DNA from: an uncultured Anaerolineales bacterium
Lineage (GTDB): Bacteria > Chloroflexota > Anaerolineae > UBA7937 > B3-Chlor
DNA: 64,000 nt
Assembly: GCA_964433755.1 (NCBI GenBank)
Contig: CAYSSR010000002.1
Span: 212,220-276,219, forward strand
Reading direction: 5' to 3'
Positions within the stretch are counted from its first letter, which is position 1, and the number at the start of each line of letters is the position of its first letter. Shown in pieces: positions 1 to 64,000 of this stretch. The translations under genes were made by a program, and so were the position numbers. The notes under the pieces are model-generated. The model did not search any database, had not been told where the DNA came from, and was given only the letters and a program-made list of their open reading frames with translations.

Positions 1-1
1 T

Positions 2-496
2 AGGTCAGAACTCATCGCCGCACTCAGAGAAGACTTCCATCGTTGGGAAGGGCTGCTGGGTGGCCTCAACGAAGAGCAAGTTACGACCCCGCTCCCCTCT
101 TCTCACTGGTCCACCAAGGACGTAGTCGCCCATCTGTGGGCCTGGCAGCAGGTCTCCATCGCCCGGCTGGAGGCAGCTCTGTCGAACGAAGAGCCCAAGC
201 TTCCAGAATGGCTTGCTGGACGAGACCCAGAAGCGGAAGACAGTCTGGAGGAATACAACGAGGGCATCTATCAAGCTTTTCGTGAGGATCCCTGGGCACG
301 CGTGCACGAGGTTTGGAAACGAGGGTTCCTCAGGTTTGTGGAACTGGCCGAGTCGATCCCTGAACAAGACCTGCTCCAAGTCGGGCGATACTCGTGGCTG
401 AAGGGCTCCCCTCTCTCGGCCATCGTGCTTGGCTCGTACGATCACCACAAGGGGCATCTCGACCCTCTACCTGCCTTGTTCCGTGAACAACAATGA
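2..496 (+). CDS. DinB-like/ClbS-DfsB four-helix-bundle protein, 5'-truncated by window edge
   Basis: Frame 2 is open from the window start: RSELIAALREDFHRWEGLL...WSTKDVVAHLWAWQ...YDHHKGHL. The W-x-x-KD-x-x-AHL and C-terminal HxxxH pattern is DinB-like. The ORF track shows only 302..496. Confidence 0.75.
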   Translation, partial: RSELIAALREDFHRWEGLLGGLNEEQVTTPLPSSHWSTKDVVAHLWAWQQVSIARLEAALSNEEPKLPEWLAGRDPEAEDSLEEYNEGIYQAFREDPWARVHEVWKRGFLRFVELAESIPEQDLLQVGRYSWLKGSPLSAIVLGSYDHHKGHLDPLPALFREQQ

Positions 497-744
497 GCGT
501 GAGCCCTGGGTCCAAACGCCGTCCAGCGAGCGGCTGCGAGTCTGCATGATCCACAGACCTTTTCCAGTCTCGATAGCATGCTATCTGCTCACAACCAGGT
601 TCCACTTGTTGCTGGGCCTGTTCCCTGGCCCGGTGCTGGCCTAGCCGCCAGAAAGCTCTACCGCCGCCTGATCGAGGCCACCTGCCACGAGATCGGCGCG
701 CGGGTGTGGGAGCCGTAGGGATTGATCGAGGAGGAGAAGAGAAG

Positions 745-1524
745 ATGGTGACTTCGAGCAACGACACCCAAACCGACGCCACGTTTCTCGATATGCAGGC
801 CCACATCGGTATCACCAAACATACCGGCGGCCTCGAAGCGACAAAGGAGCTTCTCTCCCTGTGCCACGTGGAGGACGCGCGGGAAGTGCTCAACGTAGGC
901 TGCGGCATCGGCGTGGCATCGACCTACATCGCCAGCAACTATGGATGCCGCGTGATGGGTGTGGATCTCTCGGAGAAGATGATCGAATGGTCACGACGAC
1001 GCGCCAGAGAGGAGAGGGTCGAGGACAAGGTTGAGTTCCAGACCGCCGACGTGCAGGAATTGCCCTTCGAAGCGGACCGCTTCGGCGTCGTGTTCGCTGA
1101 ATCGGTGCTCGTGTTCGTGGAAGACAAGGCCCGGGCGATTGAGGAATGCGTGCGGGTGACCAGGCCAGGTGGCTACGTGGGGCTGAACGAGGCCGTGTGG
1201 ACCAGGGAGCCATCCCCGGAGATGGTCGCACAGGTCAGGGCTGCCATCGGTCCTTACGTCCCGACGGCTGAGAGCTGGGAGGCTCTCTGGGAGGCCTCCG
1301 GGTTGCAGGAGCGGGTAGTGGAGATTCACCAGGTCGACCCCAGCACAGAAGTGAAGAGCCGGATCGGCTGGATAGGTTGGTCATGGCTCCTTAGGGCGTG
1401 GGGCCGTGGGCTGCGCCTCTACCTCACGAAACCTTCCATCAGGCGGTCCATGAAGGCGGTCTTCGATGTGCCGCCGGAAGTGTTTGAGTACGCGGGCTAC
1501 GGGCTGTTCGTGGGCAGGAAGTAG
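745..1524 (+). CDS. Class I SAM-dependent methyltransferase
   Basis: VLNVGCGIG motif I and MGVDLS; ATG 745 follows a GAGGAG RBS. Confidence 0.9.
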   Translation: MVTSSNDTQTDATFLDMQAHIGITKHTGGLEATKELLSLCHVEDAREVLNVGCGIGVASTYIASNYGCRVMGVDLSEKMIEWSRRRAREERVEDKVEFQTADVQELPFEADRFGVVFAESVLVFVEDKARAIEECVRVTRPGGYVGLNEAVWTREPSPEMVAQVRAAIGPYVPTAESWEALWEASGLQERVVEIHQVDPSTEVKSRIGWIGWSWLLRAWGRGLRLYLTKPSIRRSMKAVFDVPPEVFEYAGYGLFVGRK

Positions 1525-1662
1525 GAGCCAGGGCACGAGCGGCTTCTCAGTCACAGAGCCTGCCCGGTGCCTGGAAGAGCCGCGTCCTGAGCAGTCGCCT
1601 CACCCAACTACTCCTTCGTGAGGAGGGTCGGGATCGTTGAATGGGCCCAGGCCGGTTCCGAC

Positions 1663-1687
1663 GGGCCCGTCTGAGACCCGCCCCTAC
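1663..1687 (-). repeat. GTAG-type REP-like imperfect palindrome
   Basis: Minus strand GTAGGGGCGGGTCTCAGACGGGCCC: a GTAG tetranucleotide followed by a GC-rich imperfect hairpin, intergenic. Confidence 0.45.
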
Positions 1688-1779
1688 GCACCCATGCGAC
1701 CGCCCGTGGAGGTGCCGGCACGGCCGGAAGCTGGATGGCTGGCACTATCACGCTCGGGGGTGGCGGAAGAGATGCCAAG

Positions 1780-1922
1780 CGGGGTACGTCACCCAGCACG
1801 ACAACGGCCTCAAGATCGGTTCTACCCTCTGGCCGGTTGAGATCCTGCAACGCATCGCGGCCGAGTACCTGGAGAAAGTGAAGAACCTGGATCGGAAGGC
1901 AGAGAGCTTCTCCTGCCAGTAG
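1780..1922 (+). pseudogene. Orphan C-terminal gene fragment (YVTQHDNGLKIGSTLWPVEILQRIAAEYLEKVKNLD...)
   Basis: Strong GC3 coding-like codon usage up to TAG 1922, but no credible start; the upstream part of the ORF runs through the REP-like element. Confidence 0.35.
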
Positions 1923-2160
1923 GGGACTGGCCGTGCCACACTGGCTGGCCTGGATGGTCGCCGCGGCCGAACACGCCCCCCGGCTGGGAAGACCTCCAGA
2001 CGCCACCGGCCTGGGCAGGGTCGGATACTTCATGGTCGTTGCGGCAGACTGCGAAGTGCTGCACCAGAAGCGACAACGGCGTGGACCGATGTTCCGCGTG
2101 ACCAGTAGTTGAGCAGCCGGCCATCATGCTCACCACGCCTCATGGGAGGAGAACAGGAAG

Positions 2161-3180
2161 ATGACAGAAAAGGAGCGACCCGCCTGGGTGAACCCACGCC
2201 TCGTGCGACCATACGGCTGGTCACCCAAACTCCACGTCGACCTGGCAAAGATGCCAGACGAGCAGAGGCGGAGGCACGTGCTCGCTCGCCTCTCTCGTTT
2301 CACGGGTTTAGGTAACTTCGCAGAACAATGCTACCATTTCTACACAAACAAGCAGCCTGAGCCCTGGTTGATGCCCACGTACAAATGGACACCATGGACC
2401 GCTGAAGGAATCGCGTTCGAAGAGACCACGGTTGAATCATTGGACGAATTGGCCCCCTACGTCAAAGACGAGGAGATCGTCGAAGTCTGTCAGGCTCTGA
2501 TCAAACAGAGGCAGCTTGTGGACGACATCAACGACCAACTGGGGCGAGCACTCACCGACTTCCTTGGTTTCTCTCCCCCCAGAACAGTGGAGGATTTCCG
2601 CGCACTGGGACAAGAAGTGGACGACCACCGACTGAAGCACGGCCCGGTTTGGGTACGTCAAGCAGAGATTCGGCCGTTGATCATCAAACTCAAGGACGTC
2701 TTCGTGGAGATCAGATCGCTGGCGTTTGAACTCACAGGCAGGCTCCAACAGTACTACGAGCCCACAGCGCCGAGTCGCGAGGAGATCGGCGATCAACGAG
2801 CACACGACCTGGTAGACCAGGCCATCGGGGAGCCGGACGTCGATCACGCCATACGCCTGTTGAAGAGGGCGCTACGATACGGCAAGATCGGTATCGCGGC
2901 CAGCAACGCCTATATGGAGCTTGCCGGACGCTACTCAGACTTGGGCGATACGAAAAGGGCCATCGAGCATTACACCAAGTCGCTGAAAGCCTCCACAATC
3001 CGCAACGCTATGACGCTCTACTGGCGGGGAGAACTGTACTATCAACGAGAGGAGTGGGACAAGGCGCGCAGCGATTTCGAAGAGGCCGTGGCGATAGGAC
3101 TCTACTCTCCTGAGTATGAGCAGGCGCAAGAATGCCTGGCCGAACTTCGCGCTCGCAAATCCGGTGAAGGGGCGGGATGA
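2161..3180 (+). CDS. Tetratricopeptide-repeat protein with unrecognised N-terminal domain
   Basis: C-terminal TPR motifs (AYMELAGRYSDLGDTKRAIEHYTKSL; LYWRGELYYQREEWDKARSDFEEAV); purine-rich RBS region upstream. Confidence 0.8.
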   Translation: MTEKERPAWVNPRLVRPYGWSPKLHVDLAKMPDEQRRRHVLARLSRFTGLGNFAEQCYHFYTNKQPEPWLMPTYKWTPWTAEGIAFEETTVESLDELAPYVKDEEIVEVCQALIKQRQLVDDINDQLGRALTDFLGFSPPRTVEDFRALGQEVDDHRLKHGPVWVRQAEIRPLIIKLKDVFVEIRSLAFELTGRLQQYYEPTAPSREEIGDQRAHDLVDQAIGEPDVDHAIRLLKRALRYGKIGIAASNAYMELAGRYSDLGDTKRAIEHYTKSLKASTIRNAMTLYWRGELYYQREEWDKARSDFEEAVAIGLYSPEYEQAQECLAELRARKSGEGAG

Positions 3181-3214
3181 CTGAAACACTGAGGGAAGCT
3201 TCCTAGGGGCGGCC

Positions 3215-3403
3215 TGCACGTGCGACGAGATCGCCGAGCAGATCTGGGGCATCGGTGAAGGGGCCAGCCCGGACGCCATCTATGGGTTGGTGAAGCGAGT
3301 CCGCCAGAACGTAGAGCCTGATTGGTGGGAGCCTAGTTACGTGGCTACAGTTCCCGGGGAGGGATGCCGGCTGCAAACCCCATGGTAGAGCCAGTTCTTT
3401 CTG
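3215..3403 (+). pseudogene. Remnant of OmpR/PhoB-type winged-helix DNA-binding domain
   Basis: Hand translation CTCDEIAEQIWGIGEGASPDAIYGLVKRVRQNVEPDWWEPSYVATVPGEGCRL matches the Trans_reg_C C-terminus; in-frame stop upstream and no start codon. Confidence 0.65.
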
Positions 3404-3607
3404 ATCGGAACCGAGAGCGAGCTCTGTCTCTCCAATCTCTGTATCTGCGCCCAACGGCAGACGTTGGTTGGTTGTTGGAGGCTGCTGAGGAAACGATTGA
3501 GACAGGCGGCCAAGAAACGCATAGGATGAAAGAAGGCAGGCCGGCCACGGCCGGGCGGGTAGGCTGTCGACAGAGGACCGAGGAGTATCAAAGGAGCGAG
3601 TGAACGA

Positions 3608-4384
3608 ATGGACAACGAACCTACCTTCTTCGACTTCGCGGCTGAGGTGGGTCTGACCAAACACATCGGAGGAGTCGAGGCCACAGAGGCGCTCGTCGAG
3701 CTGTGTCACATCGACCAAGACAAATACGTCCTGGACGTGGGCTGCGGCGTGGGGGTCACGCCCTGCTTCATCGCCAGGAGGTATGGCTGTCGAGTCGTTG
3801 GCGTGGACCTCTCCCAGAGGATGGTCGAGAGGTCCAGGGAACGGGCAGCGAGGGAGAACGTGGCCGGCAAAGTCGAATTCAGGGTTGCCGACGCCCAAGA
3901 CCTGCCTTTCGAGAATGACCTCTTCGATGCTGTGATCACCGAGTCCGTGACCTCCTTCCCGGAGGACAAGCAGAAGGCGGTCAACGAGTATGCGCGGGTC
4001 ACGAAGCCGGGAGGGTACGTCGGACTCAACGAGTCAGCCTGGCTCAAGGTACCGCCACCGCCGGAGGTGGTCGCCTGGGTATCGCAGGACCTGGGCACCA
4101 CCGCGGAGCCACAGACTCCTGATGCCTGGGTGGGGTTGCTGAAGACCGCCGGGCTGAGAGAGATAGTGGTCAAGACCTACGACATCGACACCCAGGACGA
4201 GGCCAAAGGGATCGTGCGACGGTACGGCCTGGGAGCATGGCTGCGCATCATGGCGAGAATGATGCTACTCTACGCCAGAAGCCCGGCCTACAGAAGATTC
4301 GTGAAGGGGGTACGAGAGACTGGCGTCGTGCCGGACAACCTTCAAGAGTACTTCGGGTACGGGCTGTTCGTGGGGCGGAAATAG
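3608..4384 (+). CDS. Class I SAM-dependent methyltransferase (paralog of 745..1524)
   Basis: VLDVGCGVG motif; shares KHxGGxEAT and the GYGLFVGRK terminus with 745..1524. Confidence 0.9.
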   Translation: MDNEPTFFDFAAEVGLTKHIGGVEATEALVELCHIDQDKYVLDVGCGVGVTPCFIARRYGCRVVGVDLSQRMVERSRERAARENVAGKVEFRVADAQDLPFENDLFDAVITESVTSFPEDKQKAVNEYARVTKPGGYVGLNESAWLKVPPPPEVVAWVSQDLGTTAEPQTPDAWVGLLKTAGLREIVVKTYDIDTQDEAKGIVRRYGLGAWLRIMARMMLLYARSPAYRRFVKGVRETGVVPDNLQEYFGYGLFVGRK

Positions 4385-4450
4385 CAGATGGGAGGCCAGC
4401 CGCGTAGTCACCTGGCGAAACGGCATCGCCGAGGAGGCCCACGAGTGCAA

Positions 4451-4500
4451 CGATCGCCGACCCCTCTGTAGCCGCACGGCATGCCGTGCGGCTAAGGCTG
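4451..4500. repeat. 50-bp dispersed repeat, copy 1, containing perfect 26-bp palindrome
   Basis: TAGCCGCACGGCATGCCGTGCGGCTA (4469-4494) is self-complementary and preceded by G, giving GTAG; 43/50 identical to 5487..5536 by hand alignment. Confidence 0.8.
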
Positions 4501-4708
4501 CGCCGCTGAAGCGTCATGTTGCCAGGCACCCGGCGTCTTCGTCCAGGTGGGACCAAGCCCCATCCCGATGTTCCCGAACGGCCGGCCCACCGCGTCGGTC
4601 GGACGTGCCTGGATTGGCGAATCGCTATCGACTGAGCCAGATCGGATCAGAACCGGCAAAGATGTCCGTGTGCTCATCAGTAGACCCACCTTTCCACATG
4701 GAGGAAGA

Positions 4709-5392
4709 ATGAATCCGAGAATCATCGCGCGCTACGCCATCCGGGAATCCATGGGTGTTGTCCTCATGGGCGTGGCACTGTTCTGGTCGGCAGGGCGCAT
4801 CGACTGGTGGCCGGCGTGGGCACTGATCGTCGTCATGCTGGGTTGGATCACGGCGACGGGCATCGTCATTCTGCGTTTCAATCCCGACTTGCTGGCCGAT
4901 CGTCTGGGGCCGCGCAAAGGGGGCAAACCCTGGGATCTGGCTATCATGAGTATCGTCGGCGTGACGACCCTGGTGCGATTGATCGTGGCCGGACTCGATC
5001 AGCGCTATGGCTGGACGAGCGGTATTCCTTTGGCCGCCCAGGTCGCCGCTCTGGTCGTGTCTGTTCTGGGCTATGCCCTGGTCGTTTGGGCCACCGCCTC
5101 CAACGCCTTCTTCTCGCAGATCGTCCGTATCCAATCCGAGCGCGGCCACTCTGTGGCTACCGGCGGCCCGTACCGATACGTGCGTCATCCGGGCTACCTG
5201 GGCACGATTCTCTACGAGTTGGCCGTGCCGGTCCTGCTGGCTTCCTGGTGGGCCTTGGTCATCGGTGCATTGAACGCCATCCTGCTTCTCGTGCGCACAG
5301 CGCTTGAGGACGGCACCCTACAGGACGAGTTGACTGGCTACGACGAGTACGCACGTCAGGTACGCTATCGTCTGCTGCCAGGCATCTGGTAA
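4709..5392 (+). CDS. Isoprenylcysteine carboxyl methyltransferase (ICMT/PEMT) family membrane protein
   Basis: TM helices, then NAFFSQIVRIQSERGHSVATGGPYRYVRHPGY and EDGTLQDELTGYDEYARQVRYRLLP; ATG 4709 follows GGAGG. Confidence 0.9.
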   Translation: MNPRIIARYAIRESMGVVLMGVALFWSAGRIDWWPAWALIVVMLGWITATGIVILRFNPDLLADRLGPRKGGKPWDLAIMSIVGVTTLVRLIVAGLDQRYGWTSGIPLAAQVAALVVSVLGYALVVWATASNAFFSQIVRIQSERGHSVATGGPYRYVRHPGYLGTILYELAVPVLLASWWALVIGALNAILLLVRTALEDGTLQDELTGYDEYARQVRYRLLPGIW

Positions 5393-5486
5393 GCAGTGGG
5401 TCACCCAAGGGTACACTGTGTCGAGGTGTACTACGGCGTGTGGCCGCTTGATGGAAGGACACCACCGGCAAGGCCGACGAGTCCAA

Positions 5487-5536
5487 CGACCGCCGAGCCC
5501 TTTGTAGCCGGACGGCATGAAGTGCGGCTACGGCTG
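5487..5536. repeat. 50-bp dispersed repeat, copy 2 (degenerate palindrome)
   Basis: GTAGCCGGACGGCATGAAGTGCGGCTAC; direct repeat of 4451..4500. Confidence 0.75.
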
Positions 5537-5723
5537 TTCCGCTCGTCCGCCGAAGCTGACAAACCCCGGCAGATGTAATACAACCATTGATGGTGGACTC
5601 GCTCCTGATGCGGCTGTCATGGCGGATCTCCACCTGACGGCCACACCCCGGGACACACAACGCGAGAGCGGCGCGTTCACCGTTCGATGGTATCGATCGA
5701 CTGATGTGGAGGATTGAGGTAAC

Positions 5724-6200
5724 GTGATCCGGTTGGCACCGATGAGCCAGAGTGATTTCGAGGTCTATCTCGAGTCTGCGATCGACCAGTATGCGCAGGA
5801 GCACGTCAGGGCCGGCAACTGGAGCCCCGACCAGGCTCGCAAGCTTTCCGAGGACAGCTATCACCACCTGCTGCCCGATGGGGTAGCCACCCCCGACCAA
5901 TACCTCTTCACCATCGAGGATCAGGCGCTGGGAGAGAAGGTGGGCATGCTCTGGTTTGCGGTGGAGGAGCGAGTGGAAGCACCACGTGTCTTTCTGTACG
6001 ACATCCGCATCGAAGAAGCCTATCGCCGCCGGGGCCACGCCACCGAGGCGCTTCAGGCACTGGAAGCGAGAGTGCGAGGACTAGGTGTAACGAGGAACAC
6101 GCTACACGTCTTCGGTCAAAACGACGCGGCGCAGGCGATGTACGAGAAGTTGGGATATCAGGTGACAGATCTGAGAATGTCCAAGACGTTGAGTCCATAG
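5724..6200 (+). CDS. GNAT family N-acetyltransferase
   Basis: YDIRIEEAYRRRGHA acetyl-CoA motif; LHVFGQNDAAQAMYEKLGY. Confidence 0.9.
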   Translation: MIRLAPMSQSDFEVYLESAIDQYAQEHVRAGNWSPDQARKLSEDSYHHLLPDGVATPDQYLFTIEDQALGEKVGMLWFAVEERVEAPRVFLYDIRIEEAYRRRGHATEALQALEARVRGLGVTRNTLHVFGQNDAAQAMYEKLGYQVTDLRMSKTLSP

Positions 6201-6265
6201 GATGAGCACGAGCGCCCGGACGCGGGGTCCGGCGCGAGGTTCACAGAGAAAAGGAGGGGAAGCTA

Positions 6266-6958
6266 GTGCAACAGACTGCACGCGTGGAAACCACAGACTC
6301 TGCCTGGAGAAGCCTCTACAGAATCGCAGCGGTGGCTGTCCTGATCTCGGTCGTTCTCATCCCCCTCTCCATGGTAGCCTATTTCCTGTGGCCGCCGTTT
6401 CCCGAAGACGTCCTGGCGGTGATCCAGGAGAATAGACTAGCCGGGCTGATGAGTCTCGACTTCATGTATCTGGCCAGCAGCCTCGTCGCCATCCCCCTCT
6501 TTCCCGCCCTCTACGCCACGCTCAGGCGAGTCAACCACGGTCTGGCGGCCCTGGCGCTGGCTATGGGACTGGTGGGGCTGGTATGCCTCGTGCCCGCGAG
6601 ACCCATTCTGGAGATGTTCACGATCAGCGACCAGTACGCGGCCGCCACGACTGATGCCCAGCGCGCCATCTACCTGGCAGCCGGAGAGGCTATATCCTCC
6701 ATGTTCTACGGCACGGCGTACAACGTGCACTACATCCTCGGTTCTGCTTCCATGCTCATCAGTTCGTTTCTTATGCTTCGCAGCAGCGTCTTCGGAAGAG
6801 GAACCGCCTACGTGGGCATCGCGACGAACATCGTGGTCTTCGGGCTCTACGTGCCCATCATAGGCGTATACCTCTCCCTCCTGTCTGTGTTGGGTTACTT
6901 TGTATGGTACATCCTGCTTGCCCGCAGGTTCTTCCGGCTGGGGTGGGGCGTCTCGTAG
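6266..6958 (+). CDS. DUF4386-like multi-pass membrane protein
   Basis: Multiple TM helices; SDQYAAATTDAQRAIYLAAGEA signature; AGGAGG RBS. Confidence 0.75.
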   Translation: MQQTARVETTDSAWRSLYRIAAVAVLISVVLIPLSMVAYFLWPPFPEDVLAVIQENRLAGLMSLDFMYLASSLVAIPLFPALYATLRRVNHGLAALALAMGLVGLVCLVPARPILEMFTISDQYAAATTDAQRAIYLAAGEAISSMFYGTAYNVHYILGSASMLISSFLMLRSSVFGRGTAYVGIATNIVVFGLYVPIIGVYLSLLSVLGYFVWYILLARRFFRLGWGVS

Positions 6959-7156
6959 GAAACGGAAGGTGGGGACTGACTGGACTCGTGAGCAGTGCAC
7001 ATCCCACCGAAGAGATCGAAGAAGCTCATGTTACGCATTCGTGGGAGGTAGGCCGTGGGCACCATGATTGTCCGTGACTCGAGGTGTGGTCAGGCATGGA
7101 TACCCGCTGGGGCCGACGGTGACCCCATTCCCGCATGGGCCGAGGGGAGGAGGTAG

Positions 7157-7963
7157 ATGTCCCAGGAAAATGATCGGGCCGTTCACAAGACCATCCCAGA
7201 TCGCGGCTGGGGAATCCTCTATGGAATCGGCGGGGTGGCGGCTCTGGTAGCAGTGATCGTCTTCAGAAGGAACTTCGGGACAGAGCTCGTGACCTTCAGA
7301 GGTTTCGGTATTCTCGATGTACCCGAGGTCTTTCCCAGCACCGCCCTCGGTTGGTTCACCCTGCTCCAGGAGAGCAGGCTCGTGGGGCTGGCCCTGCTCG
7401 ACGTCGTCGACCTGGTCAACTATGCCCTGTTGGGTCTGATCTTCCTGGCCCTCTACGGTGCCCTCCGCCGAGCCAGCCAGAGCGCCACGGTCATCGCCGT
7501 GGTCTGTGGGTTCTTGGGGATAGCGGTCTACTTCGTCTCCAACCAGGCCTTCTCCATCCTCTCCCTCAGCGATCAGTACGCGGCTGCCACCACCGAAACC
7601 CACAGGACGGCACTGCTGGCAGCGGGAGAGGCGTTGCTGGCCGTGCACAACCCTGGCGCGATCTACCAGGGTACAGGCATCTACTTCAGTCTGCTCCTCG
7701 TGACCCTTGCCGCGCTGCTCTTCTCTCTGATCATGCTGAGGAGCAGCGTCTTCGGCAAACCCACCGCTCTCGTAGGGATCGTGGCCACCGTGTCTCAACT
7801 GGGGTACTTCGTGGCCCTGCCCTTGGCGCCCGCTATCCTTGCGCTGCCCTTCGTTGTCTCAGCCCCGTTTCGGGTAACGTGGTACGTCCTCATCGCCCTG
7901 AAGCTCTTCCGGCTGGCCGCAAGACGCAATGGGCCGTCGCCGGACGGACAGTTATGTCAATAG
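7157..7963 (+). CDS. DUF4386-like multi-pass membrane protein (paralog)
   Basis: Shares SDQYAAATT...LAAGEA and MLRSSVFG with 6266..6958; GGAGG RBS. Confidence 0.75.
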   Translation: MSQENDRAVHKTIPDRGWGILYGIGGVAALVAVIVFRRNFGTELVTFRGFGILDVPEVFPSTALGWFTLLQESRLVGLALLDVVDLVNYALLGLIFLALYGALRRASQSATVIAVVCGFLGIAVYFVSNQAFSILSLSDQYAAATTETHRTALLAAGEALLAVHNPGAIYQGTGIYFSLLLVTLAALLFSLIMLRSSVFGKPTALVGIVATVSQLGYFVALPLAPAILALPFVVSAPFRVTWYVLIALKLFRLAARRNGPSPDGQLCQ

Positions 7964-8020
7964 TAACAGGATCGATACCAGAGCAAGGGACGCATCCACT
8001 CGTTGATATGGGGGTGACAC

Positions 8021-8665
8021 ATGAGGTCAATCGATCTGCAGACGTGGCCGCGGCGGGAACACTTCCAGCTCTACAGTGGTTTCGACCATCCCCACCTCGG
8101 CCTGTCTGCAAATGTGGACTTAACGGCATTCTACGCAGGGGTAAAGCAACGCGGTTCTTCGATTGCAGTGGCTATCGCCTACGCGATCGCACGAGCAGCG
8201 AACGCGATCCCTGAGTTCCGCTATCGTATTCGAGGTGCGGAGGTCATCGAGCACGAGATCGTACATCCATCGACCACGATTCTGTCCGATGAGGATCTGT
8301 TCAGCTTCTGTACCTTTGACTACCTGGAGGACTTCTCGGACTTCCTTGCCAGAGCTACGGAGAGGATAGTCTACGTTCGGGAGCATCCTGGAGTGAAGAA
8401 CGAACCAGGACGGGACGATCTGTTGTACATGACGGCGATTCCCTGGGTCTCGTTCACGAGTTTCCTACACCCCTTGCACCTGCAGCCAGCCGATTCCGTG
8501 CCTCGGTTCGCCTGGGGGAAGTTCTTCGAAGAGGAGGAAGCTCTGAAGATGCCGCTGAGCGTCCAGGGACACCATGCGTTGATGGATGGAGTACACGTGG
8601 GCAGGTTCTATGCCCTGGTGCAGGAGTACTTCCGTGATCCACATCTCATCCTGGGCGAGGCATGA
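8021..8665 (+). CDS. cat: CatA-type chloramphenicol O-acetyltransferase-like protein
   Basis: IDLQTWPRREHF N-terminus, IPWVSFTS, PRFAWGKF and active-site HHALMDGVH (CAT consensus HHAVCDGxH). Confidence 0.8.
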   Translation: MRSIDLQTWPRREHFQLYSGFDHPHLGLSANVDLTAFYAGVKQRGSSIAVAIAYAIARAANAIPEFRYRIRGAEVIEHEIVHPSTTILSDEDLFSFCTFDYLEDFSDFLARATERIVYVREHPGVKNEPGRDDLLYMTAIPWVSFTSFLHPLHLQPADSVPRFAWGKFFEEEEALKMPLSVQGHHALMDGVHVGRFYALVQEYFRDPHLILGEA

Positions 8666-8909
8666 CGGCGGAGCCTCACCGGTCGACGCGGATCGCGACG
8701 CAGCCGAGCAGACTTGGAGCGCTGCTGCGTCACGCTGCGCCGATGGAACACAGTGTTACGCTCTGAGGCGTCCGACGTGTGATCGGTAGGCCGTTCACGT
8801 GACGTCCCACACCGTCACCCGCTGCGCCACGACCCTCATCCGTGCTCCGCAAGACCGGGGCTGGACTCAGAGAGGCAATCGGGGTGATAATGCCCCGAGG
8901 AAGATAGGG

Positions 8910-9533
8910 ATGAGAAAGGCCACCAGAGTAGTTGCCTCACTGTTTGGTCTCTTTGCCGGGTTTGGCGGTCCGGAACACGGCTACTTCGAAATCCTTCAAG
9001 GGAACGTCAGGCCAGAAGGCCTGATGATAGCTTCCATGGGCCCTCCCTGCGATCCGGAAAAGGTGTGGAATCTCTGCGAGCCCGCCATGACCGTTGTCCC
9101 CAGCTTTCTGATCACGGGCATCGTGGCCACCGCTGTCGGCGTGATCACCATGATCTGGTCGGTGGCCTTCATCCAGAGGAAACACGGCGGTTTGGTGCTC
9201 ATGCTGCTATCCATAGCACTGCTGCTGGTGGGAGGAGGTTTGTTCCCGCCAGTGATTGGATTCGTCGCCGGCGTGGTAGCGACCAGGATCAATGTACCGG
9301 TGACCAGGCAGCCCGGTAGGGTCTTGTCTCTCCTGGCCAGGTGGTGGCCGTGGCCACTCGTGGCCTTCTTCGTATGGGCTTTCGGACAGTTCGCCGTCGG
9401 TTACTTCTTCAACGATCTCCTGATGCAAAGCAGCTTTCTCGTGCCGCTGCTGATTGTCGGACTTCTGGTCCTGTCCATCTTCACCGGACATGCGTACGAC
9501 GTCCAGAATCGTGACCGAGCTGAGGTTCCATAG
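8910..9533 (+). CDS. Hypothetical multi-pass membrane protein
   Basis: Hydrophobic; EHGYFEILQGNVRP...GP...EPAMT motif shared with 11061..11756. Confidence 0.75.
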   Translation: MRKATRVVASLFGLFAGFGGPEHGYFEILQGNVRPEGLMIASMGPPCDPEKVWNLCEPAMTVVPSFLITGIVATAVGVITMIWSVAFIQRKHGGLVLMLLSIALLLVGGGLFPPVIGFVAGVVATRINVPVTRQPGRVLSLLARWWPWPLVAFFVWAFGQFAVGYFFNDLLMQSSFLVPLLIVGLLVLSIFTGHAYDVQNRDRAEVP

Positions 9534-9536
9534 GAG

Positions 9537-10541
9537 GTGCCAACGGACGTGGGGTACAAGAGCATCGTAGCAACTAGAAGAGGCGGCCCGGAGGTCCTCC
9601 AGGTCGTTGAAAAGGAGCTGCGCGAACCCGTGCGCGACGAAGTTCGTATCAGGATTCTGGCCACGCCCGTGTGCCAGGACGACGTCGCCCATCGGGTCGG
9701 TAGCCGGCCGTTTCCGGTCAAGACACCGTTCGTTCCGGGTTATGCCATCCTCGGTGTGGCAGATGCCATCGCCGGAGATGTCACCAGCGTCGCCGTGGGT
9801 GACCGCGTCGCCGCCTTGACGCAGCTTGGGGGCCATGCCGAGTATATCTACCTCAGCGAAGACCAGCTCGTTCACGTCCCCACGACCCTGGACCCAGCGG
9901 AAGCCGTGGTGTTGATCCTCAACTACCTCGTGGCCCACCAGTGCATACACCGGGCCGTACAGGCAAAGCCCGGCGACAAGGTACTCATCGTCGGCGCCAG
10001 TGGTGGCGTGGGAACCGCCTTCCTCGAGCTTGGCAAGCTGGCTGGCCTCAGGATGTATGGGACGGCGTCTCGCAGCAAGCACAGCACCCTGACCGATCTG
10101 GGCGCCATACCCATCGACTACCACACAGAGGATTGTGTGGAGGTGATCCAGCAAGCGGAGCCCGAGGGACTCGATTTCGTCTTCAACGGCATGGGTGAGG
10201 AGTACTTCGAGCGCGGATTGGCGGTACTACGGCGTGGCGGCGTCTTGGTGCACTACGGCGGACCACAGAGTTCCGCACGCCTCTTCCTGCTCATGGCCAA
10301 GTTGATCCTCTACAACGTGCTGCCTAATGGCAAGACGATCAAGGGGTATGGCACTCACAGGGTCGACCAGCAGTTGCTGAACGAAGATTGGGAGAAACTC
10401 TTCAAGCTGCTGGAAGAAGGACAGATCAAGCCCATCATCGCTGCGAAGTTCCCTATCCTGGAGGCGGCCAGAGCCAACGAACTGCTGGAGAGCGGTGCGG
10501 TCACCGGCAACGTCGTCTTGCTGGCGCCGGAGTTGTTGTAG
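9537..10541 (+). CDS. Medium-chain dehydrogenase/reductase (quinone oxidoreductase-like)
   Basis: GGPEVL N-terminus, VGASGGVG nucleotide-binding motif, G-x-V-V-L terminus; no zinc-ligand Cys cluster. Confidence 0.9.
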   Translation: MPTDVGYKSIVATRRGGPEVLQVVEKELREPVRDEVRIRILATPVCQDDVAHRVGSRPFPVKTPFVPGYAILGVADAIAGDVTSVAVGDRVAALTQLGGHAEYIYLSEDQLVHVPTTLDPAEAVVLILNYLVAHQCIHRAVQAKPGDKVLIVGASGGVGTAFLELGKLAGLRMYGTASRSKHSTLTDLGAIPIDYHTEDCVEVIQQAEPEGLDFVFNGMGEEYFERGLAVLRRGGVLVHYGGPQSSARLFLLMAKLILYNVLPNGKTIKGYGTHRVDQQLLNEDWEKLFKLLEEGQIKPIIAAKFPILEAARANELLESGAVTGNVVLLAPELL

Positions 10542-10586
10542 GTTCTTCCGTCCCCCACAGGTTATCGCAAGACCCAAGGAGTGGAG

Positions 10587-10961
10587 ATGAGTACTACTCT
10601 GTCGACAGTGGTTGGCGCTGGACTGGTCTTCCTCTTCATTTTCCTTTCCGGCATCTGGCTGGGCAGGTCTAGGAGGCCGTTCAATAACATCGTCTTGACC
10701 TTGCACAAACTGATCTCGCTGGCGGCCGCCGTGGCGCTCGCGGTGATTCTGTACCAGGCGAACCAGGTGGCTGCGTTGAGCGCCACGGGATTGGCCGCTG
10801 GCGTCGTCGCCGGCCTGCTCTTTCTGGGCACCGGCATCTGTGGCGGCCTGTTGAGCACCGACAAACCGATGCCGACGCTCGTCTCGACCATACATCGGAT
10901 CGCACCTGTTCTGACCGTGCTCTCTAATGCCGTGACCCTCTGGGTTCTGCTAGGGCGCTAG
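10587..10961 (+). CDS. Small four-TM hypothetical membrane protein
   Basis: Four hydrophobic segments with LHKL and IHR His motifs; AAGGA RBS. Confidence 0.65.
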   Translation: MSTTLSTVVGAGLVFLFIFLSGIWLGRSRRPFNNIVLTLHKLISLAAAVALAVILYQANQVAALSATGLAAGVVAGLLFLGTGICGGLLSTDKPMPTLVSTIHRIAPVLTVLSNAVTLWVLLGR

Positions 10962-11060
10962 CGCAAGATACCAGGGGCAGCAGGTGCGGGATACTCACAC
11001 GGCGGGCTGCCGTGGCAGCGAAGCGCAACGTAGCCTGCGCCAGTATAGCGAGAGAACGGG

Positions 11061-11756
11061 GTGGGAATGAAGGACTCGCCAGAGAAGAAGAACCTCAGCG
11101 CCACCAGAGTGGTCGCCTCGACCATGGGTTTCCTTGTCGGGCTGTTTGGAATGGAACATGGGCTCTTTGAGATGCTTCAGGGCAATGTGAGGCCCAGCGG
11201 CCTCATCGTAGATGCCATAGGGCCAGCGCAGGAGTTCTGGCCGGGCGCGATGGAACCAGCCCTGACGATCATCCCCAATCTCTTGGTCTCGGGTATCCTG
11301 GCCATGATCGTTGGGCTCTTGGTCATGATCTGGTCGGCTGTGTTCATTGAGAGCAGGCACGGGCCTCTGGTCCTCCTGGTTCTCTGCATCATGCTACTCC
11401 TGGTTGGAGGGGGTTCTCCGCCTCTGTTCAGCGGGACAATGGCCGTTCTTGTCGCCACTCGGATCAACAAGCGGCTAACGTGGTGGCGTACGCATCTCTC
11501 TGACAGATGGCGAGGCGTCCTCGCCGCGTGGTGGCCGTGGACTGTCATCCTTCACGTGATCGTTGCTTTGGTAAGCGTTGAGATTGCCATCTTCGGCTAC
11601 CCCCTGGCGTGGTTCCTCAGCTACGATACCATGATCTCCCTCTTGTATAGTATGGGATACGTCGCGCTACCAATCATGGTGGCTACCATCCTCTCTGCTT
11701 TTGCACACGATATCCAGAAACAGATCAACTCAGAAGACAAGGCTACGGGCATCTAG
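11061..11756 (+). CDS. Hypothetical multi-pass membrane protein (paralog of 8910..9533)
   Basis: RVVAS...EHGLFEMLQGNVRP...EPALT...LLLVGGG...ATRIN shared with 8910..9533. Confidence 0.75.
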   Translation: MGMKDSPEKKNLSATRVVASTMGFLVGLFGMEHGLFEMLQGNVRPSGLIVDAIGPAQEFWPGAMEPALTIIPNLLVSGILAMIVGLLVMIWSAVFIESRHGPLVLLVLCIMLLLVGGGSPPLFSGTMAVLVATRINKRLTWWRTHLSDRWRGVLAAWWPWTVILHVIVALVSVEIAIFGYPLAWFLSYDTMISLLYSMGYVALPIMVATILSAFAHDIQKQINSEDKATGI

Positions 11757-11768
11757 GGTAAGGAGAAC

Positions 11769-11891
11769 GTGCAAGAGACCACAGTCATCACTCTGCCACT
11801 CCCTTATCGACTGGGTAGTGTGAACTGCTACCTCGTGAAGACCGACGCGGGGTTTGTCCTCGTCGACATGAGGGGTTCGAACAAGCGCGCC
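11769..11891 (+). pseudogene. N-terminal stump of MBL-fold metallo-hydrolase
   Basis: MQETTVITLPLPYRLGSVNCYLVKTDAGFVLVD with AAGGAG RBS; similarity stops before the HxHxDH/THGDFDH motif. Confidence 0.6.
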
Positions 11892-12042
11892 GACCCCATT
11901 GATCTCGGGTGCGCGCAGGCACGCAGCAGTCCAGTCACTCGTCTAGTGTGTGGTGCAAGCAGTGCCAGTCAGAGGAGCGGCGTCCCTGGATCGACTGCGG
12001 AGGCTGACAGTCGCCACGCACAACTCGACAAGGAGCATGCAC

Positions 12043-12861
12043 ATGACTACGTCCAACCCAAGATCACGATCCACCAGTCCGGCAACCACTCACAGCGTGA
12101 CCGTCATCTACGTGCTGTCTCTTGTCATCGGACTTCTGATGGCCATCTCCTCGGTCGCCGGTATCATGTACCAGACCTCCCTCTACCCGACGGAGGAATT
12201 GCGTAGCTGGCTGGTCAACAACGACCTCTTCAACCTCGTTGTGGGCTTGCCCTTCCTGCTCATCTCGATGTGGCTGGCGCGGCGGGGCAAGCTGATCGGG
12301 CTGCTTTGCTGGCCGGGCGCGCTCTACTACGTTCTGTACGTCTACGTCGCATACGTCATCGGCGCCCCTTTCGGCGCGCTGTTCCTCCCCCACCTCCTGC
12401 TTGCCACACTGAGCGCCTACGCCCTCATTGGCCTGGTAGCCAGCATAGACGGAGAGGTGGTGCGCCAGAAGCTTGTGGGGACTGTGCCAGCCAGAACGAC
12501 CGGCGGCATCCTGCTGGCCCTGGCCCTTCTGATCCTCCTGCGCGAAGTGGGCCTCATCGTCAGTGCTCTCATCGACCAGACACCGGTGGCCCCATCCGAA
12601 CTCGCCCAGTGGATCGACGACTTCGCCGTGGGTTGCCCCGCGCTTCTCGGCGTCGGGATCGCGCTGTGGCTGCGTAGGGCGCTGGGATACGTTGGCGGCG
12701 CGGGGCTTCTCCTGGCCTACGGAATCCTATCGCTCAGTCTCGTCCCCATCATGGTCTCCGGCTCACCTGTCGACGTTGCCGGCATCGTCATTGTCGCTGT
12801 GATGGCCGGACTGTGCTTCGTACCGTTTGCGTTCTTTGTGCGTGGAGCTGTCAGAACGTAG
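12043..12861 (+). CDS. Hypothetical multi-pass membrane protein
   Basis: About 8 TM segments; NDLFNLVVGLP...LLCWPGALYYVLY; ATG 12043 lies 7 nt after AGGAG. Confidence 0.75.
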   Translation: MTTSNPRSRSTSPATTHSVTVIYVLSLVIGLLMAISSVAGIMYQTSLYPTEELRSWLVNNDLFNLVVGLPFLLISMWLARRGKLIGLLCWPGALYYVLYVYVAYVIGAPFGALFLPHLLLATLSAYALIGLVASIDGEVVRQKLVGTVPARTTGGILLALALLILLREVGLIVSALIDQTPVAPSELAQWIDDFAVGCPALLGVGIALWLRRALGYVGGAGLLLAYGILSLSLVPIMVSGSPVDVAGIVIVAVMAGLCFVPFAFFVRGAVRT

Positions 12862-13003
12862 CTCCCCGCCCGCTTGGCCAATGCCGACGCTATCACCTGA
12901 CGCGTCCTGACCCTCGGTCACAAGGGATGCGTGGAGTCGCGGTCATCGCGTCGGAACTCTATCGCTGTTGTCGAGAGGATGCACACTACGCTAGGAGAAA
13001 ACG

Positions 13004-13453
13004 ATGAAAGCCCTGATTGTCTACGACTCGGTCTACGGGAATACAGAGAAGATCGCCCAAGCTATCGGCGATGCGGTCGGCCGTGAGGTCAGAGTGTTAC
13101 GAGTGGGTGAGGTGGATGTCACCGAACTCAACACTCTCGGCCTTCTTTTCGTAGGTGCTCCCACCCATGGAGGCCGGCCGTCGCCTACGATGCGAGAGTT
13201 CCTGGACCGGGTCCCGCCCTCCGCTCTCAAAGGTATCAACGTGGCCGCTTTCGACACCAGAATGACCACGCGATGGGTCCGCATCTTCGGCTACGCCGCA
13301 GGGCGAATCGCCAAGAGCCTACAGAAGAAGGGCGGCACCCTCATCGGGGCGCCGGAACCTTTCTACGTAGAGGGCGGCGAAGGTCCGCTCAAGGAGGGCG
13401 AGCTGGAGCGGGCCGCCGCTTGGGCCAAGACGGTTTTCGAAAGCGTTGAGTAA
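13004..13453 (+). CDS. Flavodoxin family protein
   Basis: IVYDSVYGNTEKIA FMN loop, VGAPTHGG, AAFDTR. Confidence 0.92.
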   Translation: MKALIVYDSVYGNTEKIAQAIGDAVGREVRVLRVGEVDVTELNTLGLLFVGAPTHGGRPSPTMREFLDRVPPSALKGINVAAFDTRMTTRWVRIFGYAAGRIAKSLQKKGGTLIGAPEPFYVEGGEGPLKEGELERAAAWAKTVFESVE

Positions 13454-13530
13454 GACGCTACAAGGAAGGGCGCCTCGCAGGCAAGCGGCATTCCGCCTGC
13501 TTGGCGGACGGACTTCTGTCTCAGGATCGT

Positions 13531-16143
13531 CTAGTACTGCTTCATGCCCAGGGGGAGCATGACCAGGTAGCAGTGTGCCTCGACCTGCGATGAGAACTCC
13601 GAGGTATTGCCGCTGGCATCTGTAGCCGTGGCGGTGACGTAGGTGTCGAAGCTGAAGGGGCCGGCAACCTCCCAGTCGCCGCCGCCGTCGGCCACATCGG
13701 TAGCCAGGTACGTCTTACCCTCCTCATCGGGCCCGGTGAACACCTCTACCGTGTCGCCGGCACCTGCCGTCCCCGACACAGTGCCGAAGCAGGCATCCAC
13801 GGAGCTGACGGTGGGCGCCGGGATCTCGTCGTTTCCCCCACTCCACAGGTCGATGCCCAAACCAACGTTGCTGTGGATGCTGTCTTGAGTTATGGTGTTG
13901 CCAGTGGTGGTGGTAGGGCCGCCCACAGAAACGCCGCGTAGGTCGTTGTAGGCGATGAGGTTGTTAGGGCCAACAGTGTTGTCCTCTGCGTAGTTCTCGA
14001 TTCTCACGCCATCGTAGCCATTGCCTCTGTCCTGGGTGCCCGTCACATCGCTGCCGATGTAGTTGTGAGAGACCGTGTTCCCGTCCGTGCCGGCACTACG
14101 GATGTGCACGCCACTCCCGGTGCTGGCCGCGATGACGTTCCCCTCTGCGACGGTTTCGCCCCCGATAGTGTTGTCTTGAGCGCCAGTGTCGATCATAGCC
14201 CCGTCGCCGGTGTTGCCCAGCTCCTGGGTGCCTCCCGCATCGGTCCCGATGCAGTTCCCGCACACCGTGTTGCCGTCCGTTCCGCTTCCGCTGATCAGCA
14301 CCCCGCCGGAGTTGTTTCCAGAGATCACATTCCGCTCTCCCGCGGTCTGGCCCCCGATGGTGTTGTACTGTGCCCCCAATTGGATGGCCACACCTGCACC
14401 GGTATTGCCCAGGTCTGACGAGCCGGCCACGTCGGTGCCGATGTAGTTCCCCGAGACGGTGTTGCTCATCGTGTTGGCGCCCAAGATGCTCACGCCCGTG
14501 CTGTTTGCCGAGATTACATTCCTTTCACCTTCGGTGTCGCCGCCGACCGTGTTATTCTGAGCGCTGGACCTGACATACACACCGCTGCTGGCATTGCCCA
14601 GAGCTTCAGTGCCGCTCACGTCGGTGCCGATGAAGTTGCCGGAGACCGTGTTCCAGTCGGTGCCGGCGCCGTTGATTTGAACGCCACTCCACTCGTTCCC
14701 TGCGATGACGTTCCTCTCCCCGGCGGTTTGGCCCCCGATGGTGTTGTCCTGAGCTCCTTCGGCAATCAAGACACCGTCGAAGCTGTTGCCCAGATCCTGG
14801 GTGCCTCCCACATCGGTGCCAATGTAGTTCCCGGACACCACGTTGTCGTCGGCTCCGCTTCCGTTGATCTGCACCCCGTACCAGTTGTTGCCTGAGATGA
14901 CGTTCCTCTCCGCGGCGGTTTGGCCCCCGACGGAGTTATTCTGGGCCCCTGAGGCGATTTCGATGCCACAGAAGGTATTGCCCAGGTCGGACGACCCGGC
15001 AACGTCGGTGCCGATGTAGTTCCCGGAGACGGTGTTGCTCACCGTGCCGCTGCCGACAATCATCACGCCCCTGCTGTTGGCAGAGATCACATTCCTCTCG
15101 CCTTCAGAGTCGCCGCCAACGGTGTTGTACTGTGAGCCCGCTGAGATTACCACGCCATCACCCGTGTTACCGAGGGCTTGAGTGCCGCTGACCACCGTGC
15201 CGATGTAGTTGCCGGAGACGGTGTTGCTCATGGTGTCGCTCTCCGAGATCGACACTCCCATTCCGCCGTTGCCGGAGATGATGTTCCTCTCCCCTTCGGT
15301 GCCGCCGCCTATTGTGTTGTACTGAGCGCCATAGGAGATGACTACGCCGGCCTGGGAGTTGCCCAACCCTTGGGCGCCCGTGGCATCCGTGCCGACGAAG
15401 TTGCCAGAGACCGTGTTTCCGTCCGCGTCACCGCCGAAGATATACACCCCATACTGATCGTTTCCCGAGACCACGTTCCTCTCCCCGGACGTGTCCCCGC
15501 CGACGACGTTGCCCTGGGGGCCGTAGCTGACTACGACGCCCGCCGTGCCGTTGCCCAGATCCGAGGACCCTGAGGCGTCGGTGCCGATGTAGTTGCCGGA
15601 CACCGTGTTGTAGTCGGCCCCCGTCGTCTGGATGAGCACACCAATCGTTGGACACTGGTTGATGACCAATCCGTGAACGACGTTGTTTGCCGATTCGATG
15701 ACGAGGCAAGCAGCGGTGCTCAGACTTGCACCGCTGATTTCGATCTCCGGGCCGTCCGGATTCAGGTCGCCCTGATTGGCGGCTTGGGTGGTCCCACTGA
15801 TGATCGTACCGCCGTCAGTGAGAGTGGGCAGGGGGCTGGCCAGAGAGATGGTCCAGGTGCCCGTGATCCCGCTGACCTGATAGCCTGTGTCCGTCGTAGG
15901 GATATTGAACGCGATAGTGTCTGTGCCAGCGCTGTTGTTGGTGACTTCGATGGCCTCGCGCAAGGAGATGGCCCCGTCGCCGCCCGGGTCTGCCTGCAGA
16001 TTGGTGAACGAAGAGGTGTCCCCATCGCTGACGTCCGTAGTCGAATTCACCGTCACCGTGTCCGGCGAACCGCTGGCGGTCCCCAGAGCCGCCAGCAGGC
16101 ACAGAAGAACCGCGGCAACGATGGCCAGTACGTGCGTCCTCAT
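13531..16143 (-). CDS. Secreted parallel beta-helix repeat protein with CSLREA-like N-terminal motif
   Basis: Signal peptide MRTHVLAIVAAVLLCLLAALGTA; ISLREAI; 8 full plus 1 partial ~63-64-aa repeats (SGNYIGTD...GERNVISGN); C-terminus YLVMLPLGMKQY. Confidence 0.85.
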   Translation of the reverse strand: MRTHVLAIVAAVLLCLLAALGTASGSPDTVTVNSTTDVSDGDTSSFTNLQADPGGDGAISLREAIEVTNNSAGTDTIAFNIPTTDTGYQVSGITGTWTISLASPLPTLTDGGTIISGTTQAANQGDLNPDGPEIEISGASLSTAACLVIESANNVVHGLVINQCPTIGVLIQTTGADYNTVSGNYIGTDASGSSDLGNGTAGVVVSYGPQGNVVGGDTSGERNVVSGNDQYGVYIFGGDADGNTVSGNFVGTDATGAQGLGNSQAGVVISYGAQYNTIGGGTEGERNIISGNGGMGVSISESDTMSNTVSGNYIGTVVSGTQALGNTGDGVVISAGSQYNTVGGDSEGERNVISANSRGVMIVGSGTVSNTVSGNYIGTDVAGSSDLGNTFCGIEIASGAQNNSVGGQTAAERNVISGNNWYGVQINGSGADDNVVSGNYIGTDVGGTQDLGNSFDGVLIAEGAQDNTIGGQTAGERNVIAGNEWSGVQINGAGTDWNTVSGNFIGTDVSGTEALGNASSGVYVRSSAQNNTVGGDTEGERNVISANSTGVSILGANTMSNTVSGNYIGTDVAGSSDLGNTGAGVAIQLGAQYNTIGGQTAGERNVISGNNSGGVLISGSGTDGNTVCGNCIGTDAGGTQELGNTGDGAMIDTGAQDNTIGGETVAEGNVIAASTGSGVHIRSAGTDGNTVSHNYIGSDVTGTQDRGNGYDGVRIENYAEDNTVGPNNLIAYNDLRGVSVGGPTTTTGNTITQDSIHSNVGLGIDLWSGGNDEIPAPTVSSVDACFGTVSGTAGAGDTVEVFTGPDEEGKTYLATDVADGGGDWEVAGPFSFDTYVTATATDASGNTSEFSSQVEAHCYLVMLPLGMKQY

Positions 16144-16779
16144 CTCTTCCCCCTCCCGCTCCAGCTCTGAAGAGTCCCCCCATCGGGAACCCGATCCCAA
16201 GACTCCCGGCTTTGCGCACACGGCCGCGTGACGACGGCCCCGCTGCCTCTACACCGAAACCGGGCCGACAACAGTAGATGCCCGTCTAGTTGCTGAGATA
16301 CATGAGGCTGCTGATCGACTGCTCCAAAACGATAAACAAGACAGTAGTCAACGCTCGTGGTGAGTCAACGGCCCATGCTATCACATCCGTTGCGGATAGT
16401 CAAGCTTTTTCCATGCCAACGCGCAGGGAAGTGGTTCCCGACCGTTGACCCGAATCACCATCGGCCCTGACTCCAGATTGCTGCGTGGCAGCGCCAACTC
16501 CTCCACCCCGATGCGGCACCTGAGTCCGGCGCGACCTGGCTATCGTCATGCGGTGTGGCTACGGCTAGCCCATCGCGCATTCGACGTTTGAGCCGGGCAG
16601 CCACGCGATGACCCCACTGCCTCCGGACTTCCTGATTTCTTCGTAGCGGCAGGTCTGTGCCCCGCTTCCACATCGCTTCGACGCGCCTGTCGCCCTTCAC
16701 TTGCCGCATCCCACCAGTTCTGGTATAAATCAAGTCAATTCGCTCTTGCCTAGATCGACGTACGTGCAAGGAGACATAC

Positions 16780-17307
16780 ATGCCAGAGATCCCTGATCTC
16801 ACAGAACTGATCGCCACTCTAGGCCTGATCGGCCAGGTGTTGTTCTGGGTCGCCGGCGCCTACTTCGTGGCTTTCTGGTTCAGCCTCATCGTCTGGACTT
16901 TTCGCGATGTGCGCGCGCGGTCCCGTGACCTGTTCACCCAAGCGCTGGGCACGCTCCTGGTCGTGCCGCCGCCGCCCCTGGACATCGCCGGTCTGGTCCT
17001 CTACATGGTCCTCCGGCCCAGGGAGACCCTGGCGGAGGCGTATGAACGCTCCCTCGAGGAGGAAGTGCTGCTGCAAGGCATAGAGGACATGGAGGTCTGC
17101 CCGGCCTGCAAGCAACTCATCGAAGACGAATACATGGTGTGCCCCCAGTGCTACACCCAACTGAGGAAGAAATGCCCAGACTGCGGGCGCCTGATGGAGC
17201 TATCCTGGACTGTCTGCCCCTACTGCGGAGGCAAGGTCGCCGCTCAGCGCGTGCCCGCTGGCCTGCCCGAGAATCGGCTACCAGAAGAACATAGTGACCC
17301 CCAGTGA
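16780..17307 (+). CDS. Membrane-anchored double zinc-ribbon protein
   Basis: Two N-terminal TM helices and four CxxC motifs (CPAC, CPQC, CPDC, CPYC); AAGGAG RBS. Confidence 0.88.
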   Translation: MPEIPDLTELIATLGLIGQVLFWVAGAYFVAFWFSLIVWTFRDVRARSRDLFTQALGTLLVVPPPPLDIAGLVLYMVLRPRETLAEAYERSLEEEVLLQGIEDMEVCPACKQLIEDEYMVCPQCYTQLRKKCPDCGRLMELSWTVCPYCGGKVAAQRVPAGLPENRLPEEHSDPQ

Positions 17308-18256
17308 CGTTTCCGTCATCGTCACCGTCAAGAATGAAGCCCGGTCCATCGACAGGCTACTGGACTCCCTGTCCCAACAGACGGTCCCCCCCGCGGAGAT
17401 AGTCATCGTCGACGCAGGCTCCACCGACGGCACGCTGGAGCGTGTCGAGCGCCACTCCCAACACCTCCCCATCAAACTCCTTGTCCGCGAGGGGACCAAT
17501 ATCTCCCAGGGACGCAACGAGGCCATCCGGGCTGCTTCCGGAGAGATTCTGGCCAGCACCGACGCCGGCGTGCGACTGGCGCCCCACTGGCTGGAAGAGC
17601 TCACCCGGCCCTTGGCGGAAGACGCATCGACAGATGTCGTGAGCGGCTTCTTCCTTCCCGATCCCCAAACCGTCTTCGAGAGAGCCATGGGCGCCACCGT
17701 CCTGCCCGTCGTGGCCGACGTTGATCCAGAGGGCTTCCTGCCCTCCAGCCGCTCCGTGGCTTTTCGCAGGAAAGCGTGGGAGAAGGCGGGTGGCTACCCG
17801 GAGTGGCTGGACTTCTGTGAGGACCTGGTCTTCGACTTCGCCTTGCTGGACGCAGGGTGCAGGTTCTGCTTCGCCCCTCGCGCGGTGGCCTACTTTCGGC
17901 CTCGCTCCAGCCTGGGCGCCTTCTGGCGGCAGTACTTCCAGTATGCCCGGGGCGACGGCAAGGCCGATCTATGGCGCCGGCGCCACGCCATTCGTTACCT
18001 GACCTACTTCGTGTGCGCCCCGCTGGCCGTAGCACTGGGCCTCATCGTTCACCCCCTCTGGTGGTTGCCACTGCCCGTTGGCGTCGCCGTCTACCTCTGG
18101 ACGCCCTACAGGCGCCTGTGGCCCATGCTCGAAGGTCTGTCCCTGCCGGAAAAGGTCGAGGCTCTGCTCTGGGTGCCCATCATCCGCCTGTGGGGCGACG
18201 TGGCCAAGATGATTGGGTATCCCGTTGGCGTGCTATGGAGATTCCGTCACCTATAG
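17294..18256 (+). CDS. Glycosyltransferase family 2
   Basis: VIVTVKNEA, IVDAGSTDGT, STDAG (DxD-like), C-terminal TM segments. Confidence 0.9.
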   Translation: MTPSDVSVIVTVKNEARSIDRLLDSLSQQTVPPAEIVIVDAGSTDGTLERVERHSQHLPIKLLVREGTNISQGRNEAIRAASGEILASTDAGVRLAPHWLEELTRPLAEDASTDVVSGFFLPDPQTVFERAMGATVLPVVADVDPEGFLPSSRSVAFRRKAWEKAGGYPEWLDFCEDLVFDFALLDAGCRFCFAPRAVAYFRPRSSLGAFWRQYFQYARGDGKADLWRRRHAIRYLTYFVCAPLAVALGLIVHPLWWLPLPVGVAVYLWTPYRRLWPMLEGLSLPEKVEALLWVPIIRLWGDVAKMIGYPVGVLWRFRHL

Positions 18257-18662
18257 GAGAAGCCACAGACGCCCAGCCAGCCGCACAGCTATAGCCCATC
18301 CGCTGACCGAAATGAGCCTTCCGGGAGGATGAAGGCCAGAGGGAATCGGCCATGGCACAGCCATCGCACTGTCGCTTGTAGGCCACGTCGTGGGCTGGCT
18401 GGTAGACCACCCAACGGCTGCGCTACGTGGCCCGCGCGATCGCCCGCCTTGCCCTTCCACTGCACGCTCGGCATCGACCGAGCATCTGCTCACAGGCCGG
18501 TAAGTTGACTCGATGTGCTCTGTGTACGAGCCGGCTGCTTTCTTGTCACGCGGAGGAAGAGCTGCGCCTGGCCTACTTCGCATCCGCCGGCGCCCCTGTG
18601 GCTGCGATGATGAGGCATTGCTCTTTCGCAGCGGAGAAACAGTGACAGTGAGGAGGACAACC

Positions 18663-19190
18663 ATGAACGGTTTCAAGAAGGCATTGTACGGATTGAACCG
18701 CTGGCTATTGTCTTCGGTTGGAGGCAGCCTCCTGGTGTTTCAGATAGTCTTGTGTATGTTCCGCTCCAATCCAGAGGGCATAGCCGCCGTGAGATACGCC
18801 GGATACGCCCTCTGGACGGTCGCCGTGATCTTCGCCACGGTGCCCATCTTCACCCTCAGGCGCAGGGGTGGGGTCCAAGAGGGCCAGAGCTACATGAAGA
18901 CTACGGCTCTGGTCACCACGGGTGTCTACTCCCTGGTTCGACATCCGCAAGGAGGCCTGGCCTGGCTGCTGATGAACCTGGCAGCGATCCTGGTCGGCCA
19001 GACCTGGCCCATCACGCTGCTGGGCTCAATCTCCATGATCCTCGCCTACCTGGACACGCACAAGACCGACCAGTATTGCATCGAGAAGTTCGGCGTGGAG
19101 TACGAAAGGTATATGAGGATCGTACCACGAGTGAACGTACTCTTGGGAGCGATCCGTCTTCTGCGCAGAAGACGCGAGGCGGGTGACTAG
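18663..19190 (+). CDS. ICMT/PEMT family membrane methyltransferase
   Basis: LVTTGVYSLVRHPQ motif; EKFGVEYERYMRIVPR; AGGAGG RBS before ATG 18663. Confidence 0.85.
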   Translation: MNGFKKALYGLNRWLLSSVGGSLLVFQIVLCMFRSNPEGIAAVRYAGYALWTVAVIFATVPIFTLRRRGGVQEGQSYMKTTALVTTGVYSLVRHPQGGLAWLLMNLAAILVGQTWPITLLGSISMILAYLDTHKTDQYCIEKFGVEYERYMRIVPRVNVLLGAIRLLRRRREAGD

Positions 19191-19455
19191 CGATCCGCTG
19201 GCCGGCGATGAGACCTTCTGCCACGGTCTGCTCGCCGGACTCGCGCCTCAACCCGCCCTTCACGAGGGGCCAGTAGCCGCCAGAGGAAGGGTTGCCTGGT
19301 GAGAAGCAGACAACCATCGGCACTTGGGGCTGTCAGGGACGTAGAGAACTCCGACAAGATGAACAGCCCCCGCAGTTGCGGGGGCTGCTGTTACCATACT
19401 TGAAGGGCCGAGTGGCGCAGTCTTCAGCGCCAGTGTCAGCCGTGGGACCGAATGG

Positions 19456-20793
19456 TCATTGCTGCGGGCTACAACAGTATGCCTGGCCAACCACTGGAGA
19501 GTCCATCGCGTCGTATGAGCCCTCGCGATCCAGATCGAGGCCAACCAGGAAACTACCGTTGGGACACCAAGTCACCGGCTGATGGCTGTTGATCGCTGGG
19601 TGTACGTCCACCCAGGAACAGGAACCCCATCCGCTGTACTTGGGGTCACCCAGCGGACAGCAGAACCCCGCTCCAACCCCGGGAGAGTCCATGGCGTCAG
19701 TAGCGATACGATCAAGATCCAGACCGGCCAGGTACTGTCCATCCGAACACCAGGCCACGGCCTGGTGGCTATTGATCCCCGCCTGCTCGACCCCGACCCA
19801 GGAACACTGTCCCCAAGGGCTGAACTGGGCCGCAGACAGCGGACAGCAGAACCCCGCCCCAACCCCGGGAGAGTCCATGGCGTCAGTAGCGATACGATCA
19901 AGATCCAAGCCGGCCAGGAAACTCCCGTTGGAGCACCAAGTCGCCCGTTGGTGACTGTTGATTCCCGCCTGTTCTACGCCCACCCACGAGCATTGACCCC
20001 AGCGTGCTATGAACGGTGTCGCTGTGGGCTGCGCCGGCGGTGGCTGAGTCGCCGTCGGCTGGGCGGGTGGTGGCTGGGTCGCTGTGGCAGCAGGCGGTGG
20101 GCTGGTGGAAGTTGGCTGCGCTGGCGCAGCACCCCCCTCCACGTGCAAAGTCACCGTGCTCACGTAGGGGCCTCCCGGCGCTTCCACGATCAGTTCATAG
20201 GTAGTAGTGCCATCGGGACACTCCTCACGCTCCCCCACGGGCGGCACCTCCTGGCCGTTGATGAAGGCCGGCCAATCGGGAGGGACTACCTCCCAGTGCA
20301 GCATGGCGCACCCACCCTGTGGGATGGCGTCGGGGTCGGCCACGATCATGATGTGTTCTGGCCCGCCCTCGGGCGGCTCCTCAGGAGGCACCTCTTCCGG
20401 CGGGTGCTCCTCCGGAGGGACTTCCTCTGGAGGCGGCTCCTCCCACTGCCCCTCGACCTGGATCATCACCGACTCTCTGATGGACCCGTCCGGCGCTGCC
20501 ACCACCAGTTCGAAGCTCCTCGGCTCCTCCAGGCAGACCTCCTCCTCCCCTTGCGGAGACACCTCCCGCCCGTCCAAGAATACCGGGTAGTCCTCGGCGC
20601 CCATCACTTCCCAGTGGAGCATAACACATCCGCCAGGCGGCACCACCTCCTCGCTCGCCCAGAACGCGATCTCGGGTTCTACCCCCGTAGAGGGCAGCAG
20701 ATCCGACAAGCTGCAGCCAAGGGCAGCACCAAACACCAACAGCGCCACCACCAGTGTGAGTGCCAAGCGTCGCAGAGTCCTGTGTTCTTTCAC
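19456..20793 (-). CDS. Lipoprotein with two small beta domains, Pro/Thr linkers and three Cys-rich C-terminal repeats
   Basis: GTG start after GGAGG; lipobox AALGC; two 'P.GGC.MLHWEV' domains; three ~60-aa repeats W-G-x-C-S-W...W-C-x-x-G-x-x-L-x-GLDLDR...DSP...CC. Confidence 0.85.
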   Translation of the reverse strand: MKEHRTLRRLALTLVVALLVFGAALGCSLSDLLPSTGVEPEIAFWASEEVVPPGGCVMLHWEVMGAEDYPVFLDGREVSPQGEEEVCLEEPRSFELVVAAPDGSIRESVMIQVEGQWEEPPPEEVPPEEHPPEEVPPEEPPEGGPEHIMIVADPDAIPQGGCAMLHWEVVPPDWPAFINGQEVPPVGEREECPDGTTTYELIVEAPGGPYVSTVTLHVEGGAAPAQPTSTSPPPAATATQPPPAQPTATQPPPAQPTATPFIARWGQCSWVGVEQAGINSHQRATWCSNGSFLAGLDLDRIATDAMDSPGVGAGFCCPLSAAQFSPWGQCSWVGVEQAGINSHQAVAWCSDGQYLAGLDLDRIATDAMDSPGVGAGFCCPLGDPKYSGWGSCSWVDVHPAINSHQPVTWCPNGSFLVGLDLDREGSYDAMDSPVVGQAYCCSPQQ

Positions 20794-20970
20794 GAGATCC
20801 TCCCTTCTGCCTAACGCTGCCCACCAAGCCGGGGCAGACACGCCATCGGAACCTTTGGCACAGTGAATCACTGTTTCGCTTCTCTGTCAACTGGGACACA
20901 ATGGCCACATCGTGCCCGCTGTGTGCACCTTGGGCCCTTGTGGTCTTCGCCCATGACCTGCCATGTTGGA

Positions 20971-20999
20971 TTGTGTGACCCGGTCAGTGTAGCTATAAT
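20971..20999 (+). promoter_or_regulatory. Putative sigma70 promoter of the radical SAM-lar gene run
   Basis: TTGTGT-17 bp-TATAAT. Confidence 0.5.
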
Positions 21000-21068
21000 C
21001 GGTACCAGAGCACAGACCGACAAACACGGACAATCCCCAGACTCGGCGCCACCATTCGGTGAGAGGCT

Positions 21069-22427
21069 GTGAAAGGCCGAATTCTCCTTGTTAACCCCTG
21101 GATCTACGATTTCGCTGCCTATTGCGAATGGAGTGAGCCCCTGGGCCTGCTTTCTGTGGCTGCCCTGCTACAGGAGAATGACTACCAGGTTGCCCTGGTG
21201 GACTGCACGGACAGATACCATCCGCGGCTGCCCTCCAGGCCCCGAGACGATGACTACGGCTGCGGCAAGTACCTCAAGACTGTGGTGGACAAGCCGTCGG
21301 TGCTGAGCACCGTCCCTCGTCACTATGGACGCTACGGGCTCCCTCTGGAGGTCTTCCAGGAGGATCTGGAGTCACAGCCTCGCCCGGACGTAGTGATGGT
21401 CACTTCCGGCATGACCTACTGGTATCCCGGTCCCTGCGAGGCCATCAAGAGAATCAGAGCAAACTTCCCTGGGGTGCCCATCGTGCTGGGGGGAACCTAC
21501 GCCACGCTGTGCCGCGACCATGCCATCACGAACTCCGGAGCCGACTACATCGTCAGTGGCGAAGGAGAGATCCAGGCGCTCCGACTGGCGAACGAGCTGA
21601 CCGGCCATGAGTCCGACTACGACCGCTACGAGGGTAACCTCGACGCCTTGCCACTCCCGTTGCACGGGTTGCGACGCAACCAGGGATACGCCGCCATCCA
21701 GACCTCGCGCGGCTGCCCCTTCCACTGTACCTACTGTGCATCCTCCCTGCTCCATCCCGAAGGCTTCAGGCGAAGAGAGCCGCGCCTGGTCGTCGAAGAG
21801 ATGGAATACTGTCGAAGACAGCTAGGAATCCGCGATTTCGCCTTCTACGACGACGCCCTGCTTGTGGACAGCCATCGACACATTCATCCACTCCTCGATC
21901 AACTCCTGGAGCTAGGCCTGGATTGCCGTCTCCACGCGCCGAATGGACTCCATGCCGCCTGCATCGACGAGGACTTGGCTTCCAAGATGCGCGAGGCTGG
22001 TTTCCGAACCATCAGGCTCGGCCTGGAAACCTCCAACCCCGAGGAACAGCAACGTAGTGGGGGCAAGGTCTCCAACGAGAGCTTCCGAGAGGCGGTCCGA
22101 GACCTCAGGGCTGCCGGTTTCGAGCCGGCTGACATCACCGCCTACGTCCTTCTGGGTCTGCCCGGGCAGTCGCTTCGACAGGTGAGAGAAAGCGTTGCTT
22201 TCGCGCACAGTTACGGCGCACGCGTACAGATCACGCTATACTCTCTCATCCCCGGCACCGCAGAGTGGGCCAGAGCCATACGCAAATGGGGCATCGACCC
22301 TCAGACCGACCCCTTGCTACACAACGACTCCATCTATCCATTCCCATGGTGCGAGGCGAGTCTAGAGGAGTTCCGGCAGATCAAGGCCCAAGCGGTCGCC
22401 GGCAACCGTGCACTGGCGTCCGCCTGA
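21069..22427 (+). CDS. B12-binding-domain radical SAM protein
   Basis: N-terminal cobalamin-binding-like region (VPIVLGGTYAT) and RGCPFHCTYC CxxxCxxC. Confidence 0.9.
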   Translation: MKGRILLVNPWIYDFAAYCEWSEPLGLLSVAALLQENDYQVALVDCTDRYHPRLPSRPRDDDYGCGKYLKTVVDKPSVLSTVPRHYGRYGLPLEVFQEDLESQPRPDVVMVTSGMTYWYPGPCEAIKRIRANFPGVPIVLGGTYATLCRDHAITNSGADYIVSGEGEIQALRLANELTGHESDYDRYEGNLDALPLPLHGLRRNQGYAAIQTSRGCPFHCTYCASSLLHPEGFRRREPRLVVEEMEYCRRQLGIRDFAFYDDALLVDSHRHIHPLLDQLLELGLDCRLHAPNGLHAACIDEDLASKMREAGFRTIRLGLETSNPEEQQRSGGKVSNESFREAVRDLRAAGFEPADITAYVLLGLPGQSLRQVRESVAFAHSYGARVQITLYSLIPGTAEWARAIRKWGIDPQTDPLLHNDSIYPFPWCEASLEEFRQIKAQAVAGNRALASA

Positions 22428-22535
22428 GGTCTTGCATCAAGCGGCATGGTTTCCATAACGGCAGATTCTATGTTAGAATAACCTTGGACCCTGGCTCCAC
22501 CTCACGTTGTGAGCCCCCGGTCGGGAGGTTGGTTC

Positions 22536-23441
22536 GTGATCAAGACCGGTAGAAACGACCCCTGCCCCTGCGGCAGCGGGAAGAAATACAAACACTGCTG
22601 CCTCAAGAAGGAAGCAGAGGGCAAGTCCGAAGCCATCGGCAGGGACAGGTCCTGGGACACGATGATGGACAAGCTCCTGGATTTCTCCAGAGAAGCCCGC
22701 TTCCAACAAGAATTCCTGTCGGCCTATGACCTTTTCTGGAACAGGACCTACACCATCGAAGAGATCAACTCCCTGGATCCCATGCAAGCCATGAGCTTCC
22801 TGGACTGGTACGCCCACGACTATCGCACAGCCGTGGATGGTAGGAGGATCGTAGAGATCTTCCTGGACGACGGAGGTTCCGCACTATCCGGCCAGGAGCG
22901 AGAGTTGCTGGAGACACAAGCGCGCGCGTTGATGAGCGCCTTCGAGGTCAGGACGGTGGAGGAGGGCCATACCGTCGACCTTGTCGACGTCTTTCGCGAG
23001 ACAGAAGTCGAGGTGCGGCATACGCCATCGTTGCGAGGAGTACGCGCGGGTCAGCTCTTGTTGGCCCGTCTGGCCACCATGGGTGACCTGCACCGTTTCT
23101 CCTGGATCAGCGCTGTTGTACCCCCTGAAGCAGAGGAGGACTTCAAAGACTACATACGAGAGATGTTCTCGGGGTACCAGGAAGAGCACTTCCAGGCCTC
23201 CTGGGCAGAGTTCCTGCGGGACCGAAGCTACTTCTTCAACCACTTCTTGCTCAAGTTGAGAGGACAACTTCCCGCGCCCACAGTCCTGCTGCCCTTCCAG
23301 CAGACCGAGGAGGGCAAGCCTCGTCCTGCGGTCCTCACCCCTGGCAATGTTGATCCCGAGGAGCGTCCCTCGGTCCTGGTCCCCGGTCAGAAGAGCGGAA
23401 GGCCACCCTCCAAGGTACTGGTGCCTGGCCGGGACGCGTGA
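22536..23441 (+). CDS. SEC-C motif protein
   Basis: N-terminal GRNDPCPCGSGKKYKHCC; GGGAGG RBS before GTG 22536. Confidence 0.88.
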   Translation: MIKTGRNDPCPCGSGKKYKHCCLKKEAEGKSEAIGRDRSWDTMMDKLLDFSREARFQQEFLSAYDLFWNRTYTIEEINSLDPMQAMSFLDWYAHDYRTAVDGRRIVEIFLDDGGSALSGQERELLETQARALMSAFEVRTVEEGHTVDLVDVFRETEVEVRHTPSLRGVRAGQLLLARLATMGDLHRFSWISAVVPPEAEEDFKDYIREMFSGYQEEHFQASWAEFLRDRSYFFNHFLLKLRGQLPAPTVLLPFQQTEEGKPRPAVLTPGNVDPEERPSVLVPGQKSGRPPSKVLVPGRDA

Positions 23442-23477
23442 GCTGCTTTCCATATTCGCAAGAGGCCCGAGCGTGCG

Positions 23478-24110
23478 ATGGGAGATGTGAGCACACTGTA
23501 CCTCGTAGCCTGTGGACAGACCACCTTGGACAGCGAAGGTGTCTTCCAGGGACCCACCAACCACGAGCTGTCTCGCCAGGGCCTCAGCCACGCTAAGCTG
23601 CTCGGCAAGCATTTGAAGGATCACGAGATCGACTCCTTCTACTCCAGTCCTTATGGTGGGGCGTTCACCACGGCTTCCGCAATCGCGGCCGGCCATCGGA
23701 GAGGCGTGGTTAGGTTGAAGAACCTGAGAGAGATGGACTTCGGGCAATGGACCAGCAAGCCGCCGAGCCAACTCGAGGAGTCCGACCCAGAGGGGCTGAT
23801 CGCGTGGCAGTTTACGCCCCACGAATATCGCATGCCGGGTGGTGAGACCCTGGCAGAGGTGCAGACGAGGGTGGTAGGCGCAGTGGAGGACATTGTCACT
23901 GTGGAGGAAGGAAACGGCGTGTGCGTGGTGACCCACACCATTCCTCTCAAGACCGCCATGTGCCAGTTCTTGAACGAGGATCTGTCCATCATCTGGTTCA
24001 CGCCTCGGCAGGAAAGCACCGCCCTGAATATCATCACCTTCCAAGACGACCAGGCCACCGTGACACTGGTCGACAGTCTGGAGCACCTCGCGGAGGACAG
24101 ACCAACGTAG
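23478..24110 (+). CDS. Histidine phosphatase (PGM-like) fold protein, catalytic motif degenerate
   Basis: Family scaffold (FQG...LSxxG...YSSP...LREMDFGQW...GETL...VVTH) but RHG is replaced by ACG. Confidence 0.8.
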   Translation: MGDVSTLYLVACGQTTLDSEGVFQGPTNHELSRQGLSHAKLLGKHLKDHEIDSFYSSPYGGAFTTASAIAAGHRRGVVRLKNLREMDFGQWTSKPPSQLEESDPEGLIAWQFTPHEYRMPGGETLAEVQTRVVGAVEDIVTVEEGNGVCVVTHTIPLKTAMCQFLNEDLSIIWFTPRQESTALNIITFQDDQATVTLVDSLEHLAEDRPT

Positions 24111-24218
24111 CCTGTGACTTGTCCTGTGCCACCTGACTGACCCTCTGCACAGGACCCTTCACGCCCCCGCTTCTACCAACCGCAAGGGCGAGGAGTGCTC
24201 GCAAGAACGTAGAGAGAC

Positions 24219-25073
24219 ATGAGCGACGATCCGGCCGGGTTCACATCAAACGAAGACCGTACCGTGACCGAGAAGCTACACACCCTCAGGCGCCTCCTCT
24301 CTGACCTCGGCAGCGTAGTCGTGGCCTATTCTGGAGGAACCGACAGCACCTTGCTCTTGAAGGTGGCTCACGAGGAGCTAGGCCAGAAGGCCCTGGCTGT
24401 GACCGCCGTGTCTCCCACCTTGACCAGGAAGGAGATCGACGACGCAGCCCGCTGGGCCGCAGAGATGGGTGCTGAGCACCTGTTGATCGAGACTGACGAA
24501 CTGAAGGATCCAGCCTTCGTCGCCAACTCGCCAGACAGATGCTACTACTGCAAGCATCTGCGCTTCGACTCCCTTCTGCAATTGGCCCTGGAGAGGGGCT
24601 TCGCCCATGTGGTGGACGGAACGAACGTCGACGACCAGGGAGACCATAGACCAGGAATGAGGGCTGCGCGCGAGCTGGGTGTACGCAGTCCCCTCCAGGA
24701 GGCGGGCTTCACGAAAGCCGACGTCCGTGCGGCCAGCCGCAGCCTGGGACTGCCGAACTGGAACCAGCCCTCGAACGCTTGCCTGGCGAGTCGCATACCG
24801 TACGGCCTGCCCATCACACGCGAACGTCTGCGGCAGATAGAGGAGGCAGAGCGTCTTTTGCACGAGCTGGGCTTAGGTCAACTGCGAGTCCGTGCCCACG
24901 GCGACGTCGCCCGGATCGAAGTCCAGGCCGAGAATCTCGCCGCTGTGCTGGAGAGGCGCCTCCCGATCCTGGACCATCTCCGCAAGTTGGGCTTCTCGTA
25001 CGTAGCATTGGATCTGGAGGGGTATCGTACCGGCAGTATGAACGAGACGCTGGTGAACACCGATGGTGAATGA
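24219..25073 (+). CDS. larE: LarE sulfur transferase (nickel-pincer cofactor biosynthesis)
   Basis: PP-loop AYSGGTDS, RCYYCK, DGTNVDD.GDHRPG, ACLASRIPYG, HGDVARIE. Confidence 0.92.
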   Translation: MSDDPAGFTSNEDRTVTEKLHTLRRLLSDLGSVVVAYSGGTDSTLLLKVAHEELGQKALAVTAVSPTLTRKEIDDAARWAAEMGAEHLLIETDELKDPAFVANSPDRCYYCKHLRFDSLLQLALERGFAHVVDGTNVDDQGDHRPGMRAARELGVRSPLQEAGFTKADVRAASRSLGLPNWNQPSNACLASRIPYGLPITRERLRQIEEAERLLHELGLGQLRVRAHGDVARIEVQAENLAAVLERRLPILDHLRKLGFSYVALDLEGYRTGSMNETLVNTDGE

Positions 25074-25836
25074 CCGACTGAGACAACTACTGGAAGACGT
25101 CAGAGCAGGCAGGATGGACACCGACGAAGCTATGTCCCGCTTGCAGGACTTGCCCTACCAGGATCTGAGCTACGCCATGCTCGATCATCACCGGGGGTTG
25201 AGAAAGGGCTTTCCCGAGGTCGTATTCTGCCAGGGCAAGACTCCAGTACAAGTCGTGGAGCTGCTCTCGGAACTCTCCCGGCATCACGATCGGGTCATGG
25301 CCACGCGAGCCGACGAGGCGACCTACGAAGCGGTGAGGGCGGCCATGCCGGAGAGTACCTACTACTCACAGGCACGCATTATTCTGGTCCACAAGGGCCA
25401 GCCAGAGCTGAGGCCCACCACCAGCGACGACCAGTACGTCCTGGTGATCAGCGCCGGCACGTCAGACATACCCGTCGCTGAGGAGGCAGCCGTCACCCTG
25501 GAGGCTCTGGGGTGTCCTGTCGAGAGGTTGTACGACGTGGGAGTGGCCGGCATCCATCGCCTCCTGGACAAACGTGAGAGGTTGTTCGGCGCAAAGGTCA
25601 TTATCGCCGTTGCCGGCATGGAGGGGGCGCTCGCCAGCGTGGTCGGCGGCCTCGTTTCCTGCCCTGTTATCGCCGTGCCCACCAGCGTGGGCTACGGGGC
25701 CAGCTTCAACGGTCTGGCTCCCCTCCTCACCATGCTCAACTCCTGTGCGCCGGGCATAGCGGTAGTCAACGTGGACAACGGCTTCGGCGCCGGGTACTTT
25801 GCTTTCAGCATCATGAGTCTGATAGGAGAGAAATGA
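25063..25836 (+). CDS. larB: LarB (PurE-like) nickel-pincer cofactor carboxylase/hydrolase
   Basis: DHHRGLRKGFPEV, AGTSDIPVAEEA, DVGVAGIHRL, AGMEGALASVVGG, PTSVGYGA, MLNSCA. Confidence 0.95.
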   Translation: MVNDRLRQLLEDVRAGRMDTDEAMSRLQDLPYQDLSYAMLDHHRGLRKGFPEVVFCQGKTPVQVVELLSELSRHHDRVMATRADEATYEAVRAAMPESTYYSQARIILVHKGQPELRPTTSDDQYVLVISAGTSDIPVAEEAAVTLEALGCPVERLYDVGVAGIHRLLDKRERLFGAKVIIAVAGMEGALASVVGGLVSCPVIAVPTSVGYGASFNGLAPLLTMLNSCAPGIAVVNVDNGFGAGYFAFSIMSLIGEK

Positions 25837-27017
25837 AGATAGCGTATTTCGACTGTTTCTCGGGTGTTAGTGGAGACATGATCCTCGGAGCACTTATCGA
25901 CTCCGGTCTGGACGTGGAGACACTGTGCCAGCATCTGGCCGGGCTGCATCTTTCCGAGTACGAACTGAAGGCAAGCCGCACACGAAAGGGAGCGATAGAA
26001 GCCACCGACGTGCAGGTGGTGGTCCACAGCGACGTCCATGAGCGCAAGCTTGCCGACATCGAGGGTGTGATCACCGGCAGTGATTTGCCTGAGGATATCA
26101 AACAGGCCAGCGTAGCCATCTTTCGCCGTCTGATCGGGATCGAAGCCACGATCCACGGCGCCGATCCCGAAGACGTGCACCTGCACGAAGTAGGCGCCAC
26201 CGATGCCATCGTGGACGTCGTGGGCTCACTTCTGGGCCTGAAGCTCCTGGGAGTGGAGAAGGTATATGCCTCCAGACTCCCTCTGGGACATGGTTTCGTG
26301 CGATGCTCCCACGGACTGCTGCCGCTGCCAGCTCCAGCTACGGTGGAACTACTCAGAGGGATCCCCGTGGTTCAGCTCGACGTCGAAGGAGAACTGGTTA
26401 CACCTACCGGCGCAGCGATCCTCACGGGCGTGGTCGAAGGATTCGGGCAGTTCCCCGAGATGACAGTAGACACTGTAGGATACGGGGCGGGCAAGAGCGA
26501 TTTCGAGTTCCCCAACCTGCTGAGGGTCTTCGTTGGATCCACCGTCCAAGAGACCGCGAGACCAACCGAGCAGGTGGTGCTCCTGGAAACCAATCTGGAC
26601 GACATGAACCCCGAACTGTTCGATCACATCATGCAGACGCTATTCGAGGCAGGGGCTCTGGACGTCTTCCTCCAGACCTTCCAGGGTAAGAAGAATCGCC
26701 CCGGAGTCCTCCTCTCCGTGCTGTGCCATCCCCACCAGACACAGCATCTCTCGAGGATCATCTTCGCAGAGACGACGACCTTGGGCATCCGCTACAAGAC
26801 CATGGACCGTCTATGCCTGGACCGCGAGTCAGCGCGGGTCGAGACACCACACGGCCAACTGAGGATCAAGGTAGCCAAGCTGGGCGGAGAGGTCGTGAAT
26901 CTGTCCCCCGAATACGAGGACTGCCGCCGCCTGGCCCTGGAGACAGGCAAGCCCCTCAAAGAAGTCTACGCTGCGGCGGAGGCCGCGGCAAAGCAATGGC
27001 GGAACCAGCATGAGTAG
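25833..27017 (+). CDS. larC: LarC nickel insertase, single uninterrupted ORF
   Basis: YFDCFSGVSGDM, HLHEVGATDAIVD, ELVTPTGA, LETNLDD, ETTTLGIR, PEYEDC. Confidence 0.95.
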   Translation: MKIAYFDCFSGVSGDMILGALIDSGLDVETLCQHLAGLHLSEYELKASRTRKGAIEATDVQVVVHSDVHERKLADIEGVITGSDLPEDIKQASVAIFRRLIGIEATIHGADPEDVHLHEVGATDAIVDVVGSLLGLKLLGVEKVYASRLPLGHGFVRCSHGLLPLPAPATVELLRGIPVVQLDVEGELVTPTGAAILTGVVEGFGQFPEMTVDTVGYGAGKSDFEFPNLLRVFVGSTVQETARPTEQVVLLETNLDDMNPELFDHIMQTLFEAGALDVFLQTFQGKKNRPGVLLSVLCHPHQTQHLSRIIFAETTTLGIRYKTMDRLCLDRESARVETPHGQLRIKVAKLGGEVVNLSPEYEDCRRLALETGKPLKEVYAAAEAAAKQWRNQHE

Positions 27018-27068
27018 CGCAACATCCTCTGGTTGTGCGGCCGAACCAAGCCCGACGAGGAAACGCTC

Positions 27069-27719
27069 ATGCGGGTTCTGAAATACGCGCTTCTCCTCCT
27101 GATCGGCGTGGTCCTGACGTGCCTCGTTGGCTTCGCCGTGCTCTGCTTCAAGATCGATTACTGTGGACAACGGGACATGGCCCAGCCCGCAGACGCCATT
27201 GTGGTCCTGGGAGCCAAGGTCCTTCCAGACGGTCAGCCGGGTCCCGACCTGCGAGCGCGTACCCAGCACGCGGTTGACCTGTACCAGGCTGGTCTCGCCC
27301 CCCGCCTCATCTGCGCAGGAGGAGTCCAGGACGATCCAGCGTCGGCCGCCGCTGTCTGTCGCTCCCTGGCCGTGTCGTTGGATACTCCCCCACAAGCTGT
27401 TCTCGTGGCAGATGGCTCTGCCAACACCGAAGAGGACGCCCAGCGCGTGGCCCTGGTCATGAGCCAGTATCAATGGCGGAGTGTGATCCTGGTGAGCCAC
27501 CCCCTGCATCTCTACCGCGCCAAGCTCTTCTTCGAGAAGGAAGGACTCACAGTATATACAAGTCCCACGACCACCAAACTCGACCAGATAGACCTCCCCC
27601 TGCGCGGCTACTATACGTTCAGAGAGGGAGTAGGTGTCCTGTGGCCCTACATCGAAGCTTCCGGCGTACCCAAGGAATGGACTGACGCTCTGCAAGAGTA
27701 CGTCTACGCAGGCCCTTGA
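27069..27719 (+). CDS. YdcF/DUF218 (ElyC/SanA-like) protein
   Basis: N-terminal TM; DAIVVLGA, S.NTEED, LVSHPLHLYRA, RE motif. Confidence 0.88.
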   Translation: MRVLKYALLLLIGVVLTCLVGFAVLCFKIDYCGQRDMAQPADAIVVLGAKVLPDGQPGPDLRARTQHAVDLYQAGLAPRLICAGGVQDDPASAAAVCRSLAVSLDTPPQAVLVADGSANTEEDAQRVALVMSQYQWRSVILVSHPLHLYRAKLFFEKEGLTVYTSPTTTKLDQIDLPLRGYYTFREGVGVLWPYIEASGVPKEWTDALQEYVYAGP

Positions 27720-27895
27720 GCCAAGTGCTGGCAACCCGGTCCGAGCCACGCCGGACCTGGTGCCGTCCGCTCGCAGACGCAAGACATGCGGCAGCTTCGC
27801 CAGCCGCCGCGCCATCCTTTGCCGCCACGTATCAACGGTGATACAATCGCCCCCAAGGAAGAACCCGAGCCGTGACCTGCGATTGAGGCAGAGCC

Positions 27896-28411
27896 GTGCT
27901 TGAAATGCCCCCTGCCATACACGAGATCATCGCCTACACAGACTTGCTCGAGGTACGCGGAGAGGTCACCGCCTGGCCTCCCCGTCGTATTCTCGACGTC
28001 CTCAACGGCGAGCAAACACCCTATCTGACGGTGGAACAGGCGTCGGTCATCCCTCTATCTCAGTGGGGGAAAGGGGAGCCGGTATCTGTCCAGAGCGTTG
28101 TGCTGAACAAAAGCGAGGTCATTCTCTTGTGGCTCGTTCGAGAGACCACGGTACAACCACCGGAGTCTGTAACCGTGCACAAGGTCCCGCGACGAGTGAT
28201 TGTCTATACAGGGCCCTTCGTCGTCCGGGGCAGCATACACGTCCTTCGCGAAGGGACACTAACCCAGGCACTGGACGCGATGAGGGAGGCCTTCATTGCC
28301 GTCACCGACCCCTCAATACTCTGCCTCTCAGCGGAGGGTCTCGCTCTCAAGGGAGGGATAGTCGTGGGCTTGAACAAGGAGCGCTTGATGGCTATGCAGG
28401 TGGGCGAATGA
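27896..28411 (+). CDS. Hypothetical protein (DUF6812-like duplicated beta fold)
   Basis: Two similar halves, each ending in a 'LNK.....' strand; family label from memory and tentative. Confidence 0.6.
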   Translation: MLEMPPAIHEIIAYTDLLEVRGEVTAWPPRRILDVLNGEQTPYLTVEQASVIPLSQWGKGEPVSVQSVVLNKSEVILLWLVRETTVQPPESVTVHKVPRRVIVYTGPFVVRGSIHVLREGTLTQALDAMREAFIAVTDPSILCLSAEGLALKGGIVVGLNKERLMAMQVGE

Positions 28412-29424
28412 GGCACGCCCCGAGGGCCAAGCCTCTGGCAGCGGGTGCCAGCAGCCTGTCAGCCATGCCTCGTGCCCGCGACGGGACACTCGCATACTGG
28501 CTACACGGTTGGAGGGGCCTGGTCTTCCCATACAAACAGATCACATGCGCCCTGGTAGTGATGATCGTGGCCAGTCTACCGGTCCTGACGGCCTGTGGAC
28601 CCGCTGTGCCAGCCTCTCCACCGACGATCGCAGTCGCGGATCTCCTACCCACCGCCACAGCGACCGCGCAGCCGACGCCGACGGTCACACTGTCGTACGA
28701 AGATCCTTACGAGCCAAACGATTCTATGCTCGAGGCCTCGGGCCCCCTGGTCCCTGGACAAGCATACAGCGGCTACATCAGCGACGAGAACGACGCCGAT
28801 TTCTTCTATCTCGAGATCGACTCCCCTCGCGTCGTCAACCTCAGCCTCACGGACCTGCCGTCAGATGCAGATTATGATCTCTACCTGGTGACCGGCGAAG
28901 AGAACATCCTCGGCGATTCTGCGAACTCGGGGCAAGCAGAGGAACAGATTGAGTTCACCACCAGCAGCGTTGGGGTCTTCTACGTCCTGGTCCTTCCCTT
29001 TCACAACTTCAGTGCCACCGAACCCTACACCTTGAAGCTGGATCTGTCGCCGGCGCCGACTGCAGGCGGCGAAGACAGCTACGAACCCAATGACACCTTG
29101 GCAGAGGCTGCCGGACCCCTGATCCCGGGCCAGCCGGTGCAATCCTACATCTGGGACGAGGGCGATCAGGACGTGTACGTCTTCGACGTCGCTCAGAGCA
29201 CCACCATGACCATCATGCTCACGGATATCCCTCCGGAGGGGCACTACGGCATCCTGCTGTACAGCGAGACAGGGGACGAGATAGCCTCATTCACGCGCGC
29301 CTTGTCGTATGCTACCATACAGGAATCGTTGCCAGCGGGGACATACTACGTCGCCGTGTTGTCCTTCTCGGGCTTCAGCAGAGAGGAGCCATACACTCTG
29401 GAGATCAACTCTGTGACTCCTTAG
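28408..29424 (+). CDS. Lipoprotein with two pre-peptidase C-terminal (PPC)-like domains
   Basis: Lipobox VLTACG, Pro/Thr linker, two D-x-YEPND-started beta domains. The start is uncertain; an ATGA overlap with the upstream stop was used. Confidence 0.78.
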   Translation: MRHAPRAKPLAAGASSLSAMPRARDGTLAYWLHGWRGLVFPYKQITCALVVMIVASLPVLTACGPAVPASPPTIAVADLLPTATATAQPTPTVTLSYEDPYEPNDSMLEASGPLVPGQAYSGYISDENDADFFYLEIDSPRVVNLSLTDLPSDADYDLYLVTGEENILGDSANSGQAEEQIEFTTSSVGVFYVLVLPFHNFSATEPYTLKLDLSPAPTAGGEDSYEPNDTLAEAAGPLIPGQPVQSYIWDEGDQDVYVFDVAQSTTMTIMLTDIPPEGHYGILLYSETGDEIASFTRALSYATIQESLPAGTYYVAVLSFSGFSREEPYTLEINSVTP

Positions 29425-29478
29425 CCTCGGAGGCTACCATGACTTCTCGTTTCTCGATCACGAGAGGATAGCTACTAC

Positions 29479-31908
29479 ATGCCCAGGATCTGCCCTGAGT
29501 GCGGAACCTCCAATCCAGACACCAGCACTATCTGTCGCAGTTGCGGCAAGCTCCTGCCCTCGCGGCAAGCCTACGCTGCCCGGGAGGCCCGAAGCGGCCA
29601 GAGCAGAGGTTCCGCGCCGTGGGTGGCAGCAGTAACCATCGCTTTCCTGATCGTATGCTGCCTCTTCTTGGTGGGCGTCGCACTGCTTGATGAATTGATG
29701 CCATCCCACCCTTTTCAGACCATGCTGTTGGGGACGCCCACGGCCACTGCTACGCAACCTCCAACCCCTACCACGATCCCTACGAACACGCCTACTCCGT
29801 TCGTGCCCACACCCGAGCCAGGTGCAGACCGCTTCGAGCCGGACGACAACCCTGCCCAGGCCAGCCCGATAGAGACTGACGGCACCCCCCAAACCCACAC
29901 CCTAAGTCCAGCCGGCGACAGGGACTACGTTTCCTTCGAGGTCGAAACAGGCACAAGCTACGTCGTGGAGACGGGAAGTCTGGGCGCCGACTGCGATACG
30001 CTTCTCACGCTCTACGACGAGGACGGCACAGAGCTGGCCCACGACGATGATGGGGCTGAGGAGGCGCTCGCCTCTCTCATCAGTTGGACGGCACGCGAGG
30101 ACGGGACTCTTCTTGCCGAGGTCAGGCAGTTCGACGAGATCTTCGAGGGAGACGACACCACATATCGGATCTGGGTCACGGAATCTGAGGCTGTCGCCGG
30201 CGTCGCGGATGAATACGAGCCCGACGACACGATGGAGCTGGCCAACGAACTGGTCGTGGGTATGACTCAGACGCACACCATCCACGCGGGAGGAGATCAC
30301 GATTGGCTCTTCTTCCGTGTCGAAGAGGGGGTGACCTACAATCTGGAGACCCTGGAACTGACAGGCGGCGTGGACACCACCATCATCCTCTACGATGAAA
30401 GCGGAGAGGAACTGGCTCTCAACGACGACGGCGCGGAGGACGGCCTCGGCTCGCGGATCATCTGGAGGCCCGACTCCGACGGCCTGCTGTATCTGATGGT
30501 GCGCGACTACTGGGACGACAGAGCAGAGCCGAACATGGGGTACGCCATCTCGGTCACCGAGATGGAACCCGTGGAGGGCGACGAGTACGAACCCGATGAC
30601 AGTCAGGAGCAAGCGAGCACCATCGAGGTCGGTTCGCTCCAGACTCACAACGTGCATGTCACAGGCGATCACGATTGGGTCTGTTTCCAGGCCGTGGCGG
30701 GGACAGAATACGTCGTGGAAACCCTCAACCTGGGGGATAGGATAGACACCTACATCTCCCTGTACGCATCCTCGGGCGAGCTTCTCGCTGAGGACGATGA
30801 CGGTAGCGAAGAGGAGCTGGCTTCCCTGCTCACGTGGAGCGCCCTCGAGGATGGACCGCTCTGTGTAATGGTCAGAGATCTGGAAGATCAGCGGGCAGGT
30901 TCAGGGACCGAGTACACTTTGTCCGTGTACGAAGAAGGGGCCGGCCTGTTGGCGCCCGACAGCTACGAATCAGACGATACCTTGGCCTCAGCAAGAACGA
31001 TAGACCTAGCGCAGCCTCAGTTGCACAACGTCCACGTGGCAGGCGACCACGATTGGCTATCCTTCCAGGCAGAGAGGGGAATCACGTACACTATCGAGAC
31101 GCACAATCTGGGACCCGAAATCGACACCTTACTCTATCTGTACGACTCGGAAGGCCAGGAGTTGGCTCATGATGACGATGGCGCCGATGAGCCACGGGCC
31201 TCACGTATCACTTGGACGGCTGAGGAAGCTGCTCTAGTCTACATCATGGTCCGGGACTACAAGGACGACAGAGCCACCTCCGGCATGGGCTACTACGTGT
31301 CCGTGCGCGAGTCCCAAGGCGCCGCCGTTCACACGGAAGCTGGAGTATACGTCGCAGATGGTGCCTATCACATCGTGACTGCCGAAATCAGCAGTTTCGT
31401 GATCGGCGTGAGCGAACGACTCTCTCTGGAGAGCTTCAGTCTGGAGATCGATGCCGCACAGGTCAACGGTAGTGATGACAACGAATACGGTTTGGTGTGT
31501 GGCTACGAGGACGAAGAGAGCTACTACGAGCTTGCCATCTCCGGCGACGGCTACGTGGGGTTCTTCGTCCAAGAGCAAGGCAGTTGGGACAGCATTGTGC
31601 CGTTCACACGTAACGAGGCCATCAATCAAGGAGACTCGGTCAATCGGCTGCGGCTGGAGGTGGAAGAAGGCGCCTTCTCGTTCTACGTCAACGGACAACT
31701 GGCCCTGCACGAGTACGACCATCGCCTGGAAGAGGGCCTGATAGGATTCGGCTGTGGTTCTTTCGCAGAGCCGCACCTGCACTGCTCCTTCGACAATCTG
31801 AGAGTCTGGGACTCCGAGGGCGAGCTGGTGTGGGAGGATGATTTCGCAGACAACTCCGGGGAGTGGTTCCAGAGCGCGATGCCATGGGCCCCCTCGGGTG
31901 GTCAATAG
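29479..31908 (+). CDS. Zinc-ribbon/TM/four PPC-like repeats/C-terminal beta-sandwich protein
   Basis: CPECG...CRSCG, TM helix, PT linker, four ~125-aa repeats (EPDD...GDHDW...DT.L.LYD..G.ELA.DDDG), C-terminal NEYGLVC...YYELAISGDG DUF1080/LamG-like domain. Confidence 0.85.
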   Translation: MPRICPECGTSNPDTSTICRSCGKLLPSRQAYAAREARSGQSRGSAPWVAAVTIAFLIVCCLFLVGVALLDELMPSHPFQTMLLGTPTATATQPPTPTTIPTNTPTPFVPTPEPGADRFEPDDNPAQASPIETDGTPQTHTLSPAGDRDYVSFEVETGTSYVVETGSLGADCDTLLTLYDEDGTELAHDDDGAEEALASLISWTAREDGTLLAEVRQFDEIFEGDDTTYRIWVTESEAVAGVADEYEPDDTMELANELVVGMTQTHTIHAGGDHDWLFFRVEEGVTYNLETLELTGGVDTTIILYDESGEELALNDDGAEDGLGSRIIWRPDSDGLLYLMVRDYWDDRAEPNMGYAISVTEMEPVEGDEYEPDDSQEQASTIEVGSLQTHNVHVTGDHDWVCFQAVAGTEYVVETLNLGDRIDTYISLYASSGELLAEDDDGSEEELASLLTWSALEDGPLCVMVRDLEDQRAGSGTEYTLSVYEEGAGLLAPDSYESDDTLASARTIDLAQPQLHNVHVAGDHDWLSFQAERGITYTIETHNLGPEIDTLLYLYDSEGQELAHDDDGADEPRASRITWTAEEAALVYIMVRDYKDDRATSGMGYYVSVRESQGAAVHTEAGVYVADGAYHIVTAEISSFVIGVSERLSLESFSLEIDAAQVNGSDDNEYGLVCGYEDEESYYELAISGDGYVGFFVQEQGSWDSIVPFTRNEAINQGDSVNRLRLEVEEGAFSFYVNGQLALHEYDHRLEEGLIGFGCGSFAEPHLHCSFDNLRVWDSEGELVWEDDFADNSGEWFQSAMPWAPSGGQ

Positions 31909-31923
31909 AATGGAGGAAAACTC

Positions 31924-32676
31924 GTGAAAACCATAGAGCGTAAGTGCCGTAGGACTGGCGGTCGGACCACGAGGCTCAGTCTCGTCAGTCGTCTCTTGAT
32001 TTGTATCCCCCTGCTCCTTGGTGCTCTGGCCGGCTGTTCGACCCCGGAGGCGACTCCCACGAACACGCCGACGCCGGTGCCGCCTACTGAGACCCCGACT
32101 CTTGAACCTGACGTCACCCCCGAGGCGACTACGGAGCCTCTGATTCCCCTCGACGACGACCCGGTGCTGGGCTCTCCGGATGCCCCAGTGACCATCATCG
32201 AATACTCCGAGTATCTATGTTCCTACTGCCGTGCCTTTGCGTTGGAGACCCTCCCCCTTATCGAAGAGCAGTACATCGACACCGGGCAGGCGAAGTTCAT
32301 CTTCAGAGACTTTCCCGTGCACGGCGAGGGAGCCATCGCCATGGCCATGGTGGCCGAGTGTGCCTCCGATCAGGACAAGTTCTGGGAGATGAGCAAGACG
32401 CTCTTCGACCGGGTCGAGGAGTGGTCCGCAAGCGAGGATCTTCTGGCAACCTTGATGGGATATGCCGACGAGTTCGGCTTGGACACAGACGTGTTCTACA
32501 CCTGCTTGCAGGAAGGCACGACTATAGACAGGATCCGAGAGGACTACGAGATAGGCGTGCAAGAGGGAGTGGACGCTACGCCTACGTTCTTTGTCAACGG
32601 CACCTTGGTCAGGGGAGCTGTCCCGTTCGAGGACTTCCAGACGGTTATCGAGGACGAACTGGCGAAATCAGGCTAG
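31924..32676 (+). CDS. DsbA-family thioredoxin-fold lipoprotein
   Basis: Lipobox LAGC; DDPVLGSPDAPVTIIEYSEYLCSYC (CxxC); FRDFP; ATPTFFVNG. Confidence 0.92.
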   Translation: MKTIERKCRRTGGRTTRLSLVSRLLICIPLLLGALAGCSTPEATPTNTPTPVPPTETPTLEPDVTPEATTEPLIPLDDDPVLGSPDAPVTIIEYSEYLCSYCRAFALETLPLIEEQYIDTGQAKFIFRDFPVHGEGAIAMAMVAECASDQDKFWEMSKTLFDRVEEWSASEDLLATLMGYADEFGLDTDVFYTCLQEGTTIDRIREDYEIGVQEGVDATPTFFVNGTLVRGAVPFEDFQTVIEDELAKSG

Positions 32677-33366
32677 AGACGGCCTGTGCAGGATCTCCTC
32701 TCGCTTCCTGGTGAGGTGGGATAGCAGGTTCTCGCTGAAGCCCTGGTCCCGCGCGAACACGTGAAGGTAGTCGTACAGCACGAGTGCCAGACCGCGTGAT
32801 CCATCTGCAACGAGCTGTTCTGCCTGCGCGTCGACGTGCTCCAGCATCGCCTGCAACTCGGTCTCTCCCTCGCGTGAGGCATAATCCAGCGCTTCGGCGT
32901 AGTGGGCCAGCCCCGTCTGGTACCGATCCGGCACCGACAAGGCCAGGCGTCCCCTGAGCCAGCTCAACCTGGACAGGGGCTCCCATCGCTCCAGTTCGAG
33001 GGCCAACACCTCGGCCTCGTCAGCTCGCCGCCGGAAGTCCTCCGTCTGCCGTTCGCTGAAGTGCAGGAAGACCAGGTTCATCAGGGCCACGAGTTCGGTC
33101 AGCCCCTCTTCTAGCTCGCGGGCGATCTGGCAACTGGCCTCATAGCAGTCCCGGGCTTCCCGCAGCCGCCCCTGACGGTAATATGTGGCGCCTAGATTGT
33201 TGAGGACGATTCCCTGCCCGCGAGCATCGCCTTGGGACTTGCGCAGAGCCAGGCTGCGGAGGTAGCTGTTGATCGCCTCCTCCCACATGCCCTGGGCGCT
33301 GTAGGCGTTTCCGAGCTCGTTCAACTGGCGCTCGTCGAGGTCCTCGAACTCCTTGCCCATCTCCAT
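32668..33366 (-). CDS. Tetratricopeptide-repeat protein
   Basis: LNELGNAYSAQGMWEEAINSYLRSL; LNNLGATYYRQGRLREARDCYEAS. Confidence 0.85.
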   Translation of the reverse strand: MEMGKEFEDLDERQLNELGNAYSAQGMWEEAINSYLRSLALRKSQGDARGQGIVLNNLGATYYRQGRLREARDCYEASCQIARELEEGLTELVALMNLVFLHFSERQTEDFRRRADEAEVLALELERWEPLSRLSWLRGRLALSVPDRYQTGLAHYAEALDYASREGETELQAMLEHVDAQAEQLVADGSRGLALVLYDYLHVFARDQGFSENLLSHLTRKREEILHRPSLA

Positions 33367-33385
33367 TCGTCACGCTCCACGGCTT

Positions 33386-34405
33386 CTATGCGGCAAACAG
33401 CTTACCTATCTCATCTCGCGGGAAGCTTGGAAGGTCCCTCACCATCCCACCACTTCTGATCTTGATTCCTTCACCGGGTGGCCTGATCTGGCCGATCACC
33501 GTTGCAGGGACGTGATCCGAGACCAACGTCTCCACGAGTCGTTCTGCCTGCACCGTGGGCAGGGTCAGGACCAGGGCCCCCGAGGCGATGGTGCCCAACG
33601 GGTCCAGGCCAAACTCCGCGCAGAGCGCCGATGACTCCGGCAGGATCTCGATCTTCTCTTCTTCGATCATCATCCCTACACCTGCGGCGATCCCCACTTC
33701 GCGCAGCCCCATGGCCAGGCCTCCCTCGGTCGGATCGTGCATGGCGTGAACCTCGCAGTTGTCGGAGGCCCATCTGGCCTCCCGGAACACGCTGATCCCC
33801 GGGTCGTGGAGGTAGTCCTGCGCGCGGGCGATGAGATCATCCCCGTGGCCCCTCTCCCTCAGTGAGGCCTCCCTCTCGCGGGCGACGATCGCGGTCCCCT
33901 CGATGGCGATACCCTTGGTGAGCACGATGGCATCCCCCACTCGGGCGCCGGCTGTCGTGATGAGGCGCTCTTTCTCCACCTCGCCGAGCATGTGCCCGAC
34001 GACCACCGGCCGATCGAGACCATAGGTGATCTCCGTGTGTCCGCCGACCAGAGAGATGCCCAATCCCTTGCACGAGGCGTGCATCTGCCGGAGTATCTCC
34101 TCGACCAGCGTCTCGTCGCTGCTTTCTTCGGGCAGCAGCACCGTCGCCAGAAACCAGAGAGGGCGGGCTCCGGTGGTCACCAGATCGTTGGCGTTCACGT
34201 TCACAGCGTACCATCCGATCTGATCCGTGGCGAAGGTGATGGGATCGGTCTTGGCCACCAGGTACCGCTCTCCCATGTCGAGCACGGCTGCGTCCTCCCC
34301 AATCCTCGCCCCCAGCACCACCCGCTCATCTTCGAGACGGTACTGGTCGAGCAACCGGCCCAACACGTCTGACGGCAACTTTCCTACCGGGAATCGTCCA
34401 CCCAC
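33386..34405 (-). CDS. AIR-synthase (PurM-like) family protein of unknown function
   Basis: GKLP start, GEDAAV, KTDPIT, VNVNANDL, VGGHTE, MHDPTEGG; lacks the SelD (C/U)GCK N-terminus. Confidence 0.88.
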   Translation of the reverse strand: MGGRFPVGKLPSDVLGRLLDQYRLEDERVVLGARIGEDAAVLDMGERYLVAKTDPITFATDQIGWYAVNVNANDLVTTGARPLWFLATVLLPEESSDETLVEEILRQMHASCKGLGISLVGGHTEITYGLDRPVVVGHMLGEVEKERLITTAGARVGDAIVLTKGIAIEGTAIVAREREASLRERGHGDDLIARAQDYLHDPGISVFREARWASDNCEVHAMHDPTEGGLAMGLREVGIAAGVGMMIEEEKIEILPESSALCAEFGLDPLGTIASGALVLTLPTVQAERLVETLVSDHVPATVIGQIRPPGEGIKIRSGGMVRDLPSFPRDEIGKLFAA

Positions 34406-34519
34406 CAAGTCCTCCCTCGCCCCTTCTCTCTCGAGCCAGCGAGTGCCGCTCCCGGCACCCATTATACGGCAACCCCTTCTGCCTCGCCTGGGCGCAGCCA
34501 CACCACGGATGGGAAGGGT

Positions 34520-35512
34520 TTACCTCCGGACGTAGCCGTGCTCTCGGAACCAGGCCACCGCTTTCCCCAACGCTTCCCTCGCAGGTGTCTGCCGCAGGCC
34601 CAACTCTCTCACAGCCTTGCTGGAGTCGAAGAACATCCGCTTGCGGGCCAGTCTCACGGTTGCCGGAGTCATCTGAGGCTGGCGTCCAGGGAGAAAGCGA
34701 TATGCCGCAGCGTACACATAGGAGAGACCAAGGACTGGGTAATAGGGCAGCCGTAACCTGGGCGCCGGCAAGCCAGTCAGGTCAGCCAGGGTGTCGAGCA
34801 TCTCTTTCAGAGTCAGGTTCTCGTGCCCCAGGATGTACCGTTCCCCAACCCGGCCCTTCTCTGCCGCCAGGAGATGGCCCTCGGCCACGTCCTCGACGTC
34901 CACGATATTCAGACCTGTGTCCAGATACGCAGGCATACGCCCGTTGAGGAAATCCACGATGGTGCGGCCTGTGGGTGTAGGCTTGATGTCGCGCACGCCC
35001 ACCGGGGTACTGGGGTTGACGATGACGACGGGTAGGCCTCTACTGGCGAAGTCTCTGGCCACCTCTTCCGCCAGGAACTTGCTGCGCTTGTAGTCGCTGA
35101 TCATGTCGGCCAGCCTCGCCGGCGTGTCCTCAGTCCCAGGGCTGCCATCCCTCGGCAGGCCCAGCGTGGCTACAGAACTCGTGTACACCACCCGTTCGAC
35201 CTGTGCGGCCTGGGCTGCGCGGAGCACGTTCCGGGTGCCTTCGACGTTGACGTCGTAGAAATCCTGGCGTGGGCTCCACCAGTAGCTGTACAAGGCGGCC
35301 ACATGGTAGACCTGCTCGCATCCTACCATGGCCGAGGAGAGACTCGCCGGGTCCCGCACATCGCCAGTGACCAGTTCAACTTTCAGATCAGCGATGTTGC
35401 GCAGGTCCGCCCCGGCGCGCACGAGCGCTCTCACCTGGTGCCCCGACGCCAGCAGTGCGCGCACGACGCTGGATCCCACGAACCCCGTCGCCCCCGTCAC
35501 CAAGGCCTTCAC
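34520..35512 (-). CDS. hpnA: HpnA-like NAD-dependent epimerase/dihydroflavonol reductase family protein
   Basis: LVTGATGFVG, HVAALY, YTSSVATLG, YKRSK, VNPSTPVG.RDIKPTPTG, GRMPAYLDTGLN. Confidence 0.8.
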   Translation of the reverse strand: MKALVTGATGFVGSSVVRALLASGHQVRALVRAGADLRNIADLKVELVTGDVRDPASLSSAMVGCEQVYHVAALYSYWWSPRQDFYDVNVEGTRNVLRAAQAAQVERVVYTSSVATLGLPRDGSPGTEDTPARLADMISDYKRSKFLAEEVARDFASRGLPVVIVNPSTPVGVRDIKPTPTGRTIVDFLNGRMPAYLDTGLNIVDVEDVAEGHLLAAEKGRVGERYILGHENLTLKEMLDTLADLTGLPAPRLRLPYYPVLGLSYVYAAAYRFLPGRQPQMTPATVRLARKRMFFDSSKAVRELGLRQTPAREALGKAVAWFREHGYVRR

Positions 35513-35825
35513 CGACTCAGCCTCCCATGCCCTCCAGACCATTCTAGCTCAGTTCTGTCCCCTTAACCACCCATTCCTGTTGGCCGGTATACGCCGGACC
35601 TACCGACGCTGTCCAGGAACTGGCAGTTCCTGACAGGTTCTGGCAGGTCGGTCCACTCTGCGGGACAGCCAGGATAGCTTCTGGGAGGGCGTCCGGTAGT
35701 TTTCGGCAGTTCCGATGTGTTACAAGGACTGTGGATTCGCACATCGTCTCCTATCCAGCTTTCAAAGGCACGGTTCACGCAGGAGTGCGCCATCCGCCAG
35801 CAATCAGAAGAGGGGGTACGCCAGC

Positions 35826-37295
35826 GTGAAAACCATCCTGTTTGTACTGCCGGCTCTACAGGAAGTCCTCTCCCAGGAATTCCGCCAGATCAAGTACTCA
35901 CTGTTCCCGCCTTTGAGCCTCCTGACCCTCGCGGGGCTGGTCCCTGAGGGAAGGTACAACCTCGTGGTGAGAGACGAGCACGTCGAAGATGTCTTCGTCG
36001 AAGGAGACGTAGACCTGGTGGTCATGACCGTCTACGTCTCCTCTGCCAGGAGAGCGTACGAGATCAGCGACTTCTATCGGGCTCGGGGTGCGAAGGTGTT
36101 CCTGGGCGGGATACATCCCACCACGATGCCAGAGGAGGCCGCTCAACACGCGGACAGCATCTGCCTCGGCCCCGGCGAATCTGTGTTCCTCCAGATGCTC
36201 GAGGACTTCGAGCATGGATGCCTGAAGCAATACTACCACGGACACAGAGACAGGGACGTCTCCAGGGTTCCCCTTGCGCGCCGGGACCTGATGAACACGG
36301 GCAAGTACCTCGTCCCGAATACCTCGGCGGTTTCCAGGGGCTGCCTCTACTCCTGCGACTTCTGCTACAAGGAGAGCTTCTGGGGCAAGAACTACTATGA
36401 GTTTCGTCCCTTAGCCGACGTCAGAAAGGAGTTGGACACCTTCCGGCACAAGTTCGTATTCTTCCTGGACGACAATCTGATGGGCAACCGCCGAGAAGCG
36501 AGAAGGCTCTTCGCCTTACTGAAAGAGTACCACTTCGTCTGGCAGGCGGCTGCCTCCATCGACACCGCCTATACGCCAGGGTTCCTGGAGGACGCCTACG
36601 AAGCAGGCTGCAGAAGCCTCTTCGTCGGGTTCGAGTCCATCACCAAAGCCAACATGGAACGTGCCCACAAGCCTCAGAACCAGAAGTACGACTACGCTGG
36701 CGCCATCAGGAGATTCCACGATGCGGGGATCATGATCAACGGTAGCTTCGTTCTTGGCTTCGACGAAGACGATCCCGACGTCTTCGCCAGGACGGTCGAA
36801 TTCGCCATCCGAAACAAGATCGAGACGGCGACCTTCCACATCTTGACTCCCTTCCCCGGCACCAGATTGTTCGCCAGGCTGGAGGCAGAGGGCCGCATCC
36901 TGCATCGGGATTGGAGCGCCTATGATACCCGTCACGTCGTCTTTCAGCCCAGACTCATGACCCCGTCCGAGCTAGAGGAGGGGTACTGGTGGTCCTACGA
37001 GGAGTTCTACTCGTATGGGTCGATTCTTCGCCGATCAGTCGGGCTACCGAACCCTCTGAAGAGGCTGGTATACAACGTGGGCTGGAAGAAGATGGACACT
37101 CTCTGGGGTTTTGCGATAGACCACAACCTGATTCCTCACTTACTGCCCCTATTCGAGTTTGCTCTGGCGAGGGGTACGTCGCCGCGAGGTTGCAGCCCAG
37201 AGGCGGAACTCAAACGCCTGGTCGGAGGGGCACGGGAGAGTCGTGAAATGGAAGGGGTAGCGGGAGTGGGTGATGAGCGAACCCACCTCGGTTAG
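35826..37295 (+). CDS. B12-binding-domain radical SAM protein
   Basis: PPLSLLTLA, GGIHPT, SRGCLYSCDFC, FLDDN, GFES, TPFPGT. The last ~40 codons look non-conserved. Confidence 0.9.
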   Translation: MKTILFVLPALQEVLSQEFRQIKYSLFPPLSLLTLAGLVPEGRYNLVVRDEHVEDVFVEGDVDLVVMTVYVSSARRAYEISDFYRARGAKVFLGGIHPTTMPEEAAQHADSICLGPGESVFLQMLEDFEHGCLKQYYHGHRDRDVSRVPLARRDLMNTGKYLVPNTSAVSRGCLYSCDFCYKESFWGKNYYEFRPLADVRKELDTFRHKFVFFLDDNLMGNRREARRLFALLKEYHFVWQAAASIDTAYTPGFLEDAYEAGCRSLFVGFESITKANMERAHKPQNQKYDYAGAIRRFHDAGIMINGSFVLGFDEDDPDVFARTVEFAIRNKIETATFHILTPFPGTRLFARLEAEGRILHRDWSAYDTRHVVFQPRLMTPSELEEGYWWSYEEFYSYGSILRRSVGLPNPLKRLVYNVGWKKMDTLWGFAIDHNLIPHLLPLFEFALARGTSPRGCSPEAELKRLVGGARESREMEGVAGVGDERTHLG

Positions 37296-37355
37296 CTCAT
37301 CACTACCCAGAACGGTGCTGGAAACCAGGGAGGCCACTGGGTCTCAACCACCCCC
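37261..37355 (-). pseudogene. Full-length altered duplicate of tRNA-Sec (anticodon position reads CCA; 3' half refolded)
   Basis: GGGGGTGGTTGAGACCCAGTGGCCTCCCTGGTTTCCAGCACCGTTCTGGGTAGTGATGAGCTAACCGAGGTGGGTTCGCTCATCACCCACTCCCG; about 75/96 identical to selC at 40604-40699 by hand; acceptor stem and D-stem strands identical. Confidence 0.8.
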
Positions 37356-37603
37356 GCGTCTGACTGTCACAGCCATTCTCGCCAGCACAGCGCGGGCGAG
37401 ACGGCGCCTGGCAGAGATCTCCCGCGGACTTGTGCGCCGCCCACACCGGAAGTAGCGCCCGGCGCACTCTGACACCACGCCGGGCGCCAACCGACAAATG
37501 TCTACCCCGCAAGACGTCGCCGGCCACTGTCGACCCCAGCAGGCCAGGCAGCTGGATCGACACAGAAGTCGTCGGCGCTGCTGCCGCCTCGCAGAACAGC
37601 ACC

Positions 37604-38452
37604 TCAGGAACCCTTCTCCCTCCACAGGCTCGAGTCGGGCGTGAACAAGGGAGAACCGAACTCTTCGACACCGAACTGGCCGATCTTCTCCTGCGTGGGT
37701 ACAGATATCAGCCAGTCGATGAACTCGTTCGCGATGTCGGAGTTGATCTCCGGGCTCTTCTCCGGGTTCACTGCCATGACACCGTAGGGGTTGAACAGAA
37801 TGCTGTCGCCCTCCACCAGGATCACGAGCTCGGTACCCTCGAGCGTGCGAGCGAGGTACGTGGCCCGATCTGAGAGGGTGTAGGCCTGCTGCTCATCGGC
37901 CATGGTGAGCACCGCTCCCATGCCCTGCCCAGCCGAGACGTACCACGCACCCTCGGGCTCGACGTTCGCTGCTGCCCAGATCGCCTTCTCCTTGGTGTGG
38001 GTTCCGGAGTCGTCACCCCTGGAGACGAAGGCGGCCTCGGCCCCCGCGATCATGCCAAACGCCTCGGCTGCTTCGCCCATACCTGCTACGCCCGCAGGGT
38101 CCGCCTCTGGGCCTACGATGACGAAGTCGTTGTACATCACATCCTCACGACGTACCCCATGCCCCGCATCCATGAACGCATCTTCTCTGGCTCGCGCATG
38201 CACCAGGAGCACGTCGGCATCGCCGGCCTCGCCGATCTCGAGCGCCTGGCCAGTGCCCACGGCAACCACTTCCACTTTGACGTTATACTCCTCCTCGAAG
38301 TCGGGAAGAATGTAGTCCAGCAAGCCCGAATCCTGCGTACTGGTCGTGGTAGCCAGGGTCATGGTCTGCGGTTCCGCTGCCGGAGCGCCACACCCTGCCG
38401 CCAGGCTCAGCAGTACGGCACTAAGACAGAGCCAAATCCATAGCTTCCTCAT
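37604..38452 (-). CDS. tupA: Tungstate ABC transporter substrate-binding lipoprotein
   Basis: LATTTSTQDSGLL (TTTS motif), AVGTGQAL, FVSRGDDSGTH, YTLSDRATY; lipobox AAGC. Confidence 0.93.
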   Translation of the reverse strand: MRKLWIWLCLSAVLLSLAAGCGAPAAEPQTMTLATTTSTQDSGLLDYILPDFEEEYNVKVEVVAVGTGQALEIGEAGDADVLLVHARAREDAFMDAGHGVRREDVMYNDFVIVGPEADPAGVAGMGEAAEAFGMIAGAEAAFVSRGDDSGTHTKEKAIWAAANVEPEGAWYVSAGQGMGAVLTMADEQQAYTLSDRATYLARTLEGTELVILVEGDSILFNPYGVMAVNPEKSPEINSDIANEFIDWLISVPTQEKIGQFGVEEFGSPLFTPDSSLWREKGS

Positions 38453-38582
38453 GTCTCACTCTCCTGCGTTTCTTTCTCCCATGGTCTGCATCTCAGCCAT
38501 CACCGTTGACTGCTCCCCTTCACATGGTTCACCCTCCCTCTACATTCTGTCAGCCAGCAAGGCTCATCGGACGAGACCCAGC

Positions 38583-39314
38583 TCAGTACGTCATCTCGCC
38601 CCGAACGAAGGCCGCGGTGCGTGGGTCGCGAGGCGACTGGAAGAACTTCTCTACCTGGGCTGTCTCCACGATATGCCCGTCCAGCAACAGCGCTACCTGA
38701 TGAGCCAAACGCCTGGCCTGGAACACGTTGTGCGTCACCAGCACAAGTGTGGTTCCCTTCTCGCTGTTGAGCGTACGCACGATTTCTTCGATCAGTCCCA
38801 CGTTATACGGGTCAAGATTCGCGGTCGGCTCGTCCAGAAGCAGCACGTCTGGATCGAGCACCATAGCTCGGGCCAACGCCACACGTTGCCCTTCACCTCC
38901 GGAGAGCGTTCGAGCTTGTCGCCTGGCGAAGGTTCGCAGACCCACCTCTTCCAGGGCCGCCTCTATCCGCCTGGCGCTGTGCCGCCGACCTCTCAGGTGC
39001 AGACCGAACTTCACGTTGTCCCACACCGTCCTGTTTAGTAGCATGGGGCGCTGAAACACAGTAGTCACTCGACGAGACAGTTCGAGTGGCATGGGCTTGG
39101 TGGCGCTGAACTCCTCTCCGTGATAACGCACGTATCCGGTGGTGGGTGGCTCCAGGAAGTTCAGCAACCTGAGCAGGGTGCTCTTGCCCGCGCCACTCGG
39201 TCCTACGAGCGCGAAAATCTCTCCACGATGGACATCCAGCCTATCCACTTGCAGGACAATCTGACCGTCGTACTCCTTCGTTGCGCCACGCACCTCGTAG
39301 ACAGACTCGCTCAC
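38583..39314 (-). CDS. tupC: Tungstate ABC transporter ATPase
   Basis: GPSGAGKS Walker A, LSGGE, LLLDEPT, H-loop VTHN; context. Confidence 0.9.
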   Translation of the reverse strand: MSESVYEVRGATKEYDGQIVLQVDRLDVHRGEIFALVGPSGAGKSTLLRLLNFLEPPTTGYVRYHGEEFSATKPMPLELSRRVTTVFQRPMLLNRTVWDNVKFGLHLRGRRHSARRIEAALEEVGLRTFARRQARTLSGGEGQRVALARAMVLDPDVLLLDEPTANLDPYNVGLIEEIVRTLNSEKGTTLVLVTHNVFQARRLAHQVALLLDGHIVETAQVEKFFQSPRDPRTAAFVRGEMTY

Positions 39315-40033
39315 TGGTCAAACGTCCTTCCTTGCAGGCGCAGCATGGCCACGTTCGTGGCGAAGGAGAGTCCCAGTAGAACCACTCCCAGAGACATCGC
39401 CAAGTCAAAGTTGCCTTTCCGTGTCTCCAACACGATCGCGGTGGTGAGCACTCTCGTGCTGTGCTCGATGTTACCGCCGACCATCATCACCGCGCCCACT
39501 TCTGAGATGATGCTGCCAAAACCAGCAATCACAGAGACCACGACGCCCACCCGTGCTTCCATCAACACAGTCGCCGCGGTCTGCCACCGTGTGGCGCCCA
39601 GAGCACGCACCTGTCTCCGCAGTTCTGGATCCACCCCCATGACCGCAGCCATCGTAAAGCCAGCCACCAGCGGAAAGGAGATGATGCTCTGCGCTACTAC
39701 CATAGCCGCGGGGGTGAAAAGCGATGGAATGAGCCGGGAGCCTAGCTGCCCCAGGGGTCCACTGCGTGAGAGCATCAAGTAGACAAAGAGACCTACTACC
39801 ACCGGCGGAAAGCCCATGCCGGTGTAGAGCAGGGCGATCACGAGCCGACGCCCGAAGAAGCGACTCAATCCGAGAAAAGCTCCGAGAGGAATCCCGATCA
39901 GTGTGCTGATCAGCAGAGCAACACCCGACACCGAAAGGGACAGCCGCACGATCTCGTAGAGAGCGCTATCACCCGTGACGATCAGGTACAAAGCCTGGAC
40001 TAGACCATTCAGGATCTCTTCGATGGTCTGCAC
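39311..40033 (-). CDS. tupB: Tungstate ABC transporter permease
   Basis: GFPPVVVGL, ALGATR, AGFGSIISEVGA, GGNI...TRVLTTAI. Confidence 0.92.
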   Translation of the reverse strand: MQTIEEILNGLVQALYLIVTGDSALYEIVRLSLSVSGVALLISTLIGIPLGAFLGLSRFFGRRLVIALLYTGMGFPPVVVGLFVYLMLSRSGPLGQLGSRLIPSLFTPAAMVVAQSIISFPLVAGFTMAAVMGVDPELRRQVRALGATRWQTAATVLMEARVGVVVSVIAGFGSIISEVGAVMMVGGNIEHSTRVLTTAIVLETRKGNFDLAMSLGVVLLGLSFATNVAMLRLQGRTFDQ

Positions 40034-40213
40034 TCCTCACAACTGGACCCCTATCGCCATAGACGGTCCTGGGTCACTACCCCGCTGATCGCTCTCGAGC
40101 CCCGGCAGGAAAGCCTCCGACCTCAACGTTCTGAGCCTCTTGTCTCCCGACACCAGAGAAGACAGAGAAGAGGCACCTCGGAAAAGAGATGCCTTTCGGG
40201 AACCGGGCATACC

Positions 40214-40245
40214 AAAAGGACGGCGCCCCGAAAAGGACGCCGTCC
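40214..40245 (-). terminator. Intrinsic terminator (riboswitch expression platform of tupBCA)
   Basis: Minus strand GGACGGCGTCC-TTTTCG-GGGCGCCGTCC followed by TTTT. Confidence 0.8.
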
Positions 40246-40265
40246 GCAAACAGCCCGTCGGCGGA

Positions 40266-40364
40266 TCTCCTTTCCAAGAATGGGAGGTATAGCCGTTTCC
40301 AGCTATGCCCTATCGGCCTCGCTCCATTGGTCCGTGCTGTCCATTAGGTGACGAAGCTCGGAGA
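40266..40364 (-). ncRNA. Moco/Tuco riboswitch upstream of tupBCA
   Basis: TCTCC GAGC...CCTAA...AGGGC ATAGCT GGAAAC GGCTAT ACCTCCC ATTCTT GGAAA GGAGA; P1 is TCTCC/GGAGA; conserved CCTCCC...GGAAAGG core. Confidence 0.88.
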
Positions 40365-40396
40365 CACGACAAGATTAGATGTTCAAGAGCCAAGGG

Positions 40397-40425
40397 ATTA
40401 TGGCACATGTCTGGCAAGATGTCAA
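40397..40425 (-). promoter_or_regulatory. Sigma70 promoter for riboswitch-tupBCA
   Basis: TTGACA-17 bp-CATAAT with TGn extension. Confidence 0.75.
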
Positions 40426-40601
40426 GGCGGGTCTCTCCCGGGTCGGGAGGTTGAGACCGGCCGGGAGCCAACGTGGCCGCGAACTCCGGCTCTCCTGCAG
40501 ACGACTGCGGCCCCAGAACCTCATCAAGGGGAAGGAAGCATCTACGCCAGGCCAGAGCCCGCCTGCGGTGTGTCAGGCGAGGATGGGCTCCGTCGAGACC
40601 A

Positions 40602-40699
40602 GGCGGGAGTGGATGGGAGTCGAACCCACCATGGCTAGCTCGTCGCTACCCATCAACGGTTTTGAAGACCGCGGAGGCCACCGGGTCTCTACCACCCCC
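40602..40699 (-). tRNA. selC: tRNA-Sec (anticodon UCA)
   Basis: 8-bp acceptor stem GGGGGTGG/CCACTCCC, G73, 6-bp D-stem with 4-nt loop, anticodon loop CT-TCA-AA, long variable arm, GTGGG-TTCGACT-CCCAT T-arm; the genomic 3' end reads CCT. Confidence 0.97.
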
Positions 40700-40708
40700 A
40701 CTCCACCA

Positions 40709-40737
40709 ATCATACAACCTTTGGCGTGGACAGTCAA
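40709..40737 (-). promoter_or_regulatory. Sigma70 promoter for selC
   Basis: TTGACT-17 bp-TATGAT, 9 nt upstream of the tRNA 5' end. Confidence 0.75.
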
Positions 40738-40850
40738 GAGACAGCGATGGGACATCTCCCAGGGATCTTGGGGCATGCCAGGCCAAGCACGCCAGATGGT
40801 GAGAAAGACCGGACCACCGCACCGAGAAGGGGTGCGCTATCCCGATCGTC

Positions 40851-41537
40851 CTAGTCCAGCTTCAGGGGCAGCCAATGGTCGCCACACCACCGGACGATGG
40901 CGACAGCCTCCCCTCCTCTACGAGCGGGCCGCAGCTTGTCCGCCGCCACCAGCCCCTCGACCACCCGCTCTCCCTGCTCGGTACGTACGGCCGATATGCC
41001 CGCTTCCTGCAAGACCGACACCGGCTGCCGGCCTCGGAGCTCGCGCGATCTCCCCACCAGCACGTAGCGGCCGTCGTCGCCACTGGCGGCCAGACCCACC
41101 GCCGCCAGTGCTCCGATCACTCCGCTCTCGTCCCCGCCCAGACCCTCGAGTGGAAGACCATGGAGGCTGGCCAAAGAGCGTGCCTCATCCTGCGTAGCCA
41201 ATCGACTCTTAACCTGACGACCGAAGTCCACGACTGCGGGACCCACCACCTGAGCCACGCAGAGACCTGGATCGCTTCCCGGCTGGTGGCCATCCAGCAC
41301 CATCTGACGAACGCGCCGCAGAACGTCGTGGGGGTCGGGATTCTCGTTCCCATCCAGCAGGATGGCTGCCGAGCTGTTCTTCTTGGTGCAGGGGATGCGT
41401 GGATCCCTCAGCAGTTGGTGCCGCGTCACTCCCAAGACCACCAAGTCAGCCGAGAGCGACGCCGCAATCTGACGAGCCAGGTATCCAGTGCCCCGCGACT
41501 CCAACGTATCCGTGTCGTCTAGACCGACAATCAACAT
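40851..41537 (-). CDS. Stand-alone TiaS-like (DDTD-motif) ATP-utilising domain protein
   Basis: VGLDDTD, DPRIPCTKKNSS, SDPG, GVIGALAAVG correspond to TiaS N-terminal domains; 228 aa with no OB-fold or zinc ribbon. Confidence 0.75.
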   Translation of the reverse strand: MLIVGLDDTDTLESRGTGYLARQIAASLSADLVVLGVTRHQLLRDPRIPCTKKNSSAAILLDGNENPDPHDVLRRVRQMVLDGHQPGSDPGLCVAQVVGPAVVDFGRQVKSRLATQDEARSLASLHGLPLEGLGGDESGVIGALAAVGLAASGDDGRYVLVGRSRELRGRQPVSVLQEAGISAVRTEQGERVVEGLVAADKLRPARRGGEAVAIVRWCGDHWLPLKLD

Positions 41538-41543
41538 CTCTAC

Positions 41544-41572
41544 TTGACTAACACCTCGTGATCACGTATACT
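41544..41572 (+). promoter_or_regulatory. Sigma70 promoter for the 41634-DUF134 operon
   Basis: TTGACT-17 bp-TATACT; the spacer contains palindrome CGTGATCACG (41557-41566). Confidence 0.8.
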
Positions 41573-41574
41573 TA

Positions 41575-41594
41575 TTTTGGGCAAATGCCCAAAA
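41575..41594. promoter_or_regulatory. Palindromic operator TTTTGGGCA-AA-TGCCCAAAA
   Basis: Perfect 9-2-9 inverted repeat starting 3 bp after the -10 box. Confidence 0.75.
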
Positions 41595-41633
41595 CCAATC
41601 GCTGCTTCCACCCATACACAAGAGGAGGCTCCC

Positions 41634-41882
41634 ATGAGCAAGATCTTCGTTCGAGAGAGACGCCACGTCGGGCCCGGAGCAGGGCGACCCCGCTTCGCCA
41701 TCGTCGCGTCGCAGGGCGCTGATCTACGGGTCTACAAGACTCGCGTGCGCCGCTCGGAGCTAGAGACCATCGCGAGCCAGAGCGGGGCAGAGATCGTCCA
41801 TCTGCCCAGGGGCGAACAGTCGGACGAGGAGGAGCAACAAGCCACCCAGCGCCGCGGACGCCGTGGGCGCGATGCTGGGTAG
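41634..41882 (+). CDS. 82-aa hypothetical protein
   Basis: AGGAGG RBS, coding-like codon usage, 6 bp upstream of the DUF134 gene. Confidence 0.7.
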   Translation: MSKIFVRERRHVGPGAGRPRFAIVASQGADLRVYKTRVRRSELETIASQSGAEIVHLPRGEQSDEEEQQATQRRGRRGRDAG

Positions 41883-41888
41883 GGCTCC

Positions 41889-42215
41889 ATGCCCCGGCCT
41901 CGCAAGCGTCGAGTCCTGGCCAGCGAGCCTCGACCGGTGATCTACAAGCCGGCAGGGGTACCACTGAACCGCCTAAGCTCAGTGTCACTACTGCACGAGG
42001 AACTTGAGGCTCTGCGGCTGGCCGACGCAGAGGGTATGCTCCAGACAGCGGCAGCGGACCGGATGGGCATTTCTCGCTCCACCTTTCAGCGTGTGCTTGC
42101 CCGAGCGCGTTCGCGGGTGGCTCTTGCTCTGACAGGCGGCCATGCCCTGCGTATCGAGGGCGGTAGCTACGAAGTGCAACCACCACGCCTTCGGGGGCCG
42201 CGCCGCAGGCGGTAG
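41889..42215 (+). CDS. DUF134 HTH protein (predicted DNA-binding)
   Basis: MPRPRKRR...YKPAGVPL...EELEALRLADAEG..Q..AA.RMGISRSTFQR.L..AR..VA.AL..G.ALRIEGG. Confidence 0.92.
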   Translation: MPRPRKRRVLASEPRPVIYKPAGVPLNRLSSVSLLHEELEALRLADAEGMLQTAAADRMGISRSTFQRVLARARSRVALALTGGHALRIEGGSYEVQPPRLRGPRRRR

Positions 42216-42255
42216 TGCACGAGACGTCCTGCTCGGAACCAGAGGGCACTACCAG

Positions 42256-43086
42256 TCACTCCCGACGGTAGATCCGCGTGCCCGGGTTCTTCCCCTCCAG
42301 CGCCAGTGTGAGGTTGCCGGGGGCCAGGCCGTTGATGATCTGTACCTCTCGTACACTTCTGGCTCCTGCCAGGGCCCGCACCATGGCCCGTTCCACCGCC
42401 AGATCAGCCAGGTCCAACTCCAGGAGTTCGTTGACCTCGATCTCCGGGATAAACTCGGCCTGCGGCTCCTTCTTGGGGTCAGCCGTGTACAGACCTTCCT
42501 CGTCCTTGACCAGGATACAGCATCTGGCGCCCAGGACCTCTGCGGTGAGAAAGGCCCCGAAGTCGGTGCGGTGAGGCGGAATCCGCCCTCTGATCGGCGG
42601 CTCCTCCCAGAGTCCGTAGGGAGGCATGGCGTGCATTACCGGTATCGTGCCCAAGGCCAGGAACGAAGGGAGCTTGACCAGATCGTCGTGTCCGATCTTC
42701 ACACCGCCGCGAGGAGCAAGGAGGATGGAGATCATCAGGGCGTTCTGCTCGCTGATGCTCGAACCCAGCTTGGCTAGCACGCCTGTGGGCATCCCCAGGT
42801 CCAGCGCAATGGAGTACGCGTGACGGCTACGGGTCCCGCCTCCCGTCACCACCAGGAGATCGTGTCCTTCTCTCGCTGCGACGATCTCCTCGATCAGAGG
42901 CAGCACCACCTTACGCCCGCGATCGATGATGCTCTGTCCCCCCAGCTTGACCACGTTGAGATCAGGCAAAGGTCGGAACACGTGCCCGATCTCGGTGCCC
43001 TCGAGCAGACCCTTGTCCATCAGCGACTCGGCCATCAACTCTGTCTCGATGTGCAGCCGGCCGCTGTCATCCCTTACCAGGCCCAT
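42256..43086 (-). CDS. Molybdenum storage protein (MosA/MosB)-like amino-acid-kinase-fold protein
   Basis: VKLGGQSIIDRG, TGGGTRSRH.Y.IALDLGMPTGVL, EQNALM, MPPYGLWE, IPPHRTD.GAFL.AE, VKDEEGLYTADPK. Confidence 0.82.
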   Translation of the reverse strand: MGLVRDDSGRLHIETELMAESLMDKGLLEGTEIGHVFRPLPDLNVVKLGGQSIIDRGRKVVLPLIEEIVAAREGHDLLVVTGGGTRSRHAYSIALDLGMPTGVLAKLGSSISEQNALMISILLAPRGGVKIGHDDLVKLPSFLALGTIPVMHAMPPYGLWEEPPIRGRIPPHRTDFGAFLTAEVLGARCCILVKDEEGLYTADPKKEPQAEFIPEIEVNELLELDLADLAVERAMVRALAGARSVREVQIINGLAPGNLTLALEGKNPGTRIYRRE

Positions 43087-43197
43087 CTGTGCCTTCCCTT
43101 CGTGTCTGGCAGCCTGCCCCCAACCCAACGCCAAGCAGACGAGCCTCGCCCGTCTACATACACAGAAACAGGATGAGACGGGCTGCGGCTGGCCCGT

Positions 43198-43722
43198 TCA
43201 GCTCCCCTGCAACCGATCCTGGTACCCGTGACGCAGATCCGACCCGGCAGCCTCTCGGAGGATCTCGATCCCGTGCGGCAGAACGGGGAAGATCACCTCC
43301 AGCCCCTCTCGCACAGCCTTGGTGCTCCCGGGCAGATTCACCACCAACGTCTGACCACGGATGCCGGCGACACCTCGGGAGAGCATCGCATGAGGCGTAG
43401 CTTTGGCACCCTCCGTTCTCATGGCCTCAGCCAGTCCCGGCGCCTCCCGCTCGATGATCCCCCTGGTAGCCTCTGGAGTAACGTCTCGCGGCGCGAAGCC
43501 GGTCCCCCCCGTAGTCAGGATCAGATCGAGGTCTTTCACGTCACACCATTCTATCAAGACTTGGCGGATGGAGTCCTGCTCATCCGGAACAACGGCTTGC
43601 TCCGTCACCTCGGCCTGCAGTCGCTCCACAACCAGATCCCTGATCAGGGGGCCGCTGGCATCTTCGGCCTCGCCCCGAGAGCATCGGTCGCTCACTGTCA
43701 GGACGCCCACGGAGATCTTCAT
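43198..43722 (-). CDS. mog: MogA/MoaB molybdopterin adenylyltransferase
   Basis: VLTVSDR, DASG, VPDE, TTGGTGFAPRDVTPEA, SRGVAGIRG.TL.VNLPGS. Confidence 0.93.
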   Translation of the reverse strand: MKISVGVLTVSDRCSRGEAEDASGPLIRDLVVERLQAEVTEQAVVPDEQDSIRQVLIEWCDVKDLDLILTTGGTGFAPRDVTPEATRGIIEREAPGLAEAMRTEGAKATPHAMLSRGVAGIRGQTLVVNLPGSTKAVREGLEVIFPVLPHGIEILREAAGSDLRHGYQDRLQGS

Positions 43723-45005
43723 GCGCCACTCCTAGACGACTCCAAGTCCCAAACTGAAGGGGCTGTATCACTGCCGCCCCTTTCCAGCAGCATGACCGTC
43801 ACACGGCTGCCCGCCGGCGCACGACTCCAGTCCTCCGGGATGATCGCCAAACCATCCGCTTCGATCATGGAGCTCAGAATCCCGGACCCCTGTTCTCCGG
43901 TGAGATACGCCTGCCACTCGCCGGCCTCCTCCAGGCGCACGCGCAAATAGTGACGGCGATCGTCCTTCCGCGACACTTCGTCCATGAGCACAGCCTCAAG
44001 GGTCGGACGCCTCCACTCCGTGGCGCCCTGCATCCTGAGAATCGCAGGGCGGGCGAAGAGCTCGAAGGAGATCATCGCCGAGACGGGATTCCCCGGCAAG
44101 CCCAACAACGGCACCCCCTCGATCTGTCCAAAAGCCAGAGGCTTTCCGGGCTTCATCCGTACACGCCAGAAAGTCATCTGGCCCTCAGCGGCCAACACTT
44201 CCTTCACCACGTCGAAATCGCCCACAGACACCCCGCCCGAGGTCAAGAAGAGGTCCACGCCTTGCGCCAGGCCGGTTCTGATCATCTCTGTCAGCTCTTC
44301 CACCTGGTCCCGAGCGATGCCCAGGACCACCGGAATGCCACCGCACTGCATCACCTGCGCGGCGTTGGAGTAGCTGTTCGCATTTCGTATCTTGCCCGGG
44401 GCCAGAGGCTGATCAACCTCCACCAACTCGTCGCCGGTAGCGAGAATGCCCACTCTCGGCCGCCGGGTGACCATGATCTCCTTCCGCCCCAGAGTGGCAG
44501 CCATGCCCACCTCCTGGGCACGGATCCGAGTTCCTGGACGGAGCACCAGCGTTCCCGCGCGGACATCCTCTCCAGCCGCTCGAGTGTCCTTGCCCACGGG
44601 CACGTCCACCTTCACGTCCACCCAGTCTCCATCACGGTCGGTATCCTCAAAGCGTACCACAGCATCAGCGTCCTCCGGCAAGGGCGCCCCGGTCATGATG
44701 CGTATGGTCGTGCCCGGCTCCACCGCCTTGTCGCTGACGTAGCCCGCCCCCAGGTCGCCCACCATCAGCAGGCGTCTTGGAGACTCGGGTGTCGCCCCCA
44801 CCGTGTCAGCCGCTTGCACAGCATAGCCGTCCATGGCCGAGTTGGTGTACGGTGGTATATCGACGTCGGCGCGCACGTCCTCGGCCAGAACGCGGCCCAG
44901 AGCCTCCAGTATCGGTACTCGCTCCGGCTCCAGGAGATCAAAGAAGCCCAGTACTCGTTCCAGGGCTTCTTCAACGCTCAGAACTGGGTACAGCTCACTC
45001 ACCAT
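43719..45005 (-). CDS. moeA: MoeA molybdopterin molybdo/tungstotransferase
   Basis: NSAMDGYAV, RIMTGAPLP, ATGDEL, NANS, TSGGVSVGDFD, KPGKP, LPGNPVS. Confidence 0.95.
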   Translation of the reverse strand: MVSELYPVLSVEEALERVLGFFDLLEPERVPILEALGRVLAEDVRADVDIPPYTNSAMDGYAVQAADTVGATPESPRRLLMVGDLGAGYVSDKAVEPGTTIRIMTGAPLPEDADAVVRFEDTDRDGDWVDVKVDVPVGKDTRAAGEDVRAGTLVLRPGTRIRAQEVGMAATLGRKEIMVTRRPRVGILATGDELVEVDQPLAPGKIRNANSYSNAAQVMQCGGIPVVLGIARDQVEELTEMIRTGLAQGVDLFLTSGGVSVGDFDVVKEVLAAEGQMTFWRVRMKPGKPLAFGQIEGVPLLGLPGNPVSAMISFELFARPAILRMQGATEWRRPTLEAVLMDEVSRKDDRRHYLRVRLEEAGEWQAYLTGEQGSGILSSMIEADGLAIIPEDWSRAPAGSRVTVMLLERGGSDTAPSVWDLESSRSGA

Positions 45006-45436
45006 TCGCCCTTCCATTCAGCACCATCTGCCCAGACTTCTTTCTTCCAGACGGGCACTATCTCCTTCAGCCGGTCGATCGCATAGCGCAATGCTTCGAA
45101 GACCTCTTCCCGATGGGCTGCGGACAGGGCGATGACTGCACTCACCTCCCCGGGCTGCAAGCGTCCAACACGATGAACGATAGCGACTCTGTCGATGCTC
45201 GCCCATCTTTGGCGGATCTCTTCACCCACCTGCTCCAGCATCTCTTCGGCCATCCCGGGATAGTGCTCGTACTCCAGGTAGCGAACTGCTCGACCATCGG
45301 TGTGGTCGCGAGCGACGCCTACGAACGAGGCCACAGCCCCGATGGAAGGGCTCGCCACCTGCGTCACGACCTCGTCCACATGCAACTCCCGCGTGGTAAT
45401 CTCGAACGGTCCGAGGGATGATGCTGTCGTCACCAA
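44999..45436 (-). CDS. moaE: Molybdopterin synthase catalytic subunit
   Basis: GAVASFVGVARD, LEYEHY, HRVGRL, SAAHREE.F, IDRLKEIVPVWKKE. Confidence 0.95.
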   Translation of the reverse strand: MVTTASSLGPFEITTRELHVDEVVTQVASPSIGAVASFVGVARDHTDGRAVRYLEYEHYPGMAEEMLEQVGEEIRQRWASIDRVAIVHRVGRLQPGEVSAVIALSAAHREEVFEALRYAIDRLKEIVPVWKKEVWADGAEWKGEW

Positions 45437-45438
45437 TC

Positions 45439-45684
45439 CTACCCTCCCGATACCGGCGGTATGCAGGCGACCTCATCGCCCTCGAACAGTTCCGTTCCCG
45501 GATCGGCATACCTCCGATTCACCGCGATCCTGACCGCGGCAGCGTAGCTCCCCAGAACCGGGTACCCCTCAACGAGGTCGGAAAGCAGTTGCCCGGCAGT
45601 CATTCCAGTATCGATCTCCCAATCCAGCTCTTTCGTGCCGAGCGCCTCCCGGGGACCACCGAAGAGCTTGATCTTCACTCGCAT
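45439..45684 (-). CDS. moaD: MoaD sulfur carrier
   Basis: 81 aa ubiquitin-like; AVNRRY; C-terminal PPVSGG. Confidence 0.95.
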
Positions 45685-46163
45685 GGGGACTCCTCGAGCA
45701 CGAGATCCCCGCTGCTCCCTCCGCTCTTCCTCACCAATCTGATCTCCCCGATCCTCATCGTCCTCTCCACGGCTTTGGCCATGTCATAGATGGTCAGCGC
45801 AGCCACACTCACCGCTGTGAGCGCCTCCATCTCCACGCCGGTCTGCCCTCGGCTTTGCGCCGTGGCCGTGATCTCTATCCGCGAGCCGGTTTCATCGACC
45901 TGGAAGTCCAGATCTACCTTGGTCAACAGAACAGGGTGACACAGCGGGATGAGCTCGGGAACCTTCTTGGCAGCCTGAATGCCTGCTACCCTGGCCACGG
46001 CGAACACATCCCCCTTGGGTAGTGCCTTCTCCACAATGAGACGGAGGGTCGCCGGACGCATGCTCACCTCTCCCCTGGCCACAGCCACCCTCTTCGTAGC
46101 TGGCTTGTCACCTACGTCCACCATTTGAGCGCGACCTTCATCGTCCAGATGAGTCAATTCCAT
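45675..46163 (-). CDS. moaC: Cyclic pyranopterin monophosphate synthase
   Basis: [39 protein letters not shown]. Confidence 0.96.
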
Positions 46164-46241
46164 GGTGCCCCCCATATGCCGTGGATGATCGCCACTGACG
46201 CAGCCAGACCGTTGTCGTCCCCCAGCCAGTCGACCAAGACT

Positions 46242-47237
46242 CTAGCCGCCGAGCTGAGACATGGTTCGCCGCAGCGAAGTCACCGACTCCGCCAGGTGGT
46301 GCTCGCGCGGCTTGCTCTGCACACCCCTGAGCAGCAGTTCCCTAATCTCGGCCACGCCCGCGCCCTGCCGCAACGGGGTCCGCAGATCGATCTCCGCGTC
46401 CGAGAGAAGACACGGCCGAAGCTGCCCGTCAGCCGTCAGGCGCATCCTGTTGCATCGGCAGCAGAAATGCTCGCTGATCGGGGTTATGAAGCCCACAGTG
46501 CCCCGCGCTCCCGGCAACCGGTAGTAGCGCGCAGGTCCGTTCCCGACAGATACCTTCGCTGCTGTCAGTGGCCCAAGCTCGCTCTCGATCTTTCCCCGCA
46601 TCTCCTCCGCGGTCACGACCTTCTGTCGCCATTCGTCGCCGACAAGGCTTCCACTGCCTACCGGCATTAGCTCGATGAAACGCAGATCCCAGCCCTCCTC
46701 TATCGTTTGGCGAGCGAAGTCAACGATCTCATCATCATTGATGCCCCTGATGACCACCGCGTTGATCTTTACGGGATCGAGCCCCGTTCTCCTGGCAGTC
46801 TCTATTCCATCCAGCACGTCCTGGAGCCGCCCGCCACGAGTGATCCACGCGAAGCGCTCCGGACGCAGTGAGTCGACGCTGACGTTGACCCTACGGAGCC
46901 CCGCCTTGGCCAGAGCAGATGCATAGCGCGATAGCAGAGTGCCATTTGTGGTCATCGCCAGGTCGTCGATCCCCGGGATGCCGGATAGCATCCTCACCAG
47001 ATCCACTACCCCCAACCGAACCAAAGGCTCACCACCTGTCAGGCGCACCTTGCTGATCTGTAGTTCTGCGGCCGCGCGCACTACGGTCTCGATCTCTTCG
47101 TAGGTCAGAATCGCTCCGTGCCCGACCGACGGCACACCCTCCTCGGGCATACAGTACTCGCATCGCAGGTTGCAGCGATCAGTCACAGAGATGCGAAGAT
47201 AGCTGATCGGACGATTGCACGGATCCAGATGTGTCAT
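46242..47237 (-). CDS. moaA: GTP 3',8-cyclase
   Basis: YLRISVTDRCNLRCEYC, RLTGGEPL, FCCRCNRMRLTADG.LRPCL, C-terminal GG. Confidence 0.96.
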   Translation of the reverse strand: MTHLDPCNRPISYLRISVTDRCNLRCEYCMPEEGVPSVGHGAILTYEEIETVVRAAAELQISKVRLTGGEPLVRLGVVDLVRMLSGIPGIDDLAMTTNGTLLSRYASALAKAGLRRVNVSVDSLRPERFAWITRGGRLQDVLDGIETARRTGLDPVKINAVVIRGINDDEIVDFARQTIEEGWDLRFIELMPVGSGSLVGDEWRQKVVTAEEMRGKIESELGPLTAAKVSVGNGPARYYRLPGARGTVGFITPISEHFCCRCNRMRLTADGQLRPCLLSDAEIDLRTPLRQGAGVAEIRELLLRGVQSKPREHHLAESVTSLRRTMSQLGG

Positions 47238-47354
47238 CGACCCCCGACGACTCCCTCTTGACCGTCAGCCCACACGGCCAGACAGCTTACGCCTCCCACC
47301 GTAGCCACTTCTCTCCCCTCAGCGGGCACCGTGCCCACCAAGCCACGAAGGTTC

Positions 47355-47388
47355 AAAAAAGGCGCCCCCTGAAAGGTAGTGGACGCCT
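47355..47388 (-). terminator. Intrinsic terminator (riboswitch expression platform of moa operon)
   Basis: Minus strand AGGCGTCC...GGGGCGCC followed by TTTTTT. Confidence 0.8.
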
Positions 47389-47410
47389 CACCAAATCCTG
47401 TCTGCAGCCC

Positions 47411-47509
47411 TTCTCCTTTCCAACCACGGGAGGCATAACCGTTTCCAGTTGTGCCCTGTCGCCCAATACCCGTAAGCCCGAGGACTCCCAGGGTCATTGG
47501 GTCGGAGAA
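47411..47509 (-). ncRNA. Moco/Tuco riboswitch upstream of moaA
   Basis: TTCTCC GACCCAATGACCCTGGG...GGGTATTGGG...AGGGC ACAACT GGAAAC GGTTAT GCCTCCC GTGGTT GGAAA GGAGAA. Confidence 0.9.
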
Positions 47510-47530
47510 TCGGTCTATACTCTCGATTCT

Positions 47531-47559
47531 ATTATACGGTCCGCAGAGCCGGAACGCAA
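47531..47559 (-). promoter_or_regulatory. Sigma70 promoter for riboswitch-moa operon
   Basis: TTGCGT-17 bp-TATAAT. Confidence 0.7.
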
Positions 47560-47696
47560 ACCCTGGCTAGTCTAGGCACTGTATGTGGCGGGCACGCGCT
47601 CTCGGTGGAGCAGACACATCCAAGAGGATCCGGTCCCCCGTGAGCAGGACAGGCTGGCAGCGGGTATGACAGCATTCTCAGCAACGCTGGATCGTG

Positions 47697-48638
47697 CTAG
47701 CGGAGCGCCTCCTCGAGGGCGCGCTGGGTCTCACGCGTATCAAGGGGACCAGGGTAGTTGTACAACGGCCCTCTCGGCGGCTCGTTGTAGTAGGGACGGT
47801 TGCAGCCTGGGCAGCCCGACGTCCGAAAGGCCTGGCCATCCAGCAGCGCTCTCTCCAGCTCGTCGCGTCCCAGTCCGAAGGACACCACCTGCCCTCGAGG
47901 CGAGAAGGCGAAGTCCTCGACCGCCACCCGGCCATTCACGATCAGGTATCTGGCTATCTGAACCCGCCGGTAGCTCGACACAGACGGAGAAGCCTGGTCT
48001 TCCATGGTGGTTCCAGGGATCGGAGTGAAGGCGAAGAGCGCAGGTGTGACCTCCCAATCGTGGAGGAGGGCTATCATGCGCACCATCTGTTCCTCCGTCT
48101 CCCCCAGCCCTACCATCAGGTGAGTGCTGACCCGCCCGGGAAAGCGATGTGCGGCCTCTTCGATGACTGCGAGGGACGCGCGGAGATTCCCTCCCTTCAC
48201 CCGGTGGAAGGCCTCCTCGTTGACGGCGTCGAGACTCAGCCCTATCCTCTCCACACCAGCCTCGAGCAGGTCCTCGGCCTGATCCGCGTTAGCCACCACA
48301 GAAACGCTGAGAGGCACCTTCCGGCCCAGTCGGGTCGCTATGGCTCCCACGCGATCCAGATTCCCAGGGCCGACCGTGACCTGCAAACAGCACCGCTCGA
48401 TGCTGCCCTTCGAGTAGGCCTCTTCCACCGCAGAGAGAGTCTCCTCCTCGTCACACTGCGGCCAGGTGACGCGAGACAATGCCAGCGCCGAGGCCCTGCT
48501 GCTTCGCGCCTGAGCACAGAAAGCACAGTCACGACGACAACGCCCCCCCACCATCAGGTAAGCCGTGGTCGGGGGGGCGTCCAGCCAAGTCTCTGCCAAG
48601 CCCAGGACGCCAAGCGTCCCTGATGAGACTTTGATCAA
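47697..48638 (-). CDS. lipS2: LipS2-type (biotin-synthase-related) radical SAM protein
   Basis: TTAYLM..G.CRRDCAFC, LSRVTWP, C-terminal TSGCPGCNRP matching the LipS2 TxGCPxC(N/D)RP motif; TTG start after AGGAG. Confidence 0.72.
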   Translation of the reverse strand: MIKVSSGTLGVLGLAETWLDAPPTTAYLMVGGRCRRDCAFCAQARSSRASALALSRVTWPQCDEEETLSAVEEAYSKGSIERCCLQVTVGPGNLDRVGAIATRLGRKVPLSVSVVANADQAEDLLEAGVERIGLSLDAVNEEAFHRVKGGNLRASLAVIEEAAHRFPGRVSTHLMVGLGETEEQMVRMIALLHDWEVTPALFAFTPIPGTTMEDQASPSVSSYRRVQIARYLIVNGRVAVEDFAFSPRGQVVSFGLGRDELERALLDGQAFRTSGCPGCNRPYYNEPPRGPLYNYPGPLDTRETQRALEEALR

Positions 48639-48652
48639 CCGACTCCTCGCTC

Positions 48653-49312
48653 CTACTCCGCTGACTCCTCTGTCGGCGCCACGCGCTCCGCACCTCGCGC
48701 CTTCAAACGACGATAGATGAAGAACCCAACCAGCGCCAGCACGACGAGGATGATCGGGATGTCGAAGGGGCGCATCGCTTCCCGGACCCTCTCCCAGTGC
48801 TCCCCGAACACGTAGCCAGCCCATCCAAGGACCCAGCACCAGATGAAGGAACCCGTGAAGGTCCATACCGTGAACTTGACGAAGTTCATGCGGGCCACGC
48901 CGGCCGGCAGCGAGATGAAGGTGCGCACCACCGGCAACAACCGGGAGAAGAACGCCGTGTGCTCTCCATACCTGGCAAACCACCGGTCCGCCACCTCTAT
49001 CTCGTGGGTTTGGATCAGGACGTACTTCCCATACTTCTCCAGAAGCGGCCTCCCACCTTTGGCACCGATCCAGTAAGTGAAGACGGAACCCAGCGTGCAG
49101 CCCACGGCGCCCCACCAACCCGCCCAGAAAGTGTGCCACACTGACAAGCCCTTGGCCTGGATCAGCATCCATCCCGCCAGAGGCATGGTGACCTCGCTGG
49201 GCAATGGTATGCAAGCGCTCTCGATGGCCATAGCCAGAACAATGCCAGCCCAGCCAACGGCTTGGATAAGATTCTGAAGGAATAGCACAATCTGATGCTC
49301 AATCGCTTCCAA
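48653..49312 (-). CDS. DedA family membrane protein
   Basis: MAIESACIPLPSEV, FFSRLLPVVRTFISLPAG. Confidence 0.93.
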   Translation of the reverse strand: MEAIEHQIVLFLQNLIQAVGWAGIVLAMAIESACIPLPSEVTMPLAGWMLIQAKGLSVWHTFWAGWWGAVGCTLGSVFTYWIGAKGGRPLLEKYGKYVLIQTHEIEVADRWFARYGEHTAFFSRLLPVVRTFISLPAGVARMNFVKFTVWTFTGSFIWCWVLGWAGYVFGEHWERVREAMRPFDIPIILVVLALVGFFIYRRLKARGAERVAPTEESAE

Positions 49313-49408
49313 CCGCCTATCCTCCTTACGTGTAACGAAAAGACAAGTGACCGATTATAGCATCAGCACAGAGCTGGGGACAACGAGGCACTGCTGGGAA
49401 ACGAGGGG

Positions 49409-49678
49409 TCAGAAGGTGCGGGATGATGTCTGGGAGGAGGACAAGGTATTGGCGATAGCCGCCAAACTGTCCATGTTGGACAGACTCAAGGAAACCCCGT
49501 GGTCATTCAACTCGCGATAGCCCATGCCTTTGAACAACCGGTAGCTGGCCACCCGACACATCTCATCGTACAACTCGGGCCACTTGCAGCCGCGCCTCTC
49601 GACGCAGAAGGAAACGAACTCTTTGGCCAGCGGATTGTCATCGACGACCACGGGTCTCTCCCGAAACAGGTCTGTCAT
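49409..49678 (-). CDS. Small hypothetical protein
   Basis: FVSFCVERRGCKWPELYDEMCRVASYRLFKGMGYREL reads as a compact helical protein; no RBS seen. Confidence 0.55.
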   Translation of the reverse strand: MTDLFRERPVVVDDNPLAKEFVSFCVERRGCKWPELYDEMCRVASYRLFKGMGYRELNDHGVSLSLSNMDSLAAIANTLSSSQTSSRTF

Positions 49679-50057
49679 AGAGGAGAAAGACAACGATCCA
49701 AGTTCGCTTCGCCGCGTTCTGCAAGCATCGCTATTCTACCAGACCCACATACCATTCTACCACAGACAACGCCCCTGCACTCTTAAAGAATACGCCAGCT
49801 TACCTTAAAGATCGGACCGGCGGTTCGAGCAACCTCTGCGAAAAGCACGACCCAACCGCTGTCTCTGCCGTCGGCAAGCTGACCAACAGACAGTCGTGGG
49901 AGATACGAGTCCAGACCGGACCCTCGACCGCTGATCCGTGGCATACGAACTCCTTGCTGTCGTCGTCGTCTCGGCGCTACCCCTGAGGAGCCGGCTTCGT
50001 CGCGCTGGCGATAGCCGTCCAGACCACCGCGCCAGGCCGAACTCCTGCCGCGCTCCG

Positions 50058-50086
50058 TTGCAGCGGCTCTACCTTACAGGTATAAT
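50058..50086 (+). promoter_or_regulatory. Putative sigma70 promoter for holB-ricT
   Basis: TTGCAG-17 bp-TATAAT. Confidence 0.6.
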
Positions 50087-50107
50087 GATTGAGGGAAAGG
50101 ATCACTC

Positions 50108-51118
50108 ATGTGGCAAGTGACGGGGCACGACTGGGTCGTAGGCATTCTGAGTGGCAGCATCGCCCGGGACAAGGTATCACACGCCTATCTGTTTGCCGGC
50201 CCGTCCAACGTAGGCAAGAGCACGCTGGCTTTGAATCTGGCGCAGGCGCTGACCTGTGAGAGCGAGGATAGGCCGTGTGGTCAGTGTAGCCCCTGTCGCA
50301 AGACCATGGCAGGGATCCATCCCGACGTTCGGAGGGTCAACCTCCAGTACCAGGCTCTCCTCCGCGATGAGACCAGTGGAGAGCAGAACGAGCTGCGGAT
50401 CGACACCATCAGAAGCATCACCCAGGAGGTAGGTCTCAAACCCTTCGAGGGAGACAGAAAGGTCTTCATCATCGAAGACGCAGACAACATGACCACCCAG
50501 GCCGCCAACTCGATGCTCAAGACTCTGGAAGAACCTCCGCCATACGCCGTCCTGATCCTGACGGCGAGCGAACCGCGACTCCTCCTGCCCACGATCGTCT
50601 CGCGTTGTCAGGTCTTCACCCTCCGCCTGGTGCCCACCCGTCTGATAGAGACCCACTTGCGATCTCGCTCTGGAATGGAAGCGGAGCAAGCCAGCCAACT
50701 GGCCAGGCTGAGCGGAGGTAGAATCGGCTGGGCTATCAGCGTCGCTGAGGACGAATCGCTGATGAAGCAGAGAGACGAAACACTACGGCAGTTGACAGCA
50801 TTGCCCAAGATGGGACGATTCGACCGCCTCGGCTTCGCACAGCAGCTTGCTCGTAGATCGCGGTCGGTGGGATCGGTTCTGGAACTGTGGCTCAACTGGT
50901 GGAGAGACCTGCTGCTGATCAAAGGTGGTAACCCAGACAACATCGCCAACGTGGATTTCTCTGCGGCACTCAGTCGAGAAGCCCGAGGGTACGAGCTGAA
51001 GGATATTGTCGCCTTCATCAACTCCATTCGCGTTGCTCTGAACCAACTGGAGATGAACATCGACCCTCGTCTGGCCCTCGAAGTGCTAATGCTGGACTTG
51101 CCTTCACCCAGTGATTGA
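50108..51118 (+). CDS. holB: DNA polymerase III delta' subunit
   Basis: HAYLFAGP..VGK, CGQCSPC, HPDV, KVFIIEDADNM..QAANS.LKTLEEPP, LLPTIVSRC. Confidence 0.95.
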   Translation: MWQVTGHDWVVGILSGSIARDKVSHAYLFAGPSNVGKSTLALNLAQALTCESEDRPCGQCSPCRKTMAGIHPDVRRVNLQYQALLRDETSGEQNELRIDTIRSITQEVGLKPFEGDRKVFIIEDADNMTTQAANSMLKTLEEPPPYAVLILTASEPRLLLPTIVSRCQVFTLRLVPTRLIETHLRSRSGMEAEQASQLARLSGGRIGWAISVAEDESLMKQRDETLRQLTALPKMGRFDRLGFAQQLARRSRSVGSVLELWLNWWRDLLLIKGGNPDNIANVDFSAALSREARGYELKDIVAFINSIRVALNQLEMNIDPRLALEVLMLDLPSPSD

Positions 51119-51129
51119 GAGGACAGACC

Positions 51130-51960
51130 ATGTCCCAAGTCGTAGGTATTCGTTTCAGGAACTCTGGAAAAGTCTACTACTTCAACAGCGCCAAGGTGCA
51201 CGACCTGGAGCTAGGTGAGCACGTCGTGGTGGATACCACCCGAGGACAGGAGGTGGGCATCGTCGTCTGCGCCCTGGAGAAGGCACCAGAGGACATCTCC
51301 AAAGAGGCTCTCAAGCCGGTGCACCGACGAGCCGAGCCCTTGGACTTGGTGCAAATGGAGCGGTATCGTCTCCGCGAGGCGCGCGCGCTGGCTCGGTGCG
51401 AAGAGAAACTAGAGGAACACAGGCTGCCCATCAAACTGTTGAAGGCAGAGTTCAACTTCGACGGCAGTCATCTCCTCGTGTACTTCGTTTCCGAGAAGCG
51501 GGTGGACTTTCGCAAGTTCGTCCAGGATCTGAGGAAGACCCTGAAGACCAAGGTGGAGTTGCGCCAGGTCGGGGTCCGGGACGAGGCCAAGCTCATGGGG
51601 GGCGTGGGGCGCTGCGGTAGAGAGCTCTGCTGCTCCACGTTTATGCAGGACTTCAGCCCGGTCTCCATCAAGATGGCCAAGCGACAGAACATCTCGCTCA
51701 ACCCTTCCGAGATCTCCGGCGCCTGTGGAAGACTTCTGTGCTGTCTGGCGTACGAAGACGAGTACTACCAGGAGGTCAAGAAGAAGCTACCGCAACTTAG
51801 GGAGATCGTCAATACCACCTACGGATCCGGAGAAGTGAGGGCGCTCAACGCCTTGAAGCAGACTGTGACCGTGGAGTTGAAGAACGAAGTTACAGTCGAA
51901 GTCACACCCGACGAGATACTGGAGACCACAGGAAAGAAGGCCAAACGCAGGCGTTCCTGA
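51130..51960 (+). CDS. ricT: PSP1/RicT (YaaT) protein
   Basis: RVDFR, LRQVGVRDEAK, GRCGRELCC, KMAKRQNISLNP.EISGACGRLLCCL; follows holB. Confidence 0.93.
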   Translation: MSQVVGIRFRNSGKVYYFNSAKVHDLELGEHVVVDTTRGQEVGIVVCALEKAPEDISKEALKPVHRRAEPLDLVQMERYRLREARALARCEEKLEEHRLPIKLLKAEFNFDGSHLLVYFVSEKRVDFRKFVQDLRKTLKTKVELRQVGVRDEAKLMGGVGRCGRELCCSTFMQDFSPVSIKMAKRQNISLNPSEISGACGRLLCCLAYEDEYYQEVKKKLPQLREIVNTTYGSGEVRALNALKQTVTVELKNEVTVEVTPDEILETTGKKAKRRRS

Positions 51961-51985
51961 TCGTGCCCTTCTTTATGCCGCGGTG

Positions 51986-52807
51986 CTAACGGCCCGCCAG
52001 AGTCCGCAGACGCTCCAGCGATTCGAGAGGTACGGGCACCTCACCCAGAGAGGCCGCGGGATTCCCCCCATTGTAGCCGTGAAAGTCGCTGCCTCCCGTG
52101 GCCACTAGGCTGTGCTGATGAGCCAATCTGGCCAGCAAGGCTCTCTCCTGCTCGGAATACGAAGGGTAGTAGGCCTCCAGTCCGACCAGGCCCAGGGCCG
52201 CCAGCCTGGGGACCACGTCCTCCTGCCCCCGGGGATGCGCGAGAACTGGCAATCCCTGGGCATCCATGATCATCTTCACAGCCTCCGCTGGCGTCAGCTT
52301 GTACCGGCTCACGTAGGCGGGACCACGCAAACCGATATACCGGCCGAAGGCCTCGTTCACACTACCCACGTGGCCCCCTTCCAGCAGGGCCTGGGCTATG
52401 TGAGGGCGTCCAAAGGCCGAGGTCTCTCCCGCGATCTCCAGCACGCGCTCCCAGGAGACGGGAACGCCCATGGTGTCCAGCTTCTCCACCATCTTCCAGG
52501 CGCGCTCCCGACGTGCACGGCGCAGTACGGTTAGTCTCTCCTGTAGGGCCTGGTCCCGGTGATCGATGTAGTATCCCAGGATATGAACCTCTCGCGGTCC
52601 GTCCTCAGCGCTGAGTTCGATCCCGGGAATGACCTCCAGGCGCTCGGTCCTCGCGGCGTCGACAGCTTGGTCGACCCCATCGGTAGTGTCGTGGTCGGTG
52701 ATGGCAATGGCCTCGAGGCCCTTGTCGACGCCCACCTGAACCACCTGAGCAGGGTTGAGAACCCCATCAGAGGCGGTGGTATGGATGTGAAGGTCCACTC
52801 CGCCCAT
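51986..52807 (-). CDS. PHP-domain phosphoesterase
   Basis: DLHIHTTASDG, ITDHD, GIELS, HILGY, RPHIA, LAHP, GGSDFHG. Confidence 0.93.
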   Translation of the reverse strand: MGGVDLHIHTTASDGVLNPAQVVQVGVDKGLEAIAITDHDTTDGVDQAVDAARTERLEVIPGIELSAEDGPREVHILGYYIDHRDQALQERLTVLRRARRERAWKMVEKLDTMGVPVSWERVLEIAGETSAFGRPHIAQALLEGGHVGSVNEAFGRYIGLRGPAYVSRYKLTPAEAVKMIMDAQGLPVLAHPRGQEDVVPRLAALGLVGLEAYYPSYSEQERALLARLAHQHSLVATGGSDFHGYNGGNPAASLGEVPVPLESLERLRTLAGR

Positions 52808-52808
52808 A

Positions 52809-54128
52809 CTATGCCCTGCCCAGGCGACCCAGCAGGGTTTGCTTAACCTCCGGAATGGGGACGCGCACCTGCTCCATGCTGTCCCGCTCACGGATGGTGA
52901 CTGCGTGGTCCTCGAGGCTGTCCACATCCACGGTGACGCAGAAAGGAGTCCCTATCTCGTCCTGCCTTCGATACAGACGACCGATGCTGGCCGTGTCGTC
53001 ATACGCCGTGGTCACGTGGGTCCTCAGATCCGACGCGATCTCCTGGGCCAGGTCAACCAGTTCCGGCCTGTTGCGCAGGAGAGGCAGAACCGCCACCTTG
53101 ACGGGCGCCAGGTCCGGATGGAACTTCAACACGACGCGCTTTCTCTTCCTTACCTTCTCTTCTCGATAAGCGTCTACCAGGAAAGCCAACGCCGCCCGGT
53201 CGATCCCGCCCGACGGCTCGATGATATAGGGGACGATGTGAGTGCCACTCTCCTCGTCGAAGTAGGTCAGCTCCCGGCCGCTGAATAGCGTGTGCTGGCG
53301 CAGGTCGAAGTCGGTCCGGTTCGATATCCCTTCCAGTTCGGCCCATCCAAAGGGGAACAGATACTCGATGTCGTATGTAGCCTTGGAGTAATGAGCGAGC
53401 TCGTCGCCCTCGTGCTGTCGAAGACGCAGATACTCCTTGCGCAGCCCATACCTCACGTACCAGTCCAACCGCTCCTGCACCCACTTCTGGTGCCACTCCT
53501 CGTCGGTGCCCGGCTTGACGAAGTACTCGATCTCCATCTGCTCGAACTCTCGAGTGCGGAAGGTGAAGTTGCGAGGCGTTATCTCGTTGCGAAACGCCTT
53601 GCCGATCTGAGCGATGCCGAAAGGGAGTTTCCTGCGTGAAGCGTCCAGCACATTGGCGAAGTTGACGAACATACCCTGTGCGGTCTCCGGCCTCAGGTAG
53701 GTGAGGGCAGCATCGTCTTCCACAGGTCCCAGATAGGTCTTCAACATCAGATTGAACAGGCGCGCCTCCGTGAGCTCCCCGCCACACTCGGGGCACACGC
53801 CGTTCTCGACGTGATCGGCTCGAAACCGCTTCTTGCAGTTCTTGCAGTCCACGAGGGGGTCCGTGAAGCTCTCGACGTGACCGCTCGCTTCCCAGACCTT
53901 GGGGTGCATCAGAATGCCGGCATCGAGACCGACGATGTCGTCCCGCCGGTGGACCATGTCCCTCCACCAGACCTGCTTGATGTTCCTCTTCAGCTCCACG
54001 CCAAAGGGACCGTAGTCCCAGGAACCACCAACACCACCGTAGATCTCGCTGCTCTGGAAAATGAAGCCTCGCCTCTTGCACAGCGAGACGATGGTATCCA
54101 TGTCTACGGTGGTCTTCTCTTCAGCCAT
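52809..54128 (-). CDS. glyS: Glycine--tRNA ligase (homodimeric alpha2 type)
   Basis: KRRGF...[64 protein letters not shown]. Confidence 0.97.
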
Positions 54129-54205
54129 TGGTCCTAACCGTCCTCTCTGATTGTTCGCTCTCTTCCCTTCGAGATCTTTGTGGCCTGTCCTTCACGAGCA
54201 CGATT

Positions 54206-55009
54206 CTATCTGCGTTGCAGAGCCCGAGCTCCAAGCCCGTCCTCCCTGCGCAGAGTGTCCAGGAAGTCAGCGGACTTCAGTCCGCGCTCCAGCAAGTAGA
54301 TGATGTACTGGCGCATGGTGTTCTGAAGTTCGTAATGCGTCTGCTGGTCAACACTCAGTCCTCGGCATCGACCGTAGCCTTTGGTCTGGAGATGGCGCAG
54401 TGTCTCCAGCGCCACCCCAGGCACGACGCGGCCTCCCCGCTCAACCCTCCCGCACTCTGGACAGAGCAACCCGCCCTGAGCAGGGCTGAACAAGGCTGCC
54501 GTCGGTTCCACGAGCCGTTGGCAGTTCACGCAGTGGAAGAGCTGGGGACGATAGCCGACGCAGTCCAGCAAGTGGAGTTCGAAGTACCGAAGGACCAGAT
54601 CCATGTCCTCGGCCTCGCCCAACCGCGCCAGCGTTTGCACGAGGAGATCAAAAACCCGCCCGTTCTCTTCCCTCTCCTCGGTGAACTTGTCCACCAGTTC
54701 AGCAACGTAGTACCCACAACTCGTACGCGACAGCTCCGTCCTCAGGGCCAGAAATGTGTTGATCGTATCCGCCTGAGTGACAATGTCCAGGTTCCTGCCT
54801 TTGGCGATGAGAAGGCTGTTATGAGTGAACAACTCCACGTGCCCGGCCTTCCTACTCTTGGGCTTGCGTACGCCCTTGGCCAGCACGCGTATCTTACCCA
54901 GACCGGGCGTGTACAGAGTCAGCAACCTGTCTGCTTCCCCGAAATCGTGCCGTCGCAGTACGACGGCTTCGGTGCGGTACAGCCGCTCCCTGGCGCTGGA
55001 AGGCATCAT
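54206..55009 (-). CDS. recO: DNA repair protein RecO
   Basis: GEADRLLTLYT..LGK...AKGVRKPKSR, CVNC/CPEC zinc finger. Confidence 0.95.
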   Translation of the reverse strand: MMPSSARERLYRTEAVVLRRHDFGEADRLLTLYTPGLGKIRVLAKGVRKPKSRKAGHVELFTHNSLLIAKGRNLDIVTQADTINTFLALRTELSRTSCGYYVAELVDKFTEEREENGRVFDLLVQTLARLGEAEDMDLVLRYFELHLLDCVGYRPQLFHCVNCQRLVEPTAALFSPAQGGLLCPECGRVERGGRVVPGVALETLRHLQTKGYGRCRGLSVDQQTHYELQNTMRQYIIYLLERGLKSADFLDTLRREDGLGARALQRR

Positions 55010-55314
55010 CCCCCTCGCACCGTGTTGAACCGGTGGGGCCGCGACCAGTTCTTCGCCATCTTGCGTTGATACAGCTCCTCGGCGTCGACCCCCATGGCTG
55101 AGAGTAGATGAAGGATGCGGATGATGGCGTCTATCAACTCCTCTCCGACCTTGTCCAGGTCTTCGCCCTTCTTGTAGGCGTCGGTAGCCTCCGAGACTTC
55201 GGTATGTATGAGGGCCAACATCTCCCAGATGCGCTCTTCGCCAGAGGAGAAACCCTTGGCGTCGGCCATCTCGCGCACCTCCACCATCATTCTGTTGAGC
55301 CCCCCGACCGTCAT
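55006..55314 (-). CDS. MazG-like nucleotide pyrophosphohydrolase
   Basis: LIHTEVSEA, EELIDAIIRI, KMAKNWSRP. Confidence 0.85.
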   Translation of the reverse strand: MTVGGLNRMMVEVREMADAKGFSSGEERIWEMLALIHTEVSEATDAYKKGEDLDKVGEELIDAIIRILHLLSAMGVDAEELYQRKMAKNWSRPHRFNTVRGG

Positions 55315-55398
55315 CCTCGCTGCACCCTCCTTCGAAGCATCCCGAAGCTCAGGCCTCGCCAGCCAGCGCGCTGAGACCCTAGATGGACTCCCCAGCCT

Positions 55399-56589
55399 TC
55401 ATTGGCCTCCCTCGACAGGTTGCCAGCGAGGCATCCACCCATCGGCGATCTTGCGCAGGTCTGAGCCGTCGGCAGCCACCACGAAGACCTCTCTGCTGTC
55501 TTCTTCACCCACAGACAGCGCAACGTAGGCGCCATCAGGCGACCAGTCCGCATCAGGGCGCTGCCCCTGGGCTATGGCACGTAGTTCCCCGTCGCTGCCG
55601 CCCATCACGTAGAGCTGCATCTGGTCGTCTTGTGATGCAGCGAACAGCAGCGATGCTCCGTCAGGCGACCACATCGGCCTGCTGTTCCAGAGGTCCCCGA
55701 ACACCCGCTCCGACTGAAGTATCACCTGCCCTTGGTCCGCATCCACGATCAACGCACGGAAGCTACTGCCCTCCTCCCACGAGAACGCGGCAATCCGATC
55801 GCCATCGGGCGCCCAGCGCGGCCAGAACGCGGGCTGCTCCAGAGCACGAATCACCTCTCCGCTATCGGCGCCGACGATCTTTAGGCTGGGCTCCTCCCCA
55901 CCCATGAAAGGCTGGCCACTATCCCGATAGGCAAGCCGATGGTCGTCAGGAGACCACGAGAAATCGTCCGCTCCGTAGACGAAATCGGGGATCTCCCACA
56001 CAGGCTCACCCTCAGCGTCCACGATCACGATGAAGCCTTCCATCTCCAGCCCACCCACGTAGACGGCGATCAAGCTGTCATCAGCCGAGTACTGCACGCC
56101 CTCTATGGGCCACAGGCCGCTGACCCATCGCTGGGTGACCAGGGTGGTGTCCCTACCATCCTGGATGCTGAACGCCTTCAGGCTCTGTTCTGAACCCTCC
56201 TCACTGGCCGAGAAGTTGGTGACGTACAGTATCTGTTGCCCGTCGGACGACCAGATCGGGGCGTAGCCATCAGCCACCTTCGTCGGCTCACCGCCCTCGG
56301 CGTTCGCTACGTAGATCTCCGCGCTGTTTTCAACCAAAGGGCTGCCCTTCACCAGGAGCAGTCTCTGGCCGTCAGGCGCCCACGCCAAAGCCTCGAAGCC
56401 CAGAGCATCCACCAGTTGTCTCGGTTCGGCACCAGCCAGGTCTGTCAGCCACACACTTCCACCCGACCCCAGGAAGGCGATCTGCTGCGGCGATCCTTCG
56501 TCTGGAGGGTAGGCGACACAACCGGTCACCAAGGCCGTCAGGACCAGGAGCGTGATGAGAGCCAGACATAGTCCTCTCAGTTCGCTCAT
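55399..56589 (-). CDS. TolB/PD40-like beta-propeller lipoprotein
   Basis: Lipobox VTGC; repeated WSPDG/WAPDG blades. Confidence 0.88.
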   Translation of the reverse strand: MSELRGLCLALITLLVLTALVTGCVAYPPDEGSPQQIAFLGSGGSVWLTDLAGAEPRQLVDALGFEALAWAPDGQRLLLVKGSPLVENSAEIYVANAEGGEPTKVADGYAPIWSSDGQQILYVTNFSASEEGSEQSLKAFSIQDGRDTTLVTQRWVSGLWPIEGVQYSADDSLIAVYVGGLEMEGFIVIVDAEGEPVWEIPDFVYGADDFSWSPDDHRLAYRDSGQPFMGGEEPSLKIVGADSGEVIRALEQPAFWPRWAPDGDRIAAFSWEEGSSFRALIVDADQGQVILQSERVFGDLWNSRPMWSPDGASLLFAASQDDQMQLYVMGGSDGELRAIAQGQRPDADWSPDGAYVALSVGEEDSREVFVVAADGSDLRKIADGWMPRWQPVEGGQ

Positions 56590-56653
56590 TACCCCCTACC
56601 CAGTCATGGAGTCACAAGTCGACAGAGTGTCGCCAGTTCGTCCGCCAACTCGT

Positions 56654-57100
56654 CTACTCCGTGCCAGGCCAAACCTTGCGCCGCCGCTCCTTGATCTCGC
56701 CGCGCCGCCTCTTCTCCTCCAGGCGCTTCTGCCGGGCGGCCCTCGTCGGCTGGGTAGCATACCGTCGTCTCGGAACCCTCAACGCACCCCGCATCAGGGC
56801 CCGAAAGCGCCTGGTAACCTCTTCACGGTTTCGTAACTGGCTGCGGGTGGACTGGGATACCAGATGTACGACGCCGCCCTTGTCCATGTACGGCGACAGT
56901 CTGCTACTAGCCCGCGCCTTCTGGCTCTCGCTCAAGCTCGGCGAGCCCATCAGATCGAAGACCAACTCCACTCGTGTCTCGCTGCGGTTGACGTGCTGTC
57001 CTCCCGGGCCACTGCTGCGCGAGAACCGGAAGGTCAACTCCCTCAGCGGGATGCCAACCTTCTCGGTGACCCACAAGAACCCCTCGCCATCCTCAGCCAC
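56654..57100 (-). CDS. arfB: Alternative ribosome rescue peptidyl-tRNA hydrolase ArfB
   Basis: SRSSGPGGQHVN, RSQLRNRE, basic C-terminal tail. Confidence 0.93.
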   Translation of the reverse strand: MAEDGEGFLWVTEKVGIPLRELTFRFSRSSGPGGQHVNRSETRVELVFDLMGSPSLSESQKARASSRLSPYMDKGGVVHLVSQSTRSQLRNREEVTRRFRALMRGALRVPRRRYATQPTRAARQKRLEEKRRRGEIKERRRKVWPGTE

Positions 57101-57108
57101 GCCTCAGC

Positions 57109-57450
57109 CTAACCCTCCAGATAGTCCTCGCGCGGTGGAGAGAAGACATCGATCACCAAAGCATCCTCGATGGTGACCGCTCTGTGAAGCACGTCACCAG
57201 GGATGTAGTAGCTGTCCCCTGCCTCGCAGGTGCGTGTTTCGTCGCCTACGGTCAGACGCATGCTGCCGCTCACGACGTAGCCCACCTGGTCATGGGGGTG
57301 ACTGTGGCTGGGCACGTCCGACCCCGCCGCCAGGTTGAACTCCGCCAGGAGCATTCGCCCACCGTGCCCCAGCGTCCTCCTCAGAGCCCCTGGCACCATC
57401 TCCACCTGCTTTGCCTCGTCGCCTTTGATGAACACTCTCTCAGAAGCCAT
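57109..57450 (-). CDS. Cupin-domain protein
   Basis: HSHPHDQ.GYV.SG and IPGDVLH cupin motifs. Confidence 0.9.
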
Positions 57451-57896
57451 TTCACTCCTTTTCTACTCCAGTCATGGGGAGACGGTCACGCCCGCGTACC
57501 CAACCTCTCCCGCATGGCCGTGATTCCACAGCGGACAGTCTTGCCGCGATGGTCGGCATCCGTTCCGCACCATTTCATCCGGACGCTGCCGACCGTTTGG
57601 AGCCCTCTACACGTTCTCCAGCAAATATACTCCACCCCCAGTTCTTGCGGCAAGCTGTTCCTCGCAGAATCGAGAGAAAGGCGAGCGGATTCCATGGCCC
57701 GAACTCTAACGCTGGCCCAGTCAACGATGATCCAGTGCGGACACCACTAGCGAAGCGAGCAGAGGGAAGAGGCCCGGTCCACGTACGTTTGCACGTGGAC
57801 CGATGGTAGGGGCAGCAGATCGGCGCCACCGCCAGCAAGGCCCGCTGTGAGTGGGGCTGCTCGACTTGACCGGCCAACTCAGGGTCGCGGTCTTCG

Positions 57897-59399
57897 TCAG
57901 GGGGTCAATGCTACGAACGGCTTGCCATCCTCATGGCAGAGGATCTGAGCCGCGTGACGACCAGAGTAGAGACATGCGGGCACGCCGCCGCCGGGCATCA
58001 CCCACTGGCCAGCCATGATGAAGCCGCCGAGCCGAGGCAGCGTCCGCCTCACTGATGATGTGATCGCGGCAGGTGTGGGAAGCCACCCCATGTAGGCACC
58101 CCTGCGATTGAGGGTGTACCTCCACATGGTGTAAGGAGTGGCGACGTCCGTCATCTCCACCTGCCCTGACAGTCCCGGGTAGTGGGTCTCCAGCCTTTGA
58201 AGAACCTCCCCGGCCACGCGCTGCTTCTCGCCATCGTATGCCGCAGGCTCCTCATGCAGACCGCTCCAGTGATCCCACGTCGTCTCGAAGCTGGTCTGGA
58301 TCACCGTCTTACCAGCGGGAGCGAACCGATCAGTGTAGTTGAAGACGCGCAGCATGAGGCCGTCGATCCTCTCACCGCCAACCTCGAACGGCTTCTCCAG
58401 CTTGATCACGCTCAGCCAGGGCTCACCAGCAAACAGGCGGGCCACTCCACAACTGATCGTGACCACGGGACGGATCATCTCCCACTCTCTATACATGGTC
58501 TCGATCTTGCTGTCCACGTACCGACCTCCGAGCATCTCGAAGACCGTACTGTACCCGTCCGCTGCCGAGATCACGACATCCGCACGCTCCTCCCTACCGT
58601 CGGCCAGACGTACGCCCACGGCCCGGTCGCCCTCCACCAGGATCTCCTCGACCGTGCTTCCGTAGGTAACCTGGCCGCCCAGTTCCTTGTACCGTCTCTC
58701 GATAGGCAGGACGAAGCCCAGGGACCCGCCTTCCAGCAGACCCATCTGCCGGTCCGCAACCATACCGAGGAGCATGGACAGGAACCACACCGGAACGTCG
58801 GGCAGAAACATGTTCTCCAGCACGAAGCGCAGGAACGGATCGTCCATCCCGCTGACGTGGTCGTAGACCGGCTTCTGGTACTTCCCGACAAAGTACCTGA
58901 CCAGACCTCGCATGGCCCACATCTGTCTGATCCAGCCGAGAAGGCCCATCAGTTCAGGTGGGTCTTCCATGCCCAGCGTGCCCAGGTCCATGCCCTGGGT
59001 GGCCCGCGCGCTGGCCACTAACTCTTCCACCAGCCGCGCGCTGTGCGGTCCCAGCGCCCTCAAGTCCCCAGCAAGACGGTCCAGGTCAGCCGTGACCTCC
59101 AGGCGGCGGCCGCTCGCTTCGTCCTTGAAGCGCACGTACGTGTCCATCTCCACGAATCTGTTAGCCTGAGCCGTGCCCAGTTGCCGGTACATCTCGTAGA
59201 CTTCCGATCCGGGCCGGCAGTACATAATGAAATGGATGCCGCCCTCGATCAGATACCCCTCGCGCTTCCAGCAAGCCGCCACGCCACCCGGCACCGTGTG
59301 GTGCTCGTAGATACGGGTGTTGTACCCGTTCATCTCGGCATAGCAGCCTGCAGAGAGCCCGGCCAGACCCGCTCCTATGACGATGACGGACTTGCCCAC
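57897..59399 (-). CDS. Phytoene-desaturase-like FAD-dependent oxidoreductase
   Basis: IIGAGLAGL, PGGVAACWKREGY, ATPYT..RYTLN..GA, AGQW..PGGGVP...SGR. Confidence 0.88.
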   Translation of the reverse strand: MGKSVIVIGAGLAGLSAGCYAEMNGYNTRIYEHHTVPGGVAACWKREGYLIEGGIHFIMYCRPGSEVYEMYRQLGTAQANRFVEMDTYVRFKDEASGRRLEVTADLDRLAGDLRALGPHSARLVEELVASARATQGMDLGTLGMEDPPELMGLLGWIRQMWAMRGLVRYFVGKYQKPVYDHVSGMDDPFLRFVLENMFLPDVPVWFLSMLLGMVADRQMGLLEGGSLGFVLPIERRYKELGGQVTYGSTVEEILVEGDRAVGVRLADGREERADVVISAADGYSTVFEMLGGRYVDSKIETMYREWEMIRPVVTISCGVARLFAGEPWLSVIKLEKPFEVGGERIDGLMLRVFNYTDRFAPAGKTVIQTSFETTWDHWSGLHEEPAAYDGEKQRVAGEVLQRLETHYPGLSGQVEMTDVATPYTMWRYTLNRRGAYMGWLPTPAAITSSVRRTLPRLGGFIMAGQWVMPGGGVPACLYSGRHAAQILCHEDGKPFVALTP

Positions 59400-59528
59400 C
59401 TTCAGCCTCCTGTCCGGCCTACTCTGCCCGCCTGGCTGTTACGCAACGCTTCGCAGGTGGACGGCGCCCTCGATTCGACAGCACCGTTATCGAGGGAGCC
59501 GCCCGACGCGAAGACACAGCCGCCTTCG

Positions 59529-59780
59529 TCACCCCGAGCCACTTGCCTGCTCCTCTGTGAGCATCACCAGTATCGCTGCCTCGTTCCCCGTCACGAGCAG
59601 TGTTGCCCTGGCCTCGGAGTAGCCGCGCTCCACCATCAAGTAGCCCACCAAGAAATCGCGGAACACGTCCTTGTCTCCCTTCAGAGGTAACGCGAGAACG
59701 CTTTGGAGGTCACCTTTCATCGCCAGGTAGGTACGTGTGGGACGTCCCGAGGACTCGTTCCGCGATTCCGAAACTGTCAT
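59529..59780 (-). CDS. Small hypothetical protein, divergent from the RHH gene
   Basis: Coding-like codon usage (DVFRDFLVGYLMVERGYSEARA); start uncertain. Confidence 0.4.
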   Translation of the reverse strand: MTVSESRNESSGRPTRTYLAMKGDLQSVLALPLKGDKDVFRDFLVGYLMVERGYSEARATLLVTGNEAAILVMLTEEQASGSG

Positions 59781-59929
59781 CGTCTCCGCCGCCAAGGGGG
59801 GGTGCGCACTACCATCGTACTACAGCCCGCCCGTCAGATCAAGCCGGGCCTTTCGGCGCCGGGTAGCATACGCACTCTGGCCGCTTCCTCACCTCACCAG
59901 TTACGGCAGGAATCCCAGGTCTGGGACAC

Positions 59930-59958
59930 TTGACAAAGGCCGGGAAACCAGGTAAGAT
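59930..59958 (+). promoter_or_regulatory. Sigma70 promoter for the RHH gene
   Basis: TTGACA-17 bp-TAAGAT. Confidence 0.8.
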
Positions 59959-59960
59959 GG

Positions 59961-59978
59961 TGTATAGCTAGATATACA
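59961..59978. promoter_or_regulatory. Palindromic operator TGTATAGCTAGATATACA
   Basis: Near-perfect inverted repeat with a single mismatched pair, directly over the predicted TSS. Confidence 0.7.
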
Positions 59979-59989
59979 TGGAGGCCCCG

Positions 59990-60148
59990 ATGAGAAAAGA
60001 CAAGAACATCATGATTCGGGTGTCCAGGGAGACCCACACGGCCTTCAAGAGAAAAGCCGCCGAGGAGGGAACCACCATGAGCAACATCATCCGTGAGCTG
60101 GTGGGTAAGTACCTCCAGGGAGACCTCGAACTCACCCCAAGTGAGTAG
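59990..60148 (+). CDS. 52-aa ribbon-helix-helix (CopG/ParG/Arc-like) protein, below ORF-track cutoff
   Basis: MRKDKNIMIRVSRETHTAFKRKAAEEGTTMSNIIRELVGKYLQGDLELTPSE; GGAGG RBS. Confidence 0.85.
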   Translation: MRKDKNIMIRVSRETHTAFKRKAAEEGTTMSNIIRELVGKYLQGDLELTPSE

Positions 60149-60400
60149 GAGGCCCTCTCGGTGGCACTCGAGTCCCACGGTTGCGGTCTGAGGGCATCGG
60201 CACCAGGCCGTTGCGTCCCGGTGGTGCGATCTCTACTGGGATCGAAGGTCGATGTCTAGCAGAATCCATTCTGCCACCGCCACGGAGTATGCGCGAGACC
60301 CACGTGCAACATCACCAACCACGATGAAGAGAAGGGGTCCATTGCAGAAGATCCACACACCGTTGTCCAGGGTCGACGCAGACAGGGCAGGAGGTGAAAC

Positions 60401-62692
60401 GTGAGTCGCAGGTTGAGGACTGAGGTCGCTCAATTGAGCGTCGTGTCCGGCATCGAGCGGGAAGATGTCGGCGACACCAGCCTCGTGGAAGCGTCCTCGA
60501 TCATTCCTCCCAGAACGAGCAGAGGCAACCTCTACCTGCTGGTTCAGGTGAGTGGCGAGCCCACGGGCAAGGAATCTATCCACAGGCAACTGATCGAGAT
60601 CATCACCAACGAGTACTCACGTGTCCCCGGGGGCATCACCAACGGCCTACGACAGGCCGTCAAGGCCGCCAACGGGTTCCTCCATCAGATGAACCTGGAC
60701 TCCCTGCCCTTGTGGCACAGAGTCGGTGAGACCTGCTGTGCGGTCTTGCGGGGTGATGACCTCTACATGGCAGTGGCGGGAGATGCTCGAATCCATGTAG
60801 TCAAGAAGGGGGAAGTGCACTCCTTTCCGCCCTCAGGAGCCGACACTGCACCGGACGGGCTACCGGCAGAGCCACGTTCCACTCCCCCTCTAGGAGCGGA
60901 CGAGTTCCTGACAGAGGTCGGCCTCTACCACTGCCTCATCGAAGAGGGCGACATCATCGTCTTGGCCTCCAGCGGTCTGACGCAGGTCGCCACGCAGTGG
61001 CAGGTAGCTGAAGCTGCACAGGGAGGGCTGGACGAACTGTCGCACACCCTTCGCGCCCTGTCCTCACACGCCGATCTCTCTGCTCTCCTCATCCAGGTTA
61101 GCGCAGCGGAGAGATCCGCCGCTCCCGCAGAAGAGCGATCGCGCCTCCGGCCCAGCGTTGCACCGACCCAACCATCACGCCGCCCGGTCTCTCACACCAA
61201 ACCGCCCAAGATACGCCGGCCAGTCAGCAGCATTCCCGGTCGGCTCGTAGCGTCAGTGCTGGCTCTCTGCGCCCGGATCCTGGAATCGTTCGCCCGGTTG
61301 GCCGAGCGTGTACAGACCTTCCTCTCCTGGACAGTCTCGAGCGGCTTGCTGGGGCGACTAGGTCGAGGCATCAAGAGGGGAGTGGTGAGCCTGTTCCAGG
61401 GGCTAGGCATCCTGACCGAGCGGATGCTTCCCGAACCCCATGCCGCTCCCACGACCATGGAAACGGTCTACGATCAACCCATAAGAGGGGTCAAAACAGC
61501 CCAAGAAGGCAAAGGCTCACGCCTGCCTCTCATCGTCGTCTTCGTGATCATCACCCTCGTCGCGGCCGGTTCTCTTGCTCTGGTTCTCCGACGACAGTCC
61601 AACGAGACTCGGTTCGCTCAGTCCTTGGCAGATGCCACAGCCGCGCTGGAGCTGGCCCGAGGCAGTCAGGACACAGCCACGATCAGACTCCACCTCGACG
61701 AGGCATTCGATCTGGTGGAGCAAGCTCTGCTGATCAAGCCCACGAACGAAGAGGCTATCGCTCTACGCGACGAGATCTTCGTCGCCTTCGACGAGGCAGA
61801 GGGCGTTCTTCGACTCCAGTTCTCCGCTCAGGCGCCCCTCGCTGGGCCGCCGAGCCAGCCTCATCGTGTGCTCTTGCATGAGAACGAACTCTATGTCCTG
61901 GACACAGTCACGCCGGAGCTACGCATGTACCAGGTGGACGAGATCAACGGCACCCTGGAACCGGCCGATGGATCCGTCTTGCTGAGTCCAGATAACGCGC
62001 CTGCCGGCCTCGAGGTACAGGAGTTGACCGATCTGGCCTGGATTGGATCAGGCAGCGGGCGCGAGACAGAGAGCCTGCTACTGCTGGTCAACGGATCTTC
62101 ACTCCTACAAGTGGATGAAGCCCAGGGGATCACAACGGTATCGGTGGCCGACAGCGAGATCTGGAACGACCCTCGCGCCATCGAGGGGTACTCTGGTTAT
62201 CTGTACGTTCTCGATGCGGCGGAGGACCGCATCCTCAAATACGCTCCCACCGAGAACACCTACGACTCCTTCCCTATCAGCTACTTGCAGGGAGAGGCCG
62301 CCGTGGAACTGGAGAACGCTGAGGACATGGCCATCGACGGCTTCATCTATGTCCTCCTGACGGGAGGAGACATTCTCAAGTTCTCTGGTGGCTTGCAGGT
62401 GGATTTCTCGATCACTGGCCTGGGCGATGATGGGCTCCAAGGTGCAACCGCACTCTACACCGATCCGGACACCCAGTACATCTACGTGGCCGATGCCGGC
62501 CTGGCGCGCATCGTACAACTGACCAAAGAGGGGGTCTTCGTCCGCCAGTTCCTCCCACCCAGAGAGGAAGAAGCTCTGTTCCAGGGCTTGCAGGACGTGT
62601 GGGTGGATGAGGTGCAAGGCGAGCTCGTGGTCCTCACCTCGGATGGCCTCTTCGTGGCTCCGGCCGAGCAGCCCCCATCCACCTTGCAGTGA
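60401..62692 (+). CDS. PP2C-like (degenerate) domain/TM/beta-propeller protein
   Basis: RQAVKAAN, LYMAVAGDARI, GDIIVLASSGL resemble PP2C; central TM helix; C-terminal blades (LYVLD, YLYVLDAAEDRILKY, IYVADAGLARIV). Confidence 0.8.
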   Translation: MSRRLRTEVAQLSVVSGIEREDVGDTSLVEASSIIPPRTSRGNLYLLVQVSGEPTGKESIHRQLIEIITNEYSRVPGGITNGLRQAVKAANGFLHQMNLDSLPLWHRVGETCCAVLRGDDLYMAVAGDARIHVVKKGEVHSFPPSGADTAPDGLPAEPRSTPPLGADEFLTEVGLYHCLIEEGDIIVLASSGLTQVATQWQVAEAAQGGLDELSHTLRALSSHADLSALLIQVSAAERSAAPAEERSRLRPSVAPTQPSRRPVSHTKPPKIRRPVSSIPGRLVASVLALCARILESFARLAERVQTFLSWTVSSGLLGRLGRGIKRGVVSLFQGLGILTERMLPEPHAAPTTMETVYDQPIRGVKTAQEGKGSRLPLIVVFVIITLVAAGSLALVLRRQSNETRFAQSLADATAALELARGSQDTATIRLHLDEAFDLVEQALLIKPTNEEAIALRDEIFVAFDEAEGVLRLQFSAQAPLAGPPSQPHRVLLHENELYVLDTVTPELRMYQVDEINGTLEPADGSVLLSPDNAPAGLEVQELTDLAWIGSGSGRETESLLLLVNGSSLLQVDEAQGITTVSVADSEIWNDPRAIEGYSGYLYVLDAAEDRILKYAPTENTYDSFPISYLQGEAAVELENAEDMAIDGFIYVLLTGGDILKFSGGLQVDFSITGLGDDGLQGATALYTDPDTQYIYVADAGLARIVQLTKEGVFVRQFLPPREEEALFQGLQDVWVDEVQGELVVLTSDGLFVAPAEQPPSTLQ

Positions 62693-62805
62693 CGTACCAT
62701 CCAGGCTCGCTGCATGGTCGCCGCGAGCCTGTTTCCACACCAGCTTCCTTCCCCCTGCCAGCATCTATGGTTGCCTGTGCCGTCTCAGTGGAGTAGAATG
62801 GTCTC

Positions 62806-63843
62806 GTGACCTACGTGCTGGGTATCGAAACCTCGTGTGACGAGACGGCGGTTGCCGTCGTGAACGATGGCCGTGAGATCGTCTCCAACGTAGTTGCCTC
62901 CCAGGCCAGGATCCACGAGCGGTACGGCGGAGTCTTCCCTGAAATCGCCTCGCGGCAGCACATCCTGCACATCGTCCCGGTACTGGAAGAAGCTCTAGCC
63001 GGGGCCGACTTGTCCCTCGACGAGATGGAAGCAGTGGCCGTGACCTACGGTCCCGGCTTGGCTGGGTCCCTGTTGATAGGCGTCAACATGGCGAAAGGAC
63101 TGGCCCTGGCCGCAGGTCTGCCTCTCATCCCGATCAATCATCTGGAGGCACACATCTACGCCAACTGGCTGGACACAGACGAGGAGATCGAGTTTCCCCT
63201 CGTGTGCCTCATAGCATCGGGGGGACACACCAACCTGGTGTTGATGACCGATCATGGTGAATACCGCTCCCTTGGTCAGACCCTGGACGATGCGGCCGGG
63301 GAGGCTTTCGACAAGGTTGCGCGCCTGCTCGGCCTCGGCTATCCCGGGGGTCCCGAGATCCAATCGGTCGCCAGGGATGGAGACGCCTCAGCCTTCGACC
63401 TGCCCCGTGCCTGGCTGAAGGGCACGTACGATTTCAGCTTCAGCGGTCTGAAGACCGCAGTACTTTACCTGGTGCGTGACTACGACGCCAAACGCGAGCT
63501 TGCAGGCAGCGACGGTGGCGTACCGGTGGCCGACATCGCCGCGAGCTTTCAGGCAGCGGTAGTCGACGTGCTGGTCGAAAAGACCAATCTGGCGGCCCGG
63601 GTAAGCGGTGCGCGCCAGGTACTTCTGGCGGGAGGAGTCGCAGCCAACGCCCTCTTGCGGGAGCAGATGGTAGAAAGAGTCAGCGTCCCGGTGCTCTGCC
63701 CTTCTCCACAACACTGCACCGACAACGCAGCGTGCGTGGCTGCGGTTGGCTGGTTCAAGCTTCGGTCTGGTCAGCGCGCAGGATGGGACCTGGACGTAAT
63801 CCCCGGTCTGCAACTGGTCCCTCAAGAAGACCGCACCACCTAG
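62806..63843 (+). CDS. tsaD: tRNA N6-threonylcarbamoyltransferase TsaD
   Basis: LGIETSCDETA, GGVFPEIASRQH, GPGLAGSL, NHLEAH, ASGGHT, DDAAGEAFDK, FSFSGLKT, AGGVAAN, TDNA. Confidence 0.97.
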   Translation: MTYVLGIETSCDETAVAVVNDGREIVSNVVASQARIHERYGGVFPEIASRQHILHIVPVLEEALAGADLSLDEMEAVAVTYGPGLAGSLLIGVNMAKGLALAAGLPLIPINHLEAHIYANWLDTDEEIEFPLVCLIASGGHTNLVLMTDHGEYRSLGQTLDDAAGEAFDKVARLLGLGYPGGPEIQSVARDGDASAFDLPRAWLKGTYDFSFSGLKTAVLYLVRDYDAKRELAGSDGGVPVADIAASFQAAVVDVLVEKTNLAARVSGARQVLLAGGVAANALLREQMVERVSVPVLCPSPQHCTDNAACVAAVGWFKLRSGQRAGWDLDVIPGLQLVPQEDRTT

Positions 63844-64000
63844 GACAGACGACACCGGCCACGCCATCAGAGATCGCGAGGGTCGAGTGGCGCACAGACC
63901 ACTCAAGGACGCATATCGAGCTGCGCGGGAAGAGGCCAGCAGCTACCTGGCCCCCAGGGAATGGGTCAACCGGCTCATCCTGGGACTGCGCTTCCTGGCG

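Follow-up and report, generated by a model that had tools for sequence, protein, structure and literature searches.

Two selC copies flanking a tungstate transporter operon in an uncultured Anaerolineae bacterium: probable recombination between alternative layouts of one locus

Why should a bacterial genome carry two full-length direct copies of selC, one on either side of a tungstate transporter operon? The arrangement lies within a stretch of 64,000 nucleotides (contig CAYSSR010000002.1 of GCA_964433755.1, hereafter the window) from an uncultured Anaerolineae bacterium of a sediment metagenome. An earlier note described it as a tup islet with its own riboswitch, bounded by direct selC repeats and free of an integrase, and this anatomy was confirmed. 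On the minus strand the order is selC, promoter, P3-less Moco/Tuco riboswitch, terminator, tupB-tupC-tupA and a second selC copy, the two copies start 3344 nt apart, and no integrase or transposase domain was found with Pfam in any ORF of the interval on either strand. The interpretation that was attached to it, a self-contained module integrated at selC, is overall partly supported.

The genuine selC (40602–40699, minus strand; 40602–40737 with its promoter) was confirmed by ARAGORN with a UCA anticodon and matches Rfam RF01852 (70.3 bits; gathering score, 47). It has a sigma-70-like promoter, TTGACT-17-TATGAT, at 40737–40709, and is 100% identical to selC of seven relatives (L003, L007, L017, L018, L025, L026, and L093). 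The leader of the tup genes (40218–40425, minus strand) comprises a promoter, TTGACA-17-CATAAT, at 40425–40397, an aptamer without the P3 hairpin at 40375–40251 (Rfam, 68.1 bits; gathering score, 36) and an intrinsic terminator at 40245–40218 followed by a T-run. The genes themselves (37604–40033, minus strand) encode a Tup-like tungstate ABC importer by Pfam and NCBIfam, i.e., the permease TupB (39311–40033), the ATPase TupC (38583–39314) and the binding protein TupA (37604–38452); tupA and tupB have TupA and TupB as their top NCBIfam matches, in each case with a score under the equivalog cut-off, and thousands of tup homologues carry the annotation "tungstate transport". A GC-rich hairpin read from the sequence 3' of tupA (37450–37489, minus strand), with weak and spurious Rfam matches only, is the probable end of the tup transcript. 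Today, selC would be expressed from its own promoter, apart from tupBCA, which would form a separate transcription unit terminated by its Tuco-type riboswitch when cofactor is abundant. RF01055 aptamers without P3 precede tup-like transporter and MPT-synthesis genes (Regulski et al., 2008; PMC2408646), and the P3-less aptamers and the intrinsic terminator as expression platform are common to those operons and this locus; there is no essential difference, the locus being an Anaerolineae example with selC between two such riboswitch units. The proposed coupling of tungsten uptake to selenocysteine was not supported, as the AIRS-family gene in the vicinity could not be shown to be selD and adjacency is then all that links the two.

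The second copy, selC' (37260–37355, minus strand), aligns with the genuine selC over its full length and differs from it at 19 of 98 aligned columns, an identity of 80.6%; the likeness is no coincidence. The repeat is the tRNA body exactly, homology ending at the tRNA edges. The anticodon of selC' is CCA and its T-stem has lost the 3' strand, while the acceptor and D arms are intact and the acceptor stem has not a single change. ARAGORN does not call it, its Rfam score of 26.3 bits is under the gathering score, and a promoter search upstream of it found none. It is thus by the usual criteria not a working tRNA, and it is presumably silent. A survey of tRNA-Sec duplicates and pseudogenes found a few bacteria with two selC copies; the bacterial duplicates were adjacent or at operon level, had compensating changes and were thought to be functional, and the human TRNAU2 copy was a product of retrotransposition (Santesmasses et al., 2017; PMC5330540). 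Like the pseudogenes of that survey, selC' has homology limited to the tRNA body, disrupted pairing and a verdict of non-functionality, but in contrast to them it would be a stranded original gene, inactivated through loss of its promoter.

That selC' is the original gene is suggested by its position, which is the site of the only selC in every relative, overlapping the 3' end of a convergent B12-binding radical-SAM gene (rSAM, 35715–37295, plus strand; Pfam). The final 11 codons and the stop of rSAM are encoded antisense inside selC', and rSAM overlaps a genuine selC likewise in L001, L009, L020, L027, and L093. Among Anaerolineae relatives the stretch from lipS2 ("g313", named by the NCBIfam model LipS2; 338 bits, cut-off 270) to the AIRS-family gene occurs in alternative layouts, with one selC per layout. 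In type A, lipS2-selC-rSAM, a single selC directly follows lipS2 in about 13 lineages that are less closely related to the window than L093 is (L001, L003, L007, L009, L011, L017, L018, L020, L023, L025, L026, L027, and L029). In type B (L088; L097/L005) the order is lipS2-riboswitch-moaACDE-moeA-mog-AAK-DUF134-TiaS-like-selC-riboswitch-tupBCA. L088 is collinear with the window from 47530 to 37617, its single selC standing after the TiaS-like gene and ahead of the tup riboswitch, and beyond this stretch it continues at the AIRS-family gene; L097/L098 show lipS2-riboswitch-moaA, in L005 (same sample) tupA is followed by the AIRS-family gene, and L089 is a partial case in which TiaS-selC is seen. 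The succession of selC and riboswitch-tupBCA is the native single-selC order of type B. For each flank the tree is ((window, L003/7), L001/9), with type A in every outgroup beyond. The earlier note was right that selC attracts insertions, and it does so in this clade: L023 has a classical att-like duplication of 63 nt of the selC 3' part.

In the window a type-B block stands between lipS2 and selC'. In it, the first P3-less Moco/Tuco riboswitch (47397–47519, minus strand; Rfam RF01055, 71.4 bits) lies upstream of a Moco biosynthesis operon (43198–47237, minus strand; Pfam) with moaA (46242–47237), moaC (45675–46175), moaD (45439–45684), moaE (44999–45436), moeA (43719–45017) and mog/moaB (43198–43722), which is collinear with L088, L089, and L093. 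Next comes a conserved module (40851–43134), also found in L087–L093, of an amino-acid-kinase-family gene (42256–43134, minus strand), a DUF134 regulator (41889–42215, plus strand), a small ORF (41577–41882, plus strand) and a TiaS_TCKD-like gene (40851–41537, minus strand), the three named genes being assigned by Pfam. The nearest matches of the block apart from L093 have about 82% nucleotide identity (L004, L087), and the donor lineage is unsampled.

Both edges of the block can be placed. In BLASTN comparisons with L003 and L001, homology to type A stops inside lipS2 at 47729/47730, which is the last base of the motif CGCGTGAGA in the lipS2 3' end (47729–47737, minus strand). The remaining tail of about 11 codons (47697–47728, minus strand; ...ETQRALEEALR and stop) is identical in L093 and resembles that of type-B L097 (...EAKRATEEALS), unlike that of type A (...EISCALWEALS). 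At the other end, CGCGGGAGA (37418–37426, minus strand) is an 8/9 copy of the left motif and the sole such match in the 248-nt tupA-selC' spacer, with TCTC next as in type-A lipS2; the 8/9-nt repeat CGCGKGAGA thus flanks a block of about 10.3 kb. Between it and selC' lies a decayed 62-nt relic of a type-A lipS2 tail and lipS2-selC spacer (37356–37417, minus strand). Global alignment of the 62–71 nt upstream of selC' with the last 113 nt before selC of L003 gave z = 3.67 and p = 0.0005, whereas p was 0.77 in the control, an alignment with the L093 sequence that precedes selC; the alignment was significant for L003, L025, L027, and L020 and not for L001, L011, L017, and L023, the signal coming from some 70 decayed bases. 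The relic indicates that selC', the "altered" copy of the earlier note, is the original resident gene, and that the arriving unit was not the tup islet but the block of about 10.3 kb, within which the functional selC would have come along with the Moco operon.

It is therefore likely that type A and type B recombined, that a Mo/W block with a working selC arrived and that the resident selC lost its promoter and decayed. A type-A ancestor would have gained the type-B block (47728–37418) between lipS2 and its own selC with nothing replaced, the left joint being homologous, within the lipS2 3' end, and the right joint falling at CGCGKGAGA, a 9-nt microhomology that the donor's tupA 3' UTR shares with the recipient's lipS2. 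The genome would briefly have had two selC genes, as the block brought its own with a promoter. The resident gene would have been left downstream of tupA, severed from its promoter, with the −35 and −10 boxes deleted and parts of the former lipS2 tail and spacer kept; redundant and silent, it would then have decayed, the anticodon changing from UCA to CCA and the T-stem being lost. The repeat would be exactly tRNA-sized because the tRNA alone is common to the selC regions of donor and recipient.

The mechanism would be an integrase-free, homology-facilitated illegitimate recombination, a process mentioned in PMC2884548. The locus agrees with it in having one homologous joint (lipS2), one microhomology joint (8/9 nt) and no site-specific recombinase; it differs in that the event is read from the sequence alone, in an uncultured Anaerolineae bacterium, and that the donor would have been another version of this locus, not DNA unrelated to it. 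Such recombination is described for naturally transformable bacteria. The selC-associated islands of enterobacteria, e.g., LEE, PAI-I, and SHI-2, share with this locus foreign or variable DNA adjoining selC, a distal direct tRNA repeat and presence/absence alleles in relatives. However, those islands encode a P4-type integrase, their duplication is limited to the 3' part of the tRNA, and the intact tRNA stays where chromosome and island meet. The present locus lacks an integrase and repeats the tRNA in full, with the working gene inside the block and the dead copy at the border.

The empty site that the earlier note asked for does exist. L093, the closest relative (90–94% nucleotide identity), lacks tup and carries a single selC; the 5' flank of its selC matches that of the intact window selC at 45/48 positions and the 3' flank matches that of the degenerate copy at about 93%, and with respect to the 3344-bp unit L093 is exactly empty. 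It is conceivable that an ancestor resembling L093, in which the Moco block and one selC were already present, gained a 3.3-kb riboswitch-tupBCA islet at selC through Campbell-type recombination with a selC-carrying circle or through an integrase acting in trans, the whole tRNA being duplicated. This agrees with the empty site, the hotspot with its 63-nt duplication in L023 and, with L093 as sister, parsimony on the tup state alone, which favours a single gain. Nevertheless it is unlikely, as it leaves the type-A relic and the junction motif upstream of selC' unexplained, no integrase is present, and the window is collinear with type-B L088 throughout 47530–37617. Islet and Moco block are also about equally close to sequences of one sample (82.4% to L004, 81.5% to L087), which suggests one shared history. 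Finally, about 5 changes in selC' would be expected since the split from L093, against the 19 observed (P ~ 1e-6). The window branch has 13% change at fourfold sites, unconstrained DNA being expected to change somewhat faster, and the 19 differences are in keeping with decay that began at about the time of the split from L003/7, not with decay only since that from L093 (5%).

Under the preferred recombination, L093 most likely lost tup later through recombination between its two selC copies, as far as can be inferred from this one genome. The 3.3-kb interval would have gone while the copies were still alike, and a tandem riboswitch and modABC, both absent from the window, would have been gained afterwards. 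Such excision was not seen among public contigs, and in the window the copies share no more than 10 identical bases in a row, so that the tup module is effectively locked in. Alternatively, L093 never had tup or a second selC and took its Moco block independently, by a double crossover in lipS2 and selC with a modABC-carrying donor. The two homologies would permit such a replacement, the extra riboswitch and modABC would be accounted for, and fourfold divergence between the window and L093 is higher in the Moco block (13–23%) than in the left flank (9–12%). Still, this has a low probability, since the two share the lipS2 breakpoint and the identical type-B-like tail, are sisters on both flanks and would need two events at one breakpoint, which is less parsimonious. 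With 15–19% in the right flank, the divergence is uneven, implying that later recombination has blurred the history.

Could contigs of two co-occurring populations, types A and B, have been misjoined at their common selC sequence? Several populations in these samples have identical selC genes, selC is a breakpoint of independent assemblies (L087, L089), and X1 contigs lie at 40602–40682 with minor branches of about 4.8x. An artefact is nonetheless very improbable. Every junction is covered by independent Logan contigs of the source run, one running from rSAM through selC' into tupA without mismatch (36500–37903) and a second from tupA into selC (37877–40631); depth is uniform at about 28–29x over all pieces with no alternative partner at that depth, selC' is too diverged for repeat collapse, and TiaS-selC-riboswitch-tup is independently present in L088.

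The decay of selC' has one peculiar feature, a new hairpin of 14 bp (37270–37303; 13/14 Watson-Crick pairs) formed from the former variable arm and T-arm and enclosing the rSAM stop codon (37293–37295). Seven of the 19 changes build it, raising arm complementarity from 5/14 in canonical selC to 13/14. The fold of selC' has z = −4.07 (0/200 shuffles as stable), against −2.48 for the genuine selC. Together with the unchanged acceptor stem, this could mean that selC' was remodelled under selection, as a hairpin that ends or protects the tupA and rSAM transcripts, as a tRNA-like processing site or as a diverged repeat preventing tup deletion. We regard such remodelling, which is compatible with the recombination proposed above, as doubtful: the hairpin is represented by a single example and has no T-run after it, and one template-switch (quasi-palindrome) mutation could yield its 3' arm without selection. 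The predicted fold of selC' is more stable than that of the genuine tRNA, and the seven hairpin-building changes are not what random decay alone would be expected to give.

A single tRNA was called by ARAGORN in the 64-kb window, a tRNA-Sec with anticodon UCA at 40602-40699 on the minus strand. This selC gene scores 70.3 bits against Rfam RF01852 (gathering score 47) with every arm aligned, its acceptor stem is followed by a G, as expected of discriminator G73, and its sequence is identical to selC in seven related loci. A pattern scan placed its promoter at 40737-40709; a promoter of the form CTTGACT-N17-TATNAT lies ahead of every genuine selC in the clade, and the tRNA itself is identical or nearly so clade-wide. 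A repeat search located a second, full-length copy at 37260-37355 (minus strand), here called selC', which is 81% identical to the first and contains an inverted repeat. The two copies start 3344 nt apart, differ in 19 of 98 aligned columns, of which 11 are transitions, 5 transversions and 3 gaps, and share no identical run longer than 10 nt. The anticodon loop of selC' (UUCCAGC) gives anticodon CCA, not UCA, and the 3' strand of its T-stem reads AUCA in place of CCCA, with the acceptor stem unchanged. Its tRNA-Sec score is 26.3 bits, under the gathering score of 47, it received no ARAGORN call, and no sigma-70-like promoter was found upstream of it by pattern scan. An allo-tRNA or recoding function of selC' with its CCA anticodon was rejected, as the T-arm is destroyed, a promoter is missing and no second example was found.

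Related loci (MAGs and metagenome contigs) came from a genome scan with the protein of rSAM, a convergent B12-binding radical-SAM gene beside selC', which returned two Anaerolineae MAGs (L001 and L003), from a metagenome scan with the neighboring AIRS-family protein, which returned 80 loci, and from context look-ups of TupA, TiaS-like and MoaA homologues (L004-L006 and L087-L098). Four layouts were observed, all with lipS2, a LipS2-family lipoyl synthase gene, at the far side. Type A, lipS2-selC-(rSAM full, remnant or absent)-AIRS, comprises 13 loci from about 10 distinct lineages. Type B, lipS2-riboswitch-moa operon-AAK-DUF134-TiaS-like-selC-riboswitch-tupBCA-AIRS, is represented by L088, by L097/L098 with L005 (one sample) and partially by L089. 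Type C, lipS2-selC-two riboswitches-modABC-moaACDE-AIRS, is found in L012 and L013, where (3720-9830) the single selC is directly followed by two tandem Moco riboswitches, a modABC-like transporter and moaA-C-D-E. Type D, lipS2-two riboswitches-modABC-moa operon-AAK-DUF134-TiaS-like-selC-rSAM-epimerase-AIRS, is found in L093 and L094. Mo/W modules beside selC recur in four different layouts. Each of these layouts has exactly one selC, and two copies are present in the window only; the contig of L004, the closest relative of the tup region, stops about 110 nt before the selC' position and that of L087 stops 9 nt before selC.

In the window rSAM (35715-37295, plus strand) ends antisense inside selC' (37260-37295), its last 11 codons and stop lying opposite the T-arm and acceptor. 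The single selC of types A and D overlaps the 3' end of rSAM in exactly this way, and the antisense overlap was seen in L001, L009, L020, L027, and L093. The flank downstream of selC' is 93% identical to that of L093 and 85-88% identical to those of L001 and L003. The matching overlap and flank make selC' the positional orthologue of the selC of the relatives, and the native 3' flank also rules out a retrotransposed tRNA copy. The intact selC has the TiaS-side promoter flank upstream, 45 of 48 positions being identical to L093, and is followed in the window by the tup leader. The changes in selC' also alter the tail of the window rSAM protein, from AGVDGSRTHHG* to AGVGDERTHLG*.

The type-D locus L093 is the closest relative of the window. 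Neighbor-joining trees of both flanks gave ((window, L003/L007), L001/L009) with type-A loci as outgroups, and L093 is closer to the window than L003/L007, with nucleotide identities of 90.2% across the Moco block and of 93.6 and 93.1% in the two flanks. In comparison with L093, the window carries an extra selC and the riboswitch-tupBCA unit and has neither the second riboswitch nor modABC. An empty selC site in a relative had been anticipated, and L093, with a single selC and no tup genes, is exactly such a site for the interval between the selC copies. In L093 tandem Moco riboswitches (6579-6701 and 6775-6895) and a modABC-like transporter with a TOBE domain (7035-9966) lie directly upstream of moaA, where the window (47240-47356) has nothing. 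The window and L093 are sister lineages with alternative Mo/W importers at one locus, i.e., a transporter swap.

Homology of the window to type-A loci breaks off at 47729/47730, 35 nt short of the stop codon of lipS2. Beyond this point the lipS2 tail encoded in the window and in L093, ETQRALEEALR, is type-B-like (EAKRATEEALS in L097) and not type-A-like (EISCALWEALS). This left break coincides with the end of the motif CGCGTGAGA, of which an 8/9 copy, CGCGGGAGA, is located at 37426-37418. No other 8/9 match occurs in the 248 nt that separate tupA from selC', and the copy is followed by TCTC as in type-A lipS2. The 71 nt from the motif to selC' include a putative relic of a type-A lipS2 tail and spacer (37356-37417). 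A global alignment of these 71 nt with the 113 nt immediately preceding selC in L003 gave z = 3.67 and p = 0.0005 (2000 dinucleotide shuffles); the alignment was also significant for L025, L027, and L020 and was not for four other relatives, and the control region upstream of L093 selC gave p = 0.77. The alignment requires deletions of about 42 nt, which take out both promoter boxes (-35 and -10). It was this hypothesis-specific global alignment alone that reached significance; local alignment gave p = 0.1-0.2 for the sequence ahead of selC' against type-A spacers and p = 0.6 for the two junction regions against each other. From 47530 to 37617 the window is collinear throughout with the type-B locus L088. 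At 4-fold sites the window branch has changed by about 5% since the split from L093 and by about 13% since the split from L003/L007; the 19 changes in 97 nt of selC' are far too many for 5% (P ~1e-6) and acceptable for 13% or slightly more.

Together these results say that a type-B block of about 10.3 kb (47728-37418), with its own lipS2-like tail and selC, would have been joined into a type-A locus. The earlier note had described tupBCA and its riboswitch as an islet bracketed by selC repeats. Its anatomy of the interval is correct; the islet is probably not the unit that arrived, because the breakpoint, the junction motif, the relic, the collinearity with L088 and the timing all point to a larger one. 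A 3.3-kb insertion into an L093-like site is contradicted by the rate, relic and junction-motif tests alike. A single 10.4-kb insertion followed by decay of the native selC had been the first model, drawn from L001 and L003 alone, and was set aside when L093 was found.

Homology-facilitated illegitimate recombination is a known mechanism, and the insertion of the block is probably an instance of it. Its hallmarks are present, namely a breakpoint within lipS2, an 8/9-nt repeat shared by the two junctions and the type-B layout in L088, L097, and L005. The left joint would have formed in homologous lipS2 sequence and the right joint at the 9-nt microhomology, with no recombinase gene taking part, and the resident lipS2 tail, spacer and selC would have been displaced to a position downstream of tupA. 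There the resident selC, having lost its promoter and being redundant, would have decayed. The direct repeat would be exactly tRNA-sized because the tRNA was the only sequence common to the donor and recipient selC regions. The lipS2 breakpoint and tail are common to L093 and the window, so that the simplest reading is one insertion in the ancestor of both. L093 would subsequently have lost the 3.3-kb interval by recombination between selC and selC' while the copies were still similar, and would have gained its second riboswitch and modABC after that. Less probably, L093 arose by an independent double crossover. Divergence between the window and L093 at 4-fold sites (32878-54086) is uneven (9-12% toward lipS2/holB, 13-23% across the Moco block, 15-19% toward rSAM/AIRS), which indicates that further recombination took place within the locus at a later time and is in line with such a crossover; the shared breakpoint and tail favor the single ancestral insertion.

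The present structure of the window is seen in independent Logan contigs from the source sediment run, which cover 36500-48500 at a uniform ~28-30x and span both rSAM-selC'-tupA and tupA-selC. Excision between the selC copies, raised in the earlier note, found no support, as the Logan contigs, which drop rare variants, hold no selC/selC' joint. RecA-type excision is subject to general homology requirements and would be unlikely today, the copies having no more than 10 consecutive bases in common. A sister run holds an abundant type-A relative (lipS2-126 nt-selC).

Islands at selC are well known from enterobacteria, where the gene is a hotspot for variable regions. The window block differs from an integrase-type tRNA island in several respects. 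Such an island carries an integrase, whereas the block does not: among all ORFs on both strands of 37100-47730 no integrase, recombinase or transposase domain was found, in agreement with what had been noticed from the sequence. An integrase-type island leaves a short, near-identical repeat of the 3' part of the tRNA and has the intact tRNA at its border, whereas the window repeat is a full-length tRNA of 81% identity and the intact selC is internal to the inserted block. An integrase-type scar does occur in the clade and looks different from the window: locus L023 (3586-4352) has a full selC and, 608 nt downstream, a copy of its 3' 63 nt with 98% identity, i.e., a classical att-like scar. Multiple tRNA-Sec genes and tRNA-Sec pseudogenes have been described before (PMC5330540), selC has been reported as a variable-region hotspot (bioRxiv 10.64898/2026.04.03.716425) and homology-facilitated illegitimate recombination is mentioned in PMC2884548. 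The window case is one of block acquisition by recombination and tRNA pseudogenisation, both of which are known, and no new kind of element. Its history, if correctly reconstructed, is a case in nature where homology in a neighboring gene and a 9-nt microhomology sufficed, in the absence of mobile-element machinery, for the gain of a complete trace-metal module with its own regulation, made up of a tungstate importer, Moco/Tuco synthesis and a tRNA. It also shows that a tRNA gene on incoming DNA can supplant the resident one. Annotators should be wary of taking every full-length direct repeat of a tRNA for an att site, and of two such copies the degenerate one may be native. The selC slot in this Anaerolineae clade appears as a recombination-prone site for Mo/W uptake and cofactor genes, which is of ecological interest with regard to tungsten and selenium use; none of the results alters present views of selenocysteine or riboswitch biology.

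Of the 19 changes in selC', seven bring the 5' strand of the variable arm and the 3' strand of the T-arm into closer complementarity (13/14, up from 5/14). These seven are two C to T changes and one G to A change in the 5' strand and a cluster of four events in the 3' strand. The predicted fold of the selC' RNA has -49.0 kcal/mol (z = -4.07, with 0 of 200 shuffles as stable), compared with -45.3 kcal/mol (z = -2.48) for the real selC. It is tempting, if rather doubtful, to speculate that the stranded selC has been rebuilt and not randomly decayed, its 14-bp hairpin on a kept acceptor stem acting as a terminator, a protector of the 3' ends of the tup operon and rSAM or a tRNA-like processing signal; a bacterial tRNA-Sec gene would then have been exapted. 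The hairpin, which is known from this one example, could have been selected between the convergent tupA and rSAM, or could have come from a single template-switch (quasi-palindrome) mutation.

The genes between the selC copies (37604-40033, minus strand) encode a permease, an ATPase and a binding protein, a domain architecture that fits a TupABC importer. TupA is the only NCBIfam match of the binding protein (229 bits, cut-off 400) and TupB the best match of the permease (164 bits, cut-off 320), and homologues are annotated as tungstate transport. Moco-type aptamers (RF01055, gathering score 36) are located at 40251-40375 (68.1 bits) and 47397-47519 (71.4 bits). Both have the P3 columns deleted, which is characteristic of the Tuco-associated class of Moco RNA (Regulski et al., 2008, PMC2408646). 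Pattern scans placed the promoter of the tup riboswitch at 40425-40397 and a terminator with T-run at 40245-40218, directly after the aptamer, so that on sequence grounds the riboswitch-tup unit conforms to the standard arrangement of a P3-less, Tuco-type Moco RNA. The second riboswitch, also on the minus strand, lies 7 kb upstream of selC and heads a complete moaA-moaC-moaD-moaE-moeA-mog operon (43198-47237, minus strand), part of the same putatively imported block as tup. On the minus strand this operon is followed by an amino-acid-kinase-family gene, a divergent DUF134 regulator, a TiaS_TCKD-like gene and selC, and beyond selC' lie the convergent rSAM, an epimerase gene and the AIRS-family gene. 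A GC-rich hairpin at 37450-37489 after tupA, which has only weak, spurious Rfam matches to miRNA and CRISPR repeats, is probably the tup terminator, though it has no T-run. The module at 40851-43134, consisting of the amino-acid-kinase-family gene, the divergent DUF134 regulator, a small ORF and a 228-aa TiaS_TCKD-like protein, is kept (65-88% amino acid identity) in many Chloroflexi contigs (L087-L093) beside genes for Mo/W transport, Moco synthesis or molybdoenzymes, and may have an unrecognised role in Mo/W metabolism. The 225-aa minus-strand ORF at 41572-42249 merely shadows the two plus-strand genes of this module.

The AIRS-family gene (33386-34501, minus strand) stands beside the locus in all layouts. 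It scores 89 bits against the SelD model TIGR00476 (cut-off 125), with HypE and ThiL scoring equally well or better, lacks the N-terminal Gly-rich Cys/Sec-Lys motif of SelD, and has HypE as its best PDB match, SelD reaching 38 bits. Although the gene resembles selD on first inspection, this label was dropped on account of the sub-cut-off score, the absent motif and the nearer HypE structure. The earlier note had pointed to a physical coupling of tungsten uptake to the Sec tRNA; as this neighbor is not SelD, the case for a functional coupling is weak, and nothing beyond recurrent adjacency speaks for it.

Breaks at or within selC are seen in several independent assemblies (the ends of L087 and L089, and contigs of the source sediment run at window 40602-40682). 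Co-occurring populations with different flanks have the identical tRNA in common, and short-read MAGs of this group may therefore frequently be mis-joined or split there. The interval from selC to the AIRS-family gene is a general indel hotspot (window 34520-35542 and 34500-36868). The epimerase gene (34520-35542) is present in the window and L093 and missing from L001 and L009, and rSAM is reduced to its last 142 codons in L003 and L007. The 608-nt insert in L023 encodes a hydrophobic peptide of about 54 aa on the opposite strand, and 215 nt of it match the selC-rSAM spacer of L017 (1179-1720) and L018 at 82% identity.

Follow-up and report, generated by a model that had tools for sequence, protein, structure and literature searches.

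ModE and TunR are molybdate- or tungstate-responsive repressors that act through a palindromic operator before Mo/W uptake or handling genes. At the RNA level, the P3-less class of riboswitches has been found to correlate with tungsten-cofactor genes (Regulski et al. 2008, PMC2408646). The molybdenum storage protein MoSto also stores tungsten and needs ATP (PMC6448029), and MosAB is among the rarest of Mo genes, restricted to select taxa (PMC13144720). The window analysed here, a 64,000-nt stretch of an uncultured Anaerolineae genome whose sequence is present in DNA metagenome runs only, carries a riboswitch-controlled cluster for tungsten uptake and cofactor synthesis. The best explanation of the whole, to which we assign a probability of about 0.7, is an Anaerolineae tungsten-cofactor supply cluster with a conserved accessory module, next to which selC and a DedA-LipS2 unit stand as bystanders.

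Cofactor synthesis, storage and tungstate uptake

All parts named in a preliminary description of this region were recovered in place by ORF, profile, Rfam and ARAGORN annotation. Except for p82 and DUF134, transcribed from the plus strand, all of these elements lie on the minus strand. The moa and tup units comprise the following features:

47531-47560, minus: promoter of the moa riboswitch, TTTGCG-18-TATAAT (read from sequence)
47397-47519, minus: P3-less Moco-family riboswitch before the moa operon (RF01055, 71.4 bits against 36; P3 absent)
47355-47387, minus: intrinsic terminator of the moa riboswitch (GGCGUCC, 12-nt loop, GGGGCGCC, U6; read from sequence)
46242-47237, minus: moaA (Radical_SAM and Mob_synth_C)
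45675-46175, minus: moaC (PF01967, 1.3e-57)
45439-45684, minus: moaD (ThiS family, 7.8e-16)
44999-45436, minus: moaE (PF02391, 6.2e-40)
43719-45017, minus: moeA, metal insertase (MoeA_N, MoCF_biosynth and MoeA_C domains)
43198-43722, minus: mog/moaB, molybdopterin adenylyltransferase (MoCF_biosynth, 1.3e-32; NF006932, 159.9 bits against a cutoff of 158)
42256-43134, minus: single homologue of the molybdenum/tungsten storage protein MoSto, last gene of the moa operon (E 3.6e-75 to MosB)
40397-40425, minus: promoter of the riboswitch-tupBCA unit, TTGACA-17-CATAAT (11/12 matches, extended TG)
40251-40375, minus: P3-less Moco-family riboswitch before tupBCA (RF01055, 68.1 bits against a gathering score of 36)
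40218-40245, minus: intrinsic terminator, expression platform of the tup riboswitch (12-bp stem with 9 G-C pairs, then TTTT)
39311-40033, minus: tupB, ABC permease (BPD_transp_1; NF038017, 257 bits against a cutoff of 100; TupB model, 6.3e-48)
38583-39314, minus: tupC, ABC ATPase (ABC_tran, 8.2e-34)
37604-38452, minus: tupA, tungstate-binding lipoprotein (PBP_like_2, 2.8e-51; lipobox LAAGC; motif TTTSTQDSG)

In each of the two P3-less riboswitches the aptamer has a promoter before it and an intrinsic terminator after it, and both are read as ending transcription when the cofactor is plentiful. The first is predicted to control moaA-moaC-moaD-moaE-moeA-mog and the MoSto-like gene, and the second tupBCA, a putative tungstate importer. 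The P3 columns are deleted in the RF01055 alignment of the tup riboswitch, which scored 108.6 bits with our own model R1. TupA, whose best NCBIfam match is tung_bind_TupA (229 bits, short of the cutoff of 400), and TupB both score under the NCBIfam equivalog cutoffs, so that it is the TTTS motif and the class of the riboswitches that point to W over Mo. The MoSto homologue also matches MosA (4.9e-51), with the MosB/MosA alignment spanning residues 28-288, and 33 related loci each carry a single copy of it.

The earlier claim of a full MPT pathway holds for moaA-C-D-E-moeA-mog but is slightly overstated, because the stretch has no moeB/MoaD-activating gene. The same description listed no selA, selB, selD, mobA or target enzyme for the window, which contains no sel gene or selenoprotein gene and no Mo/W enzyme among its ten largest other ORFs. 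An integrated island in the sense of a foreign element is not supported: the G+C content does not shift across the stretch, the ORFs annotated in and beside it include no integrase, and the neighbourhood is syntenic with one related locus (L017), in which the same genes occur in a different order.

The accessory module and its conservation

Located between the moa and tupBCA units is a set of genes with conserved context:

40851-41537, minus: TiaSL, TiaS-like stand-alone kinase-domain protein, 228 aa (TiaS_TCKD, 6.8e-8)
41544-41572, plus: promoter of the p82-DUF134 operon, TTGACT-17-TATACT (10/12 matches; equivalent boxes conserved in relatives)
41575-41594, no strand: 20-bp palindrome, putative operator, TTTTGGGCAAATGCCCAAAA, at the p82 promoter
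41634-41882, plus: p82, small unnamed protein, 82 aa (conserved context, no Pfam or NCBIfam match)
41889-42215, plus: DUF134 helix-turn-helix protein, candidate repressor (PF02001, 3e-21, and HTH models)

Guilt by association was assessed in 83 related and 80 more distant loci. The four uncharacterised genes had been proposed on this principle as candidates for missing steps in tungsto-selenoenzyme maturation or regulation; three of them (encoding TiaSL, p82 and DUF134) do recur beside tungsten genes, and with the MoSto-like gene, but LipS2 does so in only 1 of the 83. The conserved module, as delimited by this comparison, is TiaSL, p82, DUF134 and the single-subunit MoSto homologue, and dozens of related genomes have it beside P3-less riboswitches, moa genes and tupBCA. 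Among the 79 related loci with at least 400 nt upstream of TiaSL, its divergent neighbour is p82 in 35, and the gene directly upstream is a tup gene in 13 and MoSto-like in 5. In 8 loci the TiaSL operon begins with a riboswitch, and none of these 8 has p82/DUF134. Flanks of 5 kb or more on either side are available for 43 loci, of which 33 contain a tup, moa or MoSto-like gene, a riboswitch or a GntR-PBP regulator gene, and 10 have no Mo/W marker within 10 kb. Counted from the locus table, p82 and the MoSto-like gene occur together in ~28 related loci and singly in ~5 each. The order in a distant lineage is divergent p82, then MoSto-like, TiaSL and tupABC, with DUF134 absent, suggesting a deeper core of p82, MoSto-like, TiaS-like and tupABC; DUF134 is part of the module in the Anaerolineae only.

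The AF2 model of TiaSL (pLDDT 85) gave a Foldseek match to TiaS of 1.7e-8 over ~150 aa. Its DDTD motif and Thr17, the equivalent of TiaS Thr18, are invariant even among family members at 30-45% identity. With the TiaS equivalog model TiaSL scored 17.8 bits where 600 are required, and it is not counted among the members. Close relatives are encoded on 512 stretches of the genome collection; in the wider family a Planctomycete-like branch adjoins DUF1559 proteins, so that the tungsten link does not extend to the entire TiaSL family. The p82 protein has a conserved core of ~60 aa followed by an acidic and then Arg-rich tail, and its AF2 model (pLDDT 74) found no PDB fold match. All 1503 homologues are unnamed or labelled hypothetical, and the few with an organism label are from Chloroflexota.

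In the related loci the DUF134 gene always lies just 3' of p82. The 20-bp palindrome TTTTGGGCATATGCCCAAAA occurs in the p82 promoter of the window and of all 33 DUF134 loci (29 related, plus 4/4 in the second, more distant set). It is the single match in the window, where 0 of 100 shuffles gave any. Each of 33 related loci, among them 29/29 with DUF134, has one copy, without exception at the p82 promoter; in loci lacking DUF134 it is degenerate or lost. From this co-occurrence only, we infer that DUF134 is a candidate binder of the palindrome. By binding over the p82 promoter, DUF134 would repress both p82-DUF134 and the divergent TiaSL gene, acting as a protein-based stand-in for the riboswitch at the start of the TiaSL operon where DUF134 is lacking. 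The MoSto-like protein, p82 and TiaSL may jointly use ATP to buffer the tungstate (or molybdate) taken up by the cell or to pass it between Tup, a storage cage and MoeA; TiaSL would then use ATP to activate a small molecule and not a tRNA. Alternatively, p82 could have a regulatory role and not act as a partner of MoSto.

Neighbouring genes and alternative explanations

Flanking or interspersed with these units are four further features:

37258-37355, minus: apparently decayed copy ("twin") of selC, ~80% identical to it
40602-40699, minus: selC, tRNA-Sec, anticodon UCA (ARAGORN; Rfam RF01852, 70.3 bits against 47)
40709-40737, minus: selC promoter, TTGACT-17-TATGAT
47697-48638, minus: LipS2-family radical SAM lipoyl synthase of the DedA-LipS2 unit (NF053743 equivalog, 335.6 bits against a cutoff of 270)

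The selC gene and its promoter are conserved in L017, the one locus of the 83 related ones that contains a tRNA-Sec. The "altered twin" described earlier is present, but it is not a recognisable tRNA: ARAGORN made no call and Rfam gave no match at E <= 5. Its anticodon is CCA, its T-loop reads UUCGC and not UUCGA, a 9+4 bp hairpin takes the place of the T arm, and the promoter common to selC here and in L017 is missing. The twin seems to be a duplicate in decay and probably marks an old position of selC beside a B12 radical SAM gene, outside the functional module. LipS2, too, accompanies the module in L017 alone, where selC and another gene lie between it and moaA. Judged by these distributions, selC and LipS2 are neighbours and not parts of the conserved module, and selC, its decayed copy and DedA-LipS2 may have moved next to the cluster by local rearrangement.

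The region had been read as an integrated W/Mo-Se-S island, in which the uncharacterised genes supply missing steps of tungsto-selenoenzyme maturation and selC, the twin and LipS2 are all functional. Tungsten formate dehydrogenases often contain selenocysteine, all elements fall within 11 kb, and in L017 both selC and LipS2 lie a few kb from the moa riboswitches. We nevertheless hold this reading to be quite improbable. The selenium link is not supported, given the single tRNA-Sec locus and the promoterless twin that tRNA models do not accept, and selC is under its own promoter in a window without sel or selenoprotein genes. Nor is the sulfur link: LipS2 passes the curated threshold for an established family of lipoyl synthases, is part of a separate DedA-LipS2 unit, and stays with the module only in L017. 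The present results thus offer no tie between the module and tungsto-selenoenzyme maturation, and no support for a role of LipS2 in the sulfur chemistry of the Mo/W cofactor. The cluster is a tungsten module and not a W-Se-S island; as the selenium, sulfur and island links are unsupported, the predicted role of the module is tungsten (or Mo) handling and regulation. That the clustering is due to chance, or to faulty annotation of GC-rich DNA in which ORFs often overlap, has almost no probability left. The region is indeed overlapped by 97 ORFs of at least 60 aa, several of them spurious (for example a 225-aa ORF at 41572-42249 and a 505-aa extension of LipS2), but the chosen genes have strong family matches and their order and sequence are conserved over more than 100 independent contigs, and these conservation data already refute such a reading.

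Two further explanations concern TiaSL. With its TiaS kinase-domain fold and motifs, a selC gene adjoining it and a twin carrying C34, it might be a tRNA modifier acting on C34 of the twin (CCA) or of another tRNA, its position among tungsten genes being incidental. The TiaS regions beyond the kinase domain are tRNA-binding domains, and TiaSL lacks them (228 aa against ~420); moreover, only 1 of 83 loci has a tRNA-Sec near TiaSL, whose regular company is transporter, MoSto-like and moa genes, and in at least 8 genomes the TiaSL operon starts with a cofactor riboswitch, which makes this very improbable. Somewhat better placed, though still unlikely, is a module that serves an ECF importer, for example in salvage of a pterin or cofactor precursor or of another metal species; TiaSL would re-phosphorylate or trap what is taken up, and the tungstate-storage link would be secondary. 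In 56 of 73 relatives TiaSL leads an operon for an ECF system (A, A', T, a membrane-anchored protein and a PF09819 S component), an extracytoplasmic domain resembling the sulfite oxidase fold accompanies both the Tup and the ECF system, and some riboswitch-led operons read TiaSL-ECF-moaACDE-moeA. The window has no ECF importer, so that the usual partner of TiaSL is missing here and TiaSL would be a leftover. It is, however, intact and highly conserved without ECF genes in 17 loci and the window, nearly all such loci have p82, MoSto-like or tup genes, and the distant MoSto-like-TiaSL-tupABC arrangement also lacks ECF genes, which speaks against this reading.

Comparison with described systems

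The window protein at 47697-48638 reaches the LipS2 equivalog cutoff of the two-protein LipS1/LipS2 lipoyl synthase (NF053743), but a LipS1 match is absent among the window radical SAM ORFs scanned. TiaSL shares with archaeal TiaS, the tRNA(Ile2) agmatidine synthetase (PDB 3amt, 5xob), the kinase-domain fold, the N-terminal G-x-DDTD motif and the Thr at which TiaS autophosphorylates; the stand-alone homologue from Pyrococcus (3u02) has the same fold, motif and Thr. TiaSL differs in having a small beta domain of ~75 aa in place of the remainder of TiaS, and in being bacterial and encoded inside metal-uptake operons. The role proposed for DUF134, a repressor with a palindromic operator at Mo/W genes, resembles that of ModE/TunR, but DUF134 is an unrelated small HTH family without assigned function that lacks a Mop/TOBE oxyanion-binding domain and, in the present protein, any cysteine. 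As in the Moco/Tuco riboswitch moa and tup operons (PMC2408646), P3-less RF01055 aptamers precede MPT and Tup-type genes and a terminator serves as the expression platform; the moa operon here differs in ending with a MoSto homologue, and the riboswitch of relatives also heads operons starting with TiaS-like and ECF importer genes, an arrangement not described there. The MoSto-like protein is a clear full-length homologue of Azotobacter vinelandii MosA/MosB (PDB 2ogx, 4f6t, 6gu5), but it is encoded by one gene instead of an alpha/beta pair, stands in a tungsten context of an anaerobe-type lineage rather than a nitrogenase context, and has p82 and TiaSL as its constant companions.

Gene content of the 37.2-48.7 kb region

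The genes between 37.2 and 48.7 kb of the window are encoded almost throughout on the minus strand, and the elements listed for this region in the preliminary description were all found there.

Features of the region
48653-49312, minus strand: DedA, first in transcription order
47697-48638, minus strand: LipS2, after DedA
47397-47519, minus strand: Moco-family riboswitch of the moa side, with a promoter before it and a terminator after it
minus strand, in this order behind the moa riboswitch: moaA, moaC, moaD, moaE, moeA, mog, then the MoSto-like gene
42256-43134, minus strand: MoSto-like gene (homologue of the molybdenum/tungsten storage protein MosA/MosB, amino-acid-kinase fold), end of the moa series
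41889-42215, plus strand: DUF134, a helix-turn-helix protein; converges on the moa operon
41634-41882, plus strand: p82, a small 82-aa protein; with DUF134, converges on the moa operon
40851-41537, minus strand: TiaSL, a TiaS-like stand-alone kinase-domain protein of 228 aa
40602-40699, minus strand: selC, with its own promoter
40251-40375, minus strand: second Moco-family riboswitch, with promoter and terminator, followed by tupB, tupC and tupA
37258-37355: degenerate selC twin, overlapping the 3' end of a convergent B12 radical SAM gene

Several open reading frames in this GC-rich DNA were set aside as spurious: a 225-aa ORF (41572-42249) antisense to p82 and DUF134, a 272-aa ORF (40379-41197), a 70-aa ORF (40037-40249) in a riboswitch leader with zero family matches, and a 505-aa form of LipS2 that overlaps DedA. 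The match of LipS2 to its NCBIfam equivalog (335.6 bits, cutoff 270) covers residues 194-488 of this long ORF, which places the real start near 48638. LipS2 had been counted among four genes of unknown function, but it passes the curated cutoff for the LipS2 lipoyl synthase. The pathway for molybdopterin (MPT), described as full, is nearly so; a MoeB-type activating enzyme is absent from 37.2-48.7 kb. As had been stated, no W/Mo target enzyme was found, none being encoded by the ten largest of the remaining ORFs in the window.

The two riboswitches score 71.4 and 68.1 bits with RF01055, about twice the Rfam gathering threshold of 36, and both contain the conserved core blocks GGAAAC, CCUCCC and GGAAAGGAG. 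Downstream of both, a stem and U-run make up a terminator. Both lack the P3 stem, whose columns are deleted in the alignments, and P3 is also missing from 12 aligned riboswitches of related loci. To our knowledge, the ligand of the P3-less class has never been directly demonstrated. Locus L017, the closest syntenic relative of the window, carries tandem P3-less riboswitches before moaA (4933-5045 and 5126-5238). P3-less Moco RNAs correlate with tungsten-cofactor metabolism (Regulski et al. 2008, PMC2408646). The TupA protein has a lipobox and the sequence TTTSTQDSG, an instance of the TTTSxxDSG motif, and is encoded in one operon with a permease and an ATPase. The best NCBIfam matches of the transporter proteins are TupA and TupB at scores below the equivalog cutoffs (229 vs 400 and 164 vs 320, respectively), so that these are divergent members for which we infer tungsten selectivity.

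Elsewhere in the window, a LarC-type nickel-insertion protein (25833-27017; PF01969, E 6.8e-146) points to an upstream nickel-pincer cofactor gene set. Two B12-binding radical SAM proteins are encoded at 21069-22427 and 35715-37295, the latter gene terminating within the selC twin with an overlap of 38 nt. The ORFs at 13531-16221, 60401-62692, 19456-20871 and 22884-24086 (896, 763, 471 and 400 aa) gave no Pfam matches at E <= 1e-5. In a search for expression evidence, the runs containing the window sequence were DNA sediment metagenomes only.

The selC copies and local rearrangement

The selC gene is called at 40602-40699 by both the tRNA-Sec covariance model and ARAGORN, and together with its promoter it is nearly identical in L017. 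The twin is not called by ARAGORN and does not match the Rfam tRNA-Sec model even at E <= 5. It retains the acceptor and D stems, with a CCA anticodon on a weakened anticodon stem, a T loop of UUCGC rather than UUCGA, and a new 9+4-bp hairpin; its promoter is absent.

Related loci, 83 in all (80 genomes and three metagenome contigs), were searched with the window proteins, the ECF proteins of two loci and a covariance model built from 11 riboswitches. This neighbourhood version of the phylogenetic profiling proposed for the four genes linked TiaSL, p82 and DUF134 to tungsten genes; LipS2 was found only in L017, as was tRNA-Sec (1 of 83 loci, ARAGORN). The selenium and lipoyl-sulfur associations of the window therefore appear to be incidental. 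Nor does the region look like an integrated island: G+C content is flat at 0.59-0.64 in and beside the stretch, neither an integrase nor any other mobility gene is present among the annotated ORFs, and the same neighbours occur in L017. The one feature suggestive of an island is that two selC copies flank tupBCA. The order in L017 is DedA, LipS2, selC, B12 radical SAM gene (reversed), two riboswitches, moaACDE, MoSto-like, DUF134 and p82 (both reversed), TiaSL and a PurM-like gene. In the window it is DedA, LipS2, the moa-to-TiaSL block, selC, the riboswitch with tupBCA, the twin and the reversed B12 radical SAM gene. The twin thus occupies the position of selC in L017, with tupBCA lying between the two copies of the window, and comparison of the two orders indicates that the same resident genes have been reshuffled. 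The stretch appears to have arisen by local rearrangement and not as an imported island. The interpretation first offered is supported in part, for a tungsten module that includes TiaSL, p82 and DUF134; its selenium and sulfur parts fall away, as does "island" in the sense of an imported element.

TiaSL and its neighbourhoods

TiaSL has upwards of 3,880 close homologues with the same 228-aa length. Scanning a single genome for each species gave 512 stretches that encode a relative, the best 80 of which are nearly all from Anaerolineae or other Chloroflexota, with a few from Spirochaetota. The AlphaFold model of TiaSL is confident (pLDDT 85, pTM 0.81). Residues ~1-150 superpose on the TiaS kinase domain (Foldseek E 1.7e-8; ~150 of the 417 aa of TiaS), and the final ~75 residues fold into a small beta domain for which no match was found. 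Even family members of 30-45% identity invariably have the G-x-DDTD motif and the threonine aligned to TiaS Thr18, and TiaSL carries the DDTD and Thr18 hallmarks of the TCKD kinase domain. TiaS, the tRNA-Ile2 agmatidine synthetase, extends beyond this domain into ferredoxin-like, OB and zinc-ribbon tRNA-binding domains, whereas TiaSL is without these regions and scores only 17.8 bits against the cutoff of 600 of the full-length TiaS equivalog model NF040849. By sequence and model, TiaSL would thus function like the ATP-using half of TiaS, yet it is not TiaS. The idea that TiaSL modifies C34 of the twin was rejected, as the distribution of TiaSL and tRNA-Sec speaks against it, and weak Foldseek matches of TiaSL to HPPK, a pterin kinase (E 0.05-0.15), were taken as noise. 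Some homologues (P0013, P0105) bear the NCBI name "ABC transporter substrate-binding protein", a label that looks wrong for a protein with a kinase-domain fold and without a signal peptide.

The genomic context argues for TiaSL acting on a small molecule in Mo/W handling. Of the 43 loci flanked by 5 kb or more on each side, 33 contain a GntR-PBP regulator gene, a riboswitch, or a tup, moa or MoSto-like gene; by our estimate, a 20-kb segment drawn at random from a 4-5 Mb genome would include a single tup operon well under 1% of the time. A tup gene lies directly upstream of TiaSL in 13 loci and a MoSto-like gene in 5, and in 8 loci a P3-less riboswitch leads the TiaSL operon, directly or via one small lipoprotein gene. 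Downstream of TiaSL, 56 of the 73 loci having enough downstream DNA encode an ECF-type importer consisting of two ATPase domains, a CbiQ-like T component, a membrane-anchored protein (123-168 aa) and a PF09819 S component. This importer (L001:10702-14078, L002:11327-13924 and 54 more loci), with TiaSL as first gene, is missing from the window. Some riboswitch-led TiaSL-ECF operons continue into moaACDE-moeA. In 41 of 83 loci, though not in the window, there is an extracytoplasmic lipoprotein domain with weak similarity to the sulfite-oxidase Moco-binding fold (PF00174, E 1.8e-4); it occurs fused to TupA, on its own right before TiaSL, or near the ECF genes (e.g., L084:9446-9976, L014:9235-9879, L071:3529-4083, L002:8585-9313).

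The wider TiaSL family comprises 821 clusters at 50% clustering. Its Planctomycete-like branch (L088, L089, L107, ~6001-6720) lies beside DUF1559/prepilin-type N-methyl proteins, with Mo/W genes absent nearby. This refutes a tungsten link for the entire family, and the claim is limited to the tungsten-linked branch.

The p82 gene is the divergent upstream neighbour of TiaSL in 35 of 79 loci, and is followed by DUF134 in 29 of those 35; in most cases the MoSto-like gene converges on these two, just as in the window. A more distant lineage was found among metagenome contigs that encode distant relatives of TiaSL; it has MoSto-like, TiaSL, tupA, tupB and tupC in one direction, p82 divergent, and DUF134 absent (identity to the window proteins ~50% for MoSto-like and ~45% for Tup). 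This order suggests that the deeper core consists of MoSto-like, p82, TiaSL and Tup, to which DUF134 appears to be an Anaerolineae addition.

A putative DUF134 operator, the MoSto-like protein and p82

The DUF134 protein of the window matches PF02001 at 76.2 bits (gathering score 27) and contains zero cysteines. Literature searches on DUF134, and on TiaS in combination with molybdopterin or tungstate, found nothing relevant. The p82-TiaSL spacers share a perfect or near-perfect 20-bp palindrome, TTTTGGGCATATGCCCAAAA, with TTTTGGGCAAATGCCCAAAA as the candidate DUF134 site, located just downstream of a conserved TTGACA-17-TATACT promoter oriented toward p82. A single copy is present in each of 33 of the 83 loci, all 29 DUF134 loci among them, and in 4 of 4 DUF134 loci of the second, more distant set. 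In the window its single occurrence (41575-41594) has one mismatch, and 0 of 100 shuffles matched. Loci with p82 and without DUF134 have lost the palindrome or have it in lopsided form, and in locus L075 it remains beside p82 though TiaSL is 6 kb off. From this pattern we infer that DUF134 binds the palindrome, which would be the first function for this family. The start codon of TiaSL lies ~40-60 nt past the palindrome, so one operator would gate both divergent units. No riboswitch was found in the p82-TiaSL spacers of the 83 related loci, and p82 and DUF134 are both absent from all 8 riboswitch-led TiaSL operons; as judged by co-occurrence only, DUF134 may be a protein that takes the place of the riboswitch.

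The DUF134-lacking distant lineage (L108:5010-5100, L113, L114, L115) has another motif, ~TATACCAGNNGATATA, twice in the p82-MoSto spacer, where it may serve as operator for a different regulator or for p82 itself. In the p82 leader of L004, L007, L008, L011, L044 and L066, a second, GC-rich hairpin (e.g., GGGCGCGCC-N3-GGCGCGCC) lies between the palindrome and the p82 start; the window is without a clear equivalent.

The MoSto-like protein matches MosB at 256 bits (E 3.6e-75) and MosA at 177 bits (E 4.9e-51), far above its match to UMP kinase (48 bits, E 1e-11), and this amino-acid-kinase-fold protein is a true MoSto relative. All 1,503 homologues of p82 are unnamed or hypothetical and none has a Pfam domain; the few with an organism label are Chloroflexota. 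The p82 model has a small alpha/beta core and a disordered tail that is acidic and then Arg-rich, and a fold search against the PDB gave nothing better than E 0.15. The role we favour for p82, at slightly less than even odds, is that of partner to the MoSto-like protein; a role as co-regulator seems unlikely. A p82 serving solely as co-regulator of DUF134 is weakened by the distant lineage, where p82 accompanies the MoSto-like protein and TiaSL with DUF134 absent.

Taken together, a beta-like, single-subunit MoSto-like protein, p82 as a small cage partner, and TiaSL, which would activate the oxyanion or drive its passage, could form an undescribed ATP-driven machine for tungsten storage or mobilisation. 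DUF134 would then be the first protein of its family to have an operator defined, acting as a tungsten-status repressor in Anaerolineae, and the regulon of the relatives would add a new ECF-type uptake route with an outer binding domain like the sulfite-oxidase fold. We put the probability of this joint reading at roughly 0.3. How cells buffer and store tungsten and keep it separate from molybdenum is poorly understood, and the only Mo/W storage protein known to us counts as a rarity found in Azotobacter-like nitrogen fixers. In several hundred uncultured Anaerolineae, as well as in at least one lineage farther off, a MoSto relative recurs together with a small partner protein and a TiaS-type ATP-using domain within tungsten-cofactor regulons. 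MoSto is built from two paralogous subunits in an (alpha-beta)3 cage, whereas paired paralogues were not seen in the window or in 33 related loci, each of which has a single copy. On gene content, the cluster appears to be of a known kind, a riboswitch-gated supply of W/Mo cofactor, in which the MoSto-like/p82/TiaSL core and the putative DUF134 operator would constitute an undescribed variant.

Follow-up and report, generated by a model that had tools for sequence, protein, structure and literature searches.

A large family of stand-alone TiaS-type kinase domain proteins linked by synteny to tungstate and molybdate acquisition genes

The locus analysed lies in a 64,000-nucleotide stretch of DNA from an uncultured Anaerolineales bacterium (GenBank assembly GCA_964433755.1, contig CAYSSR010000002.1, positions 212,220 to 276,219 of the forward strand), hereafter called the window. 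It contains an open reading frame of 228 aa with an ATG start that encodes a stand-alone TiaS-type kinase domain (TCKD) protein. The features surrounding this gene, together with the evidence for each of them, are as follows (positions are those of the window).

47397-47519, minus strand: second Moco riboswitch, before the moa operon (Rfam)
46242-47237, minus strand: moaA (Pfam)
45675-46175, minus strand: moaC (Pfam)
45439-45684, minus strand: moaD
44999-45436, minus strand: moaE (Pfam)
43719-45017, minus strand: moeA (Pfam)
43198-43722, minus strand: mogA/moaB (Pfam)
42256-43134, minus strand: MoSto homologue of the amino-acid-kinase family (Pfam AA_kinase; PDB profile matches)
41889-42215, plus strand: DUF134 helix-turn-helix protein (Pfam PF02001, E = 3e-21)
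41634-41882, plus strand: divergent small basic protein of an orphan family (82 aa, pI 11.2)
40851-41537, minus strand: stand-alone TCKD protein
40737-40709: promoter-like site of selC (promoter scan)
40602-40699, minus strand: selC, tRNA-Sec with anticodon UCA (ARAGORN; Rfam 70.3 bits)
40251-40375, minus strand: Moco/Tuco riboswitch aptamer before tupBCA (Rfam RF01055, 68.1 bits)
40245-40218: terminator-like hairpin after this riboswitch (terminator scan)
39311-40033, minus strand: tupB (Pfam)
38583-39314, minus strand: tupC (Pfam)
37604-38452, minus strand: tupA (Pfam; NCBIfam TupA 229 bits, equivalog cut-off 400)
37262-37355, minus strand: degenerate tRNA-Sec copy in which CCA stands in place of the anticodon UCA (blastn and alignment)
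35715-37295: B12-radical-SAM gene, in a segment of about 3 kb inserted relative to the related locus L092
34520-35542: epimerase gene, in the same insertion

Read along the minus strand, a Moco riboswitch is followed by moaACDE, moeA, mogA and the MoSto-like gene, then by the divergent pair encoding the DUF134 protein and the small basic protein, and by the TCKD gene, after which come selC, the Moco riboswitch with its hairpin, tupB, tupC, tupA and the degenerate selC copy. The Moco biosynthesis operon with its riboswitch, assigned from Pfam, Rfam and clustering, spans 43198..47519 on the minus strand, and tupB-tupC-tupA are predicted to form a tungstate ABC importer controlled by the riboswitch at 40251..40375. 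In the window, the TCKD gene is linked to tungsten/molybdenum (W/Mo) functions through tupBCA, the MoSto-like gene, the moaACDE-moeA-mogA set and the two Moco riboswitches. Promoter-like sites were located for selC as well as for the riboswitch, so the two appear to be transcribed separately. The MoSto-like protein probably starts at position 43086, which gives a length of 276 aa, and it matched MoSto beta (2ogx_B) in the PDB with E = 3.6e-75 and MoSto alpha with E = 5e-51. Like the storage system of Azotobacter vinelandii, to which it is homologous in both subunits, it is encoded within a Mo/W uptake cluster; however, the window has a single MoSto-like gene where Azotobacter has the mosA/mosB pair, and we know of no TCKD partner for the Azotobacter MoSto. 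The DUF134 protein, whose gene runs in the same direction as that of the small basic protein, is probably a regulator; searches of Pfam, NCBIfam and the PDB gave no relatives of the small basic protein. The small basic protein is kept beside the TCKD gene in both bacteria and archaea.

The translation and the family alignment placed four motifs in the TCKD protein of the window, namely DDTD (D7 D8 T9 D10), PRIPCTKKN (residues 46-54, pattern PRIP.T..N), GSDPGL (residues 87-92) and GVIGALAA (residues 139-146). The first-pass annotation of this sequence had named DDTD, DPG and GxIGALAA correctly and had written the remaining motif with one variable position too many (PRIP..T..N). The Pfam family TiaS_TCKD (PF22641) matched the protein with 33.1 bits (cut-off 27; E = 6.8e-8) and recognised 27 of 34 diverse family members at E <= 0.01. 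When a profile of these 34 members was compared with the PDB, TiaS chains were matched with E values of about 2e-10 and the Pyrococcus furiosus TiaS fragment 3U02 with 4e-14, in each case over residues 2-152 only. An AlphaFold2 model built on the 34-member alignment was confident (pLDDT 95.4, pTM 0.92), and in a Foldseek search of the PDB its significant matches were TiaS structures only (E 1e-8 to 7e-6, probability 1.00), with an rmsd of 2.2-2.5 Å over about 150 aligned columns of A. fulgidus TiaS. The TiaS-type kinase domain suspected in the first-pass annotation was therefore confirmed at both the profile and the fold level. The next matches after TiaS were HPPK pterin pyrophosphokinases, although these were weak (E about 0.04, TM 0.25-0.35).

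Residues 1 to about 152 correspond to the TCKD fold, while residues from about 155 to 228 form a family-specific beta-rich domain. This C-terminal portion of about 75 aa, modelled alone, reached a pLDDT of 83 and gave no structural match in the PDB, the best hit (E = 1.2) being a faint resemblance to a PRC barrel. Both the ferredoxin-like domain (FLD) of TiaS and a TOBE/Mop-type molybdate-binding barrel were ruled out as identities of the C-terminal domain, which had neither a PDB match on its own nor a Pfam hit. Across the 34 members, D7, D8, T9, D10, G16, T17, T51, N54, S88, G142, G156 and P204 were invariant, R39-H40-Q41, G87, D89-P90-G91, G139, I141 and A143 were nearly so, and the C-terminal domain retained the motifs DGR (155-157) and R203-P204. 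The HMM comparison aligned T17 with Thr18 of TiaS, which is reportedly the autophosphorylation site of that enzyme. Given the invariance of the DDTD motif and Thr17, and the equivalence of the latter to Thr18, the ATP/Mg and threonine machinery of the family appears to be intact. Moreover, the conserved RHQ (39-41), GSDPG (87-91), DGR (155-157) and R203-P204 residues suggest a small-molecule pocket unlike that of TiaS.

The comparison with TiaS (PDB 3AMT, 3AMU, 3AU7, 4RVZ and 5XOB, and the fragment 3U02) revealed a shared TCKD fold in the N-terminal 150 or so residues of the window protein, and the motifs common to TiaS and the TCKD family comprise DDTD, the Thr18 equivalent, P-x-PY-T-x-x-N, (N/D)PG and GxIGALAA. 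In contrast, TiaS has about 420 aa and carries a ferredoxin-like domain, an OB fold and a zinc ribbon, whereas the 228-aa protein of the window lacks all three and ends in a small beta domain of 75 aa unrelated to TiaS. Neither an OB fold nor a zinc ribbon was found in it by the Pfam and fold searches, and with only about 150 residues superposing on TiaS, the absence of these two domains noted in the first-pass annotation was upheld. Pfam TiaS_FLD reached only E = 0.24 over 34 residues, the Foldseek alignments ended after about 150-155 columns, and the NCBIfam TiaS equivalog NF040849 scored 17.8 bits with a cut-off of 600. Among five tested features of TiaS, the protein has the kinase domain and lacks the other four. 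The family is also acidic (median pI 5.7; window protein pI 6.2), and its genes occur with Mo/W and ECF genes rather than in translation contexts. The bacteria in which the family occurs are expected to use TilS. The best NCBIfam match of the window protein was methanogenesis marker protein 11 (TIGR03280), with 43.8 bits compared to a cut-off of 255.8; residues 2-153 aligned to positions 135-286 of the 292 in that profile, and the N-terminal 134 positions have no counterpart in the window protein. Because this match covers the TCKD region, TIGR03280 represents another non-TiaS protein with a TCKD-like module, but the family studied here, unlike TIGR03280, extends beyond methanogens.

At least 3880 homologues of the window protein were obtained at E <= 1e-3 among the candidates of a word-indexed search, and therefore the reading frame at 40851..41537 is no chance ORF. 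An exhaustive search yielded 821 clusters at 50% identity, with 510 of these at E <= 1e-10, and the members of these clusters are nearly all 225-255 aa long. When one genome per species was scanned, at least 486 species genomes had a TCKD relative; the best 80 of them belong to the Chloroflexota (mostly Anaerolineae), the Spirochaetota/Leptospirales and archaea of the Methanomicrobiales, while more remote members come from Crenobacter (Betaproteobacteria), Dehalococcoidia, planctomycete-like contigs and one archaeal contig. There were no informative domain fusions in the family; the longer entries resemble miscalled starts or frameshifts. Public databases label these proteins "TiaS" (JGI) or "ABC transporter substrate-binding protein" (NCBI). 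The first label fails its own defining tests for this family, and no support for the second was found in this analysis. The stand-alone TCKD proteins are thus a distinct large family and not TiaS orthologues. A literature search returned no publication on this family, and its novelty lies in a known catalytic fold placed in a new architecture and in a new, conserved functional context.

To describe this context, all ORFs within 7 kb of the TCKD gene were clustered without prior labels in 82 related loci and the window, with TupA, TupA fusions and stand-alone Oxidored_molyb-like proteins counted separately. The recurrent families among the 82 related loci were the following.

ECF transporter: 50 loci
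true tupA/tupB: 41 loci
divergent basic protein of about 82 aa: 40 loci, including 11 of the 11 archaeal ones (tblastn and clustering)
MoSto-like amino-acid-kinase protein: 39 loci, including 10 of the 11 archaeal ones
periplasmic Oxidored_molyb-like domain protein: 37 loci, fused to TupA in 20
DUF134 protein: 24 loci
GntR + PBP-like regulator (TunR-like): 18 loci
moaA/C/D/E: 18 loci

When the count was restricted to strict Mo/W genes (TupA/B, MoSto-like, moa, TunR-like GntR-PBP regulators or Wtp-like PBP), one or more of them lay within 7 kb of the TCKD gene in 62 of the 82 loci, and only two of the 82 had none of the recurrent families. No single partner was present in every one of these loci. 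The C-terminal domain of the GntR + PBP-like regulator matches archaeal MoeA fusions in their oxyanion-binding part (NF011068, E = 1.9e-65), and the Oxidored_molyb-like periplasmic domain, the same domain that is fused to TupA, often precedes the TCKD gene. In the archaeal loci the small protein gene is divergent from a row composed of the MoSto-like gene, the TCKD gene, tupA, tupB and tupC, an order found in 9-11 of the 11 loci, and these archaeal operons contain no pterin genes. Moco riboswitches were found only before moaA or tupB; none preceded the TCKD-ECF operon in 14 loci. The synteny of about 170 related loci thus bore out, as an association, the link to W/Mo metabolism that the first-pass annotation had offered as an alternative. 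This association is supported by gene neighbourhood, which does not specify the reaction; since the relatives sit with tungstate and molybdate transport and storage genes, the TCKD protein is probably an uncharacterised player in W/Mo acquisition.

In 46 of the 68 loci whose downstream flank was long enough, the ECF operon followed the TCKD gene directly and in the same orientation. Four proteins are encoded in this operon, namely the EcfAA' fusion ATPase, a T component of the CbiQ type, an extracytoplasmic protein that is anchored in the membrane and has no family match, and a polytopic protein of 181 aa that is S-component-like and lies just above the threshold of PF09819 (ABC_cobalt/YkoE). 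The S-component-like membrane proteins share the motif (L/I/V)PGHxG. In several loci (L083, L085, L087, L088, L089 and L090) the S-component gene directly precedes or follows the TCKD gene, in most cases with an overlap, and in L086 the two genes are divergent. Among distant TCKD members the Mo/W genes are often gone and the S-component-like protein is retained. A metagenome scan seeded with the distant clade added 80 loci, 41 of which had at least 700 bp on both sides; in 34 of these 41 an S-component was adjacent to the TCKD gene or inside the ECF operon, and only two lacked S-component, ECF, Mo/W genes and small protein altogether. A small YkoE-like S-component, found on its own or as part of a dedicated ECF transporter, is the constant partner of TCKD across the family. 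The Mo/W link is not confined to one clade, because the TCKD gene of Crenobacter (38% identity) is near genes encoding an S-like protein, a TonB-dependent receptor and an Oxidored_molyb protein, along with modABC and modE. Many distant pairs of S-component and TCKD genes, on the other hand, have no Mo/W genes nearby. An HMM search of all ORFs in the 64-kb window detected no S-component, EcfT or periplasmic partner, and the archaeal TCKD loci likewise lack S-component and ECF genes nearby, so the S-component and Tup/MoSto contexts are linked only via other genomes. In locus L058 the order is TCKD-ECF-tupBCA; in the lineage of the window, selC and the riboswitch with tupBCA occupy the place where ECF genes sit elsewhere.

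This arrangement resembles the YkoEDC-YkoF type (group I) of ECF transporter, whose S-component likewise belongs to PF09819 and whose ATPase and CbiQ-type T component correspond to those encoded in the TCKD-linked operon. YkoF is a soluble cytoplasmic accessory protein encoded in the YkoEDC operon, and the TCKD protein would be its counterpart, a kinase domain in place of a YkoF-type binding protein. The TCKD-linked ECF transporter differs in adding a membrane-anchored periplasmic component that YkoEDC-type systems lack, in its Mo/W rather than thiamine context, and in that its S-component is often paired with the TCKD gene alone, without the ECF module.

The reading that we favour, with a confidence that stays a little short of even, is that the TCKD protein acts as an ATP-using cytoplasmic partner of W/Mo acquisition and does not modify tRNA. 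It would bind Mg-ATP through the DDTD motif and perform a TiaS-like phosphoryl transfer, possibly through the invariant Thr17, and this transfer would capture or activate the species delivered by the transporter, for which tungstate or molybdate is favoured. The captured species could then be handed to the MoSto-like store or to cofactor synthesis. An oxyanion is preferred because the neighbours handle oxyanions (TupABC, MoSto-like proteins, PBP-type regulators and TupA fusions), because an additional periplasmic component is encoded in the ECF operon, a trait of metal-type ECF systems, because no Moco riboswitch preceded the TCKD-ECF operon in the 14 loci mentioned above, and because the archaeal operons are without pterin genes. 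Counting against an oxyanion, ECF S-components usually carry vitamins and seldom oxyanions, and TiaS chemistry on a pyrimidinone carbonyl fits a pterin or pyrimidine better. The loci without S-component and ECF genes, that is, the window and the archaeal ones, and the many distant pairs without Mo/W genes speak against the W/Mo reading itself. A more specific version, which we put forward as possible but doubtful, is that TCKD and the YkoE-like S-component, with or without ECF and the Oxidored_molyb-like protein, constitute a new W/Mo uptake-and-capture system in which the kinase would activate the import, either an oxyanion or a pterin precursor, and feed the MoSto-like store.

The main rival explanation, which refines an alternative already present in the first-pass annotation, is pterin/pyrimidine salvage: the S-component or ECF transporter would import a pterin (a precursor or breakdown product of the Mo/W cofactor), and TCKD would activate or phosphorylate it, trapping it inside the cell. 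TiaS reportedly activates the pyrimidinone C2 carbonyl, the S-component falls in PF09819, a family whose known substrate is a pyrimidine, and the operon is accompanied by periplasmic proteins with a molybdopterin-binding-domain fold. The HPPK enzymes that follow TiaS in the Foldseek ranking point weakly in the same direction, but at the level of noise. Complete moaACDE-moeA-mogA sets, however, stand beside the TCKD gene in the same genomes, oxyanion-type regulators and TupA fusions dominate the neighbourhoods, and the position of the riboswitches in the 14 loci tested also argues against a cofactor precursor, so we consider salvage unlikely.

Quite improbable, in our judgement, is a regulatory kinase or switch that would autophosphorylate on Thr17 and phosphorylate or gate the S-component, the ECF transporter, the MoSto-like protein or the small basic protein, controlling uptake or storage and leaving the transported molecule untouched. 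TiaS is described as a dual protein and RNA kinase, and its kinase domain is confirmed (PMC11938285). The invariance of Thr17 in the 34 members is consistent with such a role, and its partner could be the conserved divergent small basic protein or the MoSto-like protein encoded nearby; nevertheless, the residues conserved beyond the ATP and threonine site, which suggest a small-molecule pocket, speak against a switch of this kind, as does the lack of a partner present in all loci.

Anaerobic carbon, nitrogen and sulfur metabolism depends on tungsten and molybdenum enzymes, and the means by which cells discriminate, capture and route tungstate and molybdate are only partly known. The function of TCKD, once demonstrated, could uncover a new step in the way W/Mo is acquired or stored, define a new class of ECF or solitary S-component transporters, give the TiaS kinase fold a second, non-tRNA role, and would correct a systematic annotation error. 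If the uptake-and-capture system proved true, it would be the first ECF-type importer of W/Mo or of a Moco precursor and the TiaS kinase fold would gain its first substrate other than RNA.

Regarding selC, the first-pass annotation had placed it about 150 bp from the TCKD gene on the same strand, and the measured distance downstream of the TCKD stop codon is 151 bp. ARAGORN, run over 172 related loci (1.84 Mb), found tRNA-Sec in only two of them, L092 and L010, both close relatives. The TCKD protein of L092 is 74% identical to that of the window and its locus has the same order TCKD-selC-riboswitch-tupBCA, while in L010 selC lies 7 kb from the TCKD gene, on the far side of the moa operon. The adjacency, found only in the window and L092, is thus local to a single small clade, and a conserved selC-TCKD linkage was ruled out by these counts.

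The C34-bearing tRNA-Sec variant that had been noticed in the sequence is real, with CCA in place of UCA and with a broken anticodon stem and T stem, but it lies 3.3 kb beyond selC and is decayed. The copy shares about 78-80% identity with each of the three selC genes (window, L092 and L010), which are about 95% identical to one another. It was missed by ARAGORN and scored 26.3 bits in Rfam, below the gathering score of 47, and only when 221 bases were supplied, with non-canonical pairs in the acceptor, D, anticodon, variable and T stems. A functional CCA tRNA-Sec variant was ruled out given this sub-threshold score, the several broken stems and its absence from the syntenic locus L092. The proposal that TCKD modifies C34 in this copy or in some other tRNA and thereby makes it read UGA drew on the neighbouring selC, an order repeated in L092, and on the existence of a tRNA-Sec-derived sequence with CCA, but it is largely refuted by the distribution of tRNA-Sec, and the state of the copy, the acidic protein without FLD, OB fold or zinc ribbon, its score against the NCBIfam TiaS equivalog and the separate promoter-like site of selC make it extremely improbable. 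Folded on its own, the copy gives a long hairpin (-49 kcal/mol, z = -4.1) and no cloverleaf. Its position is exactly on the border of the segment of about 3 kb, itself included, that is present in the window and missing from L092, and the best interpretation is that a rearrangement or insertion left it behind as a decayed relic.

The gene for the stand-alone TiaS-type kinase domain protein (TCKD) is accompanied in the window by the following features:

42256-43134 (-), MoSto-like gene
40251-40375 (-), Moco/Tuco riboswitch before tupB
47397-47519 (-), Moco/Tuco riboswitch before moaA
41634-41882 (+), orphan gene for a small protein of 82 aa, pI 11.2
37262-37355 (-), degenerate tRNA-Sec copy at the edge of about 3 kb absent from L092, the syntenic relative

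The MoSto-like gene showed homology to the molybdenum storage protein of Azotobacter (MoSto beta, E = 3.6e-75), and its position beside the TCKD gene is kept in Chloroflexota and Methanomicrobiales. The homologue is encoded by a single gene, and the protein is possibly a homo-oligomeric store of tungsten or molybdenum in anaerobes. In loci L068-L081, the MoSto-like and TCKD genes are separated by an intergenic spacer of about 90 bp, which is strongly conserved in Methanoculleus-type loci (…TTTTCATTAAC…GAGAAGCCTTC…GGATCGGTACAG…) and may act either as a promoter of archaeal type or as the operator of a regulator that responds to W/Mo.

The cluster in the window is flanked by the two riboswitches, with the one before tupB accompanied by an intrinsic-terminator-like hairpin (40245-40218). 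In L010, a relative with selC 7 kb away, a tandem pair of aptamers (4928-5047 and 5120-5241) precedes moaA. Two further kinds of genes were identified among the related loci:

L002 5485-6333 and 8585-9313, L018 8548-9930, L083 5399-5941, and many further loci, Oxidored_molyb-like domain
L001 13011-14078, with equivalents in about 49 loci, dedicated ECF operon feature

The former is an extracytoplasmic domain of about 130 aa matching Pfam Oxidored_molyb, a molybdopterin-binding domain, and occurs as a stand-alone lipoprotein whose gene immediately precedes that of the TCKD protein, in tandem repeats, or fused to TupA (20 loci). Many copies contain a CxDC motif, and in Crenobacter a TonB-dependent receptor adjoins the domain protein. 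Within the ECF operon, the YkoE-like S-component carries a conserved '(L/I/V)PGHxG' motif, and the membrane-anchored periplasmic protein had no family match; the upstream partner on the archaeal contig L090 gave a faint NusG_II match.

Of the 82 related loci, 40 have the orphan gene in divergent orientation to the TCKD gene, and all 11 archaeal loci are among them. Its product, for which comparison with Pfam, NCBIfam, and PDB returned no relative, combines a conserved core of about 60 aa (FVRxRR...PRF.IVA...RRxELExIA...GAEIVYLPRGE) with a variable tail rich in Arg, Lys, and His. As for the TCKD family itself, public database names disagree family-wide, namely 'tRNA(Ile2) C34 agmatinyltransferase TiaS' at JGI and 'ABC transporter substrate-binding protein' at NCBI, and are probably wrong.

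Finally, the segment without a counterpart in L092 contains a B12-radical-SAM gene and a NAD-epimerase gene (34520-37295). The tRNA-Sec copy at its border folds as a very stable hairpin, not as a cloverleaf (-49 kcal/mol, z = -4.1). It may be what is left of an insertion event at a site resembling selC, and its present role, if any, would be no more than that of a terminator lying between convergent genes.
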